This document shows positions 1-64,000 of a stretch of 64,000 bases of DNA, piece by piece. The first letter of the stretch is position 1. Each line of letters opens with the position of its first letter. The notes under the pieces were generated by a model. It did no database searches. It saw only the letters and a program-made list of their open reading frames with translations, and was not told the DNA's origin. This DNA comes from an uncultured Acidobacteriota bacterium. GTDB taxonomy: Bacteria; Acidobacteriota; Terriglobia; Acidiferrales; UBA7541. A program made the translations under genes and the position numbers. Where the stretch lies: positions 53,887 to 117,886 of the forward strand of contig CAVYDD010000007.1 in assembly GCA_963767225.1 (NCBI GenBank), written 5' to 3'.

Positions 1-201
1 AATGGCCATGGCGCCGCGGCGCGTCCAGCGTTCCAGGAAGCTTTGCGAATTCCAGGCAAAGAAGCCGACGGGGCGGACTGCGGTGAGATTGAGCAAGCTG
101 CCTTCGACGCGCCAGAAGACAGGCTCGCGCGCGGGTGCGGAGGCGTGCTGCGCAGGCCCGGTTATATTCGAGATTTGATGGTTTGAATTAGACAGCGACA
201 T
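1..201 (-). CDS. hypothetical protein, N-terminal part (5' partial at window edge)
   Basis: Minus-strand ATG at 199-201 opens a reading frame that runs off the window edge (MSLSNSNHQISNITGPAQHASAPAREPVFWRVEGSLLNLTAVRPVGFFAWNS...). Codon bias is consistent with coding. No family recognised. Confidence 0.3.
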   Translation of the reverse strand, partial: MSLSNSNHQISNITGPAQHASAPAREPVFWRVEGSLLNLTAVRPVGFFAWNSQSFLERWTRRGAMAI

Positions 202-312
202 CGTTGAGTGAGTTCGTGCTGGTGATTCGGAAGTAGTGAAATTATCACGGTATTTGGCGGCAAGCAAGCAGGCTGCACGAAAGATGATGGCCAGTTTCCG
301 AATAGCCGACCA

Positions 313-558
313 TCAGCCTAGAATCGAGGGATTCGCGTGCCTCTTCCCCTTGACCACAACGCCAGCGAAGTCGCGGCCGGGGGTTCGCGGCAGAGTTGTC
401 TTCTTGAAGCGTCCGGCGGCATTCCCGATGTCACTGGGATTGATCCCTGCGGCCTGCACAGGAACGAGGACTCGTCCCTGGCCCGGATCTGGAATCCCGA
501 CTTCTTCGATTCGCAACACCGACGGCGGTCCAAACTCGCTCAAACGCAACGCTCGCAT
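313..558 (-). pseudogene. N-terminal fragment (~82 codons) of an MDR-family zinc-binding/quinone oxidoreductase
   Basis: MRALRLSEFGPPSVLRIEEVGIPDPGQGRVLVPVQAAGINPSDIGNAAGRFKK... matches the N-terminus of ~325-aa MDR oxidoreductases. The frame stops at 313 and every frame hits a stop within ~30 codons beyond that. Confidence 0.45.
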
Positions 559-652
559 TACGCTGCCGCCCATCATGGCTCTCCAATTGTCTCTCTCTTT
601 GTCGTTACGGTTGTGGTTGATGCTTCTCAGCGGGCCCGGGTTCCAGTTATAT

Positions 653-1612
653 CTAGTCGACGATGTTGACGGGGCGGCCATCGAGAAACGCACGGAGATT
701 GCCGACGACAGTTTCAAGCAAACGAGTGCGCGCTTCTTTTGTAGCCCAGGCGATGTGGGGCGTGACAATACAGTTTCTTGCGTGCAGCAGAGGATTATCG
801 AGCGATGGCGGCTCGCTGGAAAGAACATCCACGGCTGCGCCCGCCAGGCGTTCACGGTTGAGTGCGTCTGCGAGATCCCGCTCTATGATGAGTGGTCCTC
901 GCGAGGTGTTGATCAGAAATGAGGCCGCCTTCATCTTGGACAAAGATGCGGCGTTGATCATTCCGCGCGTTTCCGGCAGCAGCGGACAGTGCAAGCTGAC
1001 TACATCGGCTGCCGACATCAGCTCATCGACCCCGCACCAGCGGAAGCCCGGCCAGTTCGGAGAGTCTTTCCTGCCCGCGTCGGCAGCGATCACGCGCATC
1101 CCGAATGCTGTGGCGATTTCGGCTACGCGACGCCCGATGCGGCCGAAACCAACGATACCCATAGTCTTATCCTGTAACTCGACTAAGGGGGTCTTCCGGA
1201 AACTGAAATCCTGAGACCGCGACCAGTCGCCTGCATGGGTCGCCTCGCTATGAAGCGCGACGTGATGACAGAGCTCGAGCAGCAGCGCAAAAACCAGCTG
1301 GGCTACCGAGGTGGTTCCGTAGGTTGGAACGTTGGTGACAACAATATTACGCTCGCGCGCCGCTTTGAGATCGATCTCGTCATAACCCGTGAACATCGCG
1401 CCAACGTAACGGAGCCGGTTCAGTTGCGCCAGGGTTTGCGCCGAAAGAGGCGCTCTGGTGGTCAGCACGGCCTCGGCTTCGCGGGCACGGAGCGCGATGC
1501 CATCCTCGGGCGTCCGGTCGAACACTTCCAAGTCGCCCATGCTTCGTAGGTCATCCCAGCGGAGGTCTCCAGGATTTATTGCGTGGCCGTCGAGAATGAC
1601 GATCTTCATCAA
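653..1612 (-). CDS. D-isomer-specific 2-hydroxyacid dehydrogenase (glycerate dehydrogenase/hydroxypyruvate reductase-like)
   Basis: 319 aa with a GIVGFGRIGRRVAEIA NAD-binding motif, catalytic-domain motifs (INTSRGPLI ... VDVLSSEP ... IVTPHIAWAT) and length typical of the family. Confidence 0.85.
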   Translation of the reverse strand: MMKIVILDGHAINPGDLRWDDLRSMGDLEVFDRTPEDGIALRAREAEAVLTTRAPLSAQTLAQLNRLRYVGAMFTGYDEIDLKAARERNIVVTNVPTYGTTSVAQLVFALLLELCHHVALHSEATHAGDWSRSQDFSFRKTPLVELQDKTMGIVGFGRIGRRVAEIATAFGMRVIAADAGRKDSPNWPGFRWCGVDELMSAADVVSLHCPLLPETRGMINAASLSKMKAASFLINTSRGPLIIERDLADALNRERLAGAAVDVLSSEPPSLDNPLLHARNCIVTPHIAWATKEARTRLLETVVGNLRAFLDGRPVNIVD

Positions 1613-1837
1613 AGCCTCCTCGCGAGAGCGCGATTGTGCAGAATGGGGCGCCTTCGTCGCGAGCTTAGTGCAAGCGAGAGCCTAACTCTGTCAAAAAGTT
1701 CCCTGCAACATCATTTGTCGCAACCATTGACCCGTTGCAGACCTTGTCTCGAGTTCGGTGGCCGGAGCGCGCCTCGATTATTCTTGCCGGGAACTGAGGT
1801 GATCATAGATAAGGAACAATGTGCTGGCGCTTCGGCT

Positions 1838-2893
1838 TCAGTGAAATTTCTTTTCCAGGGCGGGCAATGCCTCGATGAAAACGTGGCCGACGATTGCGAG
1901 GCTGCGCGGGTCAACTTTGTCCAGCGTGTCCTGGGGCGTGTGCCAATACGTGGACTCGACTTCGTCGTCGATGAGGTCGCACGCAGGAACACCGCGGCGG
2001 ATGAAGGAGAGATGGTCGTCACCGGACACGATTGTGCTTTCGTTCACAAAGACATTCTCATAACCGAGTTGACTCGCGGTGGCCCAGAGGAGATCTGTGA
2101 GCCACGGTGTGGAGTTTTTGTCTCGTTTAATCTTCAGATCGGAGGGCCCAATCATGTCCGCGAGGATCATCGCTTTGACTCGCTTGAGATCCCCGGAGAG
2201 CGCCATGCTCGCTGCCATTTCGCGACTGCCAAACGTACTATTCGTGTCACTCCACTGAATGCTATTCCTGTCGGTCCACTCACCCTGCGCTTCTTCGCCG
2301 TCGAAAAACACGATCCAGGTGTTGAGAGAGCTCATCGTCTTGCGCGCACAGAAAATTCGGGCTAGCTCCAGCATCGTGCCGGTGCCGGAGCCGCCATCGT
2401 CAGCGCCTACGAAGTTCGGTAAGCGCACAGTGTCGTAATGCGTGGTGTAGAGGAGGATGCCGCTGCCTGTGCCGGGAATCTTAGCGATGATATTTTTCAA
2501 AGCGATATCGCCGAGCGGCGTTGAGCCGCGGAAATCATGCTCGTCTACCGCGCATGCGAAACTTTTGAGCTGGCTGATGATGTATGCCTGCGCGCGATGA
2601 ATTCCGTCGGAACCTGGCGCGCGCGGTCCGATTTCGACTAATTTGCGAACGTGTTCGAAGGCTTGGGCGCCGTCGAAGCCGCCGGTGGCAGACGGAGGAA
2701 GGGCCGCGGATTGACGAGTCGCCGGAGCTGCTGAGGCGCTCACAGCCGGTTGGCTTATTTTGGACGGCTGGCTACTGCAACCGACCGCACACAAAAACGC
2801 CGAGCTCGCAAAAATGATCGCAGTCTTGCGCACCTTGAACCTCCGCTCGGGCTGTGCCGACCGCAGCAAGTCAATCAAAAATTTGAACCACAT
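1838..2893 (-). CDS. M28 family zinc peptidase (aminopeptidase-like), lipoprotein
   Basis: Signal/lipobox ...SSAFLCAVGCSSQ, then HYDTV ... DDGGSGTGTMLELARIF ... FFDGEEAQG ... metal-ligand pattern of the M28 family. An alternative GTG start just downstream of 2893 is possible. Confidence 0.8.
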   Translation of the reverse strand: MWFKFLIDLLRSAQPERRFKVRKTAIIFASSAFLCAVGCSSQPSKISQPAVSASAAPATRQSAALPPSATGGFDGAQAFEHVRKLVEIGPRAPGSDGIHRAQAYIISQLKSFACAVDEHDFRGSTPLGDIALKNIIAKIPGTGSGILLYTTHYDTVRLPNFVGADDGGSGTGTMLELARIFCARKTMSSLNTWIVFFDGEEAQGEWTDRNSIQWSDTNSTFGSREMAASMALSGDLKRVKAMILADMIGPSDLKIKRDKNSTPWLTDLLWATASQLGYENVFVNESTIVSGDDHLSFIRRGVPACDLIDDEVESTYWHTPQDTLDKVDPRSLAIVGHVFIEALPALEKKFH

Positions 2894-3056
2894 TCGCTAA
2901 AAGACCCGGAATTATTGAGTCTAAACCTGCCCGCTTCGTCCCGAAAGGCGCGGGACGAAACGGCCGCTGCAACTTCAAAAGCAAAGTCAACTGCGCCCAA
3001 CGGAAGCAGGCCGCTAGATAAACCCCTCGCACCCTACGATTGCGCCGGTGCTCTGA

Positions 3057-6000
3057 TTAATTCTCCGGCTTCGGGTAGTCGAAGCGGAAGGATTCGCCGG
3101 CTGGGCCTGCTACGCCTCGGGTGTTGTACTGCAGCATGTAGTCCATGTGCTGCGGGTCTTCCGGGTACGCTACGCCATCGGGATAGGGGTAGGGCACCGT
3201 GGTGTGGAACGGCAATGGGGTTACAGTGTCGCCGTGGGCGGCGTAGAAATCCATGTCTTTGGCGAAGCCGTTGGCGTAGAAGAAATAATCTCGGGTCCAG
3301 CCGTTGGGAATGTCGGGGAGATGGGTCGAGTCGAAATCTACCGAGACTTCATCGCCGGAGCCGAAGATTACGTATTCGTCGTCGGTTTTCTGCATGAGGT
3401 CGGTTATGTCGCCGTAGCGGGTGTAATTTCCGATTTGGCGGGCGTAGGGGCCTGTGGCGCTTACGTCTTCGTAAACGTAGGAGAGATCGTTTTTCGGATT
3501 GCCTTCGACCACGCGGGGGTAGCCGCGGAACTGCAGCTTGGCTTCAGCTAGCGGGACTTCGGTGAGTTTGAATTCGGTGTCTTCGGGGGAATTATCCACG
3601 CGGATGCGATCCCAATAGACGCGAAGATTGGTGGAGATACGGATGAAGCGGGCGCCGGGGGGAATTTTCCCGGTGAGGTCGGCGACCATGGTGCGGGCGA
3701 GGCCTGCGGGGAAGCCCATGTCGTCAATCACCTTGATCCATTGGCCGGAGCCGTCTTGCACTTCGACGAAGGGCGGGACGGGAGTGATGCCGGCTTGCCA
3801 GGCGGCGTACATGGAGCTGGCGCTGAAATAATCGGTGAAGCCGTCCATGAGCAAGCGCAGGGGGCGCGAGGAATCCCAATCGCCCAGGTCGAGTTCGATC
3901 CAGTGCATTTCGGCGATGCCTGCGTAGGGTGCGAGCGGGAAATTCGTGACGTATTTGTGATCTTGCTCGCGGAGGAGGGGGAGGAGATCGCGGCTGTGAT
4001 CGTCCCAAGCGCCGGCAGGGAGATGCGCGTCGCGGCTGGCGATTACTTTGAAGCGCGGGAAGGGGAGTTCGCTGGCGAAATGTTCGTTGGGGTAGACCTC
4101 GACGTCGATCGGGTGATCCACCGCGAGCAGGCGGGCTTGGTCGAGATAGTCGAGCTCCTCCATTGGTTCGAGCATCTTGAAACGCAGGCGGCCTTCTTGC
4201 GGTTGCGCTAGCGAGCCGGTGACTTTGAAATATTCGGCGGGGTTGGGAATGTTGCGTTGGTTGGGGCCGGTCCAGTGGCCGATGATGCCGGGGCCGATCA
4301 TGTCGGCGAGAAATTCGAATTTCTGGCCGTTCCAGACGAAGACGATGGGGCAGGAGCTGCCGCGGCGGTCAATTTCGGTTATCAGTTCTTCTTTGTGGGC
4401 TGGAATTTCCAGTTCGTCCTGCAGGACGCCGGTGGGCCAGAGGAGACGGATGACGTCGGCTTGGCGTTCGGCGCCCAGGCCGGCGACGATTGGGGCCGGG
4501 CCTTGTCCTAGATAGCCGGAGGCGCCGGGGACTTCCCACTTTTGTTGCAATGCGCCTGCGTACATTTCCACTTTCGTGCCGATACCGGATTTATTGTCGT
4601 TCTCGCCTTTGAAGGCGATTTTGAGCCAATTGTAACGATTGCCGCCGTCGTTCTTTAGTAGCACGGGTGGAAGATTATTTTGGGTAATTAGGAGATCGGT
4701 CGCGCCGTCGCCATCGAAATCGAAGGCGATGATGCCGCGGGGATTTTTCAGTGCGATTTTGTCGAGGCCGGTGGAGGCGGTTACGTCGCGAAAACCGGCG
4801 GCGCCTTCGTTGCGGAGCAGGACGATGTGTCCTGCGCCTGCGAAATCTTCGCCCACTGCTACCAGGTCCATCCAGCCGTCGTCATCGTAATCAATCGGTG
4901 CGAGGCCCCAGCCTCGCATCCAGTCGAGGTCTGGGAGATTCACCCGTTCAAAAGATTTTCCACTGTTGTTGCGCCAAAGGCTTAGGCCTGGGGCGCCCCA
5001 GTGCGTGAAGGCCAAGTCCATCCAGCCGTCCTTGTTGCAATCGAGCGCGACTACTCCGGCGGTGGGAGCGGGCATGTCGCTGCTCCAGGGCGTGGTGGCT
5101 TGGAATGCGCCCTCGCGGGGATTGAGATATGCGACTGGGGATTTTTGCCAGCCGGTTACGACGAAGTCTATGGCGCGATCGTTGTTGACGTCGCTGGCGA
5201 TGGCGCCTATCGAGGGCGCTGTGCCTGCCAGGGCCGTTTCCGTCGTCCAATTTGTGAAAGTGCCGTTGCCGTTGTTGCGCCACAGGACGTTGCCCGGGGG
5301 CGTGGTGTCTGCTGCGAATTCAAATGGGCCAGCCGGATTGGCTAGCGGGAAATCATTGAAGCGGGTGATGTAGAGATCGAGATCGCCATCGTGGTCGAAA
5401 TCAATGAAGGTCAGGCCGAGGGCCAGTGCGCCGGCCTGGGCTTCGGTGTCTATTCCAGCGTCTTGGGTGACGTCTTTGAATGTGCCATTGCCTTCGTTGT
5501 GGAAGAGGATGACTCTGCCGTTCATGGTTACGGCTAGATCGGGCTTGCCGTCGTTATCGTAATCACCTACGGCGCAGCCCATGCCTTGGCCGTGGATTTC
5601 GAGACGGGCTTCGCGCGTTACGTTTACGAACCTTCCTGCGCCGATATTTTTGTACAACGCGGAATTGCCTCGGCCGTCTGCGTCCACCAGGAAAATGTCG
5701 GGCTTGCCGTCGCCTTTGTAATCAATGATGCAGGCGCCGCTGCCGAGGAATTGCGCGAGAGCACTAGCGGGGGGTTGCGCCGCGGCTTTCGCAGTGCGCG
5801 TTTTTCGCATGGAGAGGGTTGCGCTACCGTCTACGGATGGCGTGGTGTCCGCTCTGCCGTGCAGTTGCGTAGATGCGCTGCGCGCTGTGACGGAGGTCGG
5901 CAAGTTGGCGGCTTGCGTGACGTTGATGAAATGGACCGGCATCGCTTGCGGCACTGGCTCGGGCGCTGGTTGCATGATTTCGGCGAGGGAATACTTTCCT

Positions 6001-6749
6001 TGTTCGCCGTAAATGAAGCTGACCGGCTTGCCGAGTTTTTGCGAGGTCAGGTGCTGGAAGCGATCGAAGTGTATTTTGGCTTCGGCGGTTTTGCCGCTGC
6101 GTTGCAGGGCTTGAGCCATGCCGAATTCGGCGGAAACCTGGAATGGATTTAGTTCGAGCGCGCGCTGAAAGGCGGCGATCGCTTTATCGTACAGCTGCTG
6201 CTGGGAATAAATCAGGCCGAGGAAATATTGGGTGTCGGCGTCGTAGGGATCGAGCGCGGCGACTTTCTGGAAATCGGCAATGGCGGCGTCGGCGTCGCCC
6301 CCGGCTTTTTCCATGAGGCCTAGATTGAACCAGGCCCAGGGATTGCGCGGGTCGCGCTGGGCGGATTTTTGCAGGATTTCGCGGGCTTCGTCGAAGCGCT
6401 GCATGTTGAGGAAAGCGATGCCGGCATTGAGGCAGCCGATGTCGGTTTGGGGGTCGAGGATGCAGGCGCGTTGGAATTTGCCGAGGGCTTTTTCGAATTG
6501 CTGACGATTCATCAGGGAGACGCCGAAATTGTTTTCTCTTATTACGTCGGCGCGGGGGTTTGCGGGAGTTTCTTGCGCGGTGGAATCGTCGTCGGATTTC
6601 GCGGCGGCGGGGCGTGGGTGGGCGTGTTTCTGCGGCTGCACTGGTTGCTGCGGTTGCGTGGGTTGTTGCGGCTGTTGCTCTGGGCTGGCTGCGATTAGAG
6701 TGCAGGTGAAGATTGCCAGGAAAATTGTTGCTCGGGTGAAGCGGGTCAT
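3057..6749 (-). CDS. 1230-aa secreted multidomain protein: Q/P-rich linker, TPR repeats, FG-GAP/VCBS beta-propeller repeats, UnbV/ASPIC domain, ~430-aa uncharacterised C-terminal domain (CRTAC1-family fusion)
   Basis: ATG at 6749 preceded by RBS AAGGGAGAG. Signal peptide MTRFTRATIFLAIFTCTLIAAS, then a QQPQQPTQPQQP low-complexity run, TPR-like repeats, repeated DxDGDGxxD FG-GAP motifs, and the UnbV_ASPIC signature (IAFKGENDNKSGIGTKVEMYAG...VIRLLWPTG). Confidence 0.8.
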   Translation of the reverse strand: MTRFTRATIFLAIFTCTLIAASPEQQPQQPTQPQQPVQPQKHAHPRPAAAKSDDDSTAQETPANPRADVIRENNFGVSLMNRQQFEKALGKFQRACILDPQTDIGCLNAGIAFLNMQRFDEAREILQKSAQRDPRNPWAWFNLGLMEKAGGDADAAIADFQKVAALDPYDADTQYFLGLIYSQQQLYDKAIAAFQRALELNPFQVSAEFGMAQALQRSGKTAEAKIHFDRFQHLTSQKLGKPVSFIYGEQGKYSLAEIMQPAPEPVPQAMPVHFINVTQAANLPTSVTARSASTQLHGRADTTPSVDGSATLSMRKTRTAKAAAQPPASALAQFLGSGACIIDYKGDGKPDIFLVDADGRGNSALYKNIGAGRFVNVTREARLEIHGQGMGCAVGDYDNDGKPDLAVTMNGRVILFHNEGNGTFKDVTQDAGIDTEAQAGALALGLTFIDFDHDGDLDLYITRFNDFPLANPAGPFEFAADTTPPGNVLWRNNGNGTFTNWTTETALAGTAPSIGAIASDVNNDRAIDFVVTGWQKSPVAYLNPREGAFQATTPWSSDMPAPTAGVVALDCNKDGWMDLAFTHWGAPGLSLWRNNSGKSFERVNLPDLDWMRGWGLAPIDYDDDGWMDLVAVGEDFAGAGHIVLLRNEGAAGFRDVTASTGLDKIALKNPRGIIAFDFDGDGATDLLITQNNLPPVLLKNDGGNRYNWLKIAFKGENDNKSGIGTKVEMYAGALQQKWEVPGASGYLGQGPAPIVAGLGAERQADVIRLLWPTGVLQDELEIPAHKEELITEIDRRGSSCPIVFVWNGQKFEFLADMIGPGIIGHWTGPNQRNIPNPAEYFKVTGSLAQPQEGRLRFKMLEPMEELDYLDQARLLAVDHPIDVEVYPNEHFASELPFPRFKVIASRDAHLPAGAWDDHSRDLLPLLREQDHKYVTNFPLAPYAGIAEMHWIELDLGDWDSSRPLRLLMDGFTDYFSASSMYAAWQAGITPVPPFVEVQDGSGQWIKVIDDMGFPAGLARTMVADLTGKIPPGARFIRISTNLRVYWDRIRVDNSPEDTEFKLTEVPLAEAKLQFRGYPRVVEGNPKNDLSYVYEDVSATGPYARQIGNYTRYGDITDLMQKTDDEYVIFGSGDEVSVDFDSTHLPDIPNGWTRDYFFYANGFAKDMDFYAAHGDTVTPLPFHTTVPYPYPDGVAYPEDPQHMDYMLQYNTRGVAGPAGESFRFDYPKPEN

Positions 6750-7120
6750 TACTCTCCCTTTCTGAATGCGTGGGACATTCTACCGCGTCAGGGGCGGTTT
6801 GGCTCTGACGGTGGATTATTTTCGTTTGATGGGGCGTGCGAGGGGGTTGCGGCATTCGGTGGCATTACAATTGGCAAGACAGAGGGCGCGGCAAGCCTCG
6901 CCGAGCGCGACTTACGATGCGGCTGAAGTTGTGGCGAAAGCAGCGGCAAGCCGCCGCATGCCAAAATGGGCTCGGCGGGTACGGTTGAAGATGTTCCACT
7001 GTTTCACTGCCGCGAAGATTGCGTTGCGCCAATCAGAAGATTGGCGTTCCCCGGGAGGGCGTGGCTGTTGCTGCGTGCTAGACTGGCGGGCGCGTTTGGC
7101 TGCTTTTTGTTGAGTTCACT

Positions 7121-8554
7121 ATGAATGAGTTGAATTTTCTTTCGGCGGTGCAGATGGCTGAGCAGGTTCGGGCGCGGACCGTTTCGCCTGTGGAATTGGT
7201 GGATGCGCATTTGGGGCGGATTGCGGAATTGAATGCGCAGCGCGATCCGCAGTTGAATGCGTTTGTGCATGTGGATGTGGATGGGGCGCGCGCATTGGCG
7301 AAAATTGCTGAAGCGGCCGTGGGTTCGCGCGTTCGTGCGGATTCTCTGGGCGCGTTGCATGGCGTGCCGATTTCTGTCAAAAGCTCGATCGAGGTGGCGG
7401 GGTGGGCTTGCGAGTGCGGGAGCCGTTTGCGGAAAGGCTATGTTCCTTCCGAGGACGCGACTTTGGTTGCGCGTTTGCGCGCGGCGGGGGCGATTCTGCT
7501 GGGAAATACGAATGTGCCGGAATTCTTGATGGCTTATGAGACGGACAATGCGCTGTACGGCCGGACGAATAGCCCGTGGGATTTGGAGCGGACGCCTGGC
7601 GGATCGAGCGGCGGGGAAGCGGCGGCGATTGCGGCAGGATGCTCGGCGGGAGGGGTGGGGAGTGACGGCGGAGGGTCGATACGCGTGCCGGCGCATTTTT
7701 CGGGGATTTGCGGCCTGAAGCCTACGCCGGGGCGGGTTCCTTCAACGGGACATTATCCTGTATCGGCGGGGCCGTTTGCGCAATTGGGCGTGGTGGGGCC
7801 GATGGCGCGGACCGTTGCGGATGTGGCGCGCTTATTTGCGGTGATGGCTGGGTGGGACCTTGGGGATCCGGCGTCGGCGCCGGTGCCTTTGCGTGTGTGG
7901 GGCGACGAGGAAATTCTGAAGCTGCGTGTGGCTTATTTCGAGGATGACGGCGTGACGCCGGTGACTTCGGAAACCGCGGCGGCGGTGCGCGGGGCGGCAG
8001 AGGCTTTGCGTGCGCAGGGATTTCAGGTGGAGGCTTGGCGGCCGCAGAATCTGGAGCGCGTGTGGTCGCTTTGGTGGAATTTATTCGGGCGCGCAGTGCA
8101 AATGGCGTTTGCATCTACGGTGGAAGGGCGCGAGGCGGAATTGAGTTCGATGCATCGGGCTTGGCGGGAGCGCGTGGCGCTGGAGCCGGCGATGGACGGG
8201 CGTGAGTGGCTGAACACCATGCTGGGGCGTGATGCTTTGCGGGAGAGATTGCTGCGGCAGATGGGGACTTTTCCGATTTTGCTTTGCCCGGCCTGCGCTG
8301 TTCCGGCGTTTCGTCATGGCGAGCGGGAATGGATTGTGCAGGGCAGGAAGGTGGAATATTTGAAGGCGATGAGTTATTCGCAGTGGTTTAATTTGCTGGG
8401 GAATCCGGCGGCGGTGGTGCCGGTGGGGAGGTCGGCGGAGGGACTTCCCATTGGCGTGCAGATAGTTGGTAGGCCTTGGGAGGATGAGGCTGTGTTGGCG
8501 GTGGCGGCGAAGATTGAAGCGGCCAGTGGCGGGTTTAGGCGACCGCCTTTGTAG
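7121..8554 (+). CDS. amidase (amidase-signature family, GatA-like)
   Basis: 477 aa containing GGSSGGEAAAIAAGCSAGGVGSDGGGSIRVPAHFSGICGLKPTPGRV, the amidase signature with the Ser-cisSer-Lys triad context. Confidence 0.85.
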   Translation: MNELNFLSAVQMAEQVRARTVSPVELVDAHLGRIAELNAQRDPQLNAFVHVDVDGARALAKIAEAAVGSRVRADSLGALHGVPISVKSSIEVAGWACECGSRLRKGYVPSEDATLVARLRAAGAILLGNTNVPEFLMAYETDNALYGRTNSPWDLERTPGGSSGGEAAAIAAGCSAGGVGSDGGGSIRVPAHFSGICGLKPTPGRVPSTGHYPVSAGPFAQLGVVGPMARTVADVARLFAVMAGWDLGDPASAPVPLRVWGDEEILKLRVAYFEDDGVTPVTSETAAAVRGAAEALRAQGFQVEAWRPQNLERVWSLWWNLFGRAVQMAFASTVEGREAELSSMHRAWRERVALEPAMDGREWLNTMLGRDALRERLLRQMGTFPILLCPACAVPAFRHGEREWIVQGRKVEYLKAMSYSQWFNLLGNPAAVVPVGRSAEGLPIGVQIVGRPWEDEAVLAVAAKIEAASGGFRRPPL

Positions 8555-8602
8555 GGCTGATGATTTTGCTGCAGGCGGCGGAAAAACTGATCGGCGTTTT
8601 CG

Positions 8603-9583
8603 CTAGCCGGCCGTGTTGGCGCGGGCGATCAGCAGGATTGCCAGGAAATAGAAGACGAACATGAGCGCGAGGAAGGCCATGGCGCGTTTATTGGCGCCGG
8701 CGAATTCTCTCCAGACGAAGATGCCCCAGAGGGCAGCGACCATGGGAGCGGATTGGCCGATGGAGTAGGAGATGGCGACTCCTGTGTAATTGGCGGCGAC
8801 CAGATTGAAGACGGTGCCGGTGGTCCAAATCGCGCCGCCGAGCAGCCCGAGGACGTGGCCGTTCACGGGGCCGCGGAAGAAACCGCTGAATGCGACGGCC
8901 TGGCCGACGAGCGGTTTGCGCATGAAATACAAATTCCACCACAGGCAGGAAAGTAGGGCGCCGCCGGTGAGAAATACGGCGATGCTGTAGGGGCCGAGGG
9001 TATTTCCGTGGGTGAGGGCGCGAGTGGAGAAGGGCGCCCAGAGGCCCATCAGGACGCCGGAGATTACGCAGACGAGGATGCTTTTGCGCGAGGCTTCCCG
9101 GTTGGCGCCGAGTTCGCCGTAGGCTTTGCCATCGAGGATTACGGCGATGACGGCGCAGAGGACTCCGGCGCCGAGCATCATTACGTTGCCGCGTTGCTGC
9201 TGCACGAAGCTGAGGACGGTGCCCACTACCAGGGCGATGCCGATGGCTACGGGGAAGGCAATGGCGAGGCCGGCCATGTCAATGGCGGCGACGAGCAGAA
9301 GGTTCGCGAGGTTGAAAATTATTCCAGCGAGGAGGGCCCAGCCGATGTTGGCGAGGTCGGCGGAGCGGACATTATTAAGGAAGCTGGCGGGGCCGTCGGT
9401 GCTGGAGCCCATGGTGAGGGCGTAGACCAAGGCGGCGAGGAAAATCCCGATGGCGTAGTCCCAGTAGAAAAGTTCGAAGCGGTAATTTTTTACGCCTTTG
9501 TAGGTGTTGGCCCAGGAGCCCCAACAGGCGGCGGAGACGATCATCATTAACAGGGCCGTGCCGAAGGTTGTTGGTGTGAACAT
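8603..9583 (-). CDS. GRP-family sugar uptake permease (GlcU/RbsU-like, 10-TM)
   Basis: 326 aa, entirely hydrophobic with ~10 predicted TM segments and similarity to glucose/ribose uptake proteins. Sits immediately upstream of a PfkB kinase and a nucleoside hydrolase on the same strand. Confidence 0.55.
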   Translation of the reverse strand: MFTPTTFGTALLMMIVSAACWGSWANTYKGVKNYRFELFYWDYAIGIFLAALVYALTMGSSTDGPASFLNNVRSADLANIGWALLAGIIFNLANLLLVAAIDMAGLAIAFPVAIGIALVVGTVLSFVQQQRGNVMMLGAGVLCAVIAVILDGKAYGELGANREASRKSILVCVISGVLMGLWAPFSTRALTHGNTLGPYSIAVFLTGGALLSCLWWNLYFMRKPLVGQAVAFSGFFRGPVNGHVLGLLGGAIWTTGTVFNLVAANYTGVAISYSIGQSAPMVAALWGIFVWREFAGANKRAMAFLALMFVFYFLAILLIARANTAG

Positions 9584-9637
9584 TGAGGTCCTTTGAAATG
9601 CGAATGCTGGCGCGGCTTGCTTTCGTGCGTTTCGACT

Positions 9638-10618
9638 CTAAAATGCGGCGGCGCCTTTGGGGCTTTGGTGCTTGATCAGCGCTATTACTTCATCGTGTCT
9701 GGCCATAGCGCGGGCGCCTATTTTTGTGCAGCAGAGCGCGGCGCAGGCGTTTGCGAACAGGCCTACTTTCTGGCAATCCCAGCCTTGCAGCAGAGCGTAC
9801 GAAAGGCCGCCCATGAAGGCGTCGCCCGCGCCGGTGGTGTCCACTACGTCCACCTTAAAGGCGGGGACTCTGGCGACTTCTTTGGGGGTGGCGATGAGGC
9901 AGCCGTCGGCGCCGAGGGTGATGGCGACAACTGTTGGACCCATGCGCAGTAGAGCGGTGGCGACTTTTTCGTAATCGGCTTCGCCGGTTAATTCGCGGGC
10001 GGCAGCTTTGCAGGGCTTTAGCACGTCCGCGAGGCGGAGAGCGGTGCAAAGTTCTTCCTGGGTGCCGAGATTGGATTCGGCATAGAAGCTGGGGGAAACG
10101 TCTAGGTCGAAGATGACGCGGACTTTGGCGTCGTGAGCTACCTGCATCGCCTCTTTTACGGGAGCGATGGCGAGTTGCGACGCTTCGGTGTGGAAATGTT
10201 GGGCTGCCTGAATGTGCGGCGCGAAGCGATGCAGGACTTGATAGACGGAAATTTTTCCGGTGACGTTGGGAAACATGTAGATGCAGCGCTCGCCGGAGAT
10301 GTCCACCGGAATCCAGGTGAGCGCGGAGTATTCGCCCTTCACAACTTCAATGCCGGAGAGGTCCATGTGATCTTCCGCGAAGGCTTTCTGGATAGTGCGG
10401 CCGTTTTCGTCGTCGCCGATGAGGCCGAGCCAGCCGGTGCTGATGCCGAGGCGCGCGACTTGCGTGAGATTGTTGGCGGTGACGCCGCCGGCGTGAATTT
10501 CCATGCGCGTGGCGTTGATTTTTTCTTCGGGGCCGAGCAGGCGCGGGACGATGGCGAAATAATCCACGGTGCAGCTGCCGATTCCGACGACGTCCACTTT
10601 TGCTGTTAGGTCTGACAT
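9638..10618 (-). CDS. PfkB-family carbohydrate kinase (ribokinase-like)
   Basis: N-terminal GIGSCTVDY and C-terminal DTTGAGDAF anion-hole motif, ~326 aa, in the ribokinase-like fold family. Confidence 0.85.
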   Translation of the reverse strand: MSDLTAKVDVVGIGSCTVDYFAIVPRLLGPEEKINATRMEIHAGGVTANNLTQVARLGISTGWLGLIGDDENGRTIQKAFAEDHMDLSGIEVVKGEYSALTWIPVDISGERCIYMFPNVTGKISVYQVLHRFAPHIQAAQHFHTEASQLAIAPVKEAMQVAHDAKVRVIFDLDVSPSFYAESNLGTQEELCTALRLADVLKPCKAAARELTGEADYEKVATALLRMGPTVVAITLGADGCLIATPKEVARVPAFKVDVVDTTGAGDAFMGGLSYALLQGWDCQKVGLFANACAALCCTKIGARAMARHDEVIALIKHQSPKGAAAF

Positions 10619-10632
10619 GGGCTCGATTCCGG

Positions 10633-11748
10633 CTATTTTGCCGCCGTTTGCGGATGCGTGGCGGGCGGCTGCGCCATCAGGTCAATGAACATCTTATAGA
10701 ATTTTTCTTTGTTTAGTTCTTCGGGGATATTGACGAGCTGCTCGCCCAGGCCGGGTTGCGCGCCGCCGGTCCACACCAGCACGTTGCCGTAGCCTGCGGT
10801 GTGCGAAATGTCTATGTCCATGAAATATTGCGTTTGCTGGGTGATGATGGCGGGGTCGAGCCATCCGGCGACGGCGAGTTCGTCCCACATGAATTCTTCG
10901 TCGGCATATTTTGCGAGGTATTGGGAGGCGGGGCTGGGTGATTTTGCGATTGCGGCGATCAGTTCTTTGGTCATGCGGGTCTTCACGGAAATATCCACGG
11001 TGGTGATGGTGATTTTGTGCCAGGGCGCGGTGAGGACGATGTGGACGGCTTCGGGATCCCACCAGAAATTAAATTCGCGGCGATTTTCGGCGAGCCAGTC
11101 TTTGGGGACGATGGGGGCGATGCTGCCGCCCATTACCACGAGCTCTTGCGCTAGCTCGGAGACTTGCGGATCGAGGCTGACGGCTTGCGCGATGTCGGTC
11201 ATGGGACCGCCGGCATAAATGGTGACTTCGTGCGGATATTTGTGGACCATGCGGATGATGAAATGCGCGGCGTCTTCTTTTTGCGCTTGCAGAGTTGGGT
11301 TGCCTTCGGCGAGATCGGGAACTTCAAAGGGCAGGTGATATTTTCCGCGCAGGCCGTCGCCGAGATTCATGCCGGGGCGGTGGCCGTTCCACGCGCCTTG
11401 ATAGTGGACCGTGCCGTATAGTTTTTCCCAACGCTCGATCATATCCATGCGATTGATCAGCGGGTAGACCGCGCCGGGATAGACGGGGATGTCCTGGTGG
11501 CCTGTGAGTTCCAGCATGCGCAGGGTGTGGGCAACTTCTTCGTCGCGCCACATATCGCCGCTGACTACGGTGATGCCGAGCGTTTCCACGTTGGGAGATT
11601 GCAGGAACATGAGGATGGATTGCTGGTCGGTGGTGGCGGCGCCGCGTGCGTCCTGGTCAATGATAACTTTTCGCTTGGTTTGCGCGGTGGCGGCGGAAGC
11701 CAGCGCGATGCAGAAGACGGTGAACAGCAGGATTCTGTTCGGGCCCAT
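10633..11748 (-). CDS. inosine-uridine-preferring nucleoside hydrolase family protein, secreted
   Basis: ATG at 11748 with RBS AAGGGGA. Signal peptide MGPNRILLFTVFCIALASAATA, then IIDQDARGAATTDQ (the DxDxxxDD calcium/ribose-binding motif of IU-NH). Confidence 0.8.
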   Translation of the reverse strand: MGPNRILLFTVFCIALASAATAQTKRKVIIDQDARGAATTDQQSILMFLQSPNVETLGITVVSGDMWRDEEVAHTLRMLELTGHQDIPVYPGAVYPLINRMDMIERWEKLYGTVHYQGAWNGHRPGMNLGDGLRGKYHLPFEVPDLAEGNPTLQAQKEDAAHFIIRMVHKYPHEVTIYAGGPMTDIAQAVSLDPQVSELAQELVVMGGSIAPIVPKDWLAENRREFNFWWDPEAVHIVLTAPWHKITITTVDISVKTRMTKELIAAIAKSPSPASQYLAKYADEEFMWDELAVAGWLDPAIITQQTQYFMDIDISHTAGYGNVLVWTGGAQPGLGEQLVNIPEELNKEKFYKMFIDLMAQPPATHPQTAAK

Positions 11749-11955
11749 GGCGATAATTGATCCCCTTGTTGTGGTTCGGCTGAAAACTATTTGCGGCTGG
11801 TTTCCCTTGGTCGTGTTCCGGTGGCAGGACACCTGTGGCACCAACGGAGCTTATAGTTCTCCGCGGAGAATGAGTCAAGAGAAAACGGCGTTTTTGCTGG
11901 AACGAAGGGTAGTGCCAAAACAGGTGACGTCAATAGCGGATGTTATAATCCGCGG

Positions 11956-13326
11956 ATGTTTGCCGGGTTCAGAGCGTGGTGGAATTATGCGCAGCCGCTG
12001 GTTGGCGTGATGTTGTGTCTCGGATTTGCCGCGCACGCGCCGGTGAGTGTGGCGCAGACTGCCGGGCAATCGGCGGCGACTTTGATTTCACAGGCACGGG
12101 CTTCCGCGGCGGCGGGGCAATTTGCGGAGGCGATCGCGGATTATCACGAAGCGCTGCGGATCGCGCCGCGCAATTTGAATGCGGAAATTGGATTGGCGCA
12201 GGCGTATCGCGGGGTGCGCAATTTTGATTCGGCCAAGCAGCTGCTGGCAGAGGCGCGCCGCGAGCATCCGAAAAGCGCGCTGCCGCTTGCGATGCTGGGC
12301 GACATGGATTTGGAACTGCAGACGTACGACGCGGCGATCGGGCACTTGACGGCCGCGTTGGCGCTTGAGCCTGCGAACGTGGACGCGCGGAATCGGCTGG
12401 CGGTTGCTTACAAAGCGAAGGGCGGCGCGGCAGACAAGGCGGCCGCACTCGAGCAGGTCGCCCAGGTGCTGGCGCGCAATCCGCAGAACGCACTGGCACT
12501 TTACACGCGGGCGGAAATTTATGCCGACCAGAACCGCGATGCGCTGGCGCTGCCGGATGCGGAAAAAGTTGTGGAGTTGCAGCCGCAGAATCCGCGCGGG
12601 CGAGCGCTGCTGGGAAAGATTCTGGTGCGCGCGCCTGCTGGTGCTGCACCGGAGGAAATTAAACGGCGCTGCGGGCGGGCGGTGCTGGCGCTGGAGCCGC
12701 TGGTGAACGGAGCTTTGGCGGCCGCGGCCGATCCGGAGACGCTATTTTTGTTGTCGCGGGCATATCGCTGTGCGGGACAGGATGAGAAGGCCGCGACCAC
12801 CTTAGAGGAATTCGAGCAGGCTTCGCGGAACGATCGGACTTCGAAGGAAAATCAGACACAGGCGAAACACCTGGTGCAGCAGGCCGATGAGTTGGCGATG
12901 AAGAACGATTTCGCGGGGTCGCTCGCAGTGCTGCAGCAGGCGATTGCTATGGACGCGACTTATCCAGGGGCTTACTCGCAGTTGGCGAAACTTTATTATT
13001 CGGCAGGGGACATTCAGAAGGCGAGCGATGCGATTGGGCAGGCTTTGCAGCGGGCGCCGTATCATCCGGAATATCTTTATGTGCAAGGGAGAATTTTTGA
13101 GAAGCAGGGGCGAATAGATGAAGCGCTTGGGGTTTTTCAGCGGACCGTGCTGGTAAATCCGAAAGAGTCCGATGCTTATTTTGAGCTGGGGGCGATTTAC
13201 CAGCAGCGCGGGGAGCTTGCGAAGGCGAGGGCCGCTTACGCAAAGGCCGTCGAGATTTCGCCGGACGATCCTGATTACAAGCGGGCGCTGGCGGCGTTGC
13301 GTGGCAGCGCGGCCGCGACGCCGTAA
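11956..13326 (+). CDS. tetratricopeptide (TPR) repeat protein, secreted
   Basis: Signal peptide followed by multiple 34-residue TPR repeats (AxxxYxxALxxxPxN... pattern) across 456 aa. Confidence 0.8.
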   Translation: MFAGFRAWWNYAQPLVGVMLCLGFAAHAPVSVAQTAGQSAATLISQARASAAAGQFAEAIADYHEALRIAPRNLNAEIGLAQAYRGVRNFDSAKQLLAEARREHPKSALPLAMLGDMDLELQTYDAAIGHLTAALALEPANVDARNRLAVAYKAKGGAADKAAALEQVAQVLARNPQNALALYTRAEIYADQNRDALALPDAEKVVELQPQNPRGRALLGKILVRAPAGAAPEEIKRRCGRAVLALEPLVNGALAAAADPETLFLLSRAYRCAGQDEKAATTLEEFEQASRNDRTSKENQTQAKHLVQQADELAMKNDFAGSLAVLQQAIAMDATYPGAYSQLAKLYYSAGDIQKASDAIGQALQRAPYHPEYLYVQGRIFEKQGRIDEALGVFQRTVLVNPKESDAYFELGAIYQQRGELAKARAAYAKAVEISPDDPDYKRALAALRGSAAATP

Positions 13327-13392
13327 GCTTGGGTTTGCTGCGCGACGCTTTCGTCTGGTGGATGTTTTAGTATCTGATAGAATCCGTGACCT

Positions 13393-15168
13393 ATGCGAAT
13401 TCATAAGAACTACTTTTTTGCCGCTGTGCTTGTCGCCGCTGGTGGCGTTGGGGCCGGCATAACGCTTCGCGCGCAAAAGTCCGATTCGGTTGCGGAGCGC
13501 GTGGCGGCACAGAATGCGATCTTCGAGGACAAGTACGAATCTGACCTGCGCAACTTCCCGGAGAACGCGACGGCGTACGGAGATTATCGCTACAACGATA
13601 AGCTGGAGGATTATTCGCTGGCGGCGATCGCGGAGCGACACAAAACCGACGAGGCGTTTTTGGCGAAGCTCGCGGCGATTCCTACGGCGGGGTTTCCTGA
13701 TCAGGATCAGCTTTCGCATGACGTGATGGCGCGCGTGCTGGAACAGCGCGACGCGGATTTCGCTTTGAAAGAGTATGAGATGCCGATCAACCAGATGAAC
13801 GGCATCCACACCAGCCTGGCTGACCTGCCCCTTTCAGTGCCGCTCGATTCGGTGCAGCACTACGAGGATTATGTGGCGCGGCTGCGGCAGATTCCTGTCG
13901 CGTTGAACCAGACCAGCGATGTGATGCGCGCGGGGATGCGGGACAAGCTGATGCCCGTGCGCTTTCTGCTGGAGAAAATTCCGGTGCAGTGCGAAGGGAT
14001 CATTGACGCGGATCCTTTTCTGCAGCCGACGAAGAAATTTCCAGCGGACATTTCTGCGGAAGAGCAGCAGCGGCTGACGCAGGAGATCGCGGACGCAATT
14101 AATAAAGATGTGATTCCGGCGTATCGCACCTTCGCCGCTTTTGTGCGCACCGAGTATGCGCCGCAAGGGCGGACCACGCTGGCGGTGACTTCGTTGCCGG
14201 ACGGCGAGAAGCGCTACCAGAACGATATTTACGGGCGTACGACCACGCGCATGACGGCGGAGGAAATACATCTGCTGGGGTTGCGCGAGATCGACCGCAT
14301 CGAAGGCGAGATGACGGCGATTGCGAAGAAGGAAGGGTTCACCGACCTTGCGTCCTTCCGCGCAGCGATCGCAAAAAATGCGAAATACATTCCCACCAGC
14401 GCGGAAAAAATTCTTGATGATTTCCGGCATTACATTGCGGAGATGGAACCGAAGCTGCCGGAGCTTTTCACCTTGCTGCCGAAATCGCCGGTAACGGTGG
14501 AAGCGATTCCTGCTTTTCAGGCGGCCGCGGCGACGCACTACGTGACGGGGACGCCGGATGGGAAGCGTCCGGGGCGCGTGGTGGTGGCGACCTCGGATTT
14601 CGCACGCCGGTCGCTGGTGGGGGATGAGGCGATCGCTTACCACGAAGGAATTCCGGGACATCATTTGCAGCTTTCGGTGCAGCAGCAGTTGACCGGGTTG
14701 CCGAAATTCCGGCTGCACGGGTTGGGGTTCAACGCCTATATCGAAGGATGGGCTTTGTATGCGGAGCAGTTGGGGAAGGAAGTGGGATTTTATCAGGACC
14801 CGGTATCGGATTACGGGCGGCTGTCGTCTGAACTTTTCCGCGCGGTGCGTTTAGTGGTGGACACCGGGATCCATGCGAAAGGTTGGACGCGCGAGCAAGT
14901 GGTGGAATTCTTCCGTAAGTCGGCCGCGGTGGATGAGCCTACGATTCAGTCCGAGACGGATCGGTATATCGCCTGGCCGGCGCAGGCGCTTAGCTACAAA
15001 CTGGGGCAGCTGAAGTTTCGCGAACTGCGCGAGCGGGCGCGCAAAGAATTGGGCGCGAAGTTCGATATACGGACTTTTCATGACGAGATGATCAATGGCG
15101 GGACTTTGCCGCTGGATCTGCTGGAAGCGCGGACTGATAAGTGGATCGCGGAGCAGAAATCAAAGTGA
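13393..15168 (+). CDS. DUF885 family protein (putative secreted metallopeptidase-like)
   Basis: 591 aa with signal peptide. Conserved YHEGIPGHHLQ (HExxH-like) motif and overall DUF885 architecture. Confidence 0.75.
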   Translation: MRIHKNYFFAAVLVAAGGVGAGITLRAQKSDSVAERVAAQNAIFEDKYESDLRNFPENATAYGDYRYNDKLEDYSLAAIAERHKTDEAFLAKLAAIPTAGFPDQDQLSHDVMARVLEQRDADFALKEYEMPINQMNGIHTSLADLPLSVPLDSVQHYEDYVARLRQIPVALNQTSDVMRAGMRDKLMPVRFLLEKIPVQCEGIIDADPFLQPTKKFPADISAEEQQRLTQEIADAINKDVIPAYRTFAAFVRTEYAPQGRTTLAVTSLPDGEKRYQNDIYGRTTTRMTAEEIHLLGLREIDRIEGEMTAIAKKEGFTDLASFRAAIAKNAKYIPTSAEKILDDFRHYIAEMEPKLPELFTLLPKSPVTVEAIPAFQAAAATHYVTGTPDGKRPGRVVVATSDFARRSLVGDEAIAYHEGIPGHHLQLSVQQQLTGLPKFRLHGLGFNAYIEGWALYAEQLGKEVGFYQDPVSDYGRLSSELFRAVRLVVDTGIHAKGWTREQVVEFFRKSAAVDEPTIQSETDRYIAWPAQALSYKLGQLKFRELRERARKELGAKFDIRTFHDEMINGGTLPLDLLEARTDKWIAEQKSK

Positions 15169-16683
15169 TGAAGAATTAGCGCGGCGATTTGGATTTTGGC
15201 GCGCGGCTTCGAGCGCAATTGCTAGATCTTGCACGCCGCGGTGGATTTCTTTGGCGTCAGTTGCGGCGAAACCCAGCTGTAAGCCCGTTGATGCGGCCTT
15301 TCCCTGGCTGTAGACGCTCAGCGGAGTGACTTCTACGTCTCGTTTGGCGGCCGCTGCAGCTGCTGATTCGCCGTCCAGTCCACGTTTTAGCCAGCCTACT
15401 GTTTGCAAGCCCGCTTCAATTCCTGAAATCTCTAGCAGGCCGCTGAGATTTTGTTTGGCACAGTTCATGAGGACGTTCAGGCGCTCGGCGTAAATTTGCC
15501 TCATGCGTCGGAGATGGCGGCCGAAGTGTCCTGCGGTGATGAAATCGCAGAGGACGGCTTGATCCATGAGCGAGGCGTGGCGGCGAGTGATTGAGAGCGT
15601 GGCGGAAGCGCGGTCCGTCAGGTCGTTTGGCAGCACCAGGTATCCCAGCCTGAGGGAAGGGAAGAGAACTTTGCTGAAGCTGCCGGTAAACAGTACCTGG
15701 CCGTGGCGGTCGAGGCCTTGCAGTGCCGGGACGGGGCGGCCTGCATAGCGGAATTCGCTGTCGTAATCGTCTTCTAGAATGAGCGTGCCGGATTTGCGGG
15801 CGTATTCCAGTAATTGGAGGCGGCGCGCGAGACTCATGGTGATTCCGAGGGGAAACTGGTGGCCGGGAGTGACGTACACGAGGCGCGCGTTGCGGAGGGT
15901 AGCTGCGCACAGCTGGATGCCTTCGTCGTCCAGGGGGAGGTACGATATTTTTGCGCCGAGCGATTGGAAGACGGTGGCCGCGCCTATGTATCCGGGATTT
16001 TCCATGCAGACTCGATCGCCTGGATTCACGAAGAGACGCGCGATGATATCCAGAGCTTCCTGCGCGCCGGAGACAATGGCTACTTGATCGGGGGTGCAGT
16101 TTACGCCGCGCGAGGTGTTGAGGTAGGTTGCGACGGCTTGGCGAAGGGGCACGTATCCGAGCGCATCGCAGCCCATGAGGAAATTCATGGACACTTTGCG
16201 CAGGCGGCGCGCGGCGACTTGCGCCCATAGCGTGGTGGGGAAGAGATCGAGGGCGGGCAAATTGGGGCGGAAGGCTCGCGTGGGGTGGGGCGCGAAATTC
16301 GGGAAAAGGTGGACGCGTTTGGCGTATGCGGAAAATTTCCGTGGCTGATTTCGTGGTGGTCGTGGTTGCGGCGACAGTGGCCGCGGCGCGTTGCTGCGCA
16401 CCTGAAGCAATTCGTCGGGCAGAGTGCTGCTCACGTATGTGCCTGAACCGGTGCGCGCTTGCACGTAACCTTCGGATTTGAGCTGATCAATGGCGTTGAC
16501 GATGGTACCGCGCGAGAGGCGGTATTGGCGGGCGAGATCGCGCGTGGCGGGAAGGCGAGCGGCGGGGGGCAGGCGGCCTTCGAGTATGCAGGCGCGTAGT
16601 GCAGCGTAGAGCCAGCGATAGGCGGGCGCCGTGGAATCTTTGGGGGGAAGCGCGAGTTCGAATGTGGCGGCTCTTTTCACCAT
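15160..16683 (-). CDS. MocR/GabR-type GntR-family transcriptional regulator with PLP-dependent aminotransferase domain
   Basis: N-terminal GntR winged-helix region (LPATRDLARQYRLSRGTIVNAIDQL) and C-terminal aminotransferase class I/II fold domain with the PLP-lysine region (SFSKVLFPSLRLGY). Confidence 0.85.
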   Translation of the reverse strand: MVKRAATFELALPPKDSTAPAYRWLYAALRACILEGRLPPAARLPATRDLARQYRLSRGTIVNAIDQLKSEGYVQARTGSGTYVSSTLPDELLQVRSNAPRPLSPQPRPPRNQPRKFSAYAKRVHLFPNFAPHPTRAFRPNLPALDLFPTTLWAQVAARRLRKVSMNFLMGCDALGYVPLRQAVATYLNTSRGVNCTPDQVAIVSGAQEALDIIARLFVNPGDRVCMENPGYIGAATVFQSLGAKISYLPLDDEGIQLCAATLRNARLVYVTPGHQFPLGITMSLARRLQLLEYARKSGTLILEDDYDSEFRYAGRPVPALQGLDRHGQVLFTGSFSKVLFPSLRLGYLVLPNDLTDRASATLSITRRHASLMDQAVLCDFITAGHFGRHLRRMRQIYAERLNVLMNCAKQNLSGLLEISGIEAGLQTVGWLKRGLDGESAAAAAAKRDVEVTPLSVYSQGKAASTGLQLGFAATDAKEIHRGVQDLAIALEAARQNPNRRANSSSL

Positions 16684-16733
16684 GGAAGTGGTACAGGAAG
16701 AATAGCATAAATGGACCTTGTGAATGGACCGCT

Positions 16734-17219
16734 ATGGATTTAGGTTTAAGGCTGCGGGAGGAAGCGATGAGAGCTTACGGAATGCTGGGGCGAAGCATTG
16801 TTGCTGCGCTCTGCGTGATGGCGGCGGGATTTCTGGAGTGGGATCAAGTGCGCTCCGATACGCAGCATGCGGAGAGGAGTGAGCGAGGCCGAATTGTCCT
16901 GGAGCGGGCGCTGCCGAAAATGGATGGCGAGCATCTGAAGGTGACATTGGTTGAGGTGAATTACGGGCCGGGCGAATCGTCGGCGGCGCATAGCCATCCT
17001 TGTCCGGTGATTGGTTACGTGGCGGCGGGGTCGCTGCGAACGCAAGTGCGCGGCGAGAAGGAAGCGGTATACAAGGCGGGTGAAAGTTTTTACGAGGCGG
17101 CGAATGGCGTGCATGTGGTGTCTGCGAATGCGAGCCAGACGGAACCGGCGAAACTGATCGCTTATTTTGTTTGCGATCATGACGCACCGTTGAGTGTGAC
17201 GGCGCCGGGAGGGAAGTGA
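16734..17219 (+). CDS. cupin-domain protein (secreted/signal-anchored)
   Basis: The ATG at 16734 avoids an 85-nt overlap with the MocR gene. N-terminal hydrophobic segment, then a cupin core (LVEVNYGPGESSAAHSHPCPVIGYVAAGSLRTQVRGE...YEAANGVHVV). Confidence 0.6.
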   Translation: MDLGLRLREEAMRAYGMLGRSIVAALCVMAAGFLEWDQVRSDTQHAERSERGRIVLERALPKMDGEHLKVTLVEVNYGPGESSAAHSHPCPVIGYVAAGSLRTQVRGEKEAVYKAGESFYEAANGVHVVSANASQTEPAKLIAYFVCDHDAPLSVTAPGGK

Positions 17220-17221
17220 TC

Positions 17222-17698
17222 ATGCGTGAGCGATCGTTTGATGCCGACGATATGGCGCGCCGAGCCGCCGGGACGACGCGCGCGGTGAATGGGGTGCGGT
17301 GGGGAACTTTGTATGCGCGCTGGGCGCTGGGCGCGGCTTTTTTGTCGGGGATCGCCGATCGCTTCGGGTGGTACACGGGGCGGAACGTGGGGTACGGAAA
17401 CTTCGCGGGGTTTGTGGCTTACACGGCGAAGGTTAATTCGTTCATGCCGGCGTTGACGATTCCGTTTCTGGCGTGGGCGGCGACGGCTGCGGAATTCTTT
17501 CTGGGCATCTTGTTAATACTTGGCATCTGGCCGCGTTGGGTGGCGTTTGCGAGCGCAGCGCTGCTGGTGCTGTTTGGGATTGCGATGGCGATTTCATTTG
17601 GAGTCAAGTCGCCGATGGATTATTCAGTGTTTTCGGCGTCGGCGGCAGCGGTTTTGCTCGGGCTCTACGCGGATCGCGGGGCTTTGGCGCGAGCGTGA
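17222..17698 (+). CDS. DoxX-family membrane protein
   Basis: ATG at 17222 with GGAGGG RBS, and its start overlaps the cupin stop codon. Four predicted TM helices, similar to DoxX/MauE. Confidence 0.65.
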   Translation: MRERSFDADDMARRAAGTTRAVNGVRWGTLYARWALGAAFLSGIADRFGWYTGRNVGYGNFAGFVAYTAKVNSFMPALTIPFLAWAATAAEFFLGILLILGIWPRWVAFASAALLVLFGIAMAISFGVKSPMDYSVFSASAAAVLLGLYADRGALARA

Positions 17699-17742
17699 GT
17701 GGCGTGATCTAAAATATTGTGAGGTTGGCGCAAGGAGGATTT

Positions 17743-18213
17743 ATGGAAACGCGATTTAATTTTATGAAGGCGGCGCCTGGAGTGTACGAAGCAATGCGCG
17801 GGCCGGAGAAATATTTGCAGGGGTGCGGGTTGGAGCAGGGCCTGCTGCACTTGATCAAGCTGCGAGCTTCGCAGGTGAATGGCTGCGCTTACTGCCTGGA
17901 CATGCACTGGAAGGATTTGCAGGCGAGCGGAGAGAAGGAGCAGCGGATGTATTCGCTCGATGCGTGGCGGGAATGCCCGTATTACACGGAGCGGGAACGG
18001 GCGGCGCTGGCATGGACGGAAGCGGTGACTCTGATTACGAATGGTCACGCGCCGGATGCCGTCTACCAGGAAGCGCGCGCATATTTTAGCGAGAAGGAAA
18101 TCTGCGACCTGACTTTGGCGGTGGCCGCGATCAATGCGTGGAATCGGCTCGCGATTTCTTCGCGGACGGCTCCGGGCGGATATCATGCGCAGCCAGTGAA
18201 GGCGGCACACTGA
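17743..18213 (+). CDS. carboxymuconolactone decarboxylase family protein (AhpD-like alkylhydroperoxidase core)
   Basis: Strong RBS AAGGAGGA seven nt upstream of ATG 17743. Contains the NGCAYCLDMH CxxC(H) AhpD-core motif. Confidence 0.8.
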   Translation: METRFNFMKAAPGVYEAMRGPEKYLQGCGLEQGLLHLIKLRASQVNGCAYCLDMHWKDLQASGEKEQRMYSLDAWRECPYYTERERAALAWTEAVTLITNGHAPDAVYQEARAYFSEKEICDLTLAVAAINAWNRLAISSRTAPGGYHAQPVKAAH

Positions 18214-18348
18214 CGCAGATTGAAGTGAGCGGATAATTTCCCACGAGGGGCGCACAGCATTCGCTGCGCGATGAACATTGGCCATGCGGGTTTTTTGTTT
18301 GGTGCACGGGTGTGTTCGAGCAGGCAGGTAAATTCAAAGGAGGAAAAT

Positions 18349-18810
18349 ATGCGACGAATTACACGGATGGCGGTGGGAATTTTTGTGTTGGGAATGCTGC
18401 TGGGCCCGGGGACGGCTTTCGGCCAGGATGAGCGAAGTCAAATTCTGAAGGTGCGGGAAAGTGTATGGCGGGCATGGTTTGCGAACGACTCGAAGGCGCT
18501 GGAAAGGCTGGTGCCGCCAGACACGATCGTGATCAGTTCCGACGAAGCGAAGTGGAAGAACCAGGCGGACGTATTGCGAACCGCGGCAGAGTTTCAGGCA
18601 GACGGCGGAAAACTGATCCGGCTGGAATTCCCGCGGACGGAGATCCAGCGATTCGGGGAGGTGGCGATTATCTGGACTTCGTACTTGGTCGAGACGGAAG
18701 AAAACGGGAAACGCGCGGTGGTTTCCGGACGGGCCACGGAGATTTTTGTGCGGCGCAATGGGGAGTGGGTGAATCCGGGCTGGCACACGGATTCGTTCAA
18801 GCCGGAATAG
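18349..18810 (+). CDS. NTF2-like/SnoaL-like (DUF4440-type) secreted protein
   Basis: RBS AGGAGGAAAA before ATG 18349. Signal peptide MRRITRMAVGIFVLGMLLGPGTAFGQ, then the WRAWFANDSKALERLV ... IWTSYLVETE ... RRNGEWV pattern of NTF2-like fold proteins. Confidence 0.6.
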   Translation: MRRITRMAVGIFVLGMLLGPGTAFGQDERSQILKVRESVWRAWFANDSKALERLVPPDTIVISSDEAKWKNQADVLRTAAEFQADGGKLIRLEFPRTEIQRFGEVAIIWTSYLVETEENGKRAVVSGRATEIFVRRNGEWVNPGWHTDSFKPE

Positions 18811-19411
18811 CGGACGTTGCCTTAAAAGCGCGCGCGGCGGGCGCTGGAGGTGATGTGCAATGCGGCACGGTGTACTGTATTGCGCATGTTTGAAAAGTGG
18901 CGAGAGGCATAGTCGAGGATGCCGCGCAACAGCAGCGGAAATTCACAATGGGAGGCCCTCTACATGCATCGTGCACATCGTTATGCCGCTTCGCTGTTTT
19001 TAACCGCCGCTCTGGCCGCGCCGCGGTCAATGATGGCTGCGCCTGTACCGCAAGGAGCGGGCGTGCCGGTACGAGTCTAGCACTCCAGCCCCACGATTAT
19101 CACAACCGGGACGACCACGAGCGCCACAGATGGGGAGTGTACCTGTCGGACAACCACCGGCACGAGCACGAGTACTCGCGCGCCAATCATAAGGAGCCGA
19201 GGGATTACTGGAATTGGCGGCACGGTCATCGGGATTAATCGGCGGTAGTCGCAGCTTTTCGGATGGGGAAATGCCCCGCGACAGGGGCGTCCGGTCTGTC
19301 GCGTTGCGGATCGGACGCCATCTCAGGCGGGTGACTTCGGTGAAGAAGTGAACTTCGGTGTTGTGGTTCCCGCCGTTGAGAGTCTGTGTCAAAACACAAA
19401 GATCAGCACTT

Positions 19412-19428
19412 CAGCGGCTAAAGTTGCG
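19412..19428. repeat. copy of short REP-like motif CAGCGGCTAAAG(TT)GCG, 3' of methyltransferase gene
   Basis: The 12-mer CAGCGGCTAAAG is identical to the copies at 35645-35656 and 41612-41623. Confidence 0.4.
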
Positions 19429-19455
19429 TCGCGGAGGTGGCGGAGTCAAGGCGAG

Positions 19456-20253
19456 TCATGACGCCAGACCGTTGCTGCGGGGATAGCCGATGAGGTAGGC
19501 GATGGGGAATTCGCTGGTGAGGTTGACGCGTTCTCCCATTTCCCAGTGGTATTCGGTGGCGGATAGCTTTGCGATAATTTCGCGGAGTTCGTGCGGGCGG
19601 TAGCTGCGCAGGCAGGAGACGACTCCATCGAACAGTAGCACGAACGGAATTATGGGAAGGACGTAGGTGCAGGGCAAGCGCGACCAGCGGAAGGGACGGA
19701 TCCAGGGAGTCAACAGGAAGGGAAGAAGGGCCCAAAGAAACATGAGCGCGATGGCGGAGGGTGCGCGACGCGTGACTTCGAATATGCCGATGCCTTGATT
19801 TGCGTCTACGGCATTCTGAAGGATGGCGCGGGCTTCTTCGGGTTGAAAGTGATGGAAGGAGGTGAACATGGTGCGGAAGCCGTGCAGTTCGTGGGGGACG
19901 TCGGTGGCGTCCACCGGAGCGGAATGAAACGAGATGTGATTTTGCGATGCGGCGCTGGCGGATTGGAATGCGCCGAGGTTTGGATATTTATCGGTGAGGA
20001 GAATTCGCAGGGAGGCGTGATGGTTGCCGTGCAGGCGGCGAGAAAGTTTCAGCCAGGGGCCTCCGCCACCGGAACACATATCAATGATGCTGCTGTTGCG
20101 CGTTACGTCGAGCGAGGTTTGCAGCAGCGGGGCGACGGGCGCATAGGCACCGAAGAAATTCATAGCGGATTGCAGCGTGTCAGTGATTTGGTCGCGGAGG
20201 AATTTGGGGAACCATGATTGTTCGTGGAGTTCGATGAGATGCACGCGTCGCAT
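19456..20253 (-). CDS. class I SAM-dependent methyltransferase with C-terminal hydrophobic segment
   Basis: Motif I IIDMCSGGGGPW and overall Rossmann-fold methyltransferase pattern. Start is either ATG 20253 or TTG 20298. Family not identified. Confidence 0.6.
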   Translation of the reverse strand: MRRVHLIELHEQSWFPKFLRDQITDTLQSAMNFFGAYAPVAPLLQTSLDVTRNSSIIDMCSGGGGPWLKLSRRLHGNHHASLRILLTDKYPNLGAFQSASAASQNHISFHSAPVDATDVPHELHGFRTMFTSFHHFQPEEARAILQNAVDANQGIGIFEVTRRAPSAIALMFLWALLPFLLTPWIRPFRWSRLPCTYVLPIIPFVLLFDGVVSCLRSYRPHELREIIAKLSATEYHWEMGERVNLTSEFPIAYLIGYPRSNGLAS

Positions 20254-20367
20254 GGGAATTGGTTTGGTAGTATGCGGCAACTTTGGCGGAGGTGGCAAAT
20301 GGATTGGGCGGGGTGGAATGCGCGTAGCCAGAAGTGCCCTTCTGCCGCGGGCAGGGCTGTGCCACGG

Positions 20368-21483
20368 TTAGTACATGATGGTGCGAGTCAGGTGATGGGG
20401 CCAGTCGGTGGTGTGGTAGTGGGTCCATATGCGGGCGTCAATTTGGGGGATGATGATCTGGGCGCCGGAGGAGCGGAGCTTGTTGATTTCTTCCGTGAGC
20501 AGGGCAGTAGCGTAAATGCAGTGGGCGCGGATTTCGATTTCCTGGGTGCTGTCGCGGGGAATTAGCTGATGCGTGTTGATCGCTTTTTCCAGGGCTGGCG
20601 AATAGGAAGTGATGCCCATGAGGCGCAGACCTACGGGAACGATGTAATCGGCGAAGGCTGTCATGGAGTGAATGTCTTCGATCTGAAATTTTCCGGTTGT
20701 ATGCAGGCTGGTGTAGAGGAACCAGAGGCCGAGCTGCGGAAGTTTGTAGAGCTTGATCTGGTGGCCGTCGTAGAGGCTGACGTCGTTGAAGCGCGGGAAT
20801 TCGACTACCAGGCGGTCCACCATGCCGTTGCCATGATCGTAGAGGCGGGGCGAGCAACTGCGGATGAAATTGTGGAAGCGGCCGGCGTATTTCGCCGCGA
20901 GCACGGCGCCGGTCTGGCGCCAGAGCTCCGTTTTTTCATCGAGCATGGGGACTTCGATATTGCCTGCGAAAATCTTTTCCATTTGCGGGCGAGTTAGCTG
21001 CGCGAGGTAGTGGCCATCGAGAATGGGGATGCCCTGATCCATGGCACGCTTGATGCAGGCGAATTCGGCTTCGGAATCGGACCAGTGCTGGCCAGCGTAG
21101 TCCACTTGAAATTTTACATGGGTGGTGAAATCGGTGAAGGCGGTGTCTACCACGTCCGCGACCATGATGAAATCAATGATTTCGTCGGGGTTGTTCTGGC
21201 CGACGCCGAGGGGCAGGTGGTATTCGGGCATGGGGAGTTCTTCGTAGGCCATCCAGCTGGCGACTTCGACTAATTTTTCGACGTTGCTGTGGACGTCGCG
21301 CGAATTTTCGATTACCGGGGGAAGGCTATCGAGAACGGGACTGCCGATGGGGTTGGGCCAGCGCACCTTTTCACGTGATGCAGTGGAGGCGGCAGCTGGC
21401 CGGAGGCTTTCGCCTCCGGCCGCCGCCGCAATCATGGAGCTGGTTGCGGTTTGTAAAAACTGCCTACGTCCCAGGGGCCCCAA
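20368..21483 (-). CDS. Qng1/DUF2419 queuosine-salvage family protein homolog with twin-arginine (Tat) signal peptide
   Basis: Strong collinear similarity to the human QNG1/DUF2419 family across the protein (ENSRDV..., ...DTAFTDF..., MDQGIPILDGHYLAQLT..., LVVEFPRFNDVSLYDGHQIKLYK..., FADYIVPVGLRLMGITSYSPALE...QEIEIRAHCIYATALL). N-terminus GPLGRRQFLQTATSSMIAAAAGG is a Tat motif. Start set at TTG 21483, 6 nt after the TonB-dependent receptor (TBDR) stop, because the longer ORF (to 21612) would overlap the TBDR gene. Confidence 0.75.
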   Translation of the reverse strand: MGPLGRRQFLQTATSSMIAAAAGGESLRPAAASTASREKVRWPNPIGSPVLDSLPPVIENSRDVHSNVEKLVEVASWMAYEELPMPEYHLPLGVGQNNPDEIIDFIMVADVVDTAFTDFTTHVKFQVDYAGQHWSDSEAEFACIKRAMDQGIPILDGHYLAQLTRPQMEKIFAGNIEVPMLDEKTELWRQTGAVLAAKYAGRFHNFIRSCSPRLYDHGNGMVDRLVVEFPRFNDVSLYDGHQIKLYKLPQLGLWFLYTSLHTTGKFQIEDIHSMTAFADYIVPVGLRLMGITSYSPALEKAINTHQLIPRDSTQEIEIRAHCIYATALLTEEINKLRSSGAQIIIPQIDARIWTHYHTTDWPHHLTRTIMY

Positions 21484-21488
21484 GATCG

Positions 21489-24400
21489 TCAGAATACGAA
21501 CTTGACGCCTGCTTGGAACGCGAACGGAGTGCTGCCCGGCGCAATCTGTGTGATCGCGCGGAAGCCGTTTTGCCCGATGCGTGGCATGGTGGCGGCGGTG
21601 AGCGGGTCGCAAGTCTGTCCGGCTGGGCCCGTCACCGAACCAGTACCGCCAACCGGTGGGGCAGGCGTGAAGTTCGGAGTGCAGCCGGTCAGTGAGATCG
21701 TGGCCGTATTTGGGTTGTTCGGATTCGAGTAGAGATTACCGTGATTGGTGAGGTTGAAGAAATCACCGGACAATATCACGTTCAAGCGATCATGTACGTG
21801 GAGGGTCTTTTGTAACCGCGCGTCCCATTCGAAATAACTCGGCTGGTCAAATGGGTAACGCCCCAAGAGAACCGTCTTACCGCCGGCGGTAGTGAAGGTC
21901 GGTCGGTCGTTATTGTGAGAGAGGTCGGAAACCTCGTCGCCGTTGAGGTCTTGGAGGATGTAGAGCGGAAATGGCACGCCGGAGTGAGCGATTACGCTAG
22001 AGCTGACTTCAAAGCCCCAGGGCAACTCGTACACGCCAGCGGCCTTGAATTGATTGGTGATGTCTAGACCGTTGCGGCCGTAGTCAATCGCCAGGTTGAT
22101 GGGATCCTGCTGCCCGAAATACGTATCGGTATCGCGCTCGCTGGCGGCGTTGTCTTTGTTCTGCGACCAGATGTAATTGGCGAACAACTGGAAATGATTA
22201 GAGAAGCGCTTGGTGAGGTTAACAACCAGCGACTGATAGTTGCCATGACTAAAACTGGCTGTTTCATTGTTTGAAGTGGGCAACGTCGGGTCGAGCTGCG
22301 TGGGAAATTGGGTCTTCAGCACGCCGCCCTGGTAAACAGCAGTGTCTTGGAGGATCGATCGCCCGAACGGGTCGGTTCCAGTGATGATGTAATTCCGCTG
22401 CCAGGCTTCCTCTGAGTCGTAACCGCCGGTCCGCAGATGCGTGGAGTGCACGTAGGAGTAAGTAGCCGTCAACTGCAGGTTATACGGCAGCGCTTGCTCG
22501 ATCCCGCCTGTAAAGCTGGAGACGCGCGGATTCTGAAACGCGGGATCGATGTATCCGCCTCCCGATGTGGAGGCCGGGCATCCATAAATCGTGCCGCTAA
22601 CCGGATCAGGCGTAGTGCAAAGCTGGTTGACGGCTAGACTGGTCGAGTTGGGGTTGAGATAGGGAAAGCCAGCCAGCCCGTTGTTCGGAGCCGCGCAGCC
22701 ACCGATGCAGTGGGTGAGGTTACCAGCCCCGGCAGTCGGGAGGAATATCCCAACGGTCAGCGCGTAATAGAGACCCCAAGCAGCGCGGACAACCGTTGGA
22801 TGAGACCCTTGTCTAACGTTCCAGGCCATGCCGATACGCGGGCCCCATTGATTAAAGTCACCGGGAACGCGCTGTGGCACGGGGGCCTCATGCGATCCTG
22901 CACCCTGACCGACCAGGACGGTGCTTCCCCACATCGGAGTCTGCGGCTGCGGGTTCCACGTGCCGTCCCAGCGGAGTCCGTAAGTCACGGTGAGGTTTCG
23001 GGTCAACTGCCATTTATCCTGCCAGTAGAGGCCCAGGTCGGTCTGGTAATTGGGGAAAAGAGTTGTAGCCGGACCCAAGAACGAGAGCGGTTTTCCATTC
23101 AGAGCGACGCCTTGACTGAGAGCTCCTGCACCCGCCGCTCCGGATTGAAAGCTACCAATATCGAAGAAATCGTACTCACCGGCACCCCAGCCGACGAAGG
23201 AATCTTTGCGATCTTCGAAGGTGACCGAATCTCCGCCGAATTTCATATCGTGTTTGCCAAACGAATAATTGAAGTTGTCCGCCGCTTCGAACTTACCGTC
23301 CTGGTTGTTAATGGGCAGGTAGTAGCGTTGGCCGATGCCATAATTAAAGGCGCTGCCGATGGCCAAGTTCGGGAAGCTGGAATCGGAAATCGAAAGTCCG
23401 GGCGAATCACTGTTAGCGTGGCGCTCGCGAACCTCATCTGAAAGGCTGATGCGAACTTCGTTCACCTTGCGGCCCAGCACGCTGTTCAAGCCGAAAACAA
23501 TGGCTCCGCCTTTGTTGGTGAAGTCCTCGGTATTGTCGAAGGCCTGAGGAATTTCATTCTGACCCTGAGCGCCGCTAAACCCGTTGGTATGGTTACGGGT
23601 GAAGTAGCTGCGCACGCTGAAGTGGTTTGCGGGGCTGAATTGATAGTCGTAGTGTCCCAGGATCGTGAACAGATTCTGGAACTGGTTGCTGGCGCCTTGG
23701 AATCCGGCTATCGAGGACTTGCCATAGCAGTCCATCAGCACACTTTCCCCGACAGTCGGGGAGGTTCCGCAGCCTGGCGGCAACGTAGTGCCGGCCGAAA
23801 CAAGGCTGGGCAGCGGTACTTGGCCTGGCGTAACCCCATTGCCTGGATTGCAAAAACCCGGGACGCAGTTCGCAAATACGGGCCCCGTAATCAGTGGGAG
23901 CTCTGCGAGGCAGGCCGCTTGTCCTGCACCCGGCGAACAGAACTGAGTAACCAGCGGGCCGTTCTGCAATTGAGCATCAGTTGCGATGAACAGGAATTGG
24001 CGGTCTTTGTGAATGGGGAAACCGACGGAACCGCCGAACTGGTTTTGGGTTGCGATGTTGGGTGGTTCGCCGACAGCGTCATTCGCCGTGAAATCGCTGC
24101 CGCGATAGTAGTCGTGCGCTTCGCCGTGCCACTGGTTGGTGCCGGATTTGGTGACCACGTTGACCAAACCACCGGTCGCGCGTCCGAATTCCGGAGCAAA
24201 GCCGTTGGTGACCACCTGGAATTCCTGCACGGCCTCGAGAGGAACCGTGAAATTCTTGGTTTCGAGCGATCCGAAAATTTCACCGAAGTAGTTGTTAAAG
24301 GTGTCCTGCCCGTCAACGACGATGCCGAGGTAGTCGCTTTGCTGGCCGCCCAGGCGGATGCCGCCACGCAAGCCGGGAACGACTTGCGCCGAGGAACTCA

Positions 24401-24901
24401 GTTGCGCCAAGTCACGATAATCGCGGCCGGAGAGCGGGAGGGTTTCCAGGTCTTTTTGGTTGATGACCTGGTTGATGCCGGCGGTGGAGGTGTCGATGGG
24501 TCCAGCCTCCAAGGCGGACACCGTGACGGTTTGCGTCTGACCCTTAACGGGGAGGGTGATGTCGAGAGCAAGACTGGCGCCAATGTCCACAACCAGGTCC
24601 GTAACAATGGTAGAGGCGAAGCCTTCTGCCTCTGCCTGGACCTTGTACGTGCCCGGCAGTAACTGAGCAAAATCGTACAAGCCGCTGACGTCGGTGGTGA
24701 GTTCGCGCTTATAGCCGGTGGAAGGATTGGAGATGGTTACCTTGGCGCCCGCCACGATGGAGTGCGAGGTATCATAAACGAAGCCGCGGATTTCGCCGCG
24801 CTCGACGGATTGCGCAGGCGCGCCGGGAGCAGCGCAGAGAAGACTCGCGAGCGAAAAGACAACGGCCACTGCTGCCAGAAACACATTCTTCACCATTTTC
24901 A
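21489..24901 (-). CDS. TonB-dependent outer-membrane receptor with N-terminal carboxypeptidase-regulatory-like domain (Acidobacteria type)
   Basis: Start at MKMVKNV (ATG 24901) with RBS AGGGAGAG. Signal peptide, CarbopepD_reg-like region (GFVYDTSHSIVAGAKVTISNPSTGYKRELTTDVSGLYDF...PGTYKV), plug region, long beta-barrel, and C-terminal ...AGVKFVF. Confidence 0.85.
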
Positions 24902-24981
24902 TTGTTACTCTCCCTCTGGGTGTGGAGCTATCGATCGCGAGATTTGATTGGCCCGAACGAGCGAACGTTTTGTTTTTCATT

Positions 24982-26127
24982 TTATTTACCCGCCAGACGC
25001 GAATTCAGGAGCTGTAGAAATTTGTCAGCGTTGACGCCGGTGCAGACCTGGACGTTGGGCTCAACGTGGTCCACCCCCTCGATAATGTAGCGATTGCCGT
25101 GCAGCACGTTGCGTTCGACGCTGTCGTGGCGATTGGCGACGGTCTCGCCGCGAGTAAACTCACCGCGAGATTCGACGTCCACGTGCATCGCTTGCGTCGA
25201 GACGATGGATGGATCGACCGCAGTGCCGACGGCAAGCGGGTCGTACATCGGCGAACCTCCGCCCGCACCGTATTTGGCTTCCTGACCGATCAGGAAAGTG
25301 AGGACCTTTACGGCGAAGTCGTTTTCGGGGCCGTGGGTTTTCGCAAGCTGATCGAGATGGGCCTGATCGAACAGAGTTTTGTCGCCGACATCGAGACCGA
25401 CCATCGTTAAGCGCCAGCCGGCCTGGAAGACGATCTGCGCGGCTTCGGGATCGTTGTAGATGTTGGCTTCGGCGGAGGCGTTGACGTTGCCACCGGAAAT
25501 CGAGCCGCCCATGATCACGACTTCCTTCACCAGCGGAACAATGGAGGGGTCCTTCAACAGAGCGAGGGCGATATTGGTGAGCGGGCCGACCGGCACCAGG
25601 GTGATCTCGTGCGGCGACTGGTGAATCATTTGAATGATAAGGTCGGGACCGAAGCGCGGATCGGCTTTGCATTTGCTGGCGGGCAGCTCCACGTTCGCCA
25701 GGCCGTTCGCGCCGTGCCAGAGTTCGGCGGTGATCAATTTCTGAAACAGCGGATGCTGGGCACCGCCGGCGATGGCGATGTCGCAGCGATTGGCGAGCGA
25801 TGCAAGCTTCAGAGCGTTTTCCAGGCCTTGCTGCGCGGTCACATTGCCGGGGACGACGGTGAGAGCGCGCACATCCAGTTCCGGCGAATTCAGGGCGAGG
25901 AGAATGGCGAGCGCGTCGTCGGTTCCGGGGTCGGTATCAATGATAACTTTTTTGGGAGCTGCGGGTGGATTCGCAGCGGCAGAGCGTGCATTTTCAGCCG
26001 CGCGCGTGGCGGGAGCGCCACTGAAGGTGGCGGCAGCTACGACGAGCACTGTGAACGCAGCAAAGACCCCGCCATGCGATGCTGCGACGCGCGTGGGAGT
26101 GTTTGTCCGCGTGACGGCTGATCGCAA
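24982..26127 (-). CDS. inosine-uridine-preferring nucleoside hydrolase family protein, secreted
   Basis: Classic VIIDTDPGTDDALAILLAL N-terminal motif, preceded by a signal peptide (MRSAVTRTN...VFAAFTVLVVAAATFSGAPA). Probable TTG start at 26127; the ORF track allows up to 26277. Confidence 0.8.
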   Translation of the reverse strand: MRSAVTRTNTPTRVAASHGGVFAAFTVLVVAAATFSGAPATRAAENARSAAANPPAAPKKVIIDTDPGTDDALAILLALNSPELDVRALTVVPGNVTAQQGLENALKLASLANRCDIAIAGGAQHPLFQKLITAELWHGANGLANVELPASKCKADPRFGPDLIIQMIHQSPHEITLVPVGPLTNIALALLKDPSIVPLVKEVVIMGGSISGGNVNASAEANIYNDPEAAQIVFQAGWRLTMVGLDVGDKTLFDQAHLDQLAKTHGPENDFAVKVLTFLIGQEAKYGAGGGSPMYDPLAVGTAVDPSIVSTQAMHVDVESRGEFTRGETVANRHDSVERNVLHGNRYIIEGVDHVEPNVQVCTGVNADKFLQLLNSRLAGK

Positions 26128-26494
26128 TTTCTTACGCGCACCACGAGAGCGGAGCGAAAATTCTGCGCTCACAAAGTGCACGAACTGCGGACTAATTATG
26201 GGAATCACTTCCGGACAAGGGCCCCCCAGCCCAAAGAATGGAAGCAGGCTATCCTTGGGTACGCGTGGAGTCAACACGAAACTGATTGCGAGCGAAGGTT
26301 TTCCACAGACCTCGAATGCGTTCCATAAAAGAACAGCGCTGCAGGAGATCGGCGAAAAGCATTACAGGAATGTGAACGAGTTGGCGATGAGTTGCTACCC
26401 TCGCGGAGAGATTCAGAGTCAAACCTGGGGAAGGCGCCGTAACGGCGCGTGACGTGGTACGGGGATTGGGTGTGCTGTTAGAATCTGTTCGGCA

Positions 26495-28393
26495 ATGAGA
26501 CAACAACGAAAACTTCTTCGGGCGCTCCCGCTGATTTCTATTTCTATCTTTGTTATGGCGACTGCGGATGTGTCCGGAGCGTTGCTGGGACCATCGGCGC
26601 GGGCGGCATATCAAAAGATGATAGAGCCACACGAGCAGCAGGCTGCGCATCCGCCCGCGCATGGGGAAACCGCGGCGGCGGAACCAGACGACACGGTGAA
26701 GCTGCGCCACCGCAGCGAGATCAGCAATCCTTATCATGTGGAATTTCGCGACGTGACCAGCGCGGCAGGAATTCATTTTCATCACGAGCGCGCGTCGTCG
26801 CCGCAGCGGCTGTACCCGGAGACGATGGGAGCTGGGGTCGGGTGGATTGATTACAACCAGGACGGATATCTGGACGCGATTTTTGTGAACAGCGGTTACA
26901 CGCCGTATTATCGCCCGCTGGTGCCGCCGCAGCCGGCGCTGTATCGCAACAATCGCGATGGAACGTTTACGGACGTGACCGAACAGAGCAAGATCCGCAG
27001 CGACGGGACATTTTATTTCGGCGTGGCTGTGGGCGATTACGATAACGACGGGTTTCCAGACATTTATATGACCGGTTACCGGCATTCGGTGCTGCTGCAC
27101 AACAACGGCGACGGAACGTTTACGGATGTGACCGCGAAGGCCGGAGTGGGCGACGAGGGAAACTGGGGCACGGCCGCGGGATGGTTCGATTACGATCACG
27201 ACGGCAAGCTGGATCTGCTGGTGACGAATTACGTGCAGTACGACGTGGACCATCCGGTGCTGTGCGGTGATGTACGTCCGGGCTTCACGGGCGTTCCGCA
27301 GACCAGCGCGTACTGCCATCCGGATAGTTTTCACGGGAGTTCGGCGAAGCTGTATCACAACAATGGCGATGGGACGTTTACGGACGTCACCGAGAAAGCA
27401 GGGTTGCTGAACACGGATGGGAAAAGTCTGGCGGTGGTGCTGGCAGATCTGAACGGAGACGGTTGGACTGATATCTTTATTGCGAACGACACACAGCGGA
27501 ACTTTTTGTACCTCAATAATGGTGACGGCACGTTTCGTGACGCGACTTTTAAATCGGGCGCGGGATTCAGCGAAGATGGGCGTTCGGAAGCGGGAATGAG
27601 CGCCGACGCAGGGGACGTGATGAACAACGGGCTGATGTATCTGTTCGTGAGCCACCTGGATTTCGAGCTAAATCGCATGTACCGGAATAATGGGGATGGG
27701 ACGTTCACGGATTACACTGTTGCCTCGGGGATCGGGCAGACGAATATTTTGCGGAGCGCGTTCGGCGCGCGATTTTTCGATTTTGATAATGATGGCTGGC
27801 GGGACCTGCTGGTGATCAACGGACATATTTTGGACAACATTCCGCTGTATCACCCGGAAGTGAAGTACGAAGAAGAAAAGATGCTGTACCGCAATCGCGG
27901 CGACGGGAATTTCGTGGATGCTACACGAACTGAGGGGGCGGATTTTCGCAAGCCACGCGTGGGACGAGGTCTCGCGGTAGGAGATTACGACAACGACGGG
28001 TGGCAGGATTTTCTGGTGAGCAATAATGGGGAGGATGCGCAGCTCTTCCGCAATGAGGGCGGAAGTTCTCCCGCGGCGCAGGAGAATCATTGGATCGCGG
28101 TGCGATTGATTGGCGTGAAATCGAATCGCGACGGCATCGGAGCTTCGTTGAAGTTGACGGCGGGAGATTTGAAGAGCTACGACCAGGCGAAGGGTGGAAT
28201 GAGTTATTGCTCGGCGCAGGATCCGCGAATTTATTTTGGCCTGGGGAAACACGAGAAGGTGGATTCGATTTTGATTCGGTGGCCTAGCGGGTACGTGCAG
28301 GAGCTGAAGGACATTCCTGCGGATATGATCGTTACCGTAACGGAAGGCGTAGACGCGAAAGCTGTGAAGTACAGACCCCCGCCGCAGAGATAG
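26495..28393 (+). CDS. ASPIC/UnbV domain protein with FG-GAP/VCBS repeats (CRTAC1 family), secreted
   Basis: 632 aa with signal peptide, eight or more DxDGDGxxD FG-GAP-type repeats, and the C-terminal UnbV_ASPIC signature (GVKSNRDGIGASLKLTAGD...IRWPSGYVQEL). Confidence 0.85.
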   Translation: MRQQRKLLRALPLISISIFVMATADVSGALLGPSARAAYQKMIEPHEQQAAHPPAHGETAAAEPDDTVKLRHRSEISNPYHVEFRDVTSAAGIHFHHERASSPQRLYPETMGAGVGWIDYNQDGYLDAIFVNSGYTPYYRPLVPPQPALYRNNRDGTFTDVTEQSKIRSDGTFYFGVAVGDYDNDGFPDIYMTGYRHSVLLHNNGDGTFTDVTAKAGVGDEGNWGTAAGWFDYDHDGKLDLLVTNYVQYDVDHPVLCGDVRPGFTGVPQTSAYCHPDSFHGSSAKLYHNNGDGTFTDVTEKAGLLNTDGKSLAVVLADLNGDGWTDIFIANDTQRNFLYLNNGDGTFRDATFKSGAGFSEDGRSEAGMSADAGDVMNNGLMYLFVSHLDFELNRMYRNNGDGTFTDYTVASGIGQTNILRSAFGARFFDFDNDGWRDLLVINGHILDNIPLYHPEVKYEEEKMLYRNRGDGNFVDATRTEGADFRKPRVGRGLAVGDYDNDGWQDFLVSNNGEDAQLFRNEGGSSPAAQENHWIAVRLIGVKSNRDGIGASLKLTAGDLKSYDQAKGGMSYCSAQDPRIYFGLGKHEKVDSILIRWPSGYVQELKDIPADMIVTVTEGVDAKAVKYRPPPQR

Positions 28394-28448
28394 TTTTATC
28401 CATGCGTTGCAAGCAAGCGCTCAGATTCGCGGGATGGGTGTGTTTTGC

Positions 28449-28949
28449 TTACGTTTGCAGGAAGCCGGTGGCGATGATGTCGTTGCCGCGGCGCTCGAGG
28501 ACTAGTTGCGGGAGGGGTTTGGGCGGAGGGCCGTCCAGGACTGCACCGTTGGCGGCGGAGAATATGCCGCCGTGGCAGGGGCAGGTGAAGATGTTGGCTT
28601 CGGGGCGATAGAAGACCGGGCAGCTGTGATGGGTGCAGAGGCGGCTGAAAGCGATGTAGGTTTCTGTGGCGGGACGCAGCAGGAAGCAGGGGCGATCGTC
28701 GGCGGGATAGGTGAAGATTTTCGAGCCACCCACTGGGATTTCGTTGGCTTGGGCGATTATTTTTTTTGGGTGGCCGGGTTTGTGTTTTTCCCAGTAGGCT
28801 GCGAGCGCGCCGGCCAGGGCTAAGGCGCTGGCGACGCCGAACCATTTGTTGAAGCCGCGGCGGCTGACCGTGGGAGCTTCTTCTTTTTGCAGCCGCTCGA
28901 AATCTGTTTCGTTAATGGTGGGCTCCTTCAAGTTTTTGGCGCGCGGCAA
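28449..28949 (-). CDS. Rieske [2Fe-2S] domain protein with Tat signal (orphan)
   Basis: Two cluster-binding boxes, CTHHSC and CPCHGG, 17 residues apart. N-terminal SRRGFNKWFGVASALALAGA Tat-type signal/anchor. Confidence 0.8.
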   Translation of the reverse strand: MPRAKNLKEPTINETDFERLQKEEAPTVSRRGFNKWFGVASALALAGALAAYWEKHKPGHPKKIIAQANEIPVGGSKIFTYPADDRPCFLLRPATETYIAFSRLCTHHSCPVFYRPEANIFTCPCHGGIFSAANGAVLDGPPPKPLPQLVLERRGNDIIATGFLQT

Positions 28950-28967
28950 GATTGTCTATGCTACGCA

Positions 28968-30167
28968 TCACGAAGCTAGATGGCCCAGCTGTAGGCGCGT
29001 TTGCAGGACGTGCAGGATGCTGTCGCGCGCGATCATGCCCACGATGGCGCCGTCTGCTACTACTGGCATTTGGTTAATGTCTTCGGTTTGCATGCGCTGC
29101 AGGACGCCTAGCGCAGGCTCGTCGGGCGTGGCGCAGTGCGCGCGGTCGAAGGGCATCATCACGGCTTGGATGGAAGTGTTGGCCCACTCGTCGCGGGGTA
29201 GGGCGCGCGCGGAAGCCAGAGTGACCAGGCCGACGGGGCGGCCGGCGCCAGTTACGATGTGGCAACGGCGACCCGTGCGCAGAACTTCGTGAACGTAATC
29301 ATCCACGGAGATGTTGCGCTCGACCGTGGGCACGTCCTGAGTCATGATGTCGCCGGCGCGGACGCCTGTGAGCGTGTTGCGGACAGCGACCTGCGTATAG
29401 CTTTCGCGCGCGGCGCTCAGCAGGAACCAGCCGATGAAGGCGGTCCAGATGCCGTTGACCAGGCTGCCGTGGAATGCCCACCACACCCCGATAAAAATCA
29501 TTAGGTAGGCGAAGAAGCGCCCGGCGTAGGAGGCGATTTTTGTGGCGCGGGTGAAATCGCCAGTGACGCCCCAGGCGATGCTGCGCAGGACGCGGCCACC
29601 GTCGAGCGGAAATCCGGGAATGAGATTGAAGACAGCGAGCATTACGTTGATTTCCCAGAGCCATGTGCAGGAGGCGACTACCAGTTCGTTGCCATGGAAA
29701 TAATGACTGACCAGCCAGAAGCAGCCGCCGAGGAACAGGCTGGAAACTGGGCCGGCGATGGCGATATTGAATTCCTGCAGGGCGCTGGAAGGATCGCGCG
29801 AGATGCTGGAGAGGCCGCCGAAGACGTAGAGCGTGATGGACTGCACCGGAATTTTGTAGCGGCGGGCGACGATGCTGTGGCTGATTTCGTGGAAAAGCAG
29901 CGAGCCGAAGAAGAGAACACTGGTGATGATGCCGAGCGCCCAGCGCTGTTGCGCGGACCACGCGGGATGCAGGGAGGTGAACTGCTGTCCGAGTGAGACC
30001 GTGATCAGCAGGAAGATGATTAGCCAGCTGGAGTGGAGGTACACGGGAATGCCGAAGATGCGGAAGAGTTGAAAGCCGCCGGAAAGCTGGCCGGGGCGGG
30101 TGCGATTGCTGGCGTCGGAGGGCGGGGCGCCTCGGCGTTCTTGGTCGGGAGTGGGTGTGGTGGCCAT
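28968..30167 (-). CDS. M50-family site-2 protease with tandem CBS domains
   Basis: HEISHSIVARR (HExxH) within TM helices, a second metal-ligand region (LAVFNLIPGFPLDGGRV), and a C-terminal CBS pair. Confidence 0.85.
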   Translation of the reverse strand: MATTPTPDQERRGAPPSDASNRTRPGQLSGGFQLFRIFGIPVYLHSSWLIIFLLITVSLGQQFTSLHPAWSAQQRWALGIITSVLFFGSLLFHEISHSIVARRYKIPVQSITLYVFGGLSSISRDPSSALQEFNIAIAGPVSSLFLGGCFWLVSHYFHGNELVVASCTWLWEINVMLAVFNLIPGFPLDGGRVLRSIAWGVTGDFTRATKIASYAGRFFAYLMIFIGVWWAFHGSLVNGIWTAFIGWFLLSAARESYTQVAVRNTLTGVRAGDIMTQDVPTVERNISVDDYVHEVLRTGRRCHIVTGAGRPVGLVTLASARALPRDEWANTSIQAVMMPFDRAHCATPDEPALGVLQRMQTEDINQMPVVADGAIVGMIARDSILHVLQTRLQLGHLAS

Positions 30168-30278
30168 GGGATTCGTATGTGTACGAAGCAGATTCTAGCA
30201 GAGGTCGGGTGGTTGCGCGTGATTGGACGTTGCAGGTGATGGATCGCGTCCCAGCTCGAAATTTCCGTCGTATCGAAA

Positions 30279-30599
30279 TTACTGGCGGTATGGGGATTTA
30301 TCAATGGGCGGGGATTTGTCAATGCGCGGAGGCTTGAGCGGGGCCAGCTTATTGGCGGCGATACCGCTCGCTACCAGGACGAGCATTAGGATCAGCAGAG
30401 GTGGACGGAACGCCTGCCCACGAAATGTAATCGTGATTCCATATGACAAACCGGCAGCAGCCCAGTACACACCGTCAGCCCACGAGCAGCCGGTCTTGCT
30501 TCCGTCTGGAGCTTGCCTGGGACCGAACAGCAATGCGTTCGCGCTTCCGAGAACGGCGCCCCAGATTACAACCCCAATCCAGTCGTGTATGGTTCCCAT
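30279..30599 (-). CDS. hypothetical small membrane protein (2 TM)
   Basis: 106-aa ORF with two hydrophobic helices and a C-terminal tandem IDKSPPIDKSP. A weak RBS is the only other support. Confidence 0.3.
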   Translation of the reverse strand: MGTIHDWIGVVIWGAVLGSANALLFGPRQAPDGSKTGCSWADGVYWAAAGLSYGITITFRGQAFRPPLLILMLVLVASGIAANKLAPLKPPRIDKSPPIDKSPYRQ

Positions 30600-30964
30600 A
30601 CGAATTCTTCCGAGCGCTTAGGTATCAATTACCATAATCAACTTTTTGGTACACGTAATATTTCGAGCAAAAGGCGTGCGGCCCCATCGAGAGACTACGC
30701 ACGAACAATGCGGCTTTCAATGCCGATCACCTTCGGTGGGTGTTCTCCGCCGAGTGGGATTGCCCACAGCGTGTTTGCGCAGCCACATTTATGCGCGGGC
30801 GACGGGGAGTTTAGCTGCGGCTGAGTTTGCGGCATTTTGGCGGCAAGGTGTTGAGAATGCTGGGTCGGGGCCTCAGCTCGCATTCTGAGACTTCCTGTTT
30901 CCTCGATTGGCTACCTTCCTGCTTTTCGTCTGATTGCAGCCCAGCTCATAGGGAGGACTTGGCC

Positions 30965-31165
30965 ATGGAAAGCGGAATTGGATTTGTGGCGGTGGCAGGA
31001 GCGATTTTCGTTTCGTATGCGGTGGCGTTGGGGATGGAGTGGCTGAGCTTGGTGGTGCTGATGAAGCTGATGCCAGCGCGGCCTGCGGTGCAGACAGTGG
31101 CGCAGAGGATGGCGGCGAATTCGCCGGCGCGCAGGCGCGGCGGGTCGGAAAAGCAGGCGGCGTAG
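30965..31165 (+). CDS. hypothetical 66-aa two-TM membrane protein immediately upstream of SPFH gene (possible NfeD-like partner)
   Basis: RBS GGGAGGA six nt before ATG 30965. MESGIGFVAVAGAIFVSYAVALGMEWLSLVVLMKLM forms two TM helices. Ends 55 nt before the SPFH start. Confidence 0.35.
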   Translation: MESGIGFVAVAGAIFVSYAVALGMEWLSLVVLMKLMPARPAVQTVAQRMAANSPARRRGGSEKQAA

Positions 31166-31220
31166 CGAACAAGGCAAGAGCGGGAGCACAACCAAGAGTG
31201 GCTGTGCCACGAGGTGTCAC

Positions 31221-32780
31221 ATGCTTTTTCTGCGGCTGTTGTTGTTTTTGGTTAGTTTCGGGTTTTTGGCTGTGGCTGTTGGGATCGTGCTTTATGACAT
31301 TTATCTGGCGTTTGAACTGAATCGCATCCTGCGTTTAGGTGAGCGCGCGCCCAAAGATCCGGCCGTGAATCAGACTGCGGGGGCTTCGAGCGAAAGTGGT
31401 CCGCTGTCTGGAACAGTCGGCCCCACTGCCACGCCTGCTGCGCAGCCTACATTTTACTTGCCGCCACGATCGGCGGGGCCGCGGCGTGCGATCCGGTGGT
31501 CGGCTGCTGCGAAGCTTGCGGCGATTGCGGCGCTGTCGAGCCTGTTGGGCAAAAGCATTCTGGTGGTGCCGGATGGTTACGCGGCGGTACGTGTGAGCCA
31601 GATTTCGGGGGTGCGGCCGGGAACTTTGTATGCGGGGACGCATTGGCTCCTGCCGCTGATTCAGCGCGCGCAGCTTTTCGACATACGCGAGAAAGTTTAT
31701 TCGACGGCAGCGTCGGAGAATCCGCGGGACAAGGGACTCGAGGTGCTTACGGTGGAAGCACGCGAGGGATTGTCGGTGGGCCTCGCGGTGACGGTGCGTT
31801 ACCGGGTTGATCCGCGTCATTTGGATTATGTGGACGCGAACCTGCCGCAGCCGATCGAGGACGAGATTGTTGCGCCGGTGGTGACCAGCACTTTTCGCGA
31901 CCTCGCGCCGAATTACATCGTGCGTGATGTTTTTTCCACCAAGCGCGACGAATTCCGGCAGCGCGCGACGCAGGCCATCACGGCGCGACTCGGCGAGGAT
32001 CAAATCATCGTGAAGGAAGTGCTGCTGCGCAAAGTATTGCTGCCAGAACAGTACCAGCAGGGGTTGCAAGGCTTATTGATGAAGGAGCAGGAAGACGACC
32101 AGGTGACGGTGGACCAGAGCATCGAGCAGAAAAAAGTGAAGATCGCGGAATCGCAGGCGGAGGCGCAGAAGGTGCGGCAGATCAAGCACTCGGAAGCGGA
32201 CGCGCGCACGCGGGTGTTGATGGCGCAGGCGGAATCGGATGCGATGCAGTACACGTTGCCACTGAAGCAGAAACAGATCGAGCAATCGAAGCTCGAAGCG
32301 GAGGCGCGCAAGCAGACCACGATTGAAGATGCGGACGCGGCGGCGCAGGCGCGCGTAAAAAATGCCGAGGCGGAGGCGCAAGCCAAAGTGATTGACACCA
32401 AGGCGGAGCAGCAGCGGCGCACTTTGCTGGCGGCGACGCAGAACGAGGAAACGGTGAAGGGCGCCGAAGCGGCGGCGCAGGCGAAAGTGATTGACGGGAA
32501 AGCGGAAAAGGAGCGGCAGGATCTGCTGGCCGACGCGGAAGCGAATGAGATTCGCGTGACGGCGCAGGCGGGCGCGGAAAAAATGCAGCTGGAGGCGTCG
32601 GCGCTGAAGGTGAACCCGATGCTGGTGCAATTGACGGTGGCGCAGAGGTTGAGCGACCGCGTGCAGATCATGATGGTGCCGACGGACGGGAAATTTTTCT
32701 TTACGAATGATGTGCTGAAGTCGGCGCAGGCTTTTCCGGGGTTGAATGATGCGCCTTCGCGGGCTGGCGGGAAACCGTGA
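31221..32780 (+). CDS. SPFH/band-7 (prohibitin/flotillin-like) domain protein with long repetitive coiled-coil C-terminus
   Basis: N-terminal TM, then the band-7 core (VVPDGYAAVRV...LEVLTVEAREGLSVGLAVTVRYRVDP), then ~250 aa of Ala/Glu/Gln/Lys-rich heptad repeats with internal tandem repeats (AEAEAQAKVIDTKAE... / AEAAAQAKVIDGKAE...). Confidence 0.75.
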   Translation: MLFLRLLLFLVSFGFLAVAVGIVLYDIYLAFELNRILRLGERAPKDPAVNQTAGASSESGPLSGTVGPTATPAAQPTFYLPPRSAGPRRAIRWSAAAKLAAIAALSSLLGKSILVVPDGYAAVRVSQISGVRPGTLYAGTHWLLPLIQRAQLFDIREKVYSTAASENPRDKGLEVLTVEAREGLSVGLAVTVRYRVDPRHLDYVDANLPQPIEDEIVAPVVTSTFRDLAPNYIVRDVFSTKRDEFRQRATQAITARLGEDQIIVKEVLLRKVLLPEQYQQGLQGLLMKEQEDDQVTVDQSIEQKKVKIAESQAEAQKVRQIKHSEADARTRVLMAQAESDAMQYTLPLKQKQIEQSKLEAEARKQTTIEDADAAAQARVKNAEAEAQAKVIDTKAEQQRRTLLAATQNEETVKGAEAAAQAKVIDGKAEKERQDLLADAEANEIRVTAQAGAEKMQLEASALKVNPMLVQLTVAQRLSDRVQIMMVPTDGKFFFTNDVLKSAQAFPGLNDAPSRAGGKP

Positions 32781-33209
32781 TGCGGTGACTTTGGCACGCT
32801 GCGAAATCGATGGGATTCCCGGCCGGGGTTCTCGCGGCCTGTTCCGCGAGTAGGGCAGCCTGGTCTGGGAGTGACGCCGGCAAAAAACCCTTGCGGGTGG
32901 CACGGTGAGGACCAGGAGACAATGCGACGCGACCGCCGCAGCGAAGATTGCGTCCTGGAGCTGAGCCGCAGCTACCCTGCTGGCGTGAATTGCGGGAAGG
33001 CAAGAGAAGGAGCAGCGCCAGGAGTCGCTATGCCTCCAAGGCCGTCCGGCTAGAATCGAGGCGAGATCCTTCGCTGCGCAAACGATGACGAATCAGAGAA
33101 AGAACACAGGCGAGACTGCCCCTGCTACGGATTAACTGCGCGGACACTCGATGCGGGATGCGCGCGGCTTTGCGGATTCGGCGGTGTGCTAAGATGACGA
33201 TTCGCGAAT

Positions 33210-34334
33210 GTGATTTACGATTCGCGCACACTGATGCGGCCTTCCTGCCGGATTCCTCTCGCCATTCGCATTGCGCTGTACACGATTCTGATTGGCTTCT
33301 TTTTGGGCGCTACATCGGGTGTGAGTCATACGCAGACGACGTCCACGCTGCCAAAATCTTGGAATGATGCGGCGGCTAAGCTTGCCGACAAGGTTGCCGC
33401 AGCAATGAGCCCCACTTCTGTGAGGCTCGAAGTGGAAAACCTCTCTTCGCTCGACGATTCGAACGCCGGCGCTATCGAAGCGGCGGTTCGAACACAATTG
33501 CAACGCCACAGTTTCTCGTTTGTGCCAGAAAATTCCGCTGCCGCGCAATCCGTCGTGCCATTGCAGCTCTCACTTTCTGAATCCGCCGACGAATATGTCT
33601 GGGTGATGCAAGTTCTCAACGATTCGAGCGATGGGGCTGCGGTTCCGGTGATGATCGTCGCGGCGCCCAAAGTGGTTTCTGCCGATGCGGGAGCCGAAGC
33701 GCAGTCCCTGTCGCTGCAAGGGCGGTTGGTGTGGAAGCAGGCGGAACGGTTTTTGGACTTTGCGCTGCTGAAAGATCCGGCTTCGGGTGAGCTGACGCTT
33801 TTGGTCCTGGGAACGAACCGCCTTACAACGTACAAACTCGCGAGGTCTCAATGGCAAGCTTCGCGCACGAGCCCTATTCCGCAGGCGACGCCTCCGGCCC
33901 GCGACCCACAGGGCACGATTGATCTGAAGGAAGGAAGAATATCGCTCAGAGGCTTTGAGTGCGTAGGCGATCCGGAGCTCACGGGAATCCTGCAATGTAA
34001 GGGCCTCCAAACGCCCCGCGTTCTTGGTGGCCCCGTCGTCGAAATACCGGGCCTGCCGAATAGCTTGGGTACGAGTATTCCCGAAACATGCCATAGCGAA
34101 TTCGTTTTGTTGTTTACTGCGGAGGGTGATTGGACGCAGAGCGACTCGATTCGAGGATACTTGTCGAAAGGCACTCCCCTACCGGCGGTCCCCTCCGGCA
34201 ACCCAGTGGAATTCGACGGACCGGTGGTGGCTTTGCATCCTGAGCCAGAGGGCAGCTCCGCGCGCGCGGTCGTTCACAATCTGAAGACCGGTGAATACGA
34301 GGCTTATATTGTTACAGCGATTTGCGGTAATTAG
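33210..34334 (+). CDS. hypothetical secreted protein
   Basis: 374 aa with N-terminal hydrophobic signal (ALYTILIGFFLGATSGVSHTQ). Coding-like codon bias and no recognised domain. Its stop overlaps the next gene by 44 nt. Confidence 0.45.
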   Translation: MIYDSRTLMRPSCRIPLAIRIALYTILIGFFLGATSGVSHTQTTSTLPKSWNDAAAKLADKVAAAMSPTSVRLEVENLSSLDDSNAGAIEAAVRTQLQRHSFSFVPENSAAAQSVVPLQLSLSESADEYVWVMQVLNDSSDGAAVPVMIVAAPKVVSADAGAEAQSLSLQGRLVWKQAERFLDFALLKDPASGELTLLVLGTNRLTTYKLARSQWQASRTSPIPQATPPARDPQGTIDLKEGRISLRGFECVGDPELTGILQCKGLQTPRVLGGPVVEIPGLPNSLGTSIPETCHSEFVLLFTAEGDWTQSDSIRGYLSKGTPLPAVPSGNPVEFDGPVVALHPEPEGSSARAVVHNLKTGEYEAYIVTAICGN

Positions 34335-35370
34335 CGCGCTGGCGGTTGTGACATTTGCCGTGATGCCTGCGCGGAGTGCGCGGCGGCCGCGGTATGGGGG
34401 GACCTTGCGCGTGGAGATTGGGGCGAGTATTGCATCGCTTGATCCGCCTGTCGCGACCTCCTCGCCGGAAGAAGTGGTGGCACTCGCGCAGATCGGGCCG
34501 CTTGTGTTTGAGCATTGGGGCGCGGTTGATACGCCTATCGGAGCGGCTGGGAGTGGGCCGTTTCGGGTGACGGCGTTCGAGGCGGGCAAGCGGGCGGTGC
34601 TGGCGGCGAATGAGGAATTTCGCGAGGGGCGACCATTTGTGGATGGGATTGAGATTGCCATGGGGCGGAGCGCACACGAGCGGCTTGTTGACCTGGAATT
34701 GAGCAAAACGGATCTGACGGAGATTGCGCCGCAAGATGCGCGGCGGGCCGCGGAACAGGGGGTACGCGTTAGCGCTTCGCAGCCGGACGAATTGCTGGCG
34801 CTGGTTTTTGTCGGTGGGAATACTGCGCCGAACGCAGCAACCGCGGCGAGTGCTCGCTCGACCGCAAAGGTTTCTGGCCAAGCGACCGCACAAAAGACCG
34901 GGCCAGCGAATGGACCGGCGCGCGGTGGGGCAGCCGAACCGGCAATGGGGCAGGCGCTATCGCTTGCGATTGATCGCGTTGCGATTGTAAATTTTATTTT
35001 GCAGAAGACTGGGGAAGCTGCGGGCGGGTTGCTGCCGCAGTGGTCGAGTGGGGCTGCGTTTTTGTTTCCGGCGGGGGCGCCGAGCGCGGCGGATCTGGAG
35101 CACGCGAAGGAACTCTCGAAGGAAATCGCGGCGGCGGGGCCTTTGGTGTTGGGATATGATTCCGCTGATCCGCTGGAGCAGAGTGTGGCGGAGCGAATTG
35201 TGGTGAACGCGAAGGAAGCGGGGATGGCATTGCGGGCGCAGGCTATTCCTGGTGCTGCCGTGGGGAATTCGCGCAGCGCCGGGTTGCAAACGGTGCATGT
35301 AGATGCGCGATTGGTGCGCTGGCGGATGACGTCGCCGCAGCCGGGCGAGGCGCTCCGGAGCATTTTTTAG
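34291..35370 (+). CDS. secreted protein with SBP_bac_5-like (ABC substrate-binding family 5) N-terminal region, short/divergent
   Basis: Signal peptide MNTRLILLQRFAVISALAVVTFAVMPARSA followed by a YGGTLRV motif typical of family-5 solute-binding proteins. Only 359 aa, against ~500 for the family. Confidence 0.4.
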   Translation: MNTRLILLQRFAVISALAVVTFAVMPARSARRPRYGGTLRVEIGASIASLDPPVATSSPEEVVALAQIGPLVFEHWGAVDTPIGAAGSGPFRVTAFEAGKRAVLAANEEFREGRPFVDGIEIAMGRSAHERLVDLELSKTDLTEIAPQDARRAAEQGVRVSASQPDELLALVFVGGNTAPNAATAASARSTAKVSGQATAQKTGPANGPARGGAAEPAMGQALSLAIDRVAIVNFILQKTGEAAGGLLPQWSSGAAFLFPAGAPSAADLEHAKELSKEIAAAGPLVLGYDSADPLEQSVAERIVVNAKEAGMALRAQAIPGAAVGNSRSAGLQTVHVDARLVRWRMTSPQPGEALRSIF

Positions 35371-35643
35371 CGGTTGATACGGACACGATGAAGCCGCTAG
35401 ACGCAGTACCGTTCCCGGACCGGCAACGCCGGAGGACATTTATAAGCAGCAGCGGGCGGTGTTGAACACGTATCGCGTGGTGCCGTTGGTTTGGCTGCCG
35501 CAGGTTTACGGTCTCAGCGCGCGCGTGCGGGATTGGAAAGCGCCGGGGCCGGGCGAGAATTGGCCGCTGGCGGATGTTTGGTTGGAAGCAGATGTGGCGA
35601 CGGGCGTGCAGTGAGGTGGTGTCGCAGACCTGGAGTGGGAACT

Positions 35644-35700
35644 GCAGCGGCTAAAGCCGCGCGGAAATTACAATGCTGCTGTCGTGGCTAAAGCCACGAC
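35644..35700. repeat. pair of REP-like hairpins (GCAGCGGCTAAAGCCGC and GTCGTGGCTAAAGCCACGAC)
   Basis: Two stem-loops share a GGCTAAAGCC core with a TAAA loop. The first is identical to the 17-mer at 41611-41627, and the second forms a perfect 8-bp stem. Confidence 0.45.
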
Positions 35701-35784
35701 CCACAAAGATTCTAGGACGCACAGGCAAGAGGGGCGCCTCCGTCGAGACTTCGGCGGGCGGCCCCGTACCACCAAAGGAACATC

Positions 35785-37620
35785 GTGACGTTTCGGACCA
35801 GGTTGTTCGTCAACTTTATGCTGGCGCTGCTGCTGTCGGTGGGATTGATCGCGGCGGGGGTCACCGTCGTGACGCGGCGGGCGTTTGAGGAAATGAATCG
35901 CGAGCACAGCGATGCACTGCTGGCGCAATTTCAGCGCGAGTTCGAGCGGCGCGGCAGCGAAGTGGTGCAAAGCGTGAAGGGCATCGCCGACGCGGAGTCG
36001 ACCGTGCGGATGGCGATAGATTTGAGCCGGCCGAACGCGGATGTGTCGGTATATGTGAACGACGCGCACGGCGTTTCGAAATCGCACCAGTTGGACGTGC
36101 TGGATTTCGTGAACAACGACGGGACAATTATTTCCTCGCAGGAGTCCCCGGCGCGCTTCAGCTACAAAATGGAATGGGTGACCAAGCCACAGGATTGGCC
36201 GGCGCTCGGGCCGTTCCTGACGAAACTCGATACCGAAAACGGGCCGGCGCTGGCGCTGCTGTCTGTTGCTACGGTGCGCGTGGGTGACCGGGATTTGTAC
36301 GTGGTGGGCGGTGAACGATTGGGCAAGGATTTTCTGGCTTCACTGGTGCTGCCGGGGAACATGCGCGCGCTGTTGTATTTGAATCTGGATCCGGAATTTC
36401 AAGATGCGAATTTGCTGGACGCGAATGGGCCGACGCCGGATGCGGATCGGTTCGCGCCACTGGTAGCGAACGAAAAGGCGGACCCGGTCGAGCAGTCCAC
36501 CGAGATCCGCTGGAGCATTGACGCGGCGAGTGCGGAGATGTTTCACGCGTTGCCTTTGCAGGGGCGGCAGAAGGAATTACTGGGCGTGTTATTTGTAGGC
36601 AGCTCGCAGCGCGCCGTCGTGAGTTTGGAGCGGCGGATTCGCTGGCTGGCGTTGGGAGTAGTGGCGGTGGGATTGTTGTTTGGGCTGATGTTGAGCTGGT
36701 GGGGCGCGGCGCGGGTGACGCGTCCGGTGCAGAAACTGGCGCAGGGCGCACAGGAAGTGGCGGATGGGAATTGGAACGCGCGCGTGAATGTGCGCGGGCG
36801 CGATGAAGTGGGGCAGCTGGCGACCTCGTTCAACAAGATGACGGAGCAGTTGGTGGAGCAGCGCGACAAACTGGTGCAGGTGGAGCGCGTGGCGGCGTGG
36901 CGGGAACTGGCGCGGCGGCTGGCGCACGAATTGAAGAATCCGTTGTTTCCGCTGCAGACGACCGTGGAGAATTTGCGCAAAGCGCGTGAGCAGGATTCCG
37001 GGCAATTCGAGGAAGTTTTTCAGGAGTCGACGGGCATATTGCTGGCGGAGATTGAAAACCTGAAGGCGATCGTGGGGCGCTTCAGCGATTTCGCGAAGAT
37101 GCCGCAGCCGGAATTGAGCACGATGAACCTGAACGAGATCGTGCGCACGGTGGTAAAGCTTTTCGAAGGACAATTCAGCGCGGTGGGGCGCCCGGCGATT
37201 ACTCCGGAGCTGCATTTGGAGGATGAACTGCCGCAGCTCCAGGCGGACGCGACGCTGCTGCACCGGGCCATCGAGAACCTGGTGCTGAACGCGATGGATG
37301 CGATGCCTGCGGGCGGCGTGCTGATGTTGCGCACGGCGCACAAGGATGGCGAAGTGACGCTGGAGATTTCGGATACTGGCACGGGACTAACGCCGGAAGA
37401 ATCCGAGCGGCTGTTCACGCCGTATTACACGACCAAGCAGCACGGAACTGGGCTGGGGCTCGCGATCGTCCAGGCGGTGGTGGCGGATCATGGCGGGCGA
37501 ATTTCTGTTGAGAGCGAGACAGGCGTTGGGACTTCGTTCCATATTGACCTGCCGATTAAGCCGCCGCACAAGGCGCAGACTTTTCCGATGGTCTTCGAGA
37601 AAAAAGAAGACGAGGCGTAG
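35785..37620 (+). CDS. sensor histidine kinase (NtrY-like: 2 TM, periplasmic sensor, HAMP, HisKA, HATPase)
   Basis: GTG start with AAAGGAA RBS. TM1 at the N-terminus, TM2 at ~aa 290, followed by HAMP, an H-box (AHELKNPLFPLQTTVENL), and N/G1/G2 boxes (NAMDAM...DTGTGL...GTGLGLAIV). Confidence 0.85.
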   Translation: MTFRTRLFVNFMLALLLSVGLIAAGVTVVTRRAFEEMNREHSDALLAQFQREFERRGSEVVQSVKGIADAESTVRMAIDLSRPNADVSVYVNDAHGVSKSHQLDVLDFVNNDGTIISSQESPARFSYKMEWVTKPQDWPALGPFLTKLDTENGPALALLSVATVRVGDRDLYVVGGERLGKDFLASLVLPGNMRALLYLNLDPEFQDANLLDANGPTPDADRFAPLVANEKADPVEQSTEIRWSIDAASAEMFHALPLQGRQKELLGVLFVGSSQRAVVSLERRIRWLALGVVAVGLLFGLMLSWWGAARVTRPVQKLAQGAQEVADGNWNARVNVRGRDEVGQLATSFNKMTEQLVEQRDKLVQVERVAAWRELARRLAHELKNPLFPLQTTVENLRKAREQDSGQFEEVFQESTGILLAEIENLKAIVGRFSDFAKMPQPELSTMNLNEIVRTVVKLFEGQFSAVGRPAITPELHLEDELPQLQADATLLHRAIENLVLNAMDAMPAGGVLMLRTAHKDGEVTLEISDTGTGLTPEESERLFTPYYTTKQHGTGLGLAIVQAVVADHGGRISVESETGVGTSFHIDLPIKPPHKAQTFPMVFEKKEDEA

Positions 37621-37626
37621 CCGCCT

Positions 37627-39024
37627 GTGTCCGTAAAAGCCCACATATTGATTATTGATGATGACGCGAACACGCTGGCGTCCTTGGCGCGTGCGTTTCG
37701 GTTGGCGGGGCATGAGGCGACGGTTTGCGACAATGCGGCACGGGCGCTCGAGTTGGCGAAAGCCGAGCGCTTCGATCTGATTCTTTCCGATGTGGTGATG
37801 CCGGGGCGCGACGGGATCGCTCTGCTCGAAGATTTCAAGGCGATCGGACTAGCTTCGCCGGTGGTGATGATGTCGGGGCAGGCTTCGATTGCCATGGCGG
37901 TGAAGGCTACGCTGCTGGGAGCGAGCGATTTTCTGGAGAAGCCCATTTCGAGTGAGAAGCTCTTGCTGACGGTGGAGAACGCGCTGCGCGTGCGCCATCT
38001 GGAGGAAGAAAATCGCGATCTAAAGCGGCGATTGGGGCGGCATCACATTGTGTGGGCCAGCGCGGCGATGAAGGAAGTGATGGCGCAGGTGGAGCACGTG
38101 GCCGCGAGCGAAACGCGGGTTTGCATTCGCGGCGAGACGGGGACGGGGAAAGAATTGATTGCGCGGACGCTGCACGAGAAAAGTCCGCGGCGTGGTGGGC
38201 CATTTATTTCGCTGAATTGCGCGGCGGTGCCTTCGGAGTTGATGGAAACCGAATTGTTCGGACACGAGAAGGGGTCGTTTACGGGGGCGGCTTCGCGGCA
38301 CACCGGGAAATTCGAGCAGGCGCATCATGGTACGTTGTTTCTGGATGAGATCGGCGACATGCCCATGACTATGCAGGCGAAATTATTGCGCGTGCTGGAA
38401 GAAGGCGAGATCGAGCGAGTGGGCGGGGACAAGCCGTTCGCAGTGGATGTGCGCGTGGTGGTGGCGACGCATCGCAATTTGGAAGAGCAGGTGCGGCAGG
38501 GAACTTTTCGCGAGGATTTGTATCATCGCGTGTTTGTGTTTCCGATTGTGTTGCCGCCTTTGCGCGAACGGCGCGAGGACGTGCGCGTGCTGGCTGAGCA
38601 TTTCGTGCGGCAGTTGGAGGAGCAGAATAATTGGAAGCTGCGGAAGTTGTCGGCGGAGGCGATTGCGGAGCTGGAGCGTTATTCATGGCCGGGCAATGTG
38701 CGGGAACTGCGGAATGTGGTGGAGCGCGTGTTGCTGCTGGCGCCCGGGGATTTGGTAGAGGCGGAGACGGTGCGGCGGGCGTTGCCTGGCGCAGCGGTGA
38801 GTGGTGGCGTCGGCGGGAAAGCGCCGTCGGGAACTGCCATGGAGACCGGGATGTTGTCGCAGCGGGTCGAGGCTTTCGAGCGTGAGACGCTGGTGGCGGA
38901 ATTGAAGCGGCATCATCATCACATGACGAATACTGCGAAGGCTTTGGGTTTGGAGCGCAGTCATCTATATAAGAAGTGCCAGCAGCTAGGAATTGATTTG
39001 CGGGCGGTACGGCAGACAGAATAG
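37627..39024 (+). CDS. sigma-54-dependent response regulator (NtrC/NtrX family: REC-AAA+-HTH)
   Basis: REC domain (ILIIDDD...DLILSDVVMPGRDG), AAA+ Walker A GETGTGKE, GSFTGAA sigma-54 contact motif, C-terminal Fis-type HTH. Confidence 0.9.
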   Translation: MSVKAHILIIDDDANTLASLARAFRLAGHEATVCDNAARALELAKAERFDLILSDVVMPGRDGIALLEDFKAIGLASPVVMMSGQASIAMAVKATLLGASDFLEKPISSEKLLLTVENALRVRHLEEENRDLKRRLGRHHIVWASAAMKEVMAQVEHVAASETRVCIRGETGTGKELIARTLHEKSPRRGGPFISLNCAAVPSELMETELFGHEKGSFTGAASRHTGKFEQAHHGTLFLDEIGDMPMTMQAKLLRVLEEGEIERVGGDKPFAVDVRVVVATHRNLEEQVRQGTFREDLYHRVFVFPIVLPPLRERREDVRVLAEHFVRQLEEQNNWKLRKLSAEAIAELERYSWPGNVRELRNVVERVLLLAPGDLVEAETVRRALPGAAVSGGVGGKAPSGTAMETGMLSQRVEAFERETLVAELKRHHHHMTNTAKALGLERSHLYKKCQQLGIDLRAVRQTE

Positions 39025-39049
39025 AGCCGGAAATGTTGTTTGCCGCCTG

Positions 39050-39775
39050 CTACGAAGGTGTTTGTGATTTCTTGCGCGAGGAAATCAGGTAGCTTGACGC
39101 AATATAAAGGATGATGGACACCGCCATGGTGATCCACATCGCCTGGGAATTCAGAGTTACTGCAAAAACGGTGATGGCTGCGAAAAATCCCCACATAAAG
39201 AGTTCGCCCAGGAATGCCTGTTTCCAGTGAGGCTCTAGCCCACTGTCTGGCAGGCGCGGTTCGAGCGACGGCCATAGCCGGGGAACGCGGCGGCAGAATT
39301 CAATGTAGGATTCGCCCTGCTCTCTTTGCAGATTGGATTCTTCCAGGCCAATGAGGCGCAGGCAGAAAATCAGATTCCCCACCACGATCAGCAGGAATCC
39401 CGCGCGGCTTGCCAGCAGGCCCATGCAGAACGACATCAGAATATTTCCGAGGTAGAGAGGATTGCGCACGTGGCGGTAGGGACCGGAGGCCACGATTTTC
39501 TCAGCGCGCAGGTCGTTGTCCTGCATTACATCAGACGGAGGTAGGACGTGGCCCAGGTGCGCAGCAGCGCGGTGAGCAGCATGAGCAGCGCGGCGAAAGC
39601 GAGGGCGCAGCGCGCGAGCAGATCGGCGTGGGAGATTTTCGCCGACGGTGCGGTTGACCAGATATTGCACGACGTTGACGTGATCAAGCGCGTAGAGCCA
39701 GAAGCCTAGGCCGAAGATCAGGCCGAAAATCCAGAAGCGATTGCGAAATTCGAAATCGGTGGCTTTCATGAGGCT
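39050..39775 (-). pseudogene. isoprenylcysteine carboxyl methyltransferase (ICMT)/phospholipid methyltransferase family gene with two compensating frameshifts
   Basis: Strong RBS AGGAGACAGGAG before ATG MKATDFEF at 39775. Conserved SGPYRHVRNPLYLG motif. Between ~39560 and ~39650 the coding frame (GC3 ~90%, ADLLARCALAFAALLMLLTALLRTWATSYL) lies in the +1 frame relative to the flanks, whereas the annotated frame there has GC3 ~50% and reads RRSARALRPRFRRAAHAAH. Confidence 0.5.
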
Positions 39776-40523
39776 CCTGTCTCCTGATGCGGCTGGATGT
39801 TCTGGCCGTATGTTATACGCTTGCTGGCGTGGATTTGTTACGGACATCGTGTGATTCTGCCGACGGCGGCAGGAACAGGCGGTGAAGAGCAAGTGCGTGG
39901 GGAAATAAACCATGAAGACGAGGAAGAGGAAAGTGATGCAGAGATGCGTGGGAGCGGGGCCGTAGGAGCGATGGAGGAAGGGATCGGTGACGGCGAAATT
40001 GAGATTTTGGTCGGGGGTGACGAAGCGCGAGGCGATCAGGACGGGGACCAGGATGGCGGATTGTAGTTTCCAACCGCGACGGTCATAGCCCAGGCGGCTG
40101 AGCGACCAGAGCAGTATGAAGGGCAGGACGATGTGGAAGAGCGAGAGGAGCCGGGCCCAGAGCGGAGTGGTGGCGTCGAAGAGATATTCTGTGCCGCCGA
40201 TAAGGTGGCGGCCGGAAAATCAATCTGGTGGCTGTGTCGAGGGTCCAGACAATGTCGATCAGTACCGATGACACGGCTTGGCTGGAAATGAGGAGCGCGC
40301 TGTTGGCCCAGAGGCCGATGCAAGTGAGGATTACGGCGATGTCGCAGAGGTGGAGAAAATTCGCGGGGCCCCAGGCGTGCCAGTAGGCTGCGATCCAGAT
40401 GACGAGCCAGAGGAGCGCGAGCCAGCGGAACCAATCGGGGATTTTTTGGCGCGCCTGCGGTGAGGTGAGCATTTTGTGGCTGCGAAAGGGGACATCGTAA
40501 CAAAAGGGCCGGGGAAATCCCAA
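39776..40523 (-). pseudogene. polytopic membrane protein gene with internal frameshift (~40200)
   Basis: The ORF 40083..40523 (5 TM helices) continues after a 1-nt frame change near 40200-40210 into ...SGRHLIGGTEYLFDATTPLWARLLSLFHIVLPFILLWSLSRLGY... with no stop before the ICMT gene. The three frames each carry pieces of one coding region. Confidence 0.4.
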
Positions 40524-40601
40524 CGGACGTGGACGCGACGCGGCTTCGAAAATTCCGCATTTGTTGCGCAGGCGGCGTGGGCGCGTGCGAAGATTTGAGC
40601 A

Positions 40602-41603
40602 GTGATGACGATTAATCCAGCGTGGTTTGCGGCGGGTGGAGTGTGCGCGGCGGGCGGGTTGTTTGCGTGGGGGGCGCTCGCGCCGGGTTCGCAGCTTTTC
40701 GGGCGGACGTTGCGGCGTTTGGATGATGCGTCATGCATGGCGATTACGTTTGATGATGGACCGAATCCGTCTGTTACGCCGGGAGTGCTTGAGCTTCTTG
40801 CGCGGCACAACGCGACGGCTACTTTTTTTCTGATTGGGCAGCGGGTGCGTGCGTTTCCGGCTCTTGCGCGGGAGATTGCGGAGCGGGGGCACGCGATTGG
40901 CAATCACACGGAGACTCATCCTTCGCTGACATTTCTAACGCCGGGACGAATCGCGGAGGAACTCGACCGATGCGATGAAGCGATCGTTTCCGCTACGGGA
41001 AAATCGGCGCGATGGATGCGGCCGCCGTTTGGATATCGCAGCCCTTTGCTCGATGGAATCGTGCGGCGGCGCGGCGGGGCAGGGGTGGCGATGTGGAATG
41101 TGGCGGCGCGGGATTGGCGGACGCACGCGCCTGAGCCGGTGATTCAGCGCTTGCGCAGGGCGCGTGGCGGGGATATCGTCCTTTTACACGATGGCGATCA
41201 TCGCGTCCTGGAAGGGAAACGCGGGCACGTGCTGGCGGCTTTGGAATATTGGTTGCCGCGCTGGCGCGACGCGGGGATACAATTTGTGAATCTGGACAGA
41301 AGGGCAATTCAAAACTCAGGCGGGCTAAAGCGCATGGACGAAAAAAGATATTACGACGAGAAGCCCGAAACCAAGCAGATGACATTGGTTTGTCCGCATT
41401 GCCGGGAAGAGGGAGTGTACCCGGTGCGGTGGATGGCGCGCACGAAGAAGGGCGCGCTGCCTCCGGGCGGAAATGAGGACGATCGCGCGAAATTCGCGAA
41501 GGCGCGGTCTTATATGGTGCGCATGGACGATATGGTGGCGTGCCGGAATATTCGTTGCCGGAAGCGATTTGATCTTACCGGGCAGACCGTGATTCTTACC
41601 TAG
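40602..41603 (+). CDS. polysaccharide deacetylase (NodB-homology, CE4) with C-terminal Cys4 zinc-ribbon-like extension
   Basis: ITFDDGPNPSVTPGVLELLARHNATATFFLIGQRV NodB motifs 1-2. His ligands HTETHP. C-terminal CPHCREEGVY...CRNIRCRKRF. Confidence 0.8.
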   Translation: MMTINPAWFAAGGVCAAGGLFAWGALAPGSQLFGRTLRRLDDASCMAITFDDGPNPSVTPGVLELLARHNATATFFLIGQRVRAFPALAREIAERGHAIGNHTETHPSLTFLTPGRIAEELDRCDEAIVSATGKSARWMRPPFGYRSPLLDGIVRRRGGAGVAMWNVAARDWRTHAPEPVIQRLRRARGGDIVLLHDGDHRVLEGKRGHVLAALEYWLPRWRDAGIQFVNLDRRAIQNSGGLKRMDEKRYYDEKPETKQMTLVCPHCREEGVYPVRWMARTKKGALPPGGNEDDRAKFAKARSYMVRMDDMVACRNIRCRKRFDLTGQTVILT

Positions 41604-41610
41604 CAGCGCC

Positions 41611-41627
41611 GCAGCGGCTAAAGCCGC
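41611..41627. repeat. REP-like 17-mer GCAGCGGCTAAAGCCGC, 8 nt downstream of deacetylase stop
   Basis: Identical to 35644-35660. Forms a GCGGC/GCCGC stem with a TAAA loop. Confidence 0.45.
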
Positions 41628-41836
41628 AATGGTTTTGCGGCGGTTGTGGCACGCCTGAAGCAGCCGTACCCTGACGAAACTTACCGGTTCTCGGTTTTAC
41701 ACCCCATTCACAGAAGACTACCGCGGGAAGAAGTGCCGAAGGCGGGCACGGAGGCAGCCGGAATAGTCGCTGGGAGTACTAGGCCCGCCCCCCACGCTCA
41801 ATCATTGTAAAAAGATTGTCATCCCAGCGTGTTCGC

Positions 41837-41865
41837 TTGACATCGCGTCGCGATTACTATTAATT
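41837..41865 (+). promoter_or_regulatory. sigma-70-like promoter (TTGACA-N17-TTAATT) upstream of S53 peptidase gene
   Basis: TTGACA at 41837-41842, 17-nt spacer, TATTAATT at 41858-41865. Lies ~90 nt upstream of the RBS AGGAGAG and ATG 41956. Confidence 0.35.
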
Positions 41866-41955
41866 GCTCGTCGCTACCTTGGCATACGAACCGCTCGCAG
41901 CGGGAGTGTGCACTGGTGCACTTTTTGGGGGCGGTTGACGCCAGGAGAGATTTCG

Positions 41956-42141
41956 ATGAAAACAAGATTCATTGCAGCAGTTACGGTTGTGTTCGCGCTC
42001 CTCTTCAGCGCAGCGGTGGCAACAGTAGCGCAGTCGGCCAACGTGCAGTCACGAATCTCGCAGGCTGTGGATGACAAAAATATGGTGACGCCAACGTGTC
42101 GGACGTACACAATTTCCGCGCGCTTTTCAACCTACCTGTGA
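41956..42141 (+). CDS. signal peptide + start of sedolisin pro-region (5' fragment of S53 gene, separated from the rest by a frameshift)
   Basis: MKTRFIAAVTVVFALLFSAAVATVAQSANVQSRISQAVDDKN..., preceded by RBS AGGAGAG. An A5 tract at 42076-42080 marks the point where the frame must shift to join the catalytic-domain ORF. Confidence 0.45.
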   Translation: MKTRFIAAVTVVFALLFSAAVATVAQSANVQSRISQAVDDKNMVTPTCRTYTISARFSTYL

Positions 42142-44342
42142 ACGACCCGGAAGTGGTGCTGAACGGGCCGGATCCGGGGATTGATCCGAACGTCGAGCCA
42201 GAGGCAGTGATTGACGTGACTTGGTCTGGCGCCGTGGCCAAGGGCGCGAAAATCAAGATGGTGGTTTCCTCGAGCACGAATACCACAGAGGGCATTGCGC
42301 TTTCCGCGCTGTACATTGCCGACCACAACATCGCCTCCATTTCCAGCATGAGCTTCGGGCAGTGCGAACTGCACCTGGGCACGGCGGGAAACCAGTTCTG
42401 GAACGCGGTGTGGGAACAGGCGGCGGCGGAAGGCATCAGCGCATTCGTATCGGCGGGCGACGGCGGCTCGGCGGGATGCGACAACTTTGACACGGCTACA
42501 CGGGCGCGCGACGGGCTGGCGGTGAGCGGCGATGCTTCCACGCCGTTCGACATCGCCGTGGGCGGCACCGACTTCGGCGGAAACTTCTTCAATCCGGCGC
42601 AATTCTGGAGCGCGACCAACGATCCTACGACGCAGGCGTCGGCTTTGGGATACATCCCCGAGCTGCCGTGGAATGACAGCTGCACGAACTCGATTTTTGC
42701 GTTTATCGGATTCTCGACGGATCCGATTGCCAACTGTAATGACGCGAGTCTCGCAGGCTTCCTCAATATCATTGGAGGGAGCGGCGGCGCGAGCAGTTGC
42801 GTTTCCTCGGATGGATCGCACATTGCAAGCTGCAGCGGCGGATACCCGAAACCTTCCTGGCAAACGGGCGTAGGCGTGCCGGCAGACAGCGTGCGGGACA
42901 TTCCGGACGTTTCGTTGTTTGCGAGCAACGGATTCCTGGGATCGTTTTACATCATTTGCGAAGCGGACCTCACTCCGACCGGAATGTGCGATCTGAATCC
43001 GCCGTTCGAGGATTTCGCGGGCTTCGGCGGCACGTCCGTATCGTCGCCAGCGTTCGCGGGAATTCTGGGGCTGGTGAACCAGAAGACGCATGCGCGCCAG
43101 GGTAACGCCAACTTTGTGCTTTACAAGCTGGTGGCGCAACAGAACCCGGCAAATTGCAACGTGAATGGCAACGCGATTCTGACGACGCTGCCGGCAGCTT
43201 CATGCATATTCAATGACATCACTGCCGATACGAATGCGGTTCCTTGCGCTGCCGGTTCGCCGAATTGCGGCACCGAAGGCACCGCGCCGATCGGAGTGCT
43301 CACCGGGTACACTTCGGGTGTGGGATATGACCTGACGACGGGGCTGGGTTCGGTGAACGCGACGAACCTGGTGAACAACTGGAAGTCGGTGACGTTCACT
43401 CCGACGGTGACGTTGCTGAAGGTGAGTCCTGGATTCCTGGTGCACGGGCAAGCGGCGAATGTGGATGTAGCGGTGATCGCGAAAGGCGGCACGCCCTCGG
43501 GACAGATTGCGCTGAAAACAAATAATCAGAATCCGGCGGGCGATTTGACGCTCGGCGCAAACGGAACGATCAAGACCACGACGCATCTGCTGCCGGGCGG
43601 TCCTTCGCTTGTGACGGCGGATTACTTCGGCGACGGGACGTTTGGGCACAGCGATTCGAATGCGGTGCCGATTTTTGTGTTTCCGGAGCTGAGCACTACG
43701 AAAATCTCGTTCTTCTCGCTCAATGCACAGCAAACGGACACAGTGCCGTTTACGGGCGGCGGGTACGGCAGCATCGTGTTCCTGCGCGCAGACGTGGCGG
43801 GAAGATCTGGATTCGGGACGGCGACCGGCAGCGTGATCCTCACAGACGACGGCAGGCGGGTTCCGGGAAATCCGTTCAAGCTGAATTCCCAAGGAAACAC
43901 TCTTACGCCGAATTCGATTAACACGTTCTCGGTAGGGACCCACACGATTCGCGCGACTTACACTGGCGATTTGAGCTTCCTGCCGAACGAAGCGAAGCCA
44001 GCGTCGTTCGTAATCACCAAGGGCGTGACCGCGGTTACGGTCACAGCAAGCCCCACAACCGCCGCGGTGGGTGCGAGCGTGGTACTAACGGCGACGGTGG
44101 GTACTTCCAGCTTCGGCAATCCGCCGACCGGCAAGGTGACTTTTACCACGGGCGGAAAGAAACTGGGAGAAGTTACCGTTACCGGCAGCAGCGATCCTAA
44201 TACTGGGTTGGCCGCGGCTACAGCGTCCATTACCAGGACGAACCTCGCGATGGGAACGGACACGATTACCGCGACGTATAGTGGCGATCAAAATTACTCC
44301 GGAGCAGCGGGCATGGTGAGCGTGGCCATAACCATTCCGTAG
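42096..44342 (+). CDS. S53 (sedolisin) family serine peptidase catalytic domain + C-terminal tandem Ig-like domains, N-terminally truncated and probably decayed
   Basis: Catalytic motifs in sedolisin order: EAVIDVTW (Glu/Asp), SAGDGGS (oxyanion Asp), GGTSVSSPAFAGILGLV (Ser). Collinear with kumamolisin from ...VHNFRALFNLPVNDPEVV onward, but the ~200-codon pro-domain and first strand of the catalytic domain are missing. Four or more Ig-like repeats follow, ending TATYSGDQNYSGAAG. Confidence 0.6.
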   Translation: MSDVHNFRALFNLPVNDPEVVLNGPDPGIDPNVEPEAVIDVTWSGAVAKGAKIKMVVSSSTNTTEGIALSALYIADHNIASISSMSFGQCELHLGTAGNQFWNAVWEQAAAEGISAFVSAGDGGSAGCDNFDTATRARDGLAVSGDASTPFDIAVGGTDFGGNFFNPAQFWSATNDPTTQASALGYIPELPWNDSCTNSIFAFIGFSTDPIANCNDASLAGFLNIIGGSGGASSCVSSDGSHIASCSGGYPKPSWQTGVGVPADSVRDIPDVSLFASNGFLGSFYIICEADLTPTGMCDLNPPFEDFAGFGGTSVSSPAFAGILGLVNQKTHARQGNANFVLYKLVAQQNPANCNVNGNAILTTLPAASCIFNDITADTNAVPCAAGSPNCGTEGTAPIGVLTGYTSGVGYDLTTGLGSVNATNLVNNWKSVTFTPTVTLLKVSPGFLVHGQAANVDVAVIAKGGTPSGQIALKTNNQNPAGDLTLGANGTIKTTTHLLPGGPSLVTADYFGDGTFGHSDSNAVPIFVFPELSTTKISFFSLNAQQTDTVPFTGGGYGSIVFLRADVAGRSGFGTATGSVILTDDGRRVPGNPFKLNSQGNTLTPNSINTFSVGTHTIRATYTGDLSFLPNEAKPASFVITKGVTAVTVTASPTTAAVGASVVLTATVGTSSFGNPPTGKVTFTTGGKKLGEVTVTGSSDPNTGLAAATASITRTNLAMGTDTITATYSGDQNYSGAAGMVSVAITIP

Positions 44343-44366
44343 TACGTGCAGGAAAATTCGACGGAA

Positions 44367-44410
44367 TAAAAAAGCCCGCCCTTGGATGACTGGGGGCGGG
44401 CTTTTTATTT
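44367..44410. terminator. bidirectional rho-independent terminator between convergent S53 and hybrid-kinase genes
   Basis: AAAAAGCCCGCCC-ttggatgactgg-GGGCGGGCTTTTTATTT: an 8-bp GC stem flanked by an A-run and a T-run. Confidence 0.6.
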
Positions 44411-44527
44411 GTGTTGAGCTTTCGGCTCACGCGTGGTCGGCCAAGTCAAACATGCCCGCCTAAAAAGCAGGCGGCCGCTACCAAGGCCAAATCACAGGCT
44501 TAGATTGCGTGTGTTTTGCGGCGAAAT

Positions 44528-47158
44528 TTACTGGCGTAAGGAGCTGACGGGGACGTGTTCGAGAATTTCGCGGATTTTGGTTGCGAGTACTTTCAGGTTG
44601 AACGGTTTTTGCAGGAAGGCCATTCCACCCTCGAGGACGCCGTGACGGAACACACTGTCGTCTGTATAGCCGGAGATGTATAGAACTTTCAGATCGGGGC
44701 GAGTGGGGGCGAGGCGCGCAGCGAGTTCGCGGCCGCTCACCCGAGGCATCACTACGTCGGTGATGAGCAAGTGAATTTTTCCTTTGTGGGCGGCAGCGAT
44801 TTCCAGTGCTTGCACGCCGTCGGCTGCGTCGAGCACGTGATAGCCGCGAGCTTTGAGATATTCGCTGACGAGTTCGCGTACGCTTTGTTCGTCTTCGACG
44901 AACAGAATTGTTTCGGTGCCAGGTTCGTGGCCGCTGGTGATTTTTTCCGGCACTTTCTTTTCCATCGGCGCTTGCACCATCGGCAGATACACTTTGAACG
45001 TAGTGCCGTGGCCGACCTCGCTGTACACCCAGACGTAGCCGCCGCTTTGCTTGACGACGCCGTAGACGGTGGCGAGGCCCAGGCCGGTGCCGCGGCCTTG
45101 TGATTTGGTGGTGAAGAATGGCTCGAAGATGCGGGCTTGGGTGGCGGCGTCCATGCCGATGCCGCTGTCGCTGACGGTGAGCATGACGTAGGGACCGGGG
45201 TCAACGACGGCGTGCTCGGTGGCGTAATCGCGGTCGAGTTGCACGTTGGAAGTTTCAATGGTCAAGCGGCCACCGTCAGGCATGGCATCGCGCGCGTTGA
45301 CCACCAGGTTCAGGGCGACTTGCTCGATCTGACTGGGGTCCGCCTTTACGCGGCCGAGGTTGGCGCCGGGCAGAAACGCGAGTTCGATATTGGCGCCGAT
45401 GACGCGCGAAACCATCTGAATCATTCCGGCGACGACTTCGTTCAAGTCCAAGACGCGCGGCTGCAGCACTTGCATGCGGCTGAAGGCCAGTAACTGGCGG
45501 GTGAGACCGGCGGCGCGCTCAGCGGCCTGCTGGATTTGTTCGACGTTTTGGCGCGCGGGACTTTGGCGATCGGCAGTGCTGGCGGGCAAGCGATCGAGGA
45601 GCATCTCGGCGTGGCCCTTCACTACCATCAGTAGATTGTTGAAATCGTGGGCGACGCCGCCGGCAAGTTCCCCGACGGCCTGCAGCTTTTGCGACTGGCG
45701 GAGTTGGTCGGCGAGCTGTTTGCGGTCGGTGATATCAAGCGCGACGCCGATCACGCCGATAATTTCGCCATCAGGTCCACGCAGCGGGCGCACGTGAGAT
45801 TCGAAGATGCGCTTCTGCCAGTGCAGTTCGTAGGTGAGAGATTCGCCAGCAAGGGCGCGCCAGTGCGCGTTGATGGAAGGGTGCTGAGCGTCGTTGGTCT
45901 CAAAATATTCGGCGAGGGTCTTGCCGGTGAGGCCGCCGGATTTTACGCCCAGCGAATCCAGGCCCGCGCCCATGCTGGAGGTGTAGCGCAGATTTTTGTC
46001 GGTGGTCCACAGGACGGCGGGCATGCGCTCGATCATCATGGCCAGGCGCGCGCGGCCCTCGTGGCGTTCGATCTGAGATTTTTCGAGGTCTTCGAGCATG
46101 CCGTTGATGGCGACGCCGAGGAATGCCAGTTCGTCCTGGCCCGGCACATCCACGCGCGTCGAAAGATCGCCGCTGGCGCCGATTTGCGTGATGTTCTCGG
46201 TGAGGTTCGCGATGCGCGAGATGACGAAACGCTCGAGCAAGTAGAGGGTGGCCGCGCCGAAAACGAATCCCGCAGCGACTAGCAGCAGCAGAAATTGCAC
46301 CAGGCTGGTGTGGCCCTGCTCGTAAATGGTGCGGGGGAGCAGGACGCGGATGATGACGGCGGGGCGGCCATAAATGTCGTTCAAGACCTGATAGGCTGCG
46401 AGGGACTGGCTGTCCAGCGGGGCGATGAAATTCGGTGCGCCCTTGGAGATGGCCGCGGCTGCCGCTTTGAAATCGGGGCTGAGGGAGGAGGAAGAAAGCG
46501 TCTGCGCCTCGACGGGCATGAGCGTGAGGTCGGCCAAGTGCTGAATTTCGGCGGCGTCGAGCAGGTGGCCCATGATCATGGTTCCGGCAATTGGACCGGT
46601 GGCGTCGCTGGCGAGAATGGGGCGGGCATCCACTAGCGCGGGCCCGCCAGGAAGATCTAGAACTCCGGCGATCTTGCTGTGGGCATCTTTCACGCTGAGG
46701 AGCAACGCGCCGGACTTCAGGTGATCATCTAGGCCCGCGGGAACGGGCATCTCGCCGCCGTGGGTGAGGTCAAAGCCCGTGGAAAAGAGCTTGCGGCCCT
46801 GGGTATCGAGGATCACGACGAAGCTGATTTTCAGCTCCTGAAAGGTTGGGGCCGGGAATTCAGTCTTGATATAACTTGGCCGCTGGCCGCGGGCAAATTC
46901 GTAGGTCAAATCCCACGTCGCGTATTCGCTGGTGGTCTGGTCGAGGGTATTCAGTTCGTTCGCCAGGGCGCTGGAGGCCCGCGCGATGTCTCGGCCGGCG
47001 AAATCCTCTTCGAGGATGGCGAAGCCGCGCATGAGGACAATGCGCGAGAGCATGAACAAGCCGCCGACGAGGCCGAGCATGGTAATCCCGATGATCAGCA
47101 AAGTCTTGCGCCGTAGAGAGGACGGCACACGAAGTTGGGCTATTTGGAGGGGTCCCAA
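44528..47158 (-). CDS. hybrid sensor histidine kinase/response regulator (extracytoplasmic sensor, HAMP, PAS, HisKA, HATPase, REC)
   Basis: 876 aa. TM-bounded N-terminal sensor, H-box [20 protein letters not shown]-boxes DSGIGMD...[11 protein letters not shown], and a C-terminal receiver (ILFVEDEQ...[17 protein letters not shown]). Confidence 0.85.
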
Positions 47159-47364
47159 GGGAGGCCTCAGTTGGTATTATATCGGCTGCGGGGTGGCTGT
47201 GGATTTTGCGGTGTCTTAGTCGTACACGGGTGCATTGGCGCTGGCGGTGCTGGGAAGGATGTCGTGGCGGGTGGCGGGGAAGTTTATGCTGGATACATCT
47301 CGCCGGTCGTGGGCAGGCATCTTTAGTATTTAACCCGTATGGAATCGCGTGGAAGAGGCGTCAG

Positions 47365-48333
47365 ATGAAAAAGAGTTCGCTTCGCTTGCTGCAGGCCCTT
47401 CTATTGGTGATGGCGGCTGGCTGCGCGCTTTCTGCAGTAGCGCAGGATGCTGGGCCGATGTCTCCCCCGCCGGCTGCGGCGGCTGCTCCCGCTACCGTAC
47501 CCGCGAGCCAGCCTACGGCGCGGAAACAGCAGGATGGATCTGGTGGCGCGCCTGCTTCGGGCACGCCTGAGGCTCCGGCAGCGACGTCTGGGTCGAACCC
47601 TGTTGGTTCGCCGGCGACTGGACCCCCTGCGAATGCTACTGCGGGTGCGCCGGCGGCTCCTGGTGCTCCGGCCGTGGCGTCGGCGGCCAAGATCATGGTT
47701 CCTGCGGGGACGCACATTCCGCTGGTACTGCATAACGCGGTGTCCACGCGTAGCGCGCGGCCAGGCGACCCGGTGTACTTCGAGACTTTGTTTCCGGTGA
47801 TGATTGACGGGAAAGTGGTGATCCCTGCGGGATCGTACGTGAGCGGAGAAGTCACAGAGTCGAAGCGGCCGGGGCGTGTGAAGGGCCGCGGCGAATTGAT
47901 GATCAAGTTGACGACTATGATTTTGCCGAACGCGTACATGGTGAACCTGAACGCGGTGCCTAGCAATGCAGAGACGGGAGGCAACGAGACTACCGACAGC
48001 GAAGGCAAGATCATCGGAGACTCGGAAAAGGGGCACGACATCGGCACGATCGCTAAGACTACAGCGGCCGGCGCGGGCATCGGGGGATTGGCGACGCAGA
48101 GCGGGCGAGGCGTGGGAATCGGCGCGGCGGCCGGGGCGGCAGCGGGTTTGGCGGCGGTGCTGCTGACGCGCGGGCCGGATGCGGAGATGCCGCGCGGGTC
48201 TACGGTGGAAGCGGTGATTGACCGTTCGCTTTATTTGGATGCGGACAAGGTTCAGTTCACGGGGCCGGGGCAGGCTTCGTCGCTGGCTGGCCCGGCGAAT
48301 CGCGAGCCGGTGCGCAATCGCGATCCTTTTTAG
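47365..48333 (+). CDS. secreted protein with Pro/Ala-rich linker and C-terminal TrbI/VirB10-like beta-barrel domain (orphan)
   Basis: ATG 47365. Signal peptide MKKSSLRLLQALLLVMAAGCALSAVA and a ~100-aa P/A/G/S low-complexity region. Then VPAGTHIPLVLHNAVSTRSARPGDPVYFETLFPVMIDGKVVIPAGSYVSGEV...MILPNAY, which matches the TrbI/VirB10 C-domain pattern (PAGTxIPxxL...IPxGS...ILPxG). Confidence 0.45.
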   Translation: MKKSSLRLLQALLLVMAAGCALSAVAQDAGPMSPPPAAAAAPATVPASQPTARKQQDGSGGAPASGTPEAPAATSGSNPVGSPATGPPANATAGAPAAPGAPAVASAAKIMVPAGTHIPLVLHNAVSTRSARPGDPVYFETLFPVMIDGKVVIPAGSYVSGEVTESKRPGRVKGRGELMIKLTTMILPNAYMVNLNAVPSNAETGGNETTDSEGKIIGDSEKGHDIGTIAKTTAAGAGIGGLATQSGRGVGIGAAAGAAAGLAAVLLTRGPDAEMPRGSTVEAVIDRSLYLDADKVQFTGPGQASSLAGPANREPVRNRDPF

Positions 48334-48349
48334 ATTTTTGATTGCTGCG

Positions 48350-49552
48350 TCAGGATCCGGAAGCGCCGCGACTTGCGTGCGCCCGCGCATGCTCGTGGGA
48401 TTTTGCGGCGGTGAAACGTAGCGGCGAGAAACTCTCCGCGTTGAAATTCGATTTTCCGGTGACGATCCAATCGCGCATGATTTTCGCTGTAGCCGGCGCC
48501 AGCAGAATTCCGTTGCGGTAGTGTCCGGTGGCTAGCCACAGGCCTGCGATATCTGTAGGGCCGATGATAGGTAGAAGGTCGGGCGTGCCGGGGCGCAATC
48601 CTGACCAATCTTCTACAATTTTCGCGTCAGCCAGCGCTGGAGCTAGCTCGAGCGCGGCATCGAGGATTTGGCGAACGCCCCGCGGCGTGACTTGTTTTAC
48701 GAAGCCGGCGTCTTCAACGGTGCTGCCGGCGATGATGCGGCCATCGCGCCGCGGCACCAGATAGCCATATTCCGAGCGCAGAACTTTTTTCAGCTGCACG
48801 GTTGGCGAACGCAGCGCGAGCAGTTGGCCGCGTACCGGATGGACGGGGGCGTACTGGTTTAGATGCAGCTGTTGATGCGGATCGGCGTCGTGCGCGGCCG
48901 CTTCTGTGATGGTTCCGCAAAAACTTCCGGCGGCAATGACTACCTGTTTGGCTGCGATTTTCTGGCCGGCGGCAATCACCCCGGCGCAAGTTTGGCCTTC
49001 ATAGAGCAGGACATCCACAGGGCAATGGGCGCGAATTTCGGCGCCGTTTTGCTTTGCCGCTGCGAGGACGGCTTCCACGAGCAGGCGTGGGTCTACCGTT
49101 GCTTCTTCCGATAGCCAGGCGACTGCGCCAGCCTGCGGGCCCAGCGAGGGCTCGTGGTTGCGCGCTTCGTTCAGTGAGATCGCTGCGGCGGCTAATCCCA
49201 GGTGGTGAAATCCGGCGACCATTTTATTGCGCGCGATTTCAGCATGGCGGCCGCGGAATATTTCAAACGTGCCGTTGCGCGTGAAATCCGTGGGCTTGCC
49301 CGAAGCTTTTTCGATCGCCGCGATGAATTCAGGGTAGAGATGCAGACTTTTTTTGCCGAGAGGCACCAGCGCCGAAGATTCGGGCGAATCCGGTCCCGGC
49401 GAAAGCATTCCAGCCGCGGCCCAGGATGCTTCGCGGCCCGGCTCCTGGCGATCGAGCATCGCGACGCGCAATTTTTCAGACGCAAGCTCGAAGGCGATCG
49501 AGCTGCCAATCAATCCGCCGCCAACGATGATTACGTCGTAAGCGCTCACCAA
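48350..49552 (-). CDS. FAD-dependent oxidoreductase, glycine oxidase ThiO-like (DAO family)
   Basis: GTG start. N-terminal dinucleotide-binding fold YDVIIVGGGLIGSSIAFELA and DAO-family architecture, ~400 aa. Confidence 0.75.
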   Translation of the reverse strand: MVSAYDVIIVGGGLIGSSIAFELASEKLRVAMLDRQEPGREASWAAAGMLSPGPDSPESSALVPLGKKSLHLYPEFIAAIEKASGKPTDFTRNGTFEIFRGRHAEIARNKMVAGFHHLGLAAAAISLNEARNHEPSLGPQAGAVAWLSEEATVDPRLLVEAVLAAAKQNGAEIRAHCPVDVLLYEGQTCAGVIAAGQKIAAKQVVIAAGSFCGTITEAAAHDADPHQQLHLNQYAPVHPVRGQLLALRSPTVQLKKVLRSEYGYLVPRRDGRIIAGSTVEDAGFVKQVTPRGVRQILDAALELAPALADAKIVEDWSGLRPGTPDLLPIIGPTDIAGLWLATGHYRNGILLAPATAKIMRDWIVTGKSNFNAESFSPLRFTAAKSHEHARAHASRGASGS

Positions 49553-49577
49553 ATCATATTATCAGGAAATGTTGCCG

Positions 49578-50619
49578 CTAATTCACGGTCAAGGCAATCG
49601 TGCTGGTATGCGTCGGGTTTCCGCTGGTTCCTGACACCGTCACATTGTAAGTTCCAGGTGGCGTATCGGGAGTCGTTCCTCCTCCGCCTCGACCGGTGCC
49701 CCCACCACCGCAAGAGGAGATCATCAGGATAAGAACGACCGCCCCGACCATCGCTGCGATCCGACGCCTTCTCGCCAGGAGCGGCATCGCGGCCGTTCCG
49801 AGGCCAACGACGCAAAGCGCTGCAAAGGGAAATTCTGGAAAGGAATAACTGTCGGGACTTGTGAACGCTGCGACCGAAGGAGCCGTGGTAGTGACGGCTA
49901 CGTTCACAGTGACTGCAGCTGAGCCATCGAGTGTCACGGAAGATTTCGCAACCGTGCACGTTGCTTGCGACGGAGCTCCGGTGCAGGGCAGCTGCACCTT
50001 TCCGGAGAATCCTCCACCGGAATTTAGAGTGAGAAGCGACGTCGCGGTATTTGCTGCATTAATCGAACTGGAATTCGGATCCAGCGACATCGAAAACTCC
50101 AGCGGTCCGGCCCATCCAGGTCACCGGGAGGACTTGAGTTCGGGGAGCAAAATTGTCGGTAAAGCTGATACTGCCGTTGCTGACCCCGTTCGCCGTCGGA
50201 GTGAAGCTGACGTTAGCTGTGCAACCATGACCTACGGCCAACGGGCCCGCGCAGTTGTCGGGTTCAGTGAAGTTTCCCGTGATCTGGGGTGACGATCGCC
50301 AGCGGCGCGTTGCCGGTTTTGTAGTCAGCTTTGGGAGCATAGGTTCCGTTCGCTCTACTCAAAAGCACCGAAGCGGGTTGTCGTTTTGGTTGGTCACGGC
50401 AAAGTTGAGAATCCCGTCGCCGTTGAGATCGGCCAGCGCGATGCTGGAAGGATTGTTACCTACTCCGAGCGCGCTTTGGTTGTAGCGGTAGCCTTGCGCG
50501 GACGTCGTCCTTAGCAGCGGCCCGAAGCCCAACAGCAGTACAGTTGACGCCCAAAGAATTCGCTTCCATCGCTTTGGCGGTTTCATCCAGAAAGTTCTCT
50601 GGTGCCCTAACAGGGTCAT
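49578..50619 (-). pseudogene. remnant of a secreted FG-GAP repeat / Ig-like domain protein, in three frame-shifted pieces
   Basis: Three consecutive ORFs in different frames: 50619-50359 (signal peptide + one FG-GAP repeat ADLNGDGILNFAVTNQNDN), 50340-50059 (Ig-like C..G..C segment), and 50090-49578 (Ig-like segments ending GTYNVTVSGTSGNPTHTSTIALTVN). The total is far too short for a beta-propeller protein. Confidence 0.45.
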
Positions 50620-50816
50620 TCTTACCGCGGTCTTGCGAGTTCACAGCATTGCGAAACGACTTTTAACCCATAAGCGCCCGATGAAAATCGTTCCGCCGTC
50701 GCAGCATATCGAATTACCGCGAAATCAAATATCACATTTTGTGGAAACAGTAAACTCCCTGCGAATTGGATTCTTGTGAATCGCCTAACTGCGCGATCTG
50801 GAGGGTGGTGTTCTGG

Positions 50817-51422
50817 TCAGAGCGAGTCAACGAGTTCGACGGAGAGGAGGCGGGCTTTTTGGGCCAGGGTTTGGGCGCGGGACCAGTCGCCGGCTTTGCC
50901 GGCTTCTTCGGATTGAGCGAGGAAGCTGCGAATTTTTTCCTGGAGATCCAGCTGCGCGGCATTGAGGACTTTGCCGTTGGCTTGTTGAAGATTTTTCTGG
51001 GCGACATTGGCGTCTTCGCCGCTGCTGCGGCGCAGGCTGGCTTGATCGCCGGGCGAAAGTTGCGGCGAGATTTGGGGCGGCGGAGTGCGCGTGGGCTGCT
51101 CGGCTTGTGTATCGGAGGATGCTTCGGTGGGTTGGCGGTGCGGAGGGGGCGGCAGCTTCGTGTGCGTCGGCTCAACCGGCAGCGGAGCGGCGGCGGTGGC
51201 GGTGGGAGTCGGCGGAGGGGCTACGGTTTCGACCGGCGGCAGAGCGTCGGTGTCTGGCGCGACGTTGGTGATGGGTTTGGAATCGGCGGTGGAGGGCGCG
51301 GGCGCAGCCGCGACGGGCGCGGCGGTTTTCACGAGCGAGTGGGAACACCCCGCCATGCTGTAAGACAGCCCACTGAGAAAAAAGGCTGCCAGCAACACGG
51401 ATTCCGTTTTTCGGCTGGGCAT
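50817..51422 (-). CDS. Pro-rich lipoprotein, last gene of HK-RR operon
   Basis: Start at MPSRKTESVLLAAFFLSGLSYSMAGCS (lipobox MAGC). Pro/Thr/Ala-rich linker, then a conserved-looking C-terminal ~70 aa. Confidence 0.5.
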   Translation of the reverse strand: MPSRKTESVLLAAFFLSGLSYSMAGCSHSLVKTAAPVAAAPAPSTADSKPITNVAPDTDALPPVETVAPPPTPTATAAAPLPVEPTHTKLPPPPHRQPTEASSDTQAEQPTRTPPPQISPQLSPGDQASLRRSSGEDANVAQKNLQQANGKVLNAAQLDLQEKIRSFLAQSEEAGKAGDWSRAQTLAQKARLLSVELVDSL

Positions 51423-51464
51423 TGATCTTCTAGCTTCTAACCTACGGCTTGAAACTTTCAACTC

Positions 51465-53363
51465 CTATAATTTCTCTTCCGCAAACGGCTGGCCGAAATC
51501 CCGATGTTTGCCAGCCGGCGCTTCCAGGAAACGCGCCAGCGGCAATTCCAGGCGGAAGGTAGTGCCGCGTCCAGGCTCGGATTCGAATTCTATCCGACCG
51601 TTGTGCAACTGCACAAACCGAAAAGTGTTTGCCAATCCGATGCCGGTACCTCCAGGACGGGTTGTAAAGAACAGCTGAAAGATTTTCTTCTGATTTTCGG
51701 GCGAAATTCCCGTTCCGGAATCGGCAACGGCGATGACGGCGAAATCACCGTTGCGGCGCAAGCTGAGGGCGATGGTGCCGTCCGGCCCGGTGAAGTCGCT
51801 GGCATTGAGCAGAAGATTGAGCACGGCCTGGTGAATGAGCTGGCCATCCACCAGCACGTGCGGAAATTCGGAAGGCAAATCCACGCGGAGTTCGATGCCC
51901 GCTTTGGCGATGCTAGGCCGCGCGGCTTCCAGCACGTCGTCGAGCAGGATGCGCAGGTCGGTCTCTTCCAGCTTGATTTCCAGCGGCTTGGTGAAATTCA
52001 GGAAAGTTTTCACGGCGCGGTCGAGGCGGTCAATTTCGCTATCGAGCATTTTCACGGCCTGCTGCGGTTCCGGCTCGACAGGCATATTGGCTTTCAGCAC
52101 TTCCAGCCAGAGGCGCATAGAGTTGAGCGGATTTTTTACTTCGTGCGCGACTCCGGCGGTGACACGGCCTAGCGCGGCGAGGCGCTCGGAGACTTGCAGC
52201 TGGTTGCCGATGCGCTCGAGCGATTCCACGTCGCGCAAAGTGATCAGAGCGCCCATTGCGATGCCGTGCTCGCGAATCACCTGGGCACTGAGGCCGATGC
52301 GCTGGGAGCCGTGCAGGCCGGCGAGAGTGATTTCCGCGTTTTCGATGTGACCGACTTCGTCACCGTGGATGCCGAGAGCTTCGCGCGCGGGATGGCCGGG
52401 AGGGAAAATTTCGCTGACGCGCAATCCGCGCAGGACTTCGGAGCGCTGGCCGAGGAATTTCTCAACGGAGGGGCTAACCAACACCGCGTTGCCGCGCGCG
52501 TTGAAGAGTAGCAGGCCATCTTCCAGGCCGCCCATGACTTGATCGAGATTTTCGCGCAGAGTGCTGAAAATTTCGCGCACGTCTCTTAACTGCTTTCCAA
52601 TGCCAATGATTTTGGTGCTTACCGCGCCGAATTCGTCGCCGCGCTCGACCGGCTCGAGATCGAATTCGCCGGCGGAGATGCGGTCCAGTTGGGCAGAGAT
52701 GCGATCAATCGGAGCGAGCGAGGCGCGGCTGACGACCAGCGCGAGAAGAGTCGAGAGCAGCACAGAGGCCAGCGCGTAATAGCCGGCGGAAACCAGGCCG
52801 GGCGAGATTTCATTGCGGATCAGCGCTGAAGAAAGGCCGATGCGAATGTCGCCGAAAGGCCCGTTGATATTGAATGGGAGGGAATCTTCGTACACCAGCG
52901 GCGGCCCGTAGAGAGTGCGCAATTGCTGGAAAAAACCGCCGCGGACGAGCGAATCCACGGGCGGGCGCTGGGCAATTTTCTCGCCGCGCAGACTGGCGTC
53001 GCTCGAGACCAAGACGATTCCGTCGAGGTCGCTGATGGTGATTTCGTAGATCGTGGGCGAATAACCGATCGCCGACTCCATCACGGAGTTCAGCGTGCTG
53101 CTGTTGTCCAGCGCGCGTTGTACGTAGGCGCGCAAATCGGCGGGGCTGGAGGAGGCTGGAGATTCGCCGCGAGCGGCGGCGTCCGTCATGGAATTTTGGC
53201 AGGCGAGATAAATTTGCCGTGCGACGAAGCGCGCGCGATCATCGGCTTGGCGCAAAGTCTGGCGTGTGAGTCGCGCGATGTAAAGGCCGGAGACCGTGGT
53301 GACGACTGCCAGAACCAGCAGGGAAGTCGCCAGCGTGAATTTAGTTTTCAGGCTGAGACGCAT
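51465..53363 (-). CDS. sensor histidine kinase (TM, periplasmic sensor, HAMP, PAS, HisKA, HATPase)
   Basis: H-box GVAHEVKNPLNSMRLWLEVL and G-boxes DSGTGISPE...GTGIGLANTF. N-terminal TM-bounded sensor domain. Confidence 0.85.
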   Translation of the reverse strand: MRLSLKTKFTLATSLLVLAVVTTVSGLYIARLTRQTLRQADDRARFVARQIYLACQNSMTDAAARGESPASSSPADLRAYVQRALDNSSTLNSVMESAIGYSPTIYEITISDLDGIVLVSSDASLRGEKIAQRPPVDSLVRGGFFQQLRTLYGPPLVYEDSLPFNINGPFGDIRIGLSSALIRNEISPGLVSAGYYALASVLLSTLLALVVSRASLAPIDRISAQLDRISAGEFDLEPVERGDEFGAVSTKIIGIGKQLRDVREIFSTLRENLDQVMGGLEDGLLLFNARGNAVLVSPSVEKFLGQRSEVLRGLRVSEIFPPGHPAREALGIHGDEVGHIENAEITLAGLHGSQRIGLSAQVIREHGIAMGALITLRDVESLERIGNQLQVSERLAALGRVTAGVAHEVKNPLNSMRLWLEVLKANMPVEPEPQQAVKMLDSEIDRLDRAVKTFLNFTKPLEIKLEETDLRILLDDVLEAARPSIAKAGIELRVDLPSEFPHVLVDGQLIHQAVLNLLLNASDFTGPDGTIALSLRRNGDFAVIAVADSGTGISPENQKKIFQLFFTTRPGGTGIGLANTFRFVQLHNGRIEFESEPGRGTTFRLELPLARFLEAPAGKHRDFGQPFAEEKL

Positions 53364-54747
53364 CTCGTCGCCCCGCCTCGTATTCTTTTAATTTATTGTG
53401 CAGAGTTTTCAGGCTGATGCCAAGAAGTTCGGCGGCGCGCGTTTTGTTCTGACTGGTGGCGGCCAGGGTCTGCACGATCAGTTCGCGTTCGACGGCGTCC
53501 ACCGTGGTGCCGATGGGAAAGCGCAGTCCGCCCAGGCCCGAGGTGATCATGGCGGTGACGCGGCCGAATTCGGCCGGCAGATGCTGGCGCGCGACGGTGC
53601 CGCGGTCCGATGCGATGGCGGAACGCTCGAGCACGTTGCGCAGCTCGCGCACATTTCCTGGCCATGGATAGGATTTGAAGAGTTCCATGACGTCGGTGCC
53701 GACGCCGGTGACTTTCCGTTCGTGCTTGGCGGAAATATCGGCGAGCAGGTGATCCACTAACAGCGGCAAATCCTCTTTGTGCTCGCGCAGCGGAGGGAGA
53801 TGGATGTTGAAGACGTTCAGGCGGAAATAAAGATCCTGGCGCAGATGTCCATCGGCGACGGCTTGTTCCGGATTCTTGTTGGTGGCGGCGACCACGCGGA
53901 CGTCCACGGGCGTTTCGACTTTGCTGCCGAGGCGGCGGACTTTGTGATCTTCCAGGACGCGGAGAAGTTTGGCCTGCGTTTGCGCGGGCATTTCGCCGAT
54001 TTCGTCGAGGAGGAGCGTGCCGCCATCGGCCAGTTCGAAGCAGCCGATGCGGCGTTCGGCCGCGCCGGTGAACGCGCCTTTCTCGTGGCCGAAAATTTCG
54101 CTTTCCATCAGCGATTCGGGGATGGCCGAGCAATTGATCGCGACGAACGGGCGATCGGCGCGCGGCGAAAGCAGGTGAATCGAGCGCGCGACCATTTCTT
54201 TGCCGGAGCCGGTTTCGCCGGTGATGAGAACCGAGGCGGTGGAGGGCGCGGCGATTTCCACTTGGCGCATTACATCCTGCATTGGCGCGGAAGTGCCGAC
54301 GAGCGTGCCAAGTTTTCCGGCGGCGCGCAGGTCGCGGGTGAGGGCTACGACGGCTTGCTGATTACGCACGAGGCCGAGCGCGCGTTCGAGTAACGCGCGC
54401 AGCACGGGAGGCTTCAGCGGTTTTTCGATGTACCAGTAGGCGCCCGCTTCGATGGCTTGCACGACGCGTTCGTCGCTGCCGCGACCAGTGATGATGATGA
54501 CGGGAATGCGCAGAATGTCGTCGCCCAACTGCTTGAGCAGGTCGAGGCCGTTCATGCCGGGAAGCTCGACGTCCGCGAGAATCAGGCTGGGCTGGAATTC
54601 CTGAAATTTTGCGAGGGCTTCTTCACCGCTAGCGACGCCGAGAATTTCCCAGTTCCATTTGCGCAGCAGGGCTTCGTAGCCTTTGCGGGCGTTGTCTTCA
54701 TCTTCCACGATCAGGATGCGCTGCTGGTTAGGAATCGGGATGGTCAT
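53341..54747 (-). CDS. sigma-54-dependent response regulator (NtrC family)
   Basis: REC domain (ILIVEDEDN...LILADVELPGMNG), GETGSGKE Walker A, GAFTGAA sigma-54 contact motif, Fis-type HTH. Overlaps the HK start by 23 nt, indicating translational coupling. Confidence 0.9.
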   Translation of the reverse strand: MTIPIPNQQRILIVEDEDNARKGYEALLRKWNWEILGVASGEEALAKFQEFQPSLILADVELPGMNGLDLLKQLGDDILRIPVIIITGRGSDERVVQAIEAGAYWYIEKPLKPPVLRALLERALGLVRNQQAVVALTRDLRAAGKLGTLVGTSAPMQDVMRQVEIAAPSTASVLITGETGSGKEMVARSIHLLSPRADRPFVAINCSAIPESLMESEIFGHEKGAFTGAAERRIGCFELADGGTLLLDEIGEMPAQTQAKLLRVLEDHKVRRLGSKVETPVDVRVVAATNKNPEQAVADGHLRQDLYFRLNVFNIHLPPLREHKEDLPLLVDHLLADISAKHERKVTGVGTDVMELFKSYPWPGNVRELRNVLERSAIASDRGTVARQHLPAEFGRVTAMITSGLGGLRFPIGTTVDAVERELIVQTLAATSQNKTRAAELLGISLKTLHNKLKEYEAGRRDASQPEN

Positions 54748-55358
54748 CGGAACTTTCAGCCTACCAGCAGTCTAGCGGAAATCCAATAGAGTGGAGCGGC
54801 GGGGCCGCGAGCGGATAGGACACGGGACGTTTCCTGAAGTGGGATAGGCTAACAGCGCGAGTTGGGCAATCGGAGGATCGCCTGGTACGTAACGGCTTTA
54901 TTGTCAGCAGAGACGGGCGGTGCGGTCGGCCATCTTCTTGCAGCCGCTTTCCTAGGTGAACCCTGGAAGAGAATCGAAAGGCTGTGCGCAATGACATTCA
55001 CGTGCGCATGCAGTTTTGCATCTCGCGGCGGCAGCCGCCGGAGTTCCATGGCGGGGCGGTTGCGCGACATCTCGCGCACCCGCATTTTGTTCCGCTGGGA
55101 GATATCATTCGAGATTGGAACAACGCTCGAGCTGGCATCTTGTTTGCCGGCGGACAAGGAGTTCCATTCCTGCGTGCTGGCTCGCGCGACGGTGAAAACG
55201 CTACGCGGCTGGGAATTGCCGGGTGAACCTACGCCGCTTTTCAGAATTGCGGTGACCATTGACCGAATTGCTTTCGAGCAGCCTTCTACTTCGACCGCCG
55301 CGCAAGTTGCCCGGTGATTGACGCCCTGCCGCCTACCTTTTCTGTCAGTCCGACGCGT

Positions 55359-56030
55359 CTAGGCTCTGCCGAGGTGCAGCGGCCGCTCGAGAACCAGTTC
55401 GAGCTTCATATTTTGCGGCAGGGTGAGCTCCTGGCCCAGGCCCGAGGTGATCATGAATGCAGTGGCGGCGGAAATGGCCGCACCCATCGCTGCATCTTGT
55501 TTATTTTTCGAGGCAATCCCAGGCTCGGCGCCGATGAATGCGGCTTCGGCGGCGGCGAAAGCCGCGTCTTCTTGTTTGCTGGTGGTGGCGCGGATTTCGC
55601 CTTCGCGATCGTAGAGCACGCGAATGGAATGAACGCCTGGGGCGTCAATCAGATCGGCTACCAGAGGTATCCAGCCGGTGGAACTGCGGATCTCGTCGAA
55701 AGTGAGCCAGAGGCGCGCGCGACCTACTTTTCCAGCGGGCTGAATCTTGTCAATGTGGCCGCGGATTTGCGCTCCGGAGGGAAGGGTGGCGCCTTCGGCC
55801 GAAGCGATAGGTTCGAGGGTGCGCGCCAGGAATTGCTTGCCGACTTTATCTTCTTTAGTGGAAATACTGGTTTGCAGGGATATCAGGAAACGGGTGCCGC
55901 GTGAGGCGGCGTCGGGTGGCGCGTCTTGGGATTGGGAAGCGGGATCCTGCGACTGTGGTTGCGCGTGGGCTGCTGCGCCTGAACTCAGCACAAGAACCGA
56001 CGTAAATGCGAAAATCCTCCAGCGTTTCAT
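55359..56030 (-). CDS. secreted TrbI/VirB10-like domain protein, paralog of 47365..48333
   Basis: Start at MKRWRIFAFTSVLVLSSGAAAHA (ATG 56030). The core GTRFLISLQTSISTKEDKVGKQFLARTLEPIASAEGATLPSGAQIRGHIDKIQPAGKVGRARLWLTFDEI aligns position-by-position with the 47365 protein (GT.I/F.L...ST+..+.G..F...L.P....G..+P.G+.+.G.+...+P.G+V.GR..L.+......). Confidence 0.45.
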   Translation of the reverse strand: MKRWRIFAFTSVLVLSSGAAAHAQPQSQDPASQSQDAPPDAASRGTRFLISLQTSISTKEDKVGKQFLARTLEPIASAEGATLPSGAQIRGHIDKIQPAGKVGRARLWLTFDEIRSSTGWIPLVADLIDAPGVHSIRVLYDREGEIRATTSKQEDAAFAAAEAAFIGAEPGIASKNKQDAAMGAAISAATAFMITSGLGQELTLPQNMKLELVLERPLHLGRA

Positions 56031-56415
56031 GAACTCCTCCAAATTGTAGTTTGGCGCTTTCAGCTGGAGGCGAAAGCGGGTACGACTTGCAGTGAATATA
56101 GCAAAACTGGCGCGGTTAGGCGAGCGCGGTTTGTCATTTGTGCGCTCCGGACGGAGGGAATCCTCCAAATTCATGGCGGTGTATGGCGCGGCAGCCGCGC
56201 CCGGCGAAGATTTAGAAAAAACTGTACAGGAACGGACGGGCGTGAATTATAATCCCGCCAGTTTTACAGGTACCAGTAGCACACGCTCGATACTCCCTTT
56301 TTTCGGCCCCCTTCGAGTCCTGCGGTTTTTTTCATGGCGTCGCCTGCGGGGGAACGAATGGATGCAATCGTCAGCGCGGAATGATGTGGGTTGGGCTTTG
56401 TCGAGGAGGCGTACT

Positions 56416-58596
56416 TTGAAATTGCTAGAACGTGCCGCCATTTTGGTTGTGGCTGTTCTTTTGGTGGTAGCGGCGGCGTTCGCCGACGATACCAAGCCTC
56501 GTGTGGCGGACGGGACCGCTAGCGCAGGTGCGGCGCCAGGGGCGACATCCAGCAGCGATACGAGCGCCAAGACTGCCACCGCTGCGACTGATTCCTCGAC
56601 GGCGAGTGATGCGTCCGATGCAACCACGACCCCTGCGAGTTCCGCAGTGGCCGCGACAGTGCCGACTCCGGCGCCTTCGGCAATGCCCAAGTCCAATTCT
56701 GGCGCGGCGCAAGCGAAAGGCGGAATGAGCGCGAATGACGAATCTGAGCTCCCGAATTTTACGCCGATGCCCGCGCTGGATGGCAACCCCGGACTATTCA
56801 CGCTGGAAACCGGCGAGACGCTGCCTAAGCACGGCTGGTCCCTGGGCATCGGACTGAACAAATTTTCGCGCATGCCGGGCGACATTACTTCGCTGCAGCT
56901 GGTGCCCTCACTGGGTTATGGCGTCACGAACTGGCTCTCGCTGTTTTATCAGATCAATTCGTACGATTACATTCACGTGGGCGCGCCCAGCCTGCTGAGC
57001 CTGGCGCCGGTGAACGCGGCGAATCCGCAATATCAGAACACGATTTACAATTCGATTATTCCATCCACCGGATTTCCGCCTGCTTATGTGGAGGATGCGC
57101 CGTTCGCGTCGCACAACGGCAGCGGCTTGGGCGAAATGGATTTGGGATTCAAGATTGGGTTGCTGTCCGAACGGCGGGGCAAGCCAATCAGTCTTTCGAT
57201 TCGCAATGATTTCTATCTTCCGACGAAGACCGGGCTGACGAGCCTGCTGGCGGACCAGGTACAATACGGAAAGTTCAATTATGGAGTGGGGTTGGAGGCC
57301 AGCAAGACGTTCTTTCACGGCGGAATTACGGCGACGGCGAATTGGTCGTACCGGTTCACGCGCGATTCCGGCTACACAGCGCTCGTTGGTGGCGTGCCCG
57401 AAATCGTGATGCTGAAACTTGCGGATCAGATGCAGGTGGGCGCGGGGCTTTTGATTTTTCCGACGAAGCGATTTCAGATTATGACGGAGTACGACGGCAC
57501 GATTTTCGTGGGCAACGGAATTCAGAACACCAGCTTCGGCGCGCGCGACCCCGTGGACAATATTATTGGCTTCCGGTTGTACGCGTGGAAGTGGGCGGCC
57601 TTGGACATGGGCTATCGCTATTCGCTGGACCTGTCCAATCATCGCGACCGCAACGGATTCATTATTAAAGTGGGCGTGGCGCACTGGCCTTCGAAGCCGC
57701 TGCCGCCCGACGTGGTGACGGCTTCGTGCGCGGTGGACAAGGCTGCGGTAAGGGAAGGGTCGGGGGATTACATCACGGCGAATGTCAGCGCGACGGATGC
57801 CAATGGGCTTCCCTTAACGTATCAGTGGACCGCGACGGGCGGTTCGATTGATGGGGCGGGACCTTACGTGCGCTGGAATTCCACCGGGGCTGCTGCGGGG
57901 AGTTACGTGCTCACGTCGCGCGTGGATAATGGCGGGGGCAAGACGGCGAGTTGCACAGCGAACGTGACCGTGCAGCCGAAACCGGCACCCCCTGCTCCGA
58001 CGATGACGTGCACGGCGGATCGTTCGACGGTGCTGGCTGGGGAACGAGCCGAGATTACCGCCAATGTGAACGACGCGTCCGGGACGGCCATTCGATTCAC
58101 GTGGCAGGCCAACGCAGGACAGATCATCGGCGCCGGCTCGATTGTGCAGTTTGATACATCGGGGCTCGCGCCGGGAACTTATACGGTGACTGGGCGCGCG
58201 GAAAATGAATTGCGCGGCGCGTGTGATTGCACGGCGGCTGTAACGGTGCAGGCGCCACCGGCGGCGGCGCAGGCGAGCAGGGTGAATGCTTGCGAATTCG
58301 CTCCTGGCAGCGCGGGCGCGGACAATGTGTGCAAGCGCAACCTGGACGACGTCGCGGTGCGTTTGCAGAGCGATCCACGGTCGAAGGTGGTGCTGGTGGG
58401 TTCGGCGGACCTCAAAGAACCGCGGGCCGCGAAGCTGGCGGGCGAACGCGCGGCGAGCTGCCAGAAATATTTGCAGGAGAAGAAGGGCGTGGACGCTTCG
58501 CGGGTGGAGGTTCGCACCGCGGCAGGAGTGGCGGGCGCCGGTCAGGAAAACCGGCGGGTGGATATAGTGTTTGTTCCGGATGGCGCATCCTATTGA
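56416..58596 (+). CDS. OmpA-family outer-membrane protein: beta-barrel N-domain, two PKD/Ig-like domains, OmpA_C peptidoglycan-binding domain
   Basis: TTG start 56416 with RBS GAGGAGG and signal peptide MKLLERAAILVVAVLLVVAAAFA. Amphipathic beta-strand region ending in aromatic residues, two ~85-aa repeats (TCTADRSTVLAGERAEITANV...GTYTVTGRAEN), and an OmpA_C-like tail (VLVGSADLKEP...RRVDIVFVP). The ORF track allows starts back to 56092. Confidence 0.65.
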   Translation: MKLLERAAILVVAVLLVVAAAFADDTKPRVADGTASAGAAPGATSSSDTSAKTATAATDSSTASDASDATTTPASSAVAATVPTPAPSAMPKSNSGAAQAKGGMSANDESELPNFTPMPALDGNPGLFTLETGETLPKHGWSLGIGLNKFSRMPGDITSLQLVPSLGYGVTNWLSLFYQINSYDYIHVGAPSLLSLAPVNAANPQYQNTIYNSIIPSTGFPPAYVEDAPFASHNGSGLGEMDLGFKIGLLSERRGKPISLSIRNDFYLPTKTGLTSLLADQVQYGKFNYGVGLEASKTFFHGGITATANWSYRFTRDSGYTALVGGVPEIVMLKLADQMQVGAGLLIFPTKRFQIMTEYDGTIFVGNGIQNTSFGARDPVDNIIGFRLYAWKWAALDMGYRYSLDLSNHRDRNGFIIKVGVAHWPSKPLPPDVVTASCAVDKAAVREGSGDYITANVSATDANGLPLTYQWTATGGSIDGAGPYVRWNSTGAAAGSYVLTSRVDNGGGKTASCTANVTVQPKPAPPAPTMTCTADRSTVLAGERAEITANVNDASGTAIRFTWQANAGQIIGAGSIVQFDTSGLAPGTYTVTGRAENELRGACDCTAAVTVQAPPAAAQASRVNACEFAPGSAGADNVCKRNLDDVAVRLQSDPRSKVVLVGSADLKEPRAAKLAGERAASCQKYLQEKKGVDASRVEVRTAAGVAGAGQENRRVDIVFVPDGASY

Positions 58597-58852
58597 GCTT
58601 GGGTTAATTTCGGATTCGTTGCAACTACTGCGGGAGAAAGGAAGCAGCAGGACGCGCGGCGGCATTCGCGGGCGGCGGTATTTCGGCGAGCAGTCTCTTT
58701 GGTTGAGTGATTTTGTAGGGGAAGCATCGTGCTGCTGCGCTCCGCCAGCGTCGGCGCGGTCCGGTGCTTTTAGTCGCAGTAAAGTTACGAGCGACGCCTC
58801 GCGGTAATTCCGCCGCAAATCTTTTGCCGGGCGCTTACGGCCCGTATCGCAC

Positions 58853-60913
58853 ATGACTTCGCTTAACAGGTCCCTCCGGTCTATTCCTATCTTTCTGATT
58901 GGCGTGGCTTGCGCGTGTGTCAGTGCGCCCCCCGTGCAGGCTCAGGTGTGGCGGGCTATGGGTCCGGCGGGTGGTGACGTGCGGGCGCTGACGAGCGATC
59001 CGTCGCGTCCCGAAGTGCTGTATATGGGCACGACCGATGGCGCAATATTCGCATCGCGCGATGCTGGAGCCGATTGGCAGCAGCTTGGAACGGCAGGTGA
59101 AAATCAAAACGCGGTGGTGACGGCGATTATCGTGGACCCGCGCGATTCAGCGAGGTTGTACGCTGCGACTTGGACGCGCGAAGCTGCGGGCGAGGGCGGC
59201 GGGGTTTTTTTGAGCGGCGACGGCGGTGAGACATGGCAGGATTCTGGCCTCACGGGCCACGCGGTGCGGGCGTTGGCGCAGGCTGCGTCTGATCCGGCCG
59301 TACTGGTGGCTGGTGCGCTGGATGGAGTTTTCTTGTCGCACGATTCGGGCGAGAGCTGGCGGCGAGTGTCGCCTGCTGGAGATGCCGAGCTGCGCAATTT
59401 TGACTCGCTGGCGATTGATCCGCGCGACCCCCTGGTAATTTACGCCGGGACGTTTCATCTACCTTGGAAGACGACCGACGGCGGGAAACACTGGAGCCCG
59501 ATTCATGCGGGAATGATTGACGATTCCGACGTGCTGAGCCTGGTGCCGGACGCGGAGAACCCGCAGCGCATTTTTGCCAGCGCGTGTTCTGGGATCTACC
59601 GCAGCGAGGATGCCGGCGGCGCCTGGGAAAAACTCGAAGGCATTCCGTATTCTTCGCGGCGCACGCCTGTGATTCGTCAGGACGCAGTGCGCCCAGTGAT
59701 CTTGTATGCGGGAACGACCGAAGGGTTGTGGAAGAGTGTGAATCGCGGCGCTACCTGGCGGCGGATTTCACCGCGGAGCTGGGTGATTAATTCGATGGCG
59801 ATTCTACCGCGCGACGGTCGCGAATCGCGCTTGCTGCTGGGAACGGAACAACACGGGGTGCTGGCGAGCGACGATGGCGGCGCGAGTTTCCACGCATCGA
59901 ACAAGGGATTCCATCATCATCGCATCGTTTCGCTGGCTGTGGACCCGCAAGACCCGGAGCGCGCGGCTGCGGTTCTGGAGAATGCACCGGCTGCGCTGCT
60001 GATGACCGCAGACGGCGGCAAGAATTGGGTGGCGATGAGCGCCGGGCTCGACGGGGAAGCGGTGCGGAAGATTTCTTCAGCGCCGACGGGCTGGTGGGCC
60101 GCGCTCGCTTCCGGCGGCCTCGCGCGATTCGACGTACAACGGGGTGCATGGGCGCGCATCGGAGTTGGCCGCGATTCTTCGGCGATAGATGCAGCTAACG
60201 ATTCCGCCAGCGCGAAGAGCGAACTCCGCGCATTTCAGCCTGCGGTGAACGACATGTTTTTCGCCGACGCAGCTTGGTTCGCCGCGACGGAGCAGGGACT
60301 TTTCGTGTCGCACGATTCGGGCGCGTCGTGGATGGAATTGCCGTTCGGGCCGGGCAAATTGCCGGTCGGTTCGGTACGCGCATCGAGTGATGGCGTGCGG
60401 ATCCGGCTAGTATCTTCGGGCGGGATGATTTTCTCCGAAGACGCGGGACGCACATGGGCGTGGCATGATCTTCCGCTTGAGTCGGGCGGCGCGATACGTT
60501 TGGAGTGGACGCCGGACAATATATTGCTGGCAGTGGCGCGCACAGGTTTGTACATTTCGCGCGATGCCGGAAATAGCTGGACGAAAGCACAAGCGGGTTT
60601 GCCCGGCGGCCTGGCCGATGCCTTGCTCGCGGGGCCGGATTTCTGGCTGGTCTCGATGCAAGCGGCGGGCTTGTACATTTCGCGAGACGAAGGCGCGACG
60701 TGGACGCGTTTAAAGCAGGGACCACCTGTGATCAGAACGGGCGGCGCTGCGCGCGCTATCGACGGCCCGTTCCCGGTGCTGGTCGCGGTCGGCGCCGCTG
60801 GGCGAATTTATGCCGCCTCCGCGAGCGATGGCATATATGTTCTCGATTTCTCCGGCGATTCCGCGCCGAAATCGCTTGCTACAGACGCCATCAGCGTACC
60901 GGGCGGGCACTAG
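58853..60913 (+). CDS. BNR/Asp-box repeat beta-propeller protein (Ycf48/GH74-like), secreted
   Basis: Signal peptide, then repeated S-x-D-x-G-x-S/T-W Asp-box motifs (SRDAGADWQ, SGDGGETWQ, SHDSGESWR, TTDGGKHWS, SEDAGGAWE, SDDGGASF, TADGGKNW, SHDSGASWM, SEDAGRTWA, SRDAGNSWT, SRDEGATWT). Confidence 0.7.
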   Translation: MTSLNRSLRSIPIFLIGVACACVSAPPVQAQVWRAMGPAGGDVRALTSDPSRPEVLYMGTTDGAIFASRDAGADWQQLGTAGENQNAVVTAIIVDPRDSARLYAATWTREAAGEGGGVFLSGDGGETWQDSGLTGHAVRALAQAASDPAVLVAGALDGVFLSHDSGESWRRVSPAGDAELRNFDSLAIDPRDPLVIYAGTFHLPWKTTDGGKHWSPIHAGMIDDSDVLSLVPDAENPQRIFASACSGIYRSEDAGGAWEKLEGIPYSSRRTPVIRQDAVRPVILYAGTTEGLWKSVNRGATWRRISPRSWVINSMAILPRDGRESRLLLGTEQHGVLASDDGGASFHASNKGFHHHRIVSLAVDPQDPERAAAVLENAPAALLMTADGGKNWVAMSAGLDGEAVRKISSAPTGWWAALASGGLARFDVQRGAWARIGVGRDSSAIDAANDSASAKSELRAFQPAVNDMFFADAAWFAATEQGLFVSHDSGASWMELPFGPGKLPVGSVRASSDGVRIRLVSSGGMIFSEDAGRTWAWHDLPLESGGAIRLEWTPDNILLAVARTGLYISRDAGNSWTKAQAGLPGGLADALLAGPDFWLVSMQAAGLYISRDEGATWTRLKQGPPVIRTGGAARAIDGPFPVLVAVGAAGRIYAASASDGIYVLDFSGDSAPKSLATDAISVPGGH

Positions 60914-62203
60914 GCCAGCACAGAGTTGGCGGGAGCGGCCCGCAGATGACCAAGAATCGACCCCAGTTGTAACCCAGTTGTCGCGAATTTCCCTCAGCGG
61001 GCGCGGCGCATCGTGAAAAACCTGCTGTACTTCGGGCGGGAAAGCGAGCCGGAGCGCGCACGCGTGGATCTGCACGAAATCGTGGAACGCACGCTGTCTC
61101 TGCGCAGCTGCGAACTGAGAGTGGAGAACATTTTGGTGGAATGCGAACTTGCCAACGATTTGCCAGAAACAATGGCGGATCCCTGCCATCTGCAGCACGT
61201 AGTATTGAATTTATTGACCAACGCGGAGCAGGCGTTGCTGCAGGAGCGCGGCCAGGGAAAAGTGACAAGCAAGGCACGAGTGGCCGACGGCCATCGGATT
61301 GCAATAGAAATATCCGACGACGGCCCGGGAGTTCCGCGGGGGATTGCGTCGCGCATCTTCGATCCTTTTTTTAAAACGAAGGCTCCGGGAGTCGGGACAG
61401 GTCTGGGGCTTTGGATTGTGTACGGAATCGTAAAGCAGCATGGCGGTGAAGTGACTTTTGAGGACCAGAACGGCGGCGGCGCGCGTTTTGTGGCGGAATT
61501 GCCAGTGCGAGCAATTTTCGCCGACGAGCGCGAGCCTGCGGCGCAGGAATTTGCGAGCGATTCGCAACCCGCGCGCAGCGGGCGGATTCTGGTGGTGGAA
61601 GATGAGCCCTGTGTGGCGCAGTTGATCGTTGAGGTGTTGCACGCAGCAGGGCACCAAGTAGAGGCGGTGCTGGAAAGCCAGGAAGGATTGGCGCGGTTGA
61701 CGCGAGCGCATTACGACCTGGTGGTGTGCGACCTGCGCATGCCGCGGCTGGATGGGCCGGCATTCTAGGAAGCCGAACTACTGCAGGGCGCGCCTTTGTG
61801 CGAATTTCTCCGGCAATTGATGAAGACCGCGCCCGTGTACTTGCTGGCTGCTGCCAAACGGCAGGCCGAAATTCTGCGCATGGTGGCGGAGGGCGAAGTG
61901 GAATTCGTTGCGCGCCGCAGCGAATTTATTCTGTTAGCCGCGTGCCTGGTGGAGCGGCGCTTGCGCTGGGCGCGGCGGTCGGGATTGTCGGGAGGATCGC
62001 CGTGGGCGGAGAAGCCGGACGACGTGGCGGAAATTTTCGCCACGGGATCAAAATCCGCTTACCGGGATACTCGGCAACGCGGAGTTGTTGCTTTTCCATG
62101 GTGTGCGATTGCCGGCGGCGGATACGCAGAGATTGCAGACTGCGCTGGACCTTGCGGTGCGTTTGCGCGAAACCATTCAGCGGTTGAGCGATGTGTGGGA
62201 TAG
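60914..62203 (+). pseudogene. remnant of hybrid histidine kinase (H-box trace, HATPase_c, REC) interrupted by in-frame TGA (60947) and TAG (61766) and lacking any sensor/N-terminal region
   Basis: In one frame: ...STELAGAARR*PRIDPSCNPVVANFPQRARRIVKNLLYFGRE... (H-box/X-region collinear with the kinase at 44528), then the HATPase N/G boxes (LLTNAEQA...DDGPGVP...GTGLGLWIVYG), then REC (ILVVEDEP...LVVCDLRMPRLDGPAF*EAELL...APVYLLAAA). The frame begins immediately after the stop of the BNR gene. Confidence 0.55.
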
Positions 62204-62282
62204 CCAGACGCGTTTGCCGAAGCCATCGGCGCCGCAAACGGCGTCTGGCGTTTCGCTGGCCTAACGTAACTATTGTTGCGGA

Positions 62283-63785
62283 CTATTCTTTTGCCATGCC
62301 GCAGCTACGGCACGGGCTTTTTCCAGCAGTGCGTCGAGATCTTTGCGCGCCAGGAATTGTCCGGCGAGCACCACTGCTGAAATTTGCTGTGTGTTCTCGA
62401 TCTTCTGTGATAGGATCCGCGTCCAGCAATACCATGTCGGCGCGTTGTCCTGCGGCGATTGTGCCGATACCGGTTCGCCTGAAGAATTCCGCGGGATTTT
62501 CGGTGGCCGATTGCAGGGCTTCCTGCGGCGTGAGTCCTGCGCCGACTAATTCCTTTAATTCGTAGTGCAAGCTGCTGCCGGGGAAAACGTAGCGATCGAG
62601 TGAATCGCTTCCGGCGAGCAGGCGGACTCCTGCGCGATGCATTTCGCCCGTCAACTTGCGGTCATTTTGGTATTGGCGTTCCCACCAGGCAGCGTCCGCC
62701 AATTCCTTTTGCGACGGCGGACTCGCGGGGCGCCACTCTTTTTGTAGCGCGGGCGGAACGAACGCTAGCAGCGGATCATCAAGTAATTGCTGCGGCGCAC
62801 GAGTCAGAGTCGAGATGGGATAGAGCGTGGGCGTGACCCAGGTGCCATTCCGTACGAACGTGGCCCATAGCGCAGCGGCTTTCTGGGGCGAAAATGTCTT
62901 GTCCGCATCGTCGAACACTGCGGCATCGGACTGGTCCTTTTTCGCGATCGCTTCCTGGATGCGGCGGCGCAAGGCTGTCTCCTGGCTCGAGCAGTCCAGC
63001 GCGAGTGAGCTGTAGATGACGTGCTCAATGCTTTTCTGGCCGGCTGCCGAGGCTTCGCTGGCTGTGACGCCGGATGGAATGTGGCCGACGAATGTGATGC
63101 CGTCTTTCTTCGATTCTTCGGCGACCGCGAAATAATCTTCGCGCGAGAGTTGAATCACTTTTATGAAATCGGCGCCTTGTTTCTGCAGTTGATCCACTGC
63201 CGCGCGGGCCTCTTCGACCCTGCCGACTTGAAAAATTGAGGGATCCCTGGATTTCGCCTTGCCAGGCGGCGGAGCGGGCACGAGCATCGGTCCGGCGGCC
63301 ACGATTTGCGGCCCCAGCAGCGCGCCGGATGCGATTTCGCGGCGCCATTCCTGCAGTGCGCGAAGGTCGCCGCCCATGTCCCGTAGAGCGGTGATCCCAT
63401 TCGCGACGAGCAGGGGGAGCAGGACATTTTTCGACCAGGCAGGGTCGGCGCTGATTCCGGCAATGTGCGTGTGCATGTCCCACAAGCCGGGAATCAGGAA
63501 TTTTCCGCGAGCGTCGAATTGCCATTCATTTTTGTATGTGGGGCGCTTGGGGTCGTCTGCGTTACCGATCCATTCGATCGTGCCGCTGGAGACGACCACG
63601 GTCATATCGTTCTGCGGCGAACCTTGCGGATTGACGATGGTGACGTGAGTAATCGCCAGCGGAATTTTCGCGGCGGAGCTTGGCGCGGATCCGCGCACGG
63701 CGGCGGTACCCGACCCAGGCGCGGCGGCAAATGCGAGCAGAGTTACACAAATGCAGACGGCGAAGCCGCGTGGCAGAAACCGCAC
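62283..63785 (-). CDS. amidohydrolase-family metallo-dependent hydrolase, secreted
   Basis: Signal peptide MRFLPRGFAVCICVTLLAFAAAPGSG, then IPGLWDMHTHIAG (the HxH metal motif of the amidohydrolase superfamily), ~500 aa. Confidence 0.85.
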   Translation of the reverse strand: MRFLPRGFAVCICVTLLAFAAAPGSGTAAVRGSAPSSAAKIPLAITHVTIVNPQGSPQNDMTVVVSSGTIEWIGNADDPKRPTYKNEWQFDARGKFLIPGLWDMHTHIAGISADPAWSKNVLLPLLVANGITALRDMGGDLRALQEWRREIASGALLGPQIVAAGPMLVPAPPPGKAKSRDPSIFQVGRVEEARAAVDQLQKQGADFIKVIQLSREDYFAVAEESKKDGITFVGHIPSGVTASEASAAGQKSIEHVIYSSLALDCSSQETALRRRIQEAIAKKDQSDAAVFDDADKTFSPQKAAALWATFVRNGTWVTPTLYPISTLTRAPQQLLDDPLLAFVPPALQKEWRPASPPSQKELADAAWWERQYQNDRKLTGEMHRAGVRLLAGSDSLDRYVFPGSSLHYELKELVGAGLTPQEALQSATENPAEFFRRTGIGTIAAGQRADMVLLDADPITEDREHTANFSSGARRTIPGAQRSRRTAGKSPCRSCGMAKE

Positions 63786-63811
63786 GTTAGCACCCCTTGC
63801 TGCTTCTGCCC

Positions 63812-64000
63812 CGCTTAGACGCTACGGCGAGCCCTTTAGGTAGCGGTCAAACCACTCAATGGTGCGGCGAATCGCGTCAATTTGATTTTCGCGTTTGGCG
63901 AAACCGTGGCCCTCGTTCGAGTAGTAATGCGCGTCCACGGTTTTGCCCGCGTCCTTCAGGGTTTTCACCACTTGCTCTGCCTCTTCCTTGGGGACGCGGA
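63812..64000 (-). CDS. S9 prolyl-oligopeptidase/alpha-beta-hydrolase family peptidase, C-terminal end (5' partial beyond window)
   Basis: Minus-strand frame ...RVPKEEAEQVVKTLKDAGKTVDAHYYSNEGHGFAKRENQIDAIRRTIEWFDRYLKGSP* carries the catalytic-His region and tail typical of S9 peptidases. Confidence 0.55.

Follow-up and report, generated by a model that had tools for sequence, protein, structure and literature searches.

The window analysed here, a 64-kb stretch of DNA from an uncultured soil Acidobacteriota bacterium, carries three co-directional minus-strand genes, in which an exported IU-type nucleoside hydrolase (NH1, 24982–26127) is followed by an Oar-type TonB-dependent outer-membrane receptor (21489–24902) and by a predicted N-glycosidase of a divergent Q_salvage/DUF2419 subfamily (20368–21483). 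The original prediction of such a trio is borne out by Pfam with significant matches for every gene (PF01156 IU_nuc_hydro, E 6e-91, 305.6 bits; PF25183 OMP_b-brl_4, E 1.8e-84; PF10343, E 1.3e-54), including the DUF2419 assignment on which it depended. The predicted gene order is also correct, but the spacing had to be revised: the receptor ATG lies at 24902 and not at 24901, preceded by a GGGAGAG ribosome-binding site, so that the gap to the hydrolase is 79 nt instead of 81. The Q_salvage gene begins with the TTG at 21483, 5 nt and not 6 nt beyond the receptor stop codon (21491–21489). Receptor and Q_salvage genes are 5 nt apart or overlapping. The three genes are probably co-transcribed, and we infer operon expression of the locus.

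NH1 contains the DTDPGTDD calcium/ribose motif and scores above the PF01156 gathering threshold. It resembles RihA, RihC and UriH, scoring under their equivalog cut-offs, and its nearest relatives in the PDB are the IU-NH enzymes of Leishmania and Crithidia and RihA. The start codon is ambiguous (TTG at 26127 or an in-frame GTG further upstream); the hydrophobic segment of its Sec-type signal peptide is retained with any plausible start and was found immediately N-terminal to the DxDxxxDD motif in 71/71 orthologues. This and the other signal peptides were assigned from motif and hydrophobicity. The receptor shows the features of its class: a signal peptide, a CarboxypepD_reg domain (E 4e-19), a plug, a large beta-barrel and a C-terminal aromatic residue (Phe, in ...KFVF). 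The Pfam Plug match is weak (E 0.009); among PDB entries, FepA and a siderophore receptor align with this region at 1e-5. Among close relatives, identity of the receptor protein falls into two groups, 52–63% and 84–90%.

Upstream of NH1, on the same strand, lies a block (26178–26335) that is nearly invariant in 16 close relatives and whose 1-nt indels among them mark it as non-coding. It contains the palindrome GTTCTTTTATGGAAC, the element GGAAAnnTTTCG, a –35-like TTGACT (26274–26269), a 17-nt spacer, TAGCCT (26251–26246) and a G-rich leader. By nhmmer the block precedes NH1 in 36 loci, and the arrangement TTGAC[T/A]-N17/18-TAGCCT is present in about 44. A riboswitch or structured leader at this position was considered and rejected, Rfam being empty both at gathering thresholds and at E<=1; RNAalifold gave no consensus base pairs in the leader, and folding of individual sequences did not outperform shuffled controls (z between –1.4 and +0.9). 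We read the block as a promoter/operator and not as RNA. A scan of 19000–26600 for terminator and promoter consensus returned nothing above shuffles. Beyond the block, a divergent FG-GAP/ASPIC (UnbV) repeat protein (26495–28393, plus strand; Pfam) is 68–92% conserved at the same position, and every type-A genome keeps it in synteny with the locus. On the other side, immediately after the Q_salvage gene and on the same strand, 19456–20253 encodes a weakly methyltransferase-like, class-I protein (Methyltransf_25, E 0.0027) with 83% amino-acid identity in the 15 closest relatives. This lineage-specific gene may be co-transcribed with the trio and is outside the widely conserved locus.

The trio forms one half of a more extensive conserved locus, whose other half (8603–11748) lies beyond a 7-kb lineage-specific insert, again on the minus strand. 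It holds a UPS/DMT-type inner-membrane permease (8603–9583; profile matches to Ureide_permease, Sugar_transport and RhaT-GlcU-like families), a ribokinase-like PfkB-family sugar kinase (9638–10618; PF00294, E 5e-55) whose best NCBIfam model is ribokinase TIGR02152 at 154 bits, under the 300-bit cut-off, and a second, divergent exported hydrolase, NH3 (10633–11748; PF01156, E 6e-54, 184 bits). NH3 has the variant motif DQDARG...TDQQ and the signal peptide MGPNRILLFTVFCIALASAATAQ; its best relatives in the PDB reach only 1e-19, and 64/64 of its orthologues have a hydrophobic N-terminus. By motif and hydrophobicity, all hydrolytic enzymes of the locus carry export signals and the kinase carries none. 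The family of the permease is ambiguous: its profile is sugar-symporter-like, yet an orthologue moved preQ0 and preQ1 in E. coli. Next to NH3, a TPR-repeat protein with a hydrophobic N-terminus (11956–13326, plus strand; Pfam TPR families) is 48–81% conserved in type-A loci. Two gene calls, 'orf102' and, for its N-terminus, a '799-aa nucleoside hydrolase' in the public annotation of a relative, were discarded as antisense artefacts of this conserved TPR gene.

Synteny was followed in 80 species-level Acidobacteriota genomes out of 347 that encode a Q_salvage relative. The co-conservation on which the original prediction hinged was found there, with an NH1 orthologue directly upstream of Q_salvage in 72/80 genomes and a receptor orthologue between the two in 49/80 (about 60% of loci). 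Some hydrolase is present in the flanks of Q_salvage in 77/80 genomes, PfkB in 60/80 and UPS in 49/80. The loci have 2–5 hydrolases, and Q_salvage occurs in tandem copies, from 1 to 4–5 per genome, all with Tat signals. The clustering is not due to chance, since dozens of species maintain the order hydrolase-(receptor)-Q_salvage in synteny. Hydrolase and Q_salvage are the conserved core; the receptor, missing from about 40% of loci, is accessory.

One such neighbourhood, an acidobacterial qng1-UPS region (UniProt A0A2V9UA40, A0A2V9U0M9 and A0A2V9U3C8), was tested in Epigenomes 2024 (PMC11130926). By primer matches it is our locus L071, which encodes orthologues of the window's NH1 (74%), Q_salvage protein (69%) and permease (72%, the orthologue being the tested preQ0/preQ1 importer). 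There the genes run hydrolase-UPS-Q_salvage and the receptor belongs to a divergent operon, whereas in the window it is the receptor that separates hydrolase from Q_salvage, with UPS 11 kb off. In Table S3 of that paper, a CarboxypepD_reg receptor, PfkB and one more hydrolase appear among the neighbouring genes; the DUF2419 protein was treated as a cytoplasmic Qng1, with no comment on Tat export, the receptor or changes in the pocket.

Export of the Q_salvage protein depends on where the gene starts. From the TTG at 21483 the protein begins with the signal MGPLGRRQFLQTATSSMIAAAAGG, reading MGPLG-RRQFLQ-TATSSMIAAAAGG-ESLRPAAAS, and its mature domain begins at about residue 45. The layout is that of a Tat signal, with RRxFL, a mildly hydrophobic h-region and an AxA-like site, and it is lost with the next ATG, at 21432. 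Several observations would suit a gene that starts at this ATG and leaves the Tat-like motif untranslated: the window's TTG is without an obvious Shine-Dalgarno sequence, the Pfam and NCBIfam Tat-signal models are silent on the window protein, and about a quarter of database entries are called from an internal Met. However, the RRxFL layout is present in 87/120 database homologues, the remainder being those internal-Met calls. When 102 copies from the 80 related genomes were translated stop-to-stop, RRxFL was found in 98, kept although flanking residues diverge. In many homologues (for example L071:9980) the RR pair is preceded by an ATG that has a Shine-Dalgarno sequence, PF10518 matches one homologue and a TAT signal annotation is attached to another, while an internal-Met start would leave a truncated hydrophobic stub. 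The upstream TTG, and with it the predicted Tat signal, is thus favoured over the alternative start.

To our knowledge, Qng1/DUF2419 proteins have so far been known only as cytoplasmic enzymes with the sole job of releasing queuine from queuosine 5'-phosphate. The window protein, by contrast, is predicted to be Tat-exported and is encoded in a catabolic-looking locus. It belongs to the same Pfam family as StQng1 of Sphaerobacter thermophilus and human QNG1, matching PF10343 over its full length (186 bits versus a 25-bit cut-off, model positions 5–285 of 285) and the StQng1 structure 7UK3 at E 1.4e-46, and would share their HhH-glycosylase-like fold. Residue roles are available from the structures of both proteins (PDB 7UK3, 7U91, 7UGK; PMC9881137) and were mapped by sequence alignment; the AlphaFold model was left unused, its active-site segments being poorly modelled at pLDDT 64 because the underlying alignment contained close relatives only. 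The catalytic residues are kept: the nucleophile D231, K199, Y232, F75, D69, E267, H316 and the C-terminal Tyr carboxylate, the core reading D279, K247, Y280, F116, E315, H364 and Y371 (C-terminus) in window numbering. With rare exceptions, this core is invariant in 70/70 first copies and 28/28 paralogues. The base-edge and stacking residues D298 and W302 are also kept, as is an aliphatic residue at 203.

What surrounds this core has changed. The StQng1 pocket for the cyclopentenediol side chain (W48, Y93, W94 and W299, with P46 and H53; PMC9881137) retains only P46, with W48->Y/F, H53->G, Y93->S, W94->D/E and W299->A clade-wide, the window protein having Y, G, S, E and A at these five positions. 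The proton relay D69-N72-D207, which uses the secondary amine of the substrate (PMC9881137), is not preserved: D69 is kept, N72 is replaced by D in 70/70 first copies and D207 by F, M or L (F in the window). In the alignment of the 5'-phosphate pocket (R80, K233, Q306; PMC9881137), R80->K is conservative, while K233->I and Q306->H, both present in the window protein, are non-conservative. Human QNG1, in contrast, keeps D, N and D of the relay, and both human and flatworm QNG1 retain the StQng1 signature. Tandem Q_salvage paralogues fall into three pocket classes, and these signatures point to a diversified family and not to a dedicated queuosine enzyme. Judging from its residues, the window protein is most plausibly a neofunctionalised N-ribohydrolase that acts in the periplasm on guanine-like bases, and not a straightforward queuosine-5'-phosphate glycosylase. 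It may act on 7-deazaguanine or on other modified bases that are poor substrates for IU-type hydrolases. Canonical Qng1, as far as we know, does not cleave GMP, AMP, CMP or UMP, so activity on purines in general would take a genuine shift in specificity.

We regard the locus, with a probability of about 0.6, as a periplasmic nucleoside/ribose scavenging system similar to rus, in which an N-glycosidase of the Qng1 family has been neofunctionalised. The analysis established residue substitutions, synteny, gene content and export signals directly; the substrates and the direction of transport we infer. The Oar-type receptor, a candidate TonB-dependent receptor for nucleosides, would carry nucleosides, small nucleotides or modified nucleosides over the outer membrane. 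In the periplasm at least two Sec-exported IU-family hydrolases and at least one Tat-exported Q_salvage N-glycosidase would split them into base and ribose, the permease would import ribose and/or bases, and the cytoplasmic PfkB kinase would phosphorylate the ribose. The extracytoplasmic, PUL-like route of the original prediction is a sound reading in that the wider locus supplies both a permease and a ribokinase-like kinase, in addition to export signals and co-conservation. Its queuosine specificity is not upheld in the form proposed: the Qng1 pocket residues are replaced, and the receptor is found in only ∼60% of loci.

The nearest known system is the rus PUL of Bacteroides thetaiotaomicron (BT2802-09; bioRxiv 10.1101/574913), which likewise combines a TonB-dependent transporter, a periplasmic IU-family hydrolase, ribokinase(s) and a permease in one locus, and whose enzyme content differs between species. 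The corresponding set of kinase, permease and nucleoside-cleaving enzymes is syntenic in 49–60/80 of our genomes. There are differences, however. The Bacteroidota locus has a SusC/SusD pair, whereas here the receptor is Oar-type and the scanned ORFs include no SusD-like gene; rus contains a RusR or LacI regulator, and no regulator was found in the Acidobacteriota locus; and rus has no Q_salvage enzyme, whereas the loci described here have 2–5 hydrolases and 1–5 Tat-exported Q_salvage paralogues. Literature searches found no TonB-dependent nucleoside importer other than rus, no paper joining queuosine salvage with Tat, the periplasm or TonB, and none on acidobacterial nucleoside loci. The earlier statement that no receptor-linked locus of this kind had been described should accordingly be narrowed: rus is a close functional analogue and the orthologous neighbourhood already stands in a supplementary table of PMC11130926, but that paper is silent on receptor and export.

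A dedicated salvage route for queuosine or 7-deazaguanine micronutrients, though rather unlikely in our view, is the strongest competitor. Here the receptor would import trace queuosine, its nucleotides or 7-deazaguanosines, the Qng1 homologue exported by Tat would, together with a hydrolase resembling QueK, free queuine or preQ1/preQ0 in the periplasm, and UPS would import the base for tRNA modification. Membership in Q_salvage, the intact catalytic core and retention of D298 and W302, the residues that recognise the 2-amino-6-oxo edge, all agree with this, and the acidic residue at position 94 might hold an aminomethyl group. IU-type enzymes rely on N7 when they hydrolyse purines, which makes it plausible that 7-deazapurines call for an enzyme of their own. 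The permease orthologue takes up preQ0/preQ1 at 5 nM in E. coli (PMC11130926). The IU family itself includes QueK of Clostridioides difficile, which, as cited in that paper, frees queuine from queuosine; however, QueK is described there as cytoplasmic and partnered by the radical-SAM lyase QueL and an ECF transporter, whereas NH1 is exported and, so far as that description goes, set apart from QueK by its nearest characterised relatives, the general IU-NH/RihA enzymes. Against micronutrient salvage stand the replacement of side-chain pocket and proton relay and of K233 and Q306 in the phosphate pocket, and a complement of up to 4–5 paralogues, 2–5 hydrolases and a ribokinase that seems excessive for a trace compound. 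No preQ1 riboswitch or other Rfam element was found upstream of NH1, and the large ORFs of the 64-kb window include neither tgt nor que genes. In the published assay with this clade's DUF2419 and UPS, feeding of queuosine gave no Q-tRNA, and queuine worked only at very high concentration (PMC11130926). It should be noted, however, that the cloned DUF2419 retained its Tat signal, which confounds the assay, and the negative queuosine result is therefore not evidence about the permease.

It is improbable that the receptor acts outward, releasing hydrolases to the surface or medium while their products diffuse in. Import is the default function of TonB-dependent transporters, and we know of a single documented case of secretion through one. 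Moreover, the enzymes occur without the receptor in about 40% of loci. Such a role would fit the translational coupling of enzymes and receptor and a CarboxypepD_reg and large-barrel architecture like that of Oar-type transporters; Myxococcus Oar is reported to be needed for secretion of the protease PopC (PMC6434023). Given the conserved RRxFL motif, we attach hardly any weight to a cytoplasmic enzyme whose adjacency to the receptor is incidental.

A bolder reading, which we consider less likely than not, is that in Acidobacteria the Qng1 fold has been turned into a family of receptor-fed, Tat-exported periplasmic N-glycosidases of at least three pocket classes that strip bases from modified or 7-deazaguanine nucleosides (queuosine, preQ-ribosides) which ordinary hydrolases cannot cleave. 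If true, queuosine-family micronutrients would for the first time have a salvage route that is extracytoplasmic and starts at the outer membrane, and it would become clear why preQ0/preQ1, and not queuine, enter through the neighbouring permease.

Our findings imply that the Qng1/DUF2419 family has a second, extracytoplasmic life, in a clade found in hundreds of soil Acidobacteriota species. As this clade is exported, arranged in tandem and remodelled in its pocket, the automatic annotation 'queuosine salvage' is probably wrong or incomplete for its members. The locus suggests how abundant soil oligotrophs may obtain ribose and bases from the breakdown products of environmental RNA.

Each of the three tightly packed minus-strand genes that the original prediction combined into a scavenging system carries the domains expected of it. 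NH1 (24982–26127), an IU-type nucleoside hydrolase, is a full-length IU_nuc_hydro match (E 6e-91) with a DTDPGTDD motif, and its domain is preceded by a markedly hydrophobic stretch with AxA-like sites. The Oar-type TonB-dependent receptor (21489–24902) follows a GGGAGAG ribosome-binding site and begins with a clear signal peptide; then come a CarboxypepD_reg domain, a weak plug (the region where FepA-type receptors in the PDB also matched) and an 820-residue OMP_b-brl_4 barrel with Phe at its end. The Q_salvage gene (20368–21483), assigned at first sight to DUF2419, gives a significant end-to-end match to PF10343 (E 1.3e-54), and its product matches crystal structures of Sphaerobacter Qng1 (E 1e-46). 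Only small distances changed: the receptor ATG lies at 24902 instead of 24901, the NH1–receptor gap is 79 nt instead of 81, and 5 nt, not 6, separate the receptor stop from the Q_salvage TTG start.

These three genes belong to a longer locus. In a relative whose Q_salvage gene is 77% identical, the gene order is a divergent FG-GAP/ASPIC gene, hydrolase, receptor, Q_salvage, two further hydrolases, a PfkB ribokinase-like kinase and a ureide-permease-type transporter (UPS). The downstream genes of this order are matched in the window by UPS, PfkB and a second, putatively exported hydrolase, NH3 (8603–11748), which are split from the trio by a cassette of ∼7 kb (13393–20298). Its genes (DUF885, a MocR-type GntR/aminotransferase regulator, cupin, DoxX, CMD/AhpD-like, DUF4440 and methyltransferase-like, the last at 19456–20253) are unrelated to the locus and found only in the closest relatives; other genomes carry extra Q_salvage and hydrolase genes in this slot. 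A conserved TPR gene (11956–13326) runs on the strand opposite to the locus. Public gene calls at L001 12323–15067, in an orthologous locus, include a 799-aa 'IU_nuc_hydro' protein whose N-terminal 450 residues are the antisense translation of this TPR gene, and a 102-aa ORF that is likewise an antisense artefact. All type-A genomes (as defined below) keep the gene for the FG-GAP/UnbV_ASPIC repeat protein at 26495–28393 (plus strand) in synteny with the nucleoside locus; a second repeat protein of this kind, fused to TPR repeats, is encoded at 3057–6749 (minus strand). Every 2-kb bin of the 64-kb window has a positive GC skew, and the cumulative curve climbs monotonically with no switch, so the window lies within one replichore.

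With one genome taken per species, 347 genomes contain a Q_salvage relative, and the counts that follow come from the best 80, nearly all labelled Acidobacteriota or Terriglobia (mainly 'Candidatus Acidiferrales', Terriglobales and Sulfotelmatobacter). A hydrolase lies within 10 kb of Q_salvage in 77 of the 80 loci. The neighbourhood is conserved: an NH1 orthologue is directly upstream of Q_salvage in 72/80, and a receptor orthologue sits between the two in 49/80, plus one fragmented case. PfkB is found in 60 loci and UPS in 49. Three gene arrangements recur: that of the window (type A); hydrolase–UPS–Q_salvage with a divergent PfkB operon (type B); and PfkB–UPS–hydrolase–Q_salvage–hydrolase (type C). 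From these counts and arrangements it follows that the invariant core is a hydrolase plus a Q_salvage protein, both predicted to be exported, between which either an outer-membrane receptor or an inner-membrane permease is inserted. Among close orthologous loci (L003–L016, L034, L052, L059) the receptor is 84–90% or just 52–63% identical to that of the window, with the flanking NH1 and Q_salvage proteins at 85–92%, a pattern that suggests allelic replacement or diversifying selection of the receptor within a fixed locus. One related genome has a lone Q_salvage gene (L002 16937–18436) with neither hydrolase nor receptor. About 6 kb away lie a gene for GTP cyclohydrolase I and two for PTPS (QueD-like) proteins, neighbours that may hint at a connection with folate or 7-deazaguanine metabolism.

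The Tat signal of the Q_salvage protein hinges on the TTG start, because the next ATG deletes it, and a cytoplasmic enzyme translated from that internal ATG has to be weighed. The nearest relatives outside the clade (44–53% identical) mostly have no N-terminal extension. Within it, RRxFL occurs inside the first 50 residues of 87 of the 120 best database homologues (67–93% identical), and the rest begin at a Met inside the h-region, a sign that their starts were called too far downstream. When Q_salvage copies were re-extracted stop-to-stop from the 80 species-representative genomes, the motif was present upstream of GSPVL, the conserved domain start, in 98/102, the other four being truncated or at contig ends. 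RRxFL is kept while neighbouring residues vary freely, and in many copies a Shine-Dalgarno sequence accompanies an ATG (e.g. L071:9980, GGAGGAGGACACTCA-ATG-MKFMNPTRRDLLRG). This conservation supports the upstream TTG and makes the cytoplasmic reading unlikely. The mature enzyme would then run from about residue 40 to residue 371. Export seems to extend to the hydrolases, since a hydrophobic N-terminal segment that ends in an AxA-type site lies immediately ahead of the catalytic motif in 71/71 NH1, 48/48 NH2 and 64/64 NH3 orthologues; the PfkB kinase has no such segment. The idea of extracytoplasmic scavenging is thus supported by export signals and synteny, and extended by a wider locus with permease and kinase.

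The queuosine label fared less well. Residues defined by the StQng1 (Sphaerobacter thermophilus) and QNG1 structures (PMC9881137) were mapped with phmmer and two MAFFT alignments. The Q_salvage clade keeps the nucleophile D231 along with K199, D69, E267 and H316, the ribose-stacking pair F75 and Y232, and the C-terminal Tyr, which contributes its carboxylate to the active site and so completes it (PMC9881137). Tags at the C-terminus abolish Qng1 activity. Also kept are D298, W302 and, at position 203, an aliphatic side chain; these hold the 7-deazaguanine ring between them and recognise its 2-amino-6-oxo edge (PMC9881137). Across the entire clade, however, the N72/D207 relay that takes a proton from the secondary amine of queuosine is replaced (N72 to D; D207 to F/M/L), as are the pocket holding the cyclopentenediol (W48 to Y/F, H53 to G, Y93 to S, W94 to D/E, W299 to A) and the phosphate ligands K233 (to I) and Q306 (to H); R80 to K is conservative. 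Because human QNG1 and a flatworm QNG1 retain the StQng1 signature, the replaced positions discriminate. The window protein is probably an active Q_salvage-fold N-glycosidase and, judged by its pocket, is not a Qng1 orthologue in substrate terms, so that the queuosine assignment is weakened and not established. In 14 of the 80 genomes Q_salvage is present in tandem, with up to 4–5 copies. Arrays of two to five genes lie in L018, L019, L022, L026 (∼10000–14600) and eight more loci, each intact copy with its own RR signal. At StQng1 positions 48, 53, 69, 72, 80, 93, 94, 207, 233, 298, 299 and 306 the paralogues fall into three signature classes, YGDDKS(E/D)FIDAH, (L/M/F)GT(D/N)KSDGIDAH and YGNDKSDFINEH; one class alters the base-edge reader (D298 to N, W299 to E). 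Paralogues of the second and third class occur in L026.

A member of this locus family has already been studied. In a search for transporters in qng1 neighbourhoods, the ureide permease A0A2V9U0M9 of an 'Acidobacteriota bacterium', encoded next to qng1, was tested in E. coli, where it imported preQ0 and preQ1 (the latter at 5 nM), did not support use of Q, and supported q at very high concentration only, which was 'unexpected' to the authors (PMC11130926). Table S3 of that paper lists two IU hydrolases, a CarboxypepD_reg protein, PfkB and DeoC around the permease; its text makes no mention of receptor, TonB or export. The cloning primers match exactly an orthologous locus, L071, whose NH1, UPS and Q_salvage proteins are 74%, 72% and 69% identical to those of the window. 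The 'DUF2419 Ac' forward primer covers the ORF with the Tat signal (L071 9980–11089, QIAH01000214.1) from its ATG onwards, so the enzyme in the Q-feeding assay bore an export signal. This weakens the assay as evidence on whether Q is used in the cytoplasm.

A non-coding block of ∼160 nt upstream of NH1 (26178–26335, minus strand) is far better conserved than its flanks, near-invariant among close relatives 1-nt indels notwithstanding, and detectable in 36 loci, at the same position in L003–L016, L021–L035, L038–L050, L069 and others. TTGAC[T/A]-N17/18-TAGCCT precedes NH1 in ∼44 loci; ahead of it lie a half-palindrome, GGAAAnnTTTCG, which we take to resemble LacI/RbsR-type operators, and a palindrome, GTTCTTTTATGGAAC. 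The leader contains an invariant G-rich stretch, GGGGTGGG. For the block an Rfam search gave no match, and a conserved RNA fold or covariation found no support; it is probably the promoter and operator of the locus, with transcription predicted to start near 26240.

In the route we propose, the receptor would import nucleosides or small derivatives, exported hydrolases and Q_salvage-type glycosidases would cleave them in the periplasm, UPS would take up ribose and/or bases, and PfkB would phosphorylate ribose. An outward-acting, Oar/PopC-like receptor finds little support. The closest parallel to the import route is rus, the Bacteroides ribose utilisation locus, which encodes SusC/D, two ribokinases, a permease and RusNH, a nucleoside hydrolase that bears a signal peptide and seems to reside in the periplasm (bioRxiv 10.1101/574913). 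The acidobacterial locus differs from rus in lacking SusD and a regulator of its own and in having Q_salvage enzymes. Bulk scavenging is favoured by the kinase and by how many hydrolytic paralogues there are; the measured preference of the permease and the ancestry of the fold leave room for a 7-deazaguanine micronutrient role, and the two are not mutually exclusive. The known kinds behind the locus are rus-like scavenging and the Qng1 family, of which this arrangement is a new variant, and one that bears directly on the recent permease work (PMC11130926).

Follow-up and report, generated by a model that had tools for sequence, protein, structure and literature searches.

We conclude that three sites in the window (the whole 64-kb stretch of DNA that was analysed) are non-autonomous copies of a REP-type repeat family that consists of two hairpins, is linked to RAYT transposases and is widespread in Terriglobia. 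We put the probability of this reading at about 80%. One copy is complete, one is decayed and one is truncated, and all three are relics that lie right after stop codons. The unit of the family is a module of about 75 nt, in which hairpin 1, a spacer of about 20 nt, an 8-bp hairpin 2 and a foot, of GT[AG]G type when the opposite strand is read, follow in this order. Hairpin 2 is a canonical REP: it is a short palindrome with an 8-bp stem and a 4-nt loop, and with its foot it reads GTGG-GTCGTGGC... on the minus strand of the window. A REP-type palindrome was among the possibilities raised in the initial annotation. This view stands insofar as the repeats are dispersed, intergenic, located 3' of genes, equipped with a GT[AG]G-type foot and found flanking RAYT genes in related genomes, but the canonical REP is hairpin 2 and not the 17-mer.

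The 12-mer CAGCGGCTAAAG occurs at 19412, 35645 and 41612, in each case on the plus strand, and none of 100 dinucleotide-preserving shuffles gave a match. The 17-mer GCAGCGGCTAAAGCCGC is present exactly at 35644 and 41611, GGCTAAAGCC exactly at 35649, 35686 and 41616, and GTCGTGGC-TAAA-GCCACGAC forms a perfect 8-bp hairpin at 35681-35700, 20 nt past hairpin 1. The earlier claims that the threefold 12-mer lies far above chance (three occurrences versus zero expected in shuffles), that the 17-mer recurs at a second site and that a perfect TAAA-loop hairpin sits 20 nt from it are thus borne out. The view that the 17-mer hairpin and the hairpin at 35681 are copies of one short hairpin family is not, as each of them is half of a single bipartite module. 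A profile built from 23 metagenome copies (nhmmer, E<0.01) matched the window at the three sites only, with E values of 1e-12, 3e-6 and 1e-4.

Copy 1 (35613-35729, plus strand) is full but decayed and spans about 117 nt; a diverged left terminal repeat precedes hairpin 1, the spacer, hairpin 2 and the foot, after which comes a right arm that has likewise diverged. Its hairpin 1 is the 17-mer GCAGCGGCTAAAGCCGC at 35644-35660 (plus strand), with 35647-35651 pairing with 35656-35660 around a TAAA loop; in related genomes, this very sequence codes for P-Q-R-L-K-P at the 3' ends of RAYT genes. Hairpin 2 and its foot occupy 35681-35708 on the plus strand (GTCGTGGC-TAAA-GCCACGAC followed by CCACAAAG), and on the minus strand they read CTTTGTGG-GTCGTGGC-TTTA-GCCACGAC, a GTGG-footed REP. 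The copy scores 62.9 bits over 35639-35712 with a covariance model of whose training set it is a member; the independent profile of metagenome copies recovers it with E 1e-12 and an envelope of 35616-35726. Its flanks agree with the terminal-repeat consensus at about 10 of 17 positions, read by eye. It is predicted to fold into two separate hairpins (-28.7 kcal/mol, z -4.1).

Copy 2 (41606-41682, plus strand) belongs to a sister subfamily, in which hairpin 1 (41611-41627) lies inside an outer helix formed by 41607-41613 and 41636-41642. Its hairpin 2 is decayed (41648-41670, GGCACGCC TGAAGCA GCCGTACC) and is followed by the foot CTGACGAAA at 41671-41679. It scores 60.0 bits with the covariance model, again as a training member, and E 3e-6 with nhmmer, and it resembles the GGCACGCC-TGAA-GGCGTGCC-CTGATACGAA copies found in two other contigs (L045 and L071). 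Copy 3 (19380-19428, plus strand) is a truncated left half, with the left terminal repeat GAGTCTGTGTCAAAACA, the left arm and a hairpin 1 (TCAGCGGCTAAAGTTGC) whose stem depends on two G-T pairs; no hairpin 2 follows. Positions 1-50 of the nhmmer profile align to 19380-19429 (E 1e-4), and 36 of 42 specified consensus positions agree by hand count, whereas the bipartite covariance model gives only 5.7 bits because hairpin 2 is missing. Two other features of the window were noted in passing. The sequence GCGGCGGCGAAAGCCGC at 55549-55565 differs from the 17-mer at two positions, has a GAAA loop, scores 14.7 bits with the covariance model and is without a second hairpin; it is probably a chance resemblance. 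Within the ORF at 26495-28393, six tandem-like coding repeats of about 34 nt (…AACAATGGCGATGGGACGTTTACGGA…) are spaced 150-260 nt apart over 26940-27918, and our guess is that they are of the FG-GAP/VCBS type.

A stop codon is found within about 30 nt of each of the three copies, in line with the initial annotation, whose account of the neighbouring genes nevertheless needs amending. Compared with its 94%-related ortholog, the SBP gene carries a 2-nt deletion near 35374, and its true C-terminal segment runs not to 35370 but to a stop at 35612-35614, so that copy 1 begins at this stop and 30 nt separate the stop from the 17-mer. The stop at 41603 is not that of the deacetylase. It belongs to the ortholog of a small 89-aa ORF that a 1-nt insertion near 41298 has joined to the deacetylase in the window. 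At 19412 the flanking ORFs are convergent, and the stop of the minus-strand ORF 19456-20298 is 28 nt away; a Pfam search gave no methyltransferase match for this ORF. The two frameshifts of the window relative to the 94%-related contig L125, near 35368-35376 (beside a T-run, truncating the SBP_bac_5 gene) and at about 41298, each precede an element copy by about 250-300 nt, and real pseudogenisation or assembly indels could account for them. An insertion of about 29 nt (GGGGCGCCTCCGTCGAGACTTCGGCGGGCGGCC, about 35733-35762), able to form a small hairpin (CCGTCG...CGGCGG), was also seen between copy 1 and the start of the kinase gene and is missing in four related contigs (L125, L127, L128 and L129).

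The 17-mer was searched for in one genome per species and was found in at least 119 genome stretches, about 60% of which, among the matches listed and judging by record names, are from Acidobacteriota and mostly from Terriglobia. The acidobacterial carriers include Acidobacteriaceae, Korobacteraceae, Sulfotelmatobacter and the isolate Occallatibacter savannae. The other matches are mostly in alanine-rich coding sequence, since GCA GCG GCT AAA GCC reads A-A-A-K-A. The histidine kinase of the window is 73-94% identical to proteins whose named sources are Ca. Acidiferrales (Terriglobia). A metagenome scan with the 20-mer of hairpin 2 found at least 120 stretches, with 125 copies among the matches listed. 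At least 78 of these 125 carry a CCAC foot (GTGG on the opposite strand) and at least 21 a CTAC foot (GTAG), which is to say the canonical REP tetranucleotide, and at least 70 have TCAGCGGCT[AG]AAGCCG upstream. The full pattern of hairpin 1, spacer and hairpin 2 is present in 59 copies, and in 46 of them the matched motifs are separated by 21 nt. Typical full modules of the Terriglobia family also occur in contigs from a MAG labelled 'Clostridia' (L045) and one labelled 'Binatia' (L073). Mis-binning of these contigs is one possible reason, transfer of the element between phyla another.

The bipartite architecture is regular across these genomes. Among the matches listed, 64 acidobacterial 17-mer matches are followed 15-25 nt on by a second hairpin of 7-8 bp with a TGAA or TAAA loop, and subfamilies differ in the tail behind it (CTGATAC, CCACCC, CTTTCAAA or CTACAAAG). 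As the 17-mer is regularly paired with a second hairpin, the window hairpins at 35644 and 35681 are hairpins 1 and 2 of one copy. The module consensus is (C/T)CAG, a 4-5 bp stem with a T[AG]AA loop, the spacer, an 8-bp stem with a T[GA]AA loop and a foot whose opposite strand gives GT[AG]G, GGGTGG or the like. Feet such as GGGTGG or GTATCAG characterise other subfamilies, and the foot of hairpin 1 is NCAG only. In an alignment of 66 modules, both sides of hairpin 2 change at all eight pairs, and 90.7% of cells are paired. Covariation scores 0.279, versus 0.075 in shuffled alignments; none of 500 shuffles reaches this value, and slid registers give 0.03-0.10. Hairpin 1 is invariant in this alignment by construction, the modules having been seeded with the 17-mer. 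A survey anchored on hairpin 2 found that hairpin 1 also varies in a compensated manner (CAG-GGGC/GCCC, CAG-CGCC/GGCG and CAG-GCGC/GCGC), with the CAG kept.

Covariation of this strength and the stable fold of copy 1 (z -4.1) are what a family of structured small or cis-regulatory RNAs would also present. We consider such an identity highly improbable. Covariation is equally expected of DNA hairpins recognised by a transposase, the modules occur in mixed orientation to genes, and no promoter-like sites lie nearby. Searches of the window and 18 loci against Rfam, in gathering and E-value modes, returned no family for the repeat, the best sub-threshold score being 11.3 bits. G-U pairs, moreover, are nearly missing: among 527 cells there are 5 G-T versus 13 A-C combinations, so that pairing at the DNA level fits at least as well as pairing at the RNA level, and a strand-specific tolerance of G-U as a sign of an RNA role is unsupported. 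A resemblance to the Rfam Transposase-2 family (about 11 bits) was dismissed, together with an Acido-Lenti-1 match, as noise or an irrelevant neighbour. The latter (RF01687, 47.7 bits; L007, 816-861, minus strand) is a different element, found among a cluster of other repeats in the same spacer as a module and some 100 nt upstream of it.

The modules have the distribution of classical REPs, being dispersed, mostly extragenic and biased to the 3' sides of genes. About 54 of 64 are intergenic according to a home-made codon log-odds gene caller that is imperfect and mis-called at least one window gene; the window itself holds three copies in 64 kb. In the loci, the median distance past stop codons is tens of nucleotides. 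The flanking genes are in tandem in 33 cases, with the element antisense in 23 and sense in 10, convergent in 11 and divergent in three. The divergent class is depleted (3/47, p ~0.001), and the orientation bias among tandem pairs is modest (23 vs 10, p 0.035).

Gene order around the window kinase is kept in four related contigs, which allowed orthologous sites to be compared. The first site is the spacer that separates the SBP gene from the kinase gene. Here the window shares the element with L125 and L127 (94% related), in which hairpin 1 has already decayed; L128 (86%) and L129 (84%, with a spacer of only 92 nt) lack it. At the second, that of copy 2, the element occurs in the window only and is absent at the orthologous position of L125, L127 and L129; copy 2 sits at the point where the gene order of the window stops agreeing with that of related genomes. 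This presence and absence is the pattern expected of mobile DNA.

Placement so close to stop codons, both in the window and in the other loci, would also suit hairpins that the host evolved in place as immobile 3' elements, either terminators or mRNA stabilisers. A T-rich spacer follows hairpin 1 in many copies, and the hairpin at 41614 was flagged as terminator-like. This explanation is nevertheless quite improbable. The same sequence recurs at non-orthologous sites in many genera, it takes both orientations to the upstream gene (23 vs 10), its presence differs between orthologous sites, and it is associated with RAYT genes and with target duplications (see below). The elements also fall outside the definition of an intrinsic terminator, since hairpin 2 lacks a T-tract and is followed instead by CCACAAAG, CTGATAC or similar; a weak T-rich tail is present only after hairpin 1 at 41614. 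The mRNA-stabilising or protein-binding role that had also been suggested may be a secondary consequence.

The link to RAYT transposases comes from related genomes. The initial annotation had recommended looking for such a gene; none was found in the 64-kb window, but seven independent loci in related genomes and metagenomes have a RAYT gene between inverted repeats of this family. Four of these were reached by seeding with the motif (L009, L021, L039 and L141), and three were fetched by protein identity alone (L120, L121 and L122, the last representing L122-124). A motif scan and Pfam identified Y1_Tnp genes in L009, L021 and L039, where the order is foot, hairpin 2, spacer and hairpin 1, then the gene, then hairpin 1, spacer, hairpin 2 and foot. 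Upstream modules at the RAYT loci are all on the minus strand and downstream modules all on the plus strand. In L121, for example, the covariance model finds five copies upstream (minus) and three downstream (plus), and L120 and L122 have the same polarity. The proteins of L009, L021, L039 and L141 score 100-116 bits against NCBIfam NF047646 'REP-associated tyrosine transposase' (cut-off 80), and three of the four fall under the IS200 cut-off. The L039 protein, the sole one searched against PDB, has E. coli TnpA-REP (4ER8) as its best match (E 3e-10).

The module does more than flank these genes. The right-hand copy lies inside the 3' coding end of the RAYT gene, where CCG CAG CGG CTA AAG CCG is translated as P-Q-R-L-K-P, and it supplies the last ~20 codons and the stop codon. 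The stop is located just before hairpin 2 in L039, in the loop of hairpin 2 in L021 and L120-L122, and in the loop of hairpin 1 in L009. A total of 3659 homologs of the L039 protein were found at E<=1e-10, and some are named 'REP-associated tyrosine transposase [Ca. Korobacteraceae]'. Among the best 120 of these 3659, 104 end in ...DELPQRLKP followed by about 10 variable residues, typically closing with MHR or MHC; this end (ATG CAC CGC TGA) is the 5' arm and loop of hairpin 2. In L141, a contig of the window subfamily, the RAYT gene (Y1_Tnp E 1e-10; NF047646 105 bits) lies between an inverted module (613-687, minus) and a GTCGTGGC module (1173-1246, plus), and here the nucleotides of hairpin 1 are read in another frame, TCA GCG GCT AAA GCC, as S-A-A-K-A. 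We infer from the retention of one DNA motif in two reading frames that the constraint on hairpin 1 acts on the nucleic acid rather than on the peptide. At the other end of the gene, the inverted left module in L120-L122 ends in ...GGCTTTAGCCGCTGAGGTAAAC directly 5' of the ATG, as does that of L039 (module 2600-2671). The GAGG before the ATG is likely a ribosome-binding site, so that the foot of hairpin 1 (CTGAGG) seemingly supplies that of the transposase. A longer Y1_Tnp protein (264 aa) is encoded at 92-883 of L106 and probably represents a separate lineage of Y1 transposases in these genomes. It lies about 2.5 kb from the sole module located in that contig, the seed copy at 3376-3447, and was left uncounted as a REPtron.

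Some modules are part of a longer form. About half of the fully alignable copies of the window subfamily (alignment A3, 59 metagenome copies) are complete elements of about 120 nt that end in 17-bp terminal inverted repeats, GAGTCTGTGTGAGAACT ... AGTTCTCACACAGACTC. The 4-mers on either side of the element are identical in 15 of 24 complete copies versus 1 of 24 in the control, and at least three of the four nucleotides agree in 21 of 24. These 4-mers are mostly TGAA, TAAA or TTCA, and the next 6 nt outward are complementary, at a mean of 4.0 of 6 positions. The identical 4-mers and complementary outer flanks indicate that the ~120-nt elements sit in the loops of REP-type hairpins that were already present, with a 4-bp target duplication. 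At the level of the family, terminal inverted repeats and a duplication of fixed length are thus both present, as in MITEs. Window copies 1 and 3 belong to this form; their terminal repeats are decayed in copy 1 and reduced to the left one in copy 3, and duplications are for this reason unreadable in the window. RNAalifold applied to the ~120-nt alignment gave only the two hairpins because half of the rows are without terminal repeats. Related families have the terminal repeats CAGGCTGCGGAAAAACT and AGGGAAACTCTGATCAAG. Nesting reaches three levels in L190 (1328-1590), where a hairpin loop holds a MITE of family i whose hairpin-1 loop in turn holds a MITE of family ii. TGAA duplications are present at each level, and the inner MITE carries a two-hairpin module of its own, whose foot is CCCCTAAAAAA.

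These observations give weight to a different reading, in which the elements are plain MITEs of a DDE-type transposase that targets T[GA]AA hairpin loops and the RAYT link is incidental, a product of repeat-rich spots. HUH enzymes such as those of IS200/IS605 make no target duplications, and the inverted repeats, the 4-bp duplications within loops, the nesting and the near-consensus left terminal repeat of window copy 3 all speak for MITEs. We consider it unlikely that this is the whole explanation, as about 55 of the 66 modules seeded by the 17-mer have no terminal-repeat arms, strictly inverted modules abut the gene at seven of seven RAYT loci, and the module provides the last ~20 codons and the stop of the transposase. 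An autonomous IS with these terminal repeats was found neither in the ~1.6 Mb of loci, a small sample, nor as a plasmid match. A long terminal-repeat pair in L154, the one inspected out of three, proved to be two separate MITEs, and ORFs beside orphan terminal repeats look like host genes, judged from their first residues.

We therefore retain the RAYT-linked family as the preferred explanation of the window sites. The steps proposed for it follow established RAYT and IS200/IS605 biochemistry. Most likely, a RAYT (an HUH-Y1 enzyme) would bind the folded hairpin 2 and its foot on single-stranded DNA, cut it and rejoin it, and this activity would spread modules to new intergenic sites. In related genomes, both ends of RAYT genes consist of inverted module copies. 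The ~120-nt form lands in T[GA]AA loops of existing hairpins, where it generates 4-bp target duplications, and it would be moved by a separate, putative DDE-type transposase. Because 4-bp duplications misfit HUH-type transposition, the proximate vehicle of window copies 1 and 3 may have been a different enzyme. Once in place, the window copies may also act as mRNA 3'-end hairpins that stabilise or end the upstream mRNAs.

A broader proposition, which we advance tentatively and rate at somewhat less than even odds, is that Terriglobia harbor selfish DNA in two tiers, with RAYT-linked REP modules building the ends of transposase genes and their T[GA]AA loops serving as landing pads for the ~120-nt MITEs. 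In the first tier, modules would supply the RAYT gene with its ends, its final ~20 codons and stop and probably its ribosome-binding site, with the nucleotide motif of hairpin 1 kept across two frames, one clade reading it as PQRLKP and a different one as SAAKA. In the second, MITEs would bring the same modules with them and so create fresh landing pads as they spread. If this were true, it would represent a long-lived REP-RAYT system outside Proteobacteria that is parasitised by a second transposon. The recognition hairpin that overlaps the coding end of the transposase and the nested MITEs that target its loops are leads on the interplay of HUH and DDE elements.

The family is of interest for other reasons. 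Work on REPs and RAYTs has been almost all in Proteobacteria, and the repeats described here are a sequence-defined, abundant example in Acidobacteriota, a dominant but little-studied soil phylum. Such repeats can mislead the binning and assembly of soil MAGs, and they are usable as strain-typing markers. They also seed spurious ORF starts. In L134 (+2380) and L177 (+920), hairpin 2 holds an ATG (ATG TCG TGG CTA AAG CCA CGA CCC ACA AAG, translated as MSWLKPRPTK), and callers that favor the longest ORF stretch downstream genes into the repeat. ATG-bearing hairpins 2 are likely a source of mis-annotated N-termini in Terriglobia MAGs.

The closest relatives are the REPtrons (REP/BIME with RAYT/TnpA-REP) of E. 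coli, Pseudomonas and Stenotrophomonas, reportedly described by Nunvar in 2010 and Ton-Hoang in 2012. The term covers REP/BIME repeats together with RAYT (TnpA-REP) genes in these bacteria (Quentin 2018, PMC6006769; Di Nocera 2013, PMC3733652). Like them, the acidobacterial family has a short, GC-rich hairpin with a GT[AG]G foot, is dispersed, intergenic and 3' of genes, has stem subfamilies with compensatory changes and places the RAYT gene between inverted copies. The short REPs of RAYT subclass 2.5 (e.g., GTAGGGGCGACTTCAGTCGCC) match it in layout and even in their TTCA/TTTA loops. Of the repeats described in the literature, these short GTAG REPs come nearest, together with the composites of a REP and an unrelated stem-loop that flank some Pseudomonas RAYTs. 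In contrast to REPtrons, the dispersed unit in Acidobacteriota is a fixed pair of unlike hairpins, one short and CAG-footed and one long and GT[AG]G-footed, hairpin 1 lies inside the 3' coding end of the RAYT gene, and a terminal-repeat derivative with target duplications exists.

Hairpin doublets linked to RAYTs are known as REPINs, in which the doublet is the replicating unit (Bertels and Rainey; PMC5581495). The likeness ends there, as a REPIN consists of two inverted copies of one REP that form one long hairpin. In the acidobacterial module, the two hairpins are unlike in stem length and sequence, their loops have the same polarity, and each folds on its own. Hairpin 1 also lacks a GT[AG]G foot and does not repeat hairpin 2 in inverted form; being unlike and not inverted, the pair falls outside the definition. 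Closer in composition are the TIRtrons (TIRYT), in which RAYT-like genes lie between long inverted repeats made of a REP and a second stem-loop that are also dispersed. In Di Nocera 2013 (PMC3733652), double repeats of a 'REP unit + unrelated stem-loop' flank ppf607 of P. putida and pfs4255 of P. fluorescens, and composite repeats at Pseudomonas RAYT-like genes join a degenerate REP to a second stem-loop and occur in hundreds of dispersed copies.

That source treats acidobacterial RAYT-like genes as a distinct group. The acidobacterial repeats whose sequences are given in the literature (the figure sequences of that source aside), for example GGGTGC-CCCACATCTC-GCA-GAGATGTGGG and the Solibacter class-3 CCGAGCCGCGAC..., differ from ours, and we rejected the Solibacter class-3 REP-like repeats and the listed RAYT-flanking repeats as members of the same family. 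A literature search found no paper describing this repeat family, and the motif itself matched only unrelated primers. Acidobacterial RAYT-like genes are thus already known, and this repeat family seems to be undescribed.

With IS200/IS605 elements, the acidobacterial system shares the transposase fold and motifs (Y1_Tnp; PDB 2XM3, E 0.005) and subterminal hairpins at both ends. Unlike in IS200/IS605, the proteins score above the RAYT cut-off (three of them also below the IS200 cut-off), and copies of the repeat are far more numerous than the gene. IS1397, ISKpn1 and ISPpu9/10 insert into REP hairpin loops with 3-4 bp duplications. The ~120-nt form resembles them in its insertion into REP loops with a short duplication and differs in that the inserting element is a MITE, which itself carries two target hairpins and so makes nesting possible.

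Follow-up and report, generated by a model that had tools for sequence, protein, structure and literature searches.

Two putatively exported paralogs with a predicted VirB10/TrbI C-terminal domain fold encoded outside type IV secretion loci in Acidobacteriota

The locus and the architecture of A

The window analysed here, a stretch of 64,000 nucleotides from an uncultured Acidobacteriota bacterium, carries two genes, A and B, that a previous sequence-only reading had singled out as orphan VirB10-like paralogs lying next to two-component systems, and whose open reading frames are both present. The features of gene A and of its upstream region are the following:

44528-47158, minus strand: hybrid histidine kinase with CHASE4-HAMP-PAS-HisKA-HATPase-receiver architecture (Pfam domains), divergent from A
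47159-47364, no strand: intergenic region of the divergent A and hybrid kinase genes, with conserved blocks and the near-palindrome GTGTCTTAGTCGTACAC at 47211-47227
47365-48333, plus strand: gene A, putatively exported VirB10 C-terminal-domain-like protein of 322 aa (stop codon within the coordinates)
47365-47442, plus strand: putative signal peptide of A, aa 1-26, with predicted cleavage at AVA/QD (the slash marks the cleavage site)
47443-47688, plus strand: low-complexity Ala/Pro/Gly/Ser linker of A, aa 27-108
47689-48015, plus strand: first part of the beta-barrel of A, aa 109-217
48028-48165, plus strand: two-helix glycine-zipper hairpin of A, aa 222-267
48178-48240, plus strand: closing barrel strands of A, aa 272-292
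48241-48330, plus strand: C-terminal tail of A, ending in NREPVRNRDPF

At its N-terminus A had been credited with a VirB10-like anchor, a part of the sequence-only reading that has to be replaced by a probable cleavable Sec signal peptide, whose n-region, h-region and AxA/Q[DEQ] cleavage motif are common to most of the about 90 orthologous N-termini listed; just 8 residues precede the hydrophobic segment. The AAGC sequence of A was also considered as a lipobox and rejected, since Cys20 is not conserved, many orthologs having Leu or Phe there. The linker that follows is made of 26 Ala, 17 Pro, 10 Gly and 8 Ser among the 81 residues counted (aa 28-108), differs between orthologs in both length and sequence, and is modelled with a pLDDT of 55-63. 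The first part of the barrel (pLDDT 82-98), which includes the basic loop KRPGRVKGRGE at aa 167-177, shows almost no variation across 22 orthologs.

The predicted structure then places a hairpin of two helices (222-244 and 247-267, pLDDT 61-82) where VirB10 has its antenna, followed by closing strands at 280-285 and 289-292 (pLDDT 93-97). Helix 1 is weakly hydrophobic, with a Lys and several Thr inside. The hairpin has the helix-loop-helix and conserved GxxxGxxxG ladder of a glycine zipper. In an alignment of 84 diverse family members few columns are invariant or nearly so, and the ladder positions G236/G240 and G253-G257-G261 belong to them. The GxxxGxxxG motif is found in 120/120 close and 120/120 distant members, and in 119 of 150 cluster representatives, a set with many fragments. 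Moreover, the Pfam family Gly-zipper_YMGG matches 22 of the 84 diverse members and Gly-zipper_OmpA also matches some. The tail, predicted to be disordered, is invariant among close orthologs and ends in PF in 119/120 of the close members, with a terminal P plus F, Y, L, W or I in 78/120 of the distant ones.

B and its gene cluster

The second gene, B, lies on the opposite strand, upstream of a set of signalling genes:

50817-54747, minus strand: cluster of sigma-54 response regulator, histidine kinase and lipoprotein genes (Pfam), downstream of B
50817-51461, minus strand: putative Pro-rich lipoprotein, with no Pfam family above noise
51465-53363, minus strand: histidine kinase (Pfam)
53341-54747, minus strand: sigma-54 response regulator (Pfam)
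55359-56030, minus strand: gene B, putatively exported paralog of 223 aa with a VirB10 C-terminal-domain-like fold (stop codon within the coordinates)
55443-55574, minus strand: two-helix hairpin of B, aa 153-196
56416-58596, plus strand: PKD/OmpA-domain envelope protein (Pfam PKD, OmpA), divergent from B

The predicted signal peptide of B contains no Cys, and neither A nor B carries the lipobox of SlyB/YmgG/OsmB-type proteins. The linker of B is short and flexible, in contrast to the long Ala/Pro-rich one of A. Its predicted structure is of medium quality overall (mean pLDDT 66), with hairpin helices at 153-173 and 177-196 that reach a pLDDT of up to 91. The ladder of B is a small-residue one of Ala and Gly, Ala-based and without a strict glycine zipper (GxxxGxxxG occurs in just 3/120 B-family members), although its A/G columns are conserved in the family and the NCBIfam YiaD glycine-zipper model gives a weak match. 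The B helices contain Glu and Asp; together with helix 1 of A, they are not ideal transmembrane segments.

A two-component partner had been claimed for both genes, and for B the arrangement itself is conserved: B is found upstream and on the same strand in 36 of the 43 Acidiferrales species having the regulator, kinase and lipoprotein cluster, and in the fetched flanks it never occurs without it. What fits less well is the distance to the regulator gene, 611 nt in this window against a median of about 115 nt. A small ORF lying in between (54862-55317, plus strand) looked PilZ-like by eye and was dropped for want of a Pfam match. The PKD/OmpA protein on the other side has an ortholog in that position in 20/80 species, and its association with B is positional only.

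In Escherichia coli, the GlrK(QseE)-QseG-GlrR(QseF) envelope signalling operon combines the genes of a histidine kinase, of a small lipoprotein and of an NtrC-family regulator that depends on sigma-54. The 50817-54747 cluster resembles it in encoding kinase, lipoprotein and sigma-54 regulator together; however, the gene order differs, the lipoprotein found here has no Pfam similarity, and the E. coli system is not known to include a B-like gene.

Neighbourhood and upstream region of A

For A the claimed two-component link stands less firmly. Within one order, 68/80 species have an ortholog of the divergent hybrid kinase in this position, whereas the convergent and unrelated DAO gene on the other side is more constant (79/80), and six distant family members have no consistent kinase or regulator neighbour. 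In this regard, proximity to such genes is cheap in this window, because a third two-component system is also present in it.

The region between A and the hybrid kinase is itself conserved. When 83 distinct orthologous upstream regions (four of 87 were excluded) are aligned with MAFFT, blocks of 80-99% conservation appear, and the element GTGTCYTAGTCGTACAC is conserved at the divergent promoters, where a sigma-70-like promoter for the hybrid kinase can be read on the minus strand at 47203-47176. The conserved blocks and the near-palindrome may serve as operators. A sigma-54 site of the form TGGCGC-N5-GTGCT at 47236-47251 was discarded as chance-level, with 37 such sites in the window against 33.4 expected. 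The sigma-54 motif was found in 0/78 orthologous regions upstream of A, and upstream of B it was absent from the 20 loci with a placeable start (the full 350 nt could be read in 19 of them); a regulatory link of A or B to the neighbouring sigma-54 regulators is thus not evidenced. No Rfam family was found in the window.

Paralogy and relationship to VirB10/TrbI

The proposed paralogy of A and B is borne out by three comparisons. BLASTP aligns the two proteins over 221 columns with 22% identity (E=1e-6), profile-profile alignment with hhalign gives a probability of 94.9% over 174 columns (E=4.8e-8), and the family HMMs cross-match, the one built from the 84 diverse A-family members hitting B with E=4.3e-28 and the B-family one hitting A with E=4.4e-8. 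These same HMMs reveal no third paralog within the 64-kb window.

The VirB10/TrbI-like C-terminal fold that had been suggested for both proteins is supported by the predicted structures and Foldseek, in which VirB10-type C-terminal domains are the top and sole strong structural matches. All 23 matches with E<=1e-3 are chains of outer-membrane-complex entries of type IV secretion systems (T4SS) or of ComB10 entries, and those ranked 1-16 and 18-20 align 196-219 columns with targets of 188-221 residues, roughly their full length. Both models show a C-terminal beta-barrel with a two-helix antenna, the helical projection having the same topological position as in the C-terminal domains of VirB10, TrbI, TraF(pKM101), TrwE, ComB10 and CagY.

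At the sequence level the relationship is much fainter. The TrbI/VirB10 motif pattern attributed to both proteins does not hold literally for B, which has RGTRFLISL and LPSGAQIRGHI instead and lacks LPNG. In the proposed check with the TrbI model of Pfam (PF03743), neither protein reaches the gathering threshold: A is matched over aa 112-217 against positions 2-107 of the 188 in the profile, with 25.8 bits against a gathering cut-off of 35, and B gives no match even at E<=10. Among the 84 diverse family members, TrbI matches 57 (E<=0.01; best E 3.6e-9). The NCBIfam VirB10/TrbI/TraB models match neither A nor B at E<=10, and a PDB sequence search with A, B and the profiles A1, A2 and A3 retrieved no VirB10 chain, its sole match being a glycine-zipper stretch with an OmpA-family protein of the Legionella Dot/Icm system (E 0.007). 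The VirB10 relationship is detectable solely through the Pfam HMM and structure.

Several traits set A and B apart from VirB10. As read from the protein sequences, its bitopic topology of cytoplasmic tail, one transmembrane helix and Pro-rich region is absent: both proteins appear to have a cleavable signal peptide in place of the tail and inner-membrane anchor, and what precedes the barrel is the Ala/Pro-rich linker of A or the short one of B, although A does resemble VirB10 in having a Pro-containing flexible linker there. Moreover, the hairpin is a zipper of glycine (A) or alanine (B), and A has an additional conserved C-terminal Pro-Phe tail and a longer basic loop, KRPGRVKGRGE. On the other hand, the glycine-zipper lipoproteins of SlyB/Pcp, YfgH and YmgG/OsmB type, described as envelope-stress factors under two-component control, share the helix-loop-helix of GxxxG repeats; A and B differ from them in not being lipoproteins and in bearing the hairpin inside a VirB10-type barrel rather than before a small periplasmic domain, and homology is evidenced for the zipper only.

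Absence of type IV secretion genes

The absence of T4SS genes from the window, already pointed out by the sequence-only reading, was confirmed by the lack of any T4SS Pfam family among 33 long ORFs, which include every ORF of at least 300 aa not overlapped by a longer one. The annotated flanks of 12 loci, from both close and distant members, are equally devoid of such families. VirB10 assembles with VirB7 and VirB9 into an outer-membrane core complex of about 14-fold symmetry; genes of the VirB9/CagX family were absent from every locus examined. Genuine virB10 genes keep a conserved virB2-3-4-8-9-10 gene order (PMC3548315); A and B have no virB or trb neighbours, and neither the virB8-virB9-virB10 order nor a nearby VirB4 is found in the window or the 12 loci. 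Both genes are outside any T4SS locus, here and in the loci of related genomes.

Distribution and conservation of the A family

The A family comprises at least 1221 clusters at 50% identity (E<1e-10), its named members come mostly from soil Acidobacteriota, and a KRPGRVKGRG-type motif occurs in the genomes of at least 597 species. In 80 species the locus is chromosomal and keeps its synteny, among housekeeping neighbours. The core of A exceeds both of its flanking genes in conservation in 68/68 species, with median identities of 78% versus 67% and 58%.

The claim that a VirB10-like module in such a setting would be new must be tempered, since the names that annotation pipelines give to many members are already 'type IV secretion system protein VirB10' or 'TraB/TrbI/VirB10 family' (the latter also being the NCBI name for one distant relative), and orphan 'conjugation TrbI-like' genes have been noted in cyanobacterial genomes (PMC3141437). 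As with A and B, these are conserved chromosomal genes outside conjugation loci, and the mentions are at annotation level only (PMC3141437). Literature searches retrieved nothing on orphan VirB10-like or glycine-zipper proteins of Acidobacteria.

Proposed role and alternatives

The reading that we favour, with a probability of about 0.5, sees in A and B homologs of the VirB10/TrbI C-terminal domain that are exported by Sec, stand alone and work outside any T4SS, with their hairpin in a membrane and with B linked to signalling. Each protein would consist of a signal peptide, a flexible linker and a VirB10-type barrel with a hairpin of helices of about 20 residues between its strands; the hairpin would enter a membrane after export (the outer one being the likeliest), leaving the barrel facing the periplasm. 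We infer this insertion, the choice of the outer over the inner membrane and any oligomerisation by analogy, the outer membrane being suggested by the VirB10 antenna and the SlyB-type glycine-zipper lipoproteins. That A evolves very slowly suggests self-assembly, perhaps as a ring resembling the VirB10 O-layer, or contacts with several partners. Altogether, A probably belongs to the constitutive envelope components of Terriglobia, and B is probably a clade-specific paralog co-transcribed with the sigma-54 regulator, the kinase with its predicted periplasmic loop and the lipoprotein, most likely as an envelope-side accessory or output of the adjacent signalling module.

The hairpin could instead be a two-pass inner-membrane anchor, which we regard as a minority possibility of about one chance in five in plain terms of judgement. 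Its helices would be released laterally from SecYEG after signal-peptide cleavage, with the loop QSGRG in the cytoplasm and the barrel on the periplasmic side of the inner membrane; from this position B could act directly on the neighbouring kinase and modulate its periplasmic sensor domain. The lengths of the A helices (23 and 21 residues), the periplasmic location that the topology gives to both flanking segments, the Arg in the inter-helix loop, consistent with the positive-inside rule, and the kinase beside B, in which two hydrophobic segments appear to surround a loop of about 155 aa, would all agree with such an anchor. However, helix 1 of A is poorly hydrophobic for this purpose, and Gly/Ala-rich helices of this kind are known in proteins that cross the inner membrane and reach the outer one, as with the VirB10 antenna and SlyB-type lipoproteins.

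It seems rather doubtful that the A family is the sole subunit of a homo-oligomeric, T4SS-independent outer-membrane ring with a helical pore or cage, B being an envelope sensor. If so, A would be either the ancestor of the VirB10 recruited by T4SSs or an exaptation of VirB10, and B would be the link between this architecture and a sigma-54 two-component system. Equally doubtful is that both proteins are soluble in the periplasm or secreted, with the hairpin used for protein contacts or oligomerisation and the barrel as a reused binding scaffold. The charged residues of the B helices, the moderate confidence of the hairpin and the resemblance of the KRPGRVKGRGE loop and Pro-Phe tail to interaction motifs are in line with soluble proteins, but few features of the superfamily are as conserved as the GxxxGxxxG ladder, which matches Pfam glycine-zipper families found in membrane-embedded envelope proteins.

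Toxins usually diversify quickly. Glycine zippers are typical of pore-forming peptides and contact-dependent killing proteins, but it is very improbable that A and B are pore-forming toxins or bacteriocins exported against competitors, like Caulobacter CdzC/D, given that A is a single gene of unusually high conservation whose place in the chromosome is fixed, that neither immunity nor T1SS genes adjoin it and that it has an apparent Sec signal peptide for export. Least credible of all is that they are ordinary TrbI/VirB10 subunits of a T4SS encoded elsewhere in the genome: the pipeline labels point that way and Acidobacteria can carry MPF-T conjugation systems (PMC3548315), but virB10 is normally fixed in virB8-9-10 order (PMC3548315), and the syntenic chromosomal locus, the 12 loci devoid of T4SS families, the putative signal peptide without cytoplasmic tail or transmembrane anchor, and the sub-threshold or missing profile matches all speak against it.

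Significance

VirB10 is among the few proteins known to span the outer membrane with alpha-helices, and it has been studied almost solely within T4SSs. A large family with its fold and no machine would point to an independent life of this module in the cell envelope, and with the A family the route of helical hairpins to the outer membrane, and their insertion there, could be studied in a simple system of one gene. Automatic annotation of its members as VirB10 will inflate estimates of conjugation or secretion potential in soil metagenomes. In turn, the conserved cluster of B, regulator, kinase and lipoprotein offers a concrete candidate pathway of envelope sensing, open to testing, in a phylum that is abundant yet little studied.

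A minor observation concerns a distant branch of the A family, in which genes of about 260 aa lie directly upstream of the members. They look like tandem paralogs by size, a possibility that was set aside since the HMMs do not match them; these genes are homologous to one another (36-45% identity) and end in a YAGxxPGxxGLYQIN-type segment, which we take to be that of Solibacter-type secreted proteins.

Two distant paralogs with a VirB10-type barrel

A and B, the two proteins considered here, are exported paralogs in which a VirB10-type barrel holds an inserted helical hairpin of small residues. The sequence-only reading had presented them as orphan TrbI/VirB10-like paralogs, each beside a two-component system; the observation as a whole was confirmed, whereas its interpretation found support only in part. 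Both genes lie in GC-rich DNA (about 57-63% in 2-kb windows) that looks chromosomal and matches a 263-kb metagenomic contig, with close relatives labelled Candidatus Acidiferrales, phylum Acidobacteriota:

47365-48333 (+), gene A, intact ORF, 322 aa
A residues 27-108, linker rich in Ala/Pro/Gly/Ser, with 17 Pro among 81 residues counted
48241-48330, C-terminal tail of A, disordered, ...GPANREPVRNRDPF, Pro-Phe end
55359-56030 (-), gene B, intact ORF, 223 aa

By their sequences, A and B are distant paralogs, in agreement with the initial proposal: BLASTP aligned them at E=1e-6 (22% identity, 221 columns), hhalign matched the A-family and B-family alignments with 94.9% probability (E=4.8e-8, 174 columns), an HMM from 84 diverse A-family sequences recovered B at E=4.3e-28, and the reciprocal B-family HMM recovered A at 4.4e-8. 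Neither HMM found a third copy in the window. The VirB10 motifs quoted for both proteins are literally absent from B, which has RGTRFLISL and LPSGAQIRGHI instead and lacks LPNG; VPAGTRFLVSL is retained by some divergent B orthologs.

Family A has many members and is unusually strongly constrained. Public data hold more than 5472 homologs of A at E<=1e-3, among 8000 candidates scored, and 613 of B, and a HMMER scan with the A core domain over 1.84 billion cluster representatives gave 5852 clusters at E<=1e-3, 1221 at 1e-10 and 156 at 1e-30. When one genome per species was scanned with a pattern, a relative turned up in at least 597 species. The organisms with names are mainly Acidiferrales/Acidoferrales, Terriglobales, Terriglobia/Acidobacteriia or Bryobacteraceae, with a few bins labelled Verrucomicrobiia, Baltobacteraceae, Cybelea or Acidimicrobiia.

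By fold A and B are VirB10/TrbI-like, but by curated sequence criteria they are not. Pfam TrbI scored A at 25.8 bits, below its 35-bit gathering score, over the first half of the model only (aa 112-217 against positions 2-107 of 188), and did not match B at all. Of 84 diverse family members, 57 match it (best E 3.6e-9) and 22 match Gly-zipper_YMGG. The NCBIfam VirB10/TrbI models matched neither protein, and sequence and profile searches of the PDB returned no VirB10 chain. AlphaFold, given the alignment of 84 sequences, modelled the barrel of A (aa 109-217 and 272-292) with a pLDDT of 82-98 and the helices 222-244 and 247-267 with one of 61-82. All 23 Foldseek matches at E<=1e-3 were outer-membrane-complex entries of type IV secretion systems (T4SS) or ComB10. 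Nineteen of them (rows 1-16 and 18-20) aligned 196-219 columns to targets of 188-221 residues, roughly full length, so that the hairpin of A is aligned with the antenna, the two-helix projection of VirB10. Proteins of the family are labelled 'hypothetical protein' or, automatically, 'type IV secretion system protein VirB10' or 'TraB/TrbI/VirB10 family', and the fold similarity was therefore already implicit in databases; A/B-type proteins are widely mis-annotated as a T4SS component. Literature searches found no paper on them, and orphan TrbI-like genes have been mentioned in cyanobacteria (PMC3141437). The A/B type is an uncharacterised variant, new in its architecture, of a known fold.

Export, hairpin and possible role

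The inner-membrane anchor of VirB10 is a transmembrane helix that follows a cytoplasmic tail. A had been credited with such an anchor; in its place we find a hydrophobic segment, preceded by only about 8 residues, which is predicted to be a Sec signal peptide: a basic n-region, a hydrophobic h-region and AxA followed by Q and D/E/Q recur in the majority of the ~90 N-termini listed, which come from orthologs and from distant members. A lipoprotein was ruled out because Cys20 is not conserved. The linker that follows varies in sequence and length. In A the hairpin forms a classic glycine zipper: G236, G240, G253, G257 and G261 belong to the very few columns that are invariant or nearly so in the 84 diverse members, and GxxxGxxxG occurs in 120/120 close relatives and in 120/120 distant ones. 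The hairpin of B is an Ala/Gly small-residue ladder, strict GxxxGxxxG occurring in only 3 of 120 B-family members; the basic loop KRPGRVKGRGE conserved in A has AGKVGRARL as its counterpart in B. Among close orthologs the C-terminal tail of A (...GPANREPVRNRDPF) does not vary, and its Pro-Phe end is found in 119/120 close members, with Pro plus F/Y/L/W/I in 78/120 distant ones; such a terminal pair is kept by distant A-family members and not by family B. The tail may be a docking or sorting motif for a partner. Some family members of ~400 aa (P0272, P0280, P0302 and P0309) carry an additional domain of ~150 aa (DFSGxWxLN...TKWEGxxL...ERW) at the N-terminus, before the barrel; it has no Pfam match.

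The hairpin would insert into a membrane, more probably the outer one, since this is where the VirB10 antenna, its homolog, and glycine-zipper lipoproteins of the SlyB and YfgH type end up. The strong constraint on A suggests that it self-assembles or has several partners. If true, a stand-alone outer-membrane ring would raise the interest of these proteins. Alternatively, the hairpin could be an inner-membrane anchor, or the proteins could be soluble binding proteins; a toxin is unlikely.

Genomic context

In agreement with the first description, no T4SS family was found by Pfam among 33 long ORFs of the window, including every ORF of at least 300 aa not overlapped by a longer one, which are metabolic, regulatory and envelope genes instead. 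Precomputed Pfam annotation showed none either around close orthologs or around six distant members; a T2SSF-family gene at one locus belongs to type II secretion or type IV pili rather than to a T4SS. Genuine virB10 sits in a strictly conserved virB2-3-4-8-9-10 order (PMC3548315). In the window, A and B do not lie in a T4SS locus, and their being T4SS subunits with distant partner genes is an unlikely reading.

Neighbours in 80 species-level Acidiferrales loci, placed relative to A or B (count; median identity to the protein of the window)
CHASE4 hybrid kinase, upstream of A and divergent from it: 68/80; 67%
DAO-family oxidoreductase, downstream of A and convergent with it: 79/80; 58%
Sigma-54 regulator, downstream of A beyond the DAO gene, inside the 8-kb flank: 43/80; 89%
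B, upstream of the sigma-54 regulator, same strand: 36/80; 61%

In all 68 loci where both flanking genes are present, the A core, with a median identity of 78%, is better conserved than either hybrid kinase or DAO. Around the six distant members the neighbourhoods differ: three have a kinase or regulator gene within 7 kb, its position not being fixed, and the other three have none; the adjacency of A to a kinase is therefore clade-level synteny and not a family trait. Of the proposed ties to two-component systems, that of B held, and that of A only within the clade.

The sigma-54 two-component cluster to which B is linked:

50817-54747 (-), sigma-54 NtrC-type regulator, histidine kinase and putative Pro-rich lipoprotein (no Pfam family)

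All three genes are found in 47 of 86 Acidiferrales-type loci. B is present in 36 of the 43 loci with the cluster, always upstream and on the same strand, and never without it in the flanks of the 80 loci. B had been placed directly upstream of this operon: strand and order stand, but the gap in the window is 611 nt, against a median of about 115 nt (<=200 nt in 28 of 40 gaps; 86 loci, L001-L086, duplicates of the window contig included) and only ~65-200 nt in many related species. The association is operon-like, and B may serve the adjacent signalling module as an accessory or an output on the envelope side; the arrangement of this module is reminiscent of GlrK/QseG/GlrR-type envelope signalling. 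An opposite-strand ORF lies inside the gap (54862-55317, +), where the public contig calls an 89-aa gene; by eye it seemed PilZ-like, and it has no Pfam match.

Upstream of A there are further regulatory features:

35785-39024 (+), third two-component pair, HAMP-HisKA-HATPase kinase and sigma-54 regulator
47203-47176 (-), sigma-70-like promoter for the hybrid kinase
47211-47227, near-palindrome GTGTCTTAGTCGTACAC, in the A/hybrid-kinase intergenic region

Orthologs of the third pair lie upstream of A in 58/80 species for the regulator, which is split into two gene calls on the public contig, and 37/80 for the kinase. A conserved sigma-54 -24/-12 motif was found upstream of A in 0/78 orthologs and upstream of B in 0/20 loci with a placeable start; the one match in the window is no more than chance would give. 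The intergenic region between A and the hybrid kinase (47159-47364) matches no Rfam family and contains blocks 80-99% conserved among 83 distinct orthologous upstream regions. Among these blocks are GTGTCYTAGTCGTACAC, the near-palindrome, and, closer to the start of A, repeated GCATCT motifs. The region, with the element at 47211-47227, is a candidate operator or promoter.

Between the DAO and lipoprotein genes, three short minus-strand ORFs (49578-50090, 170 aa; 50059-50340, 93 aa; 50359-50619, 86 aa) together resemble a gene of the FG-GAP type that is fragmented or frameshifted (49578-50619); the 86-aa ORF has a weak FG-GAP match and the 170-aa ORF no ortholog in other loci. In a distant branch with named relatives in Bryobacteraceae, a conserved ~260-aa gene immediately precedes the A-family member on the same strand (L087 6180-6950, L089 6119-6940, L090 6145-6948); most of its products have a signal-peptide-like N-terminus, and they share a C-terminal YAGxxPGxxGLYQIN-type segment. 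They are not paralogs of A or B and are missing from the window. Two large FG-GAP/ASPIC-UnbV repeat proteins (3057-6749, -; 26495-28393, +), one of them with TPR repeats at its N-terminus, and, at 21489-24980, an OMP beta-barrel protein with CarboxypepD_reg are typical acidobacterial envelope or secreted proteins, unrelated to A and B.
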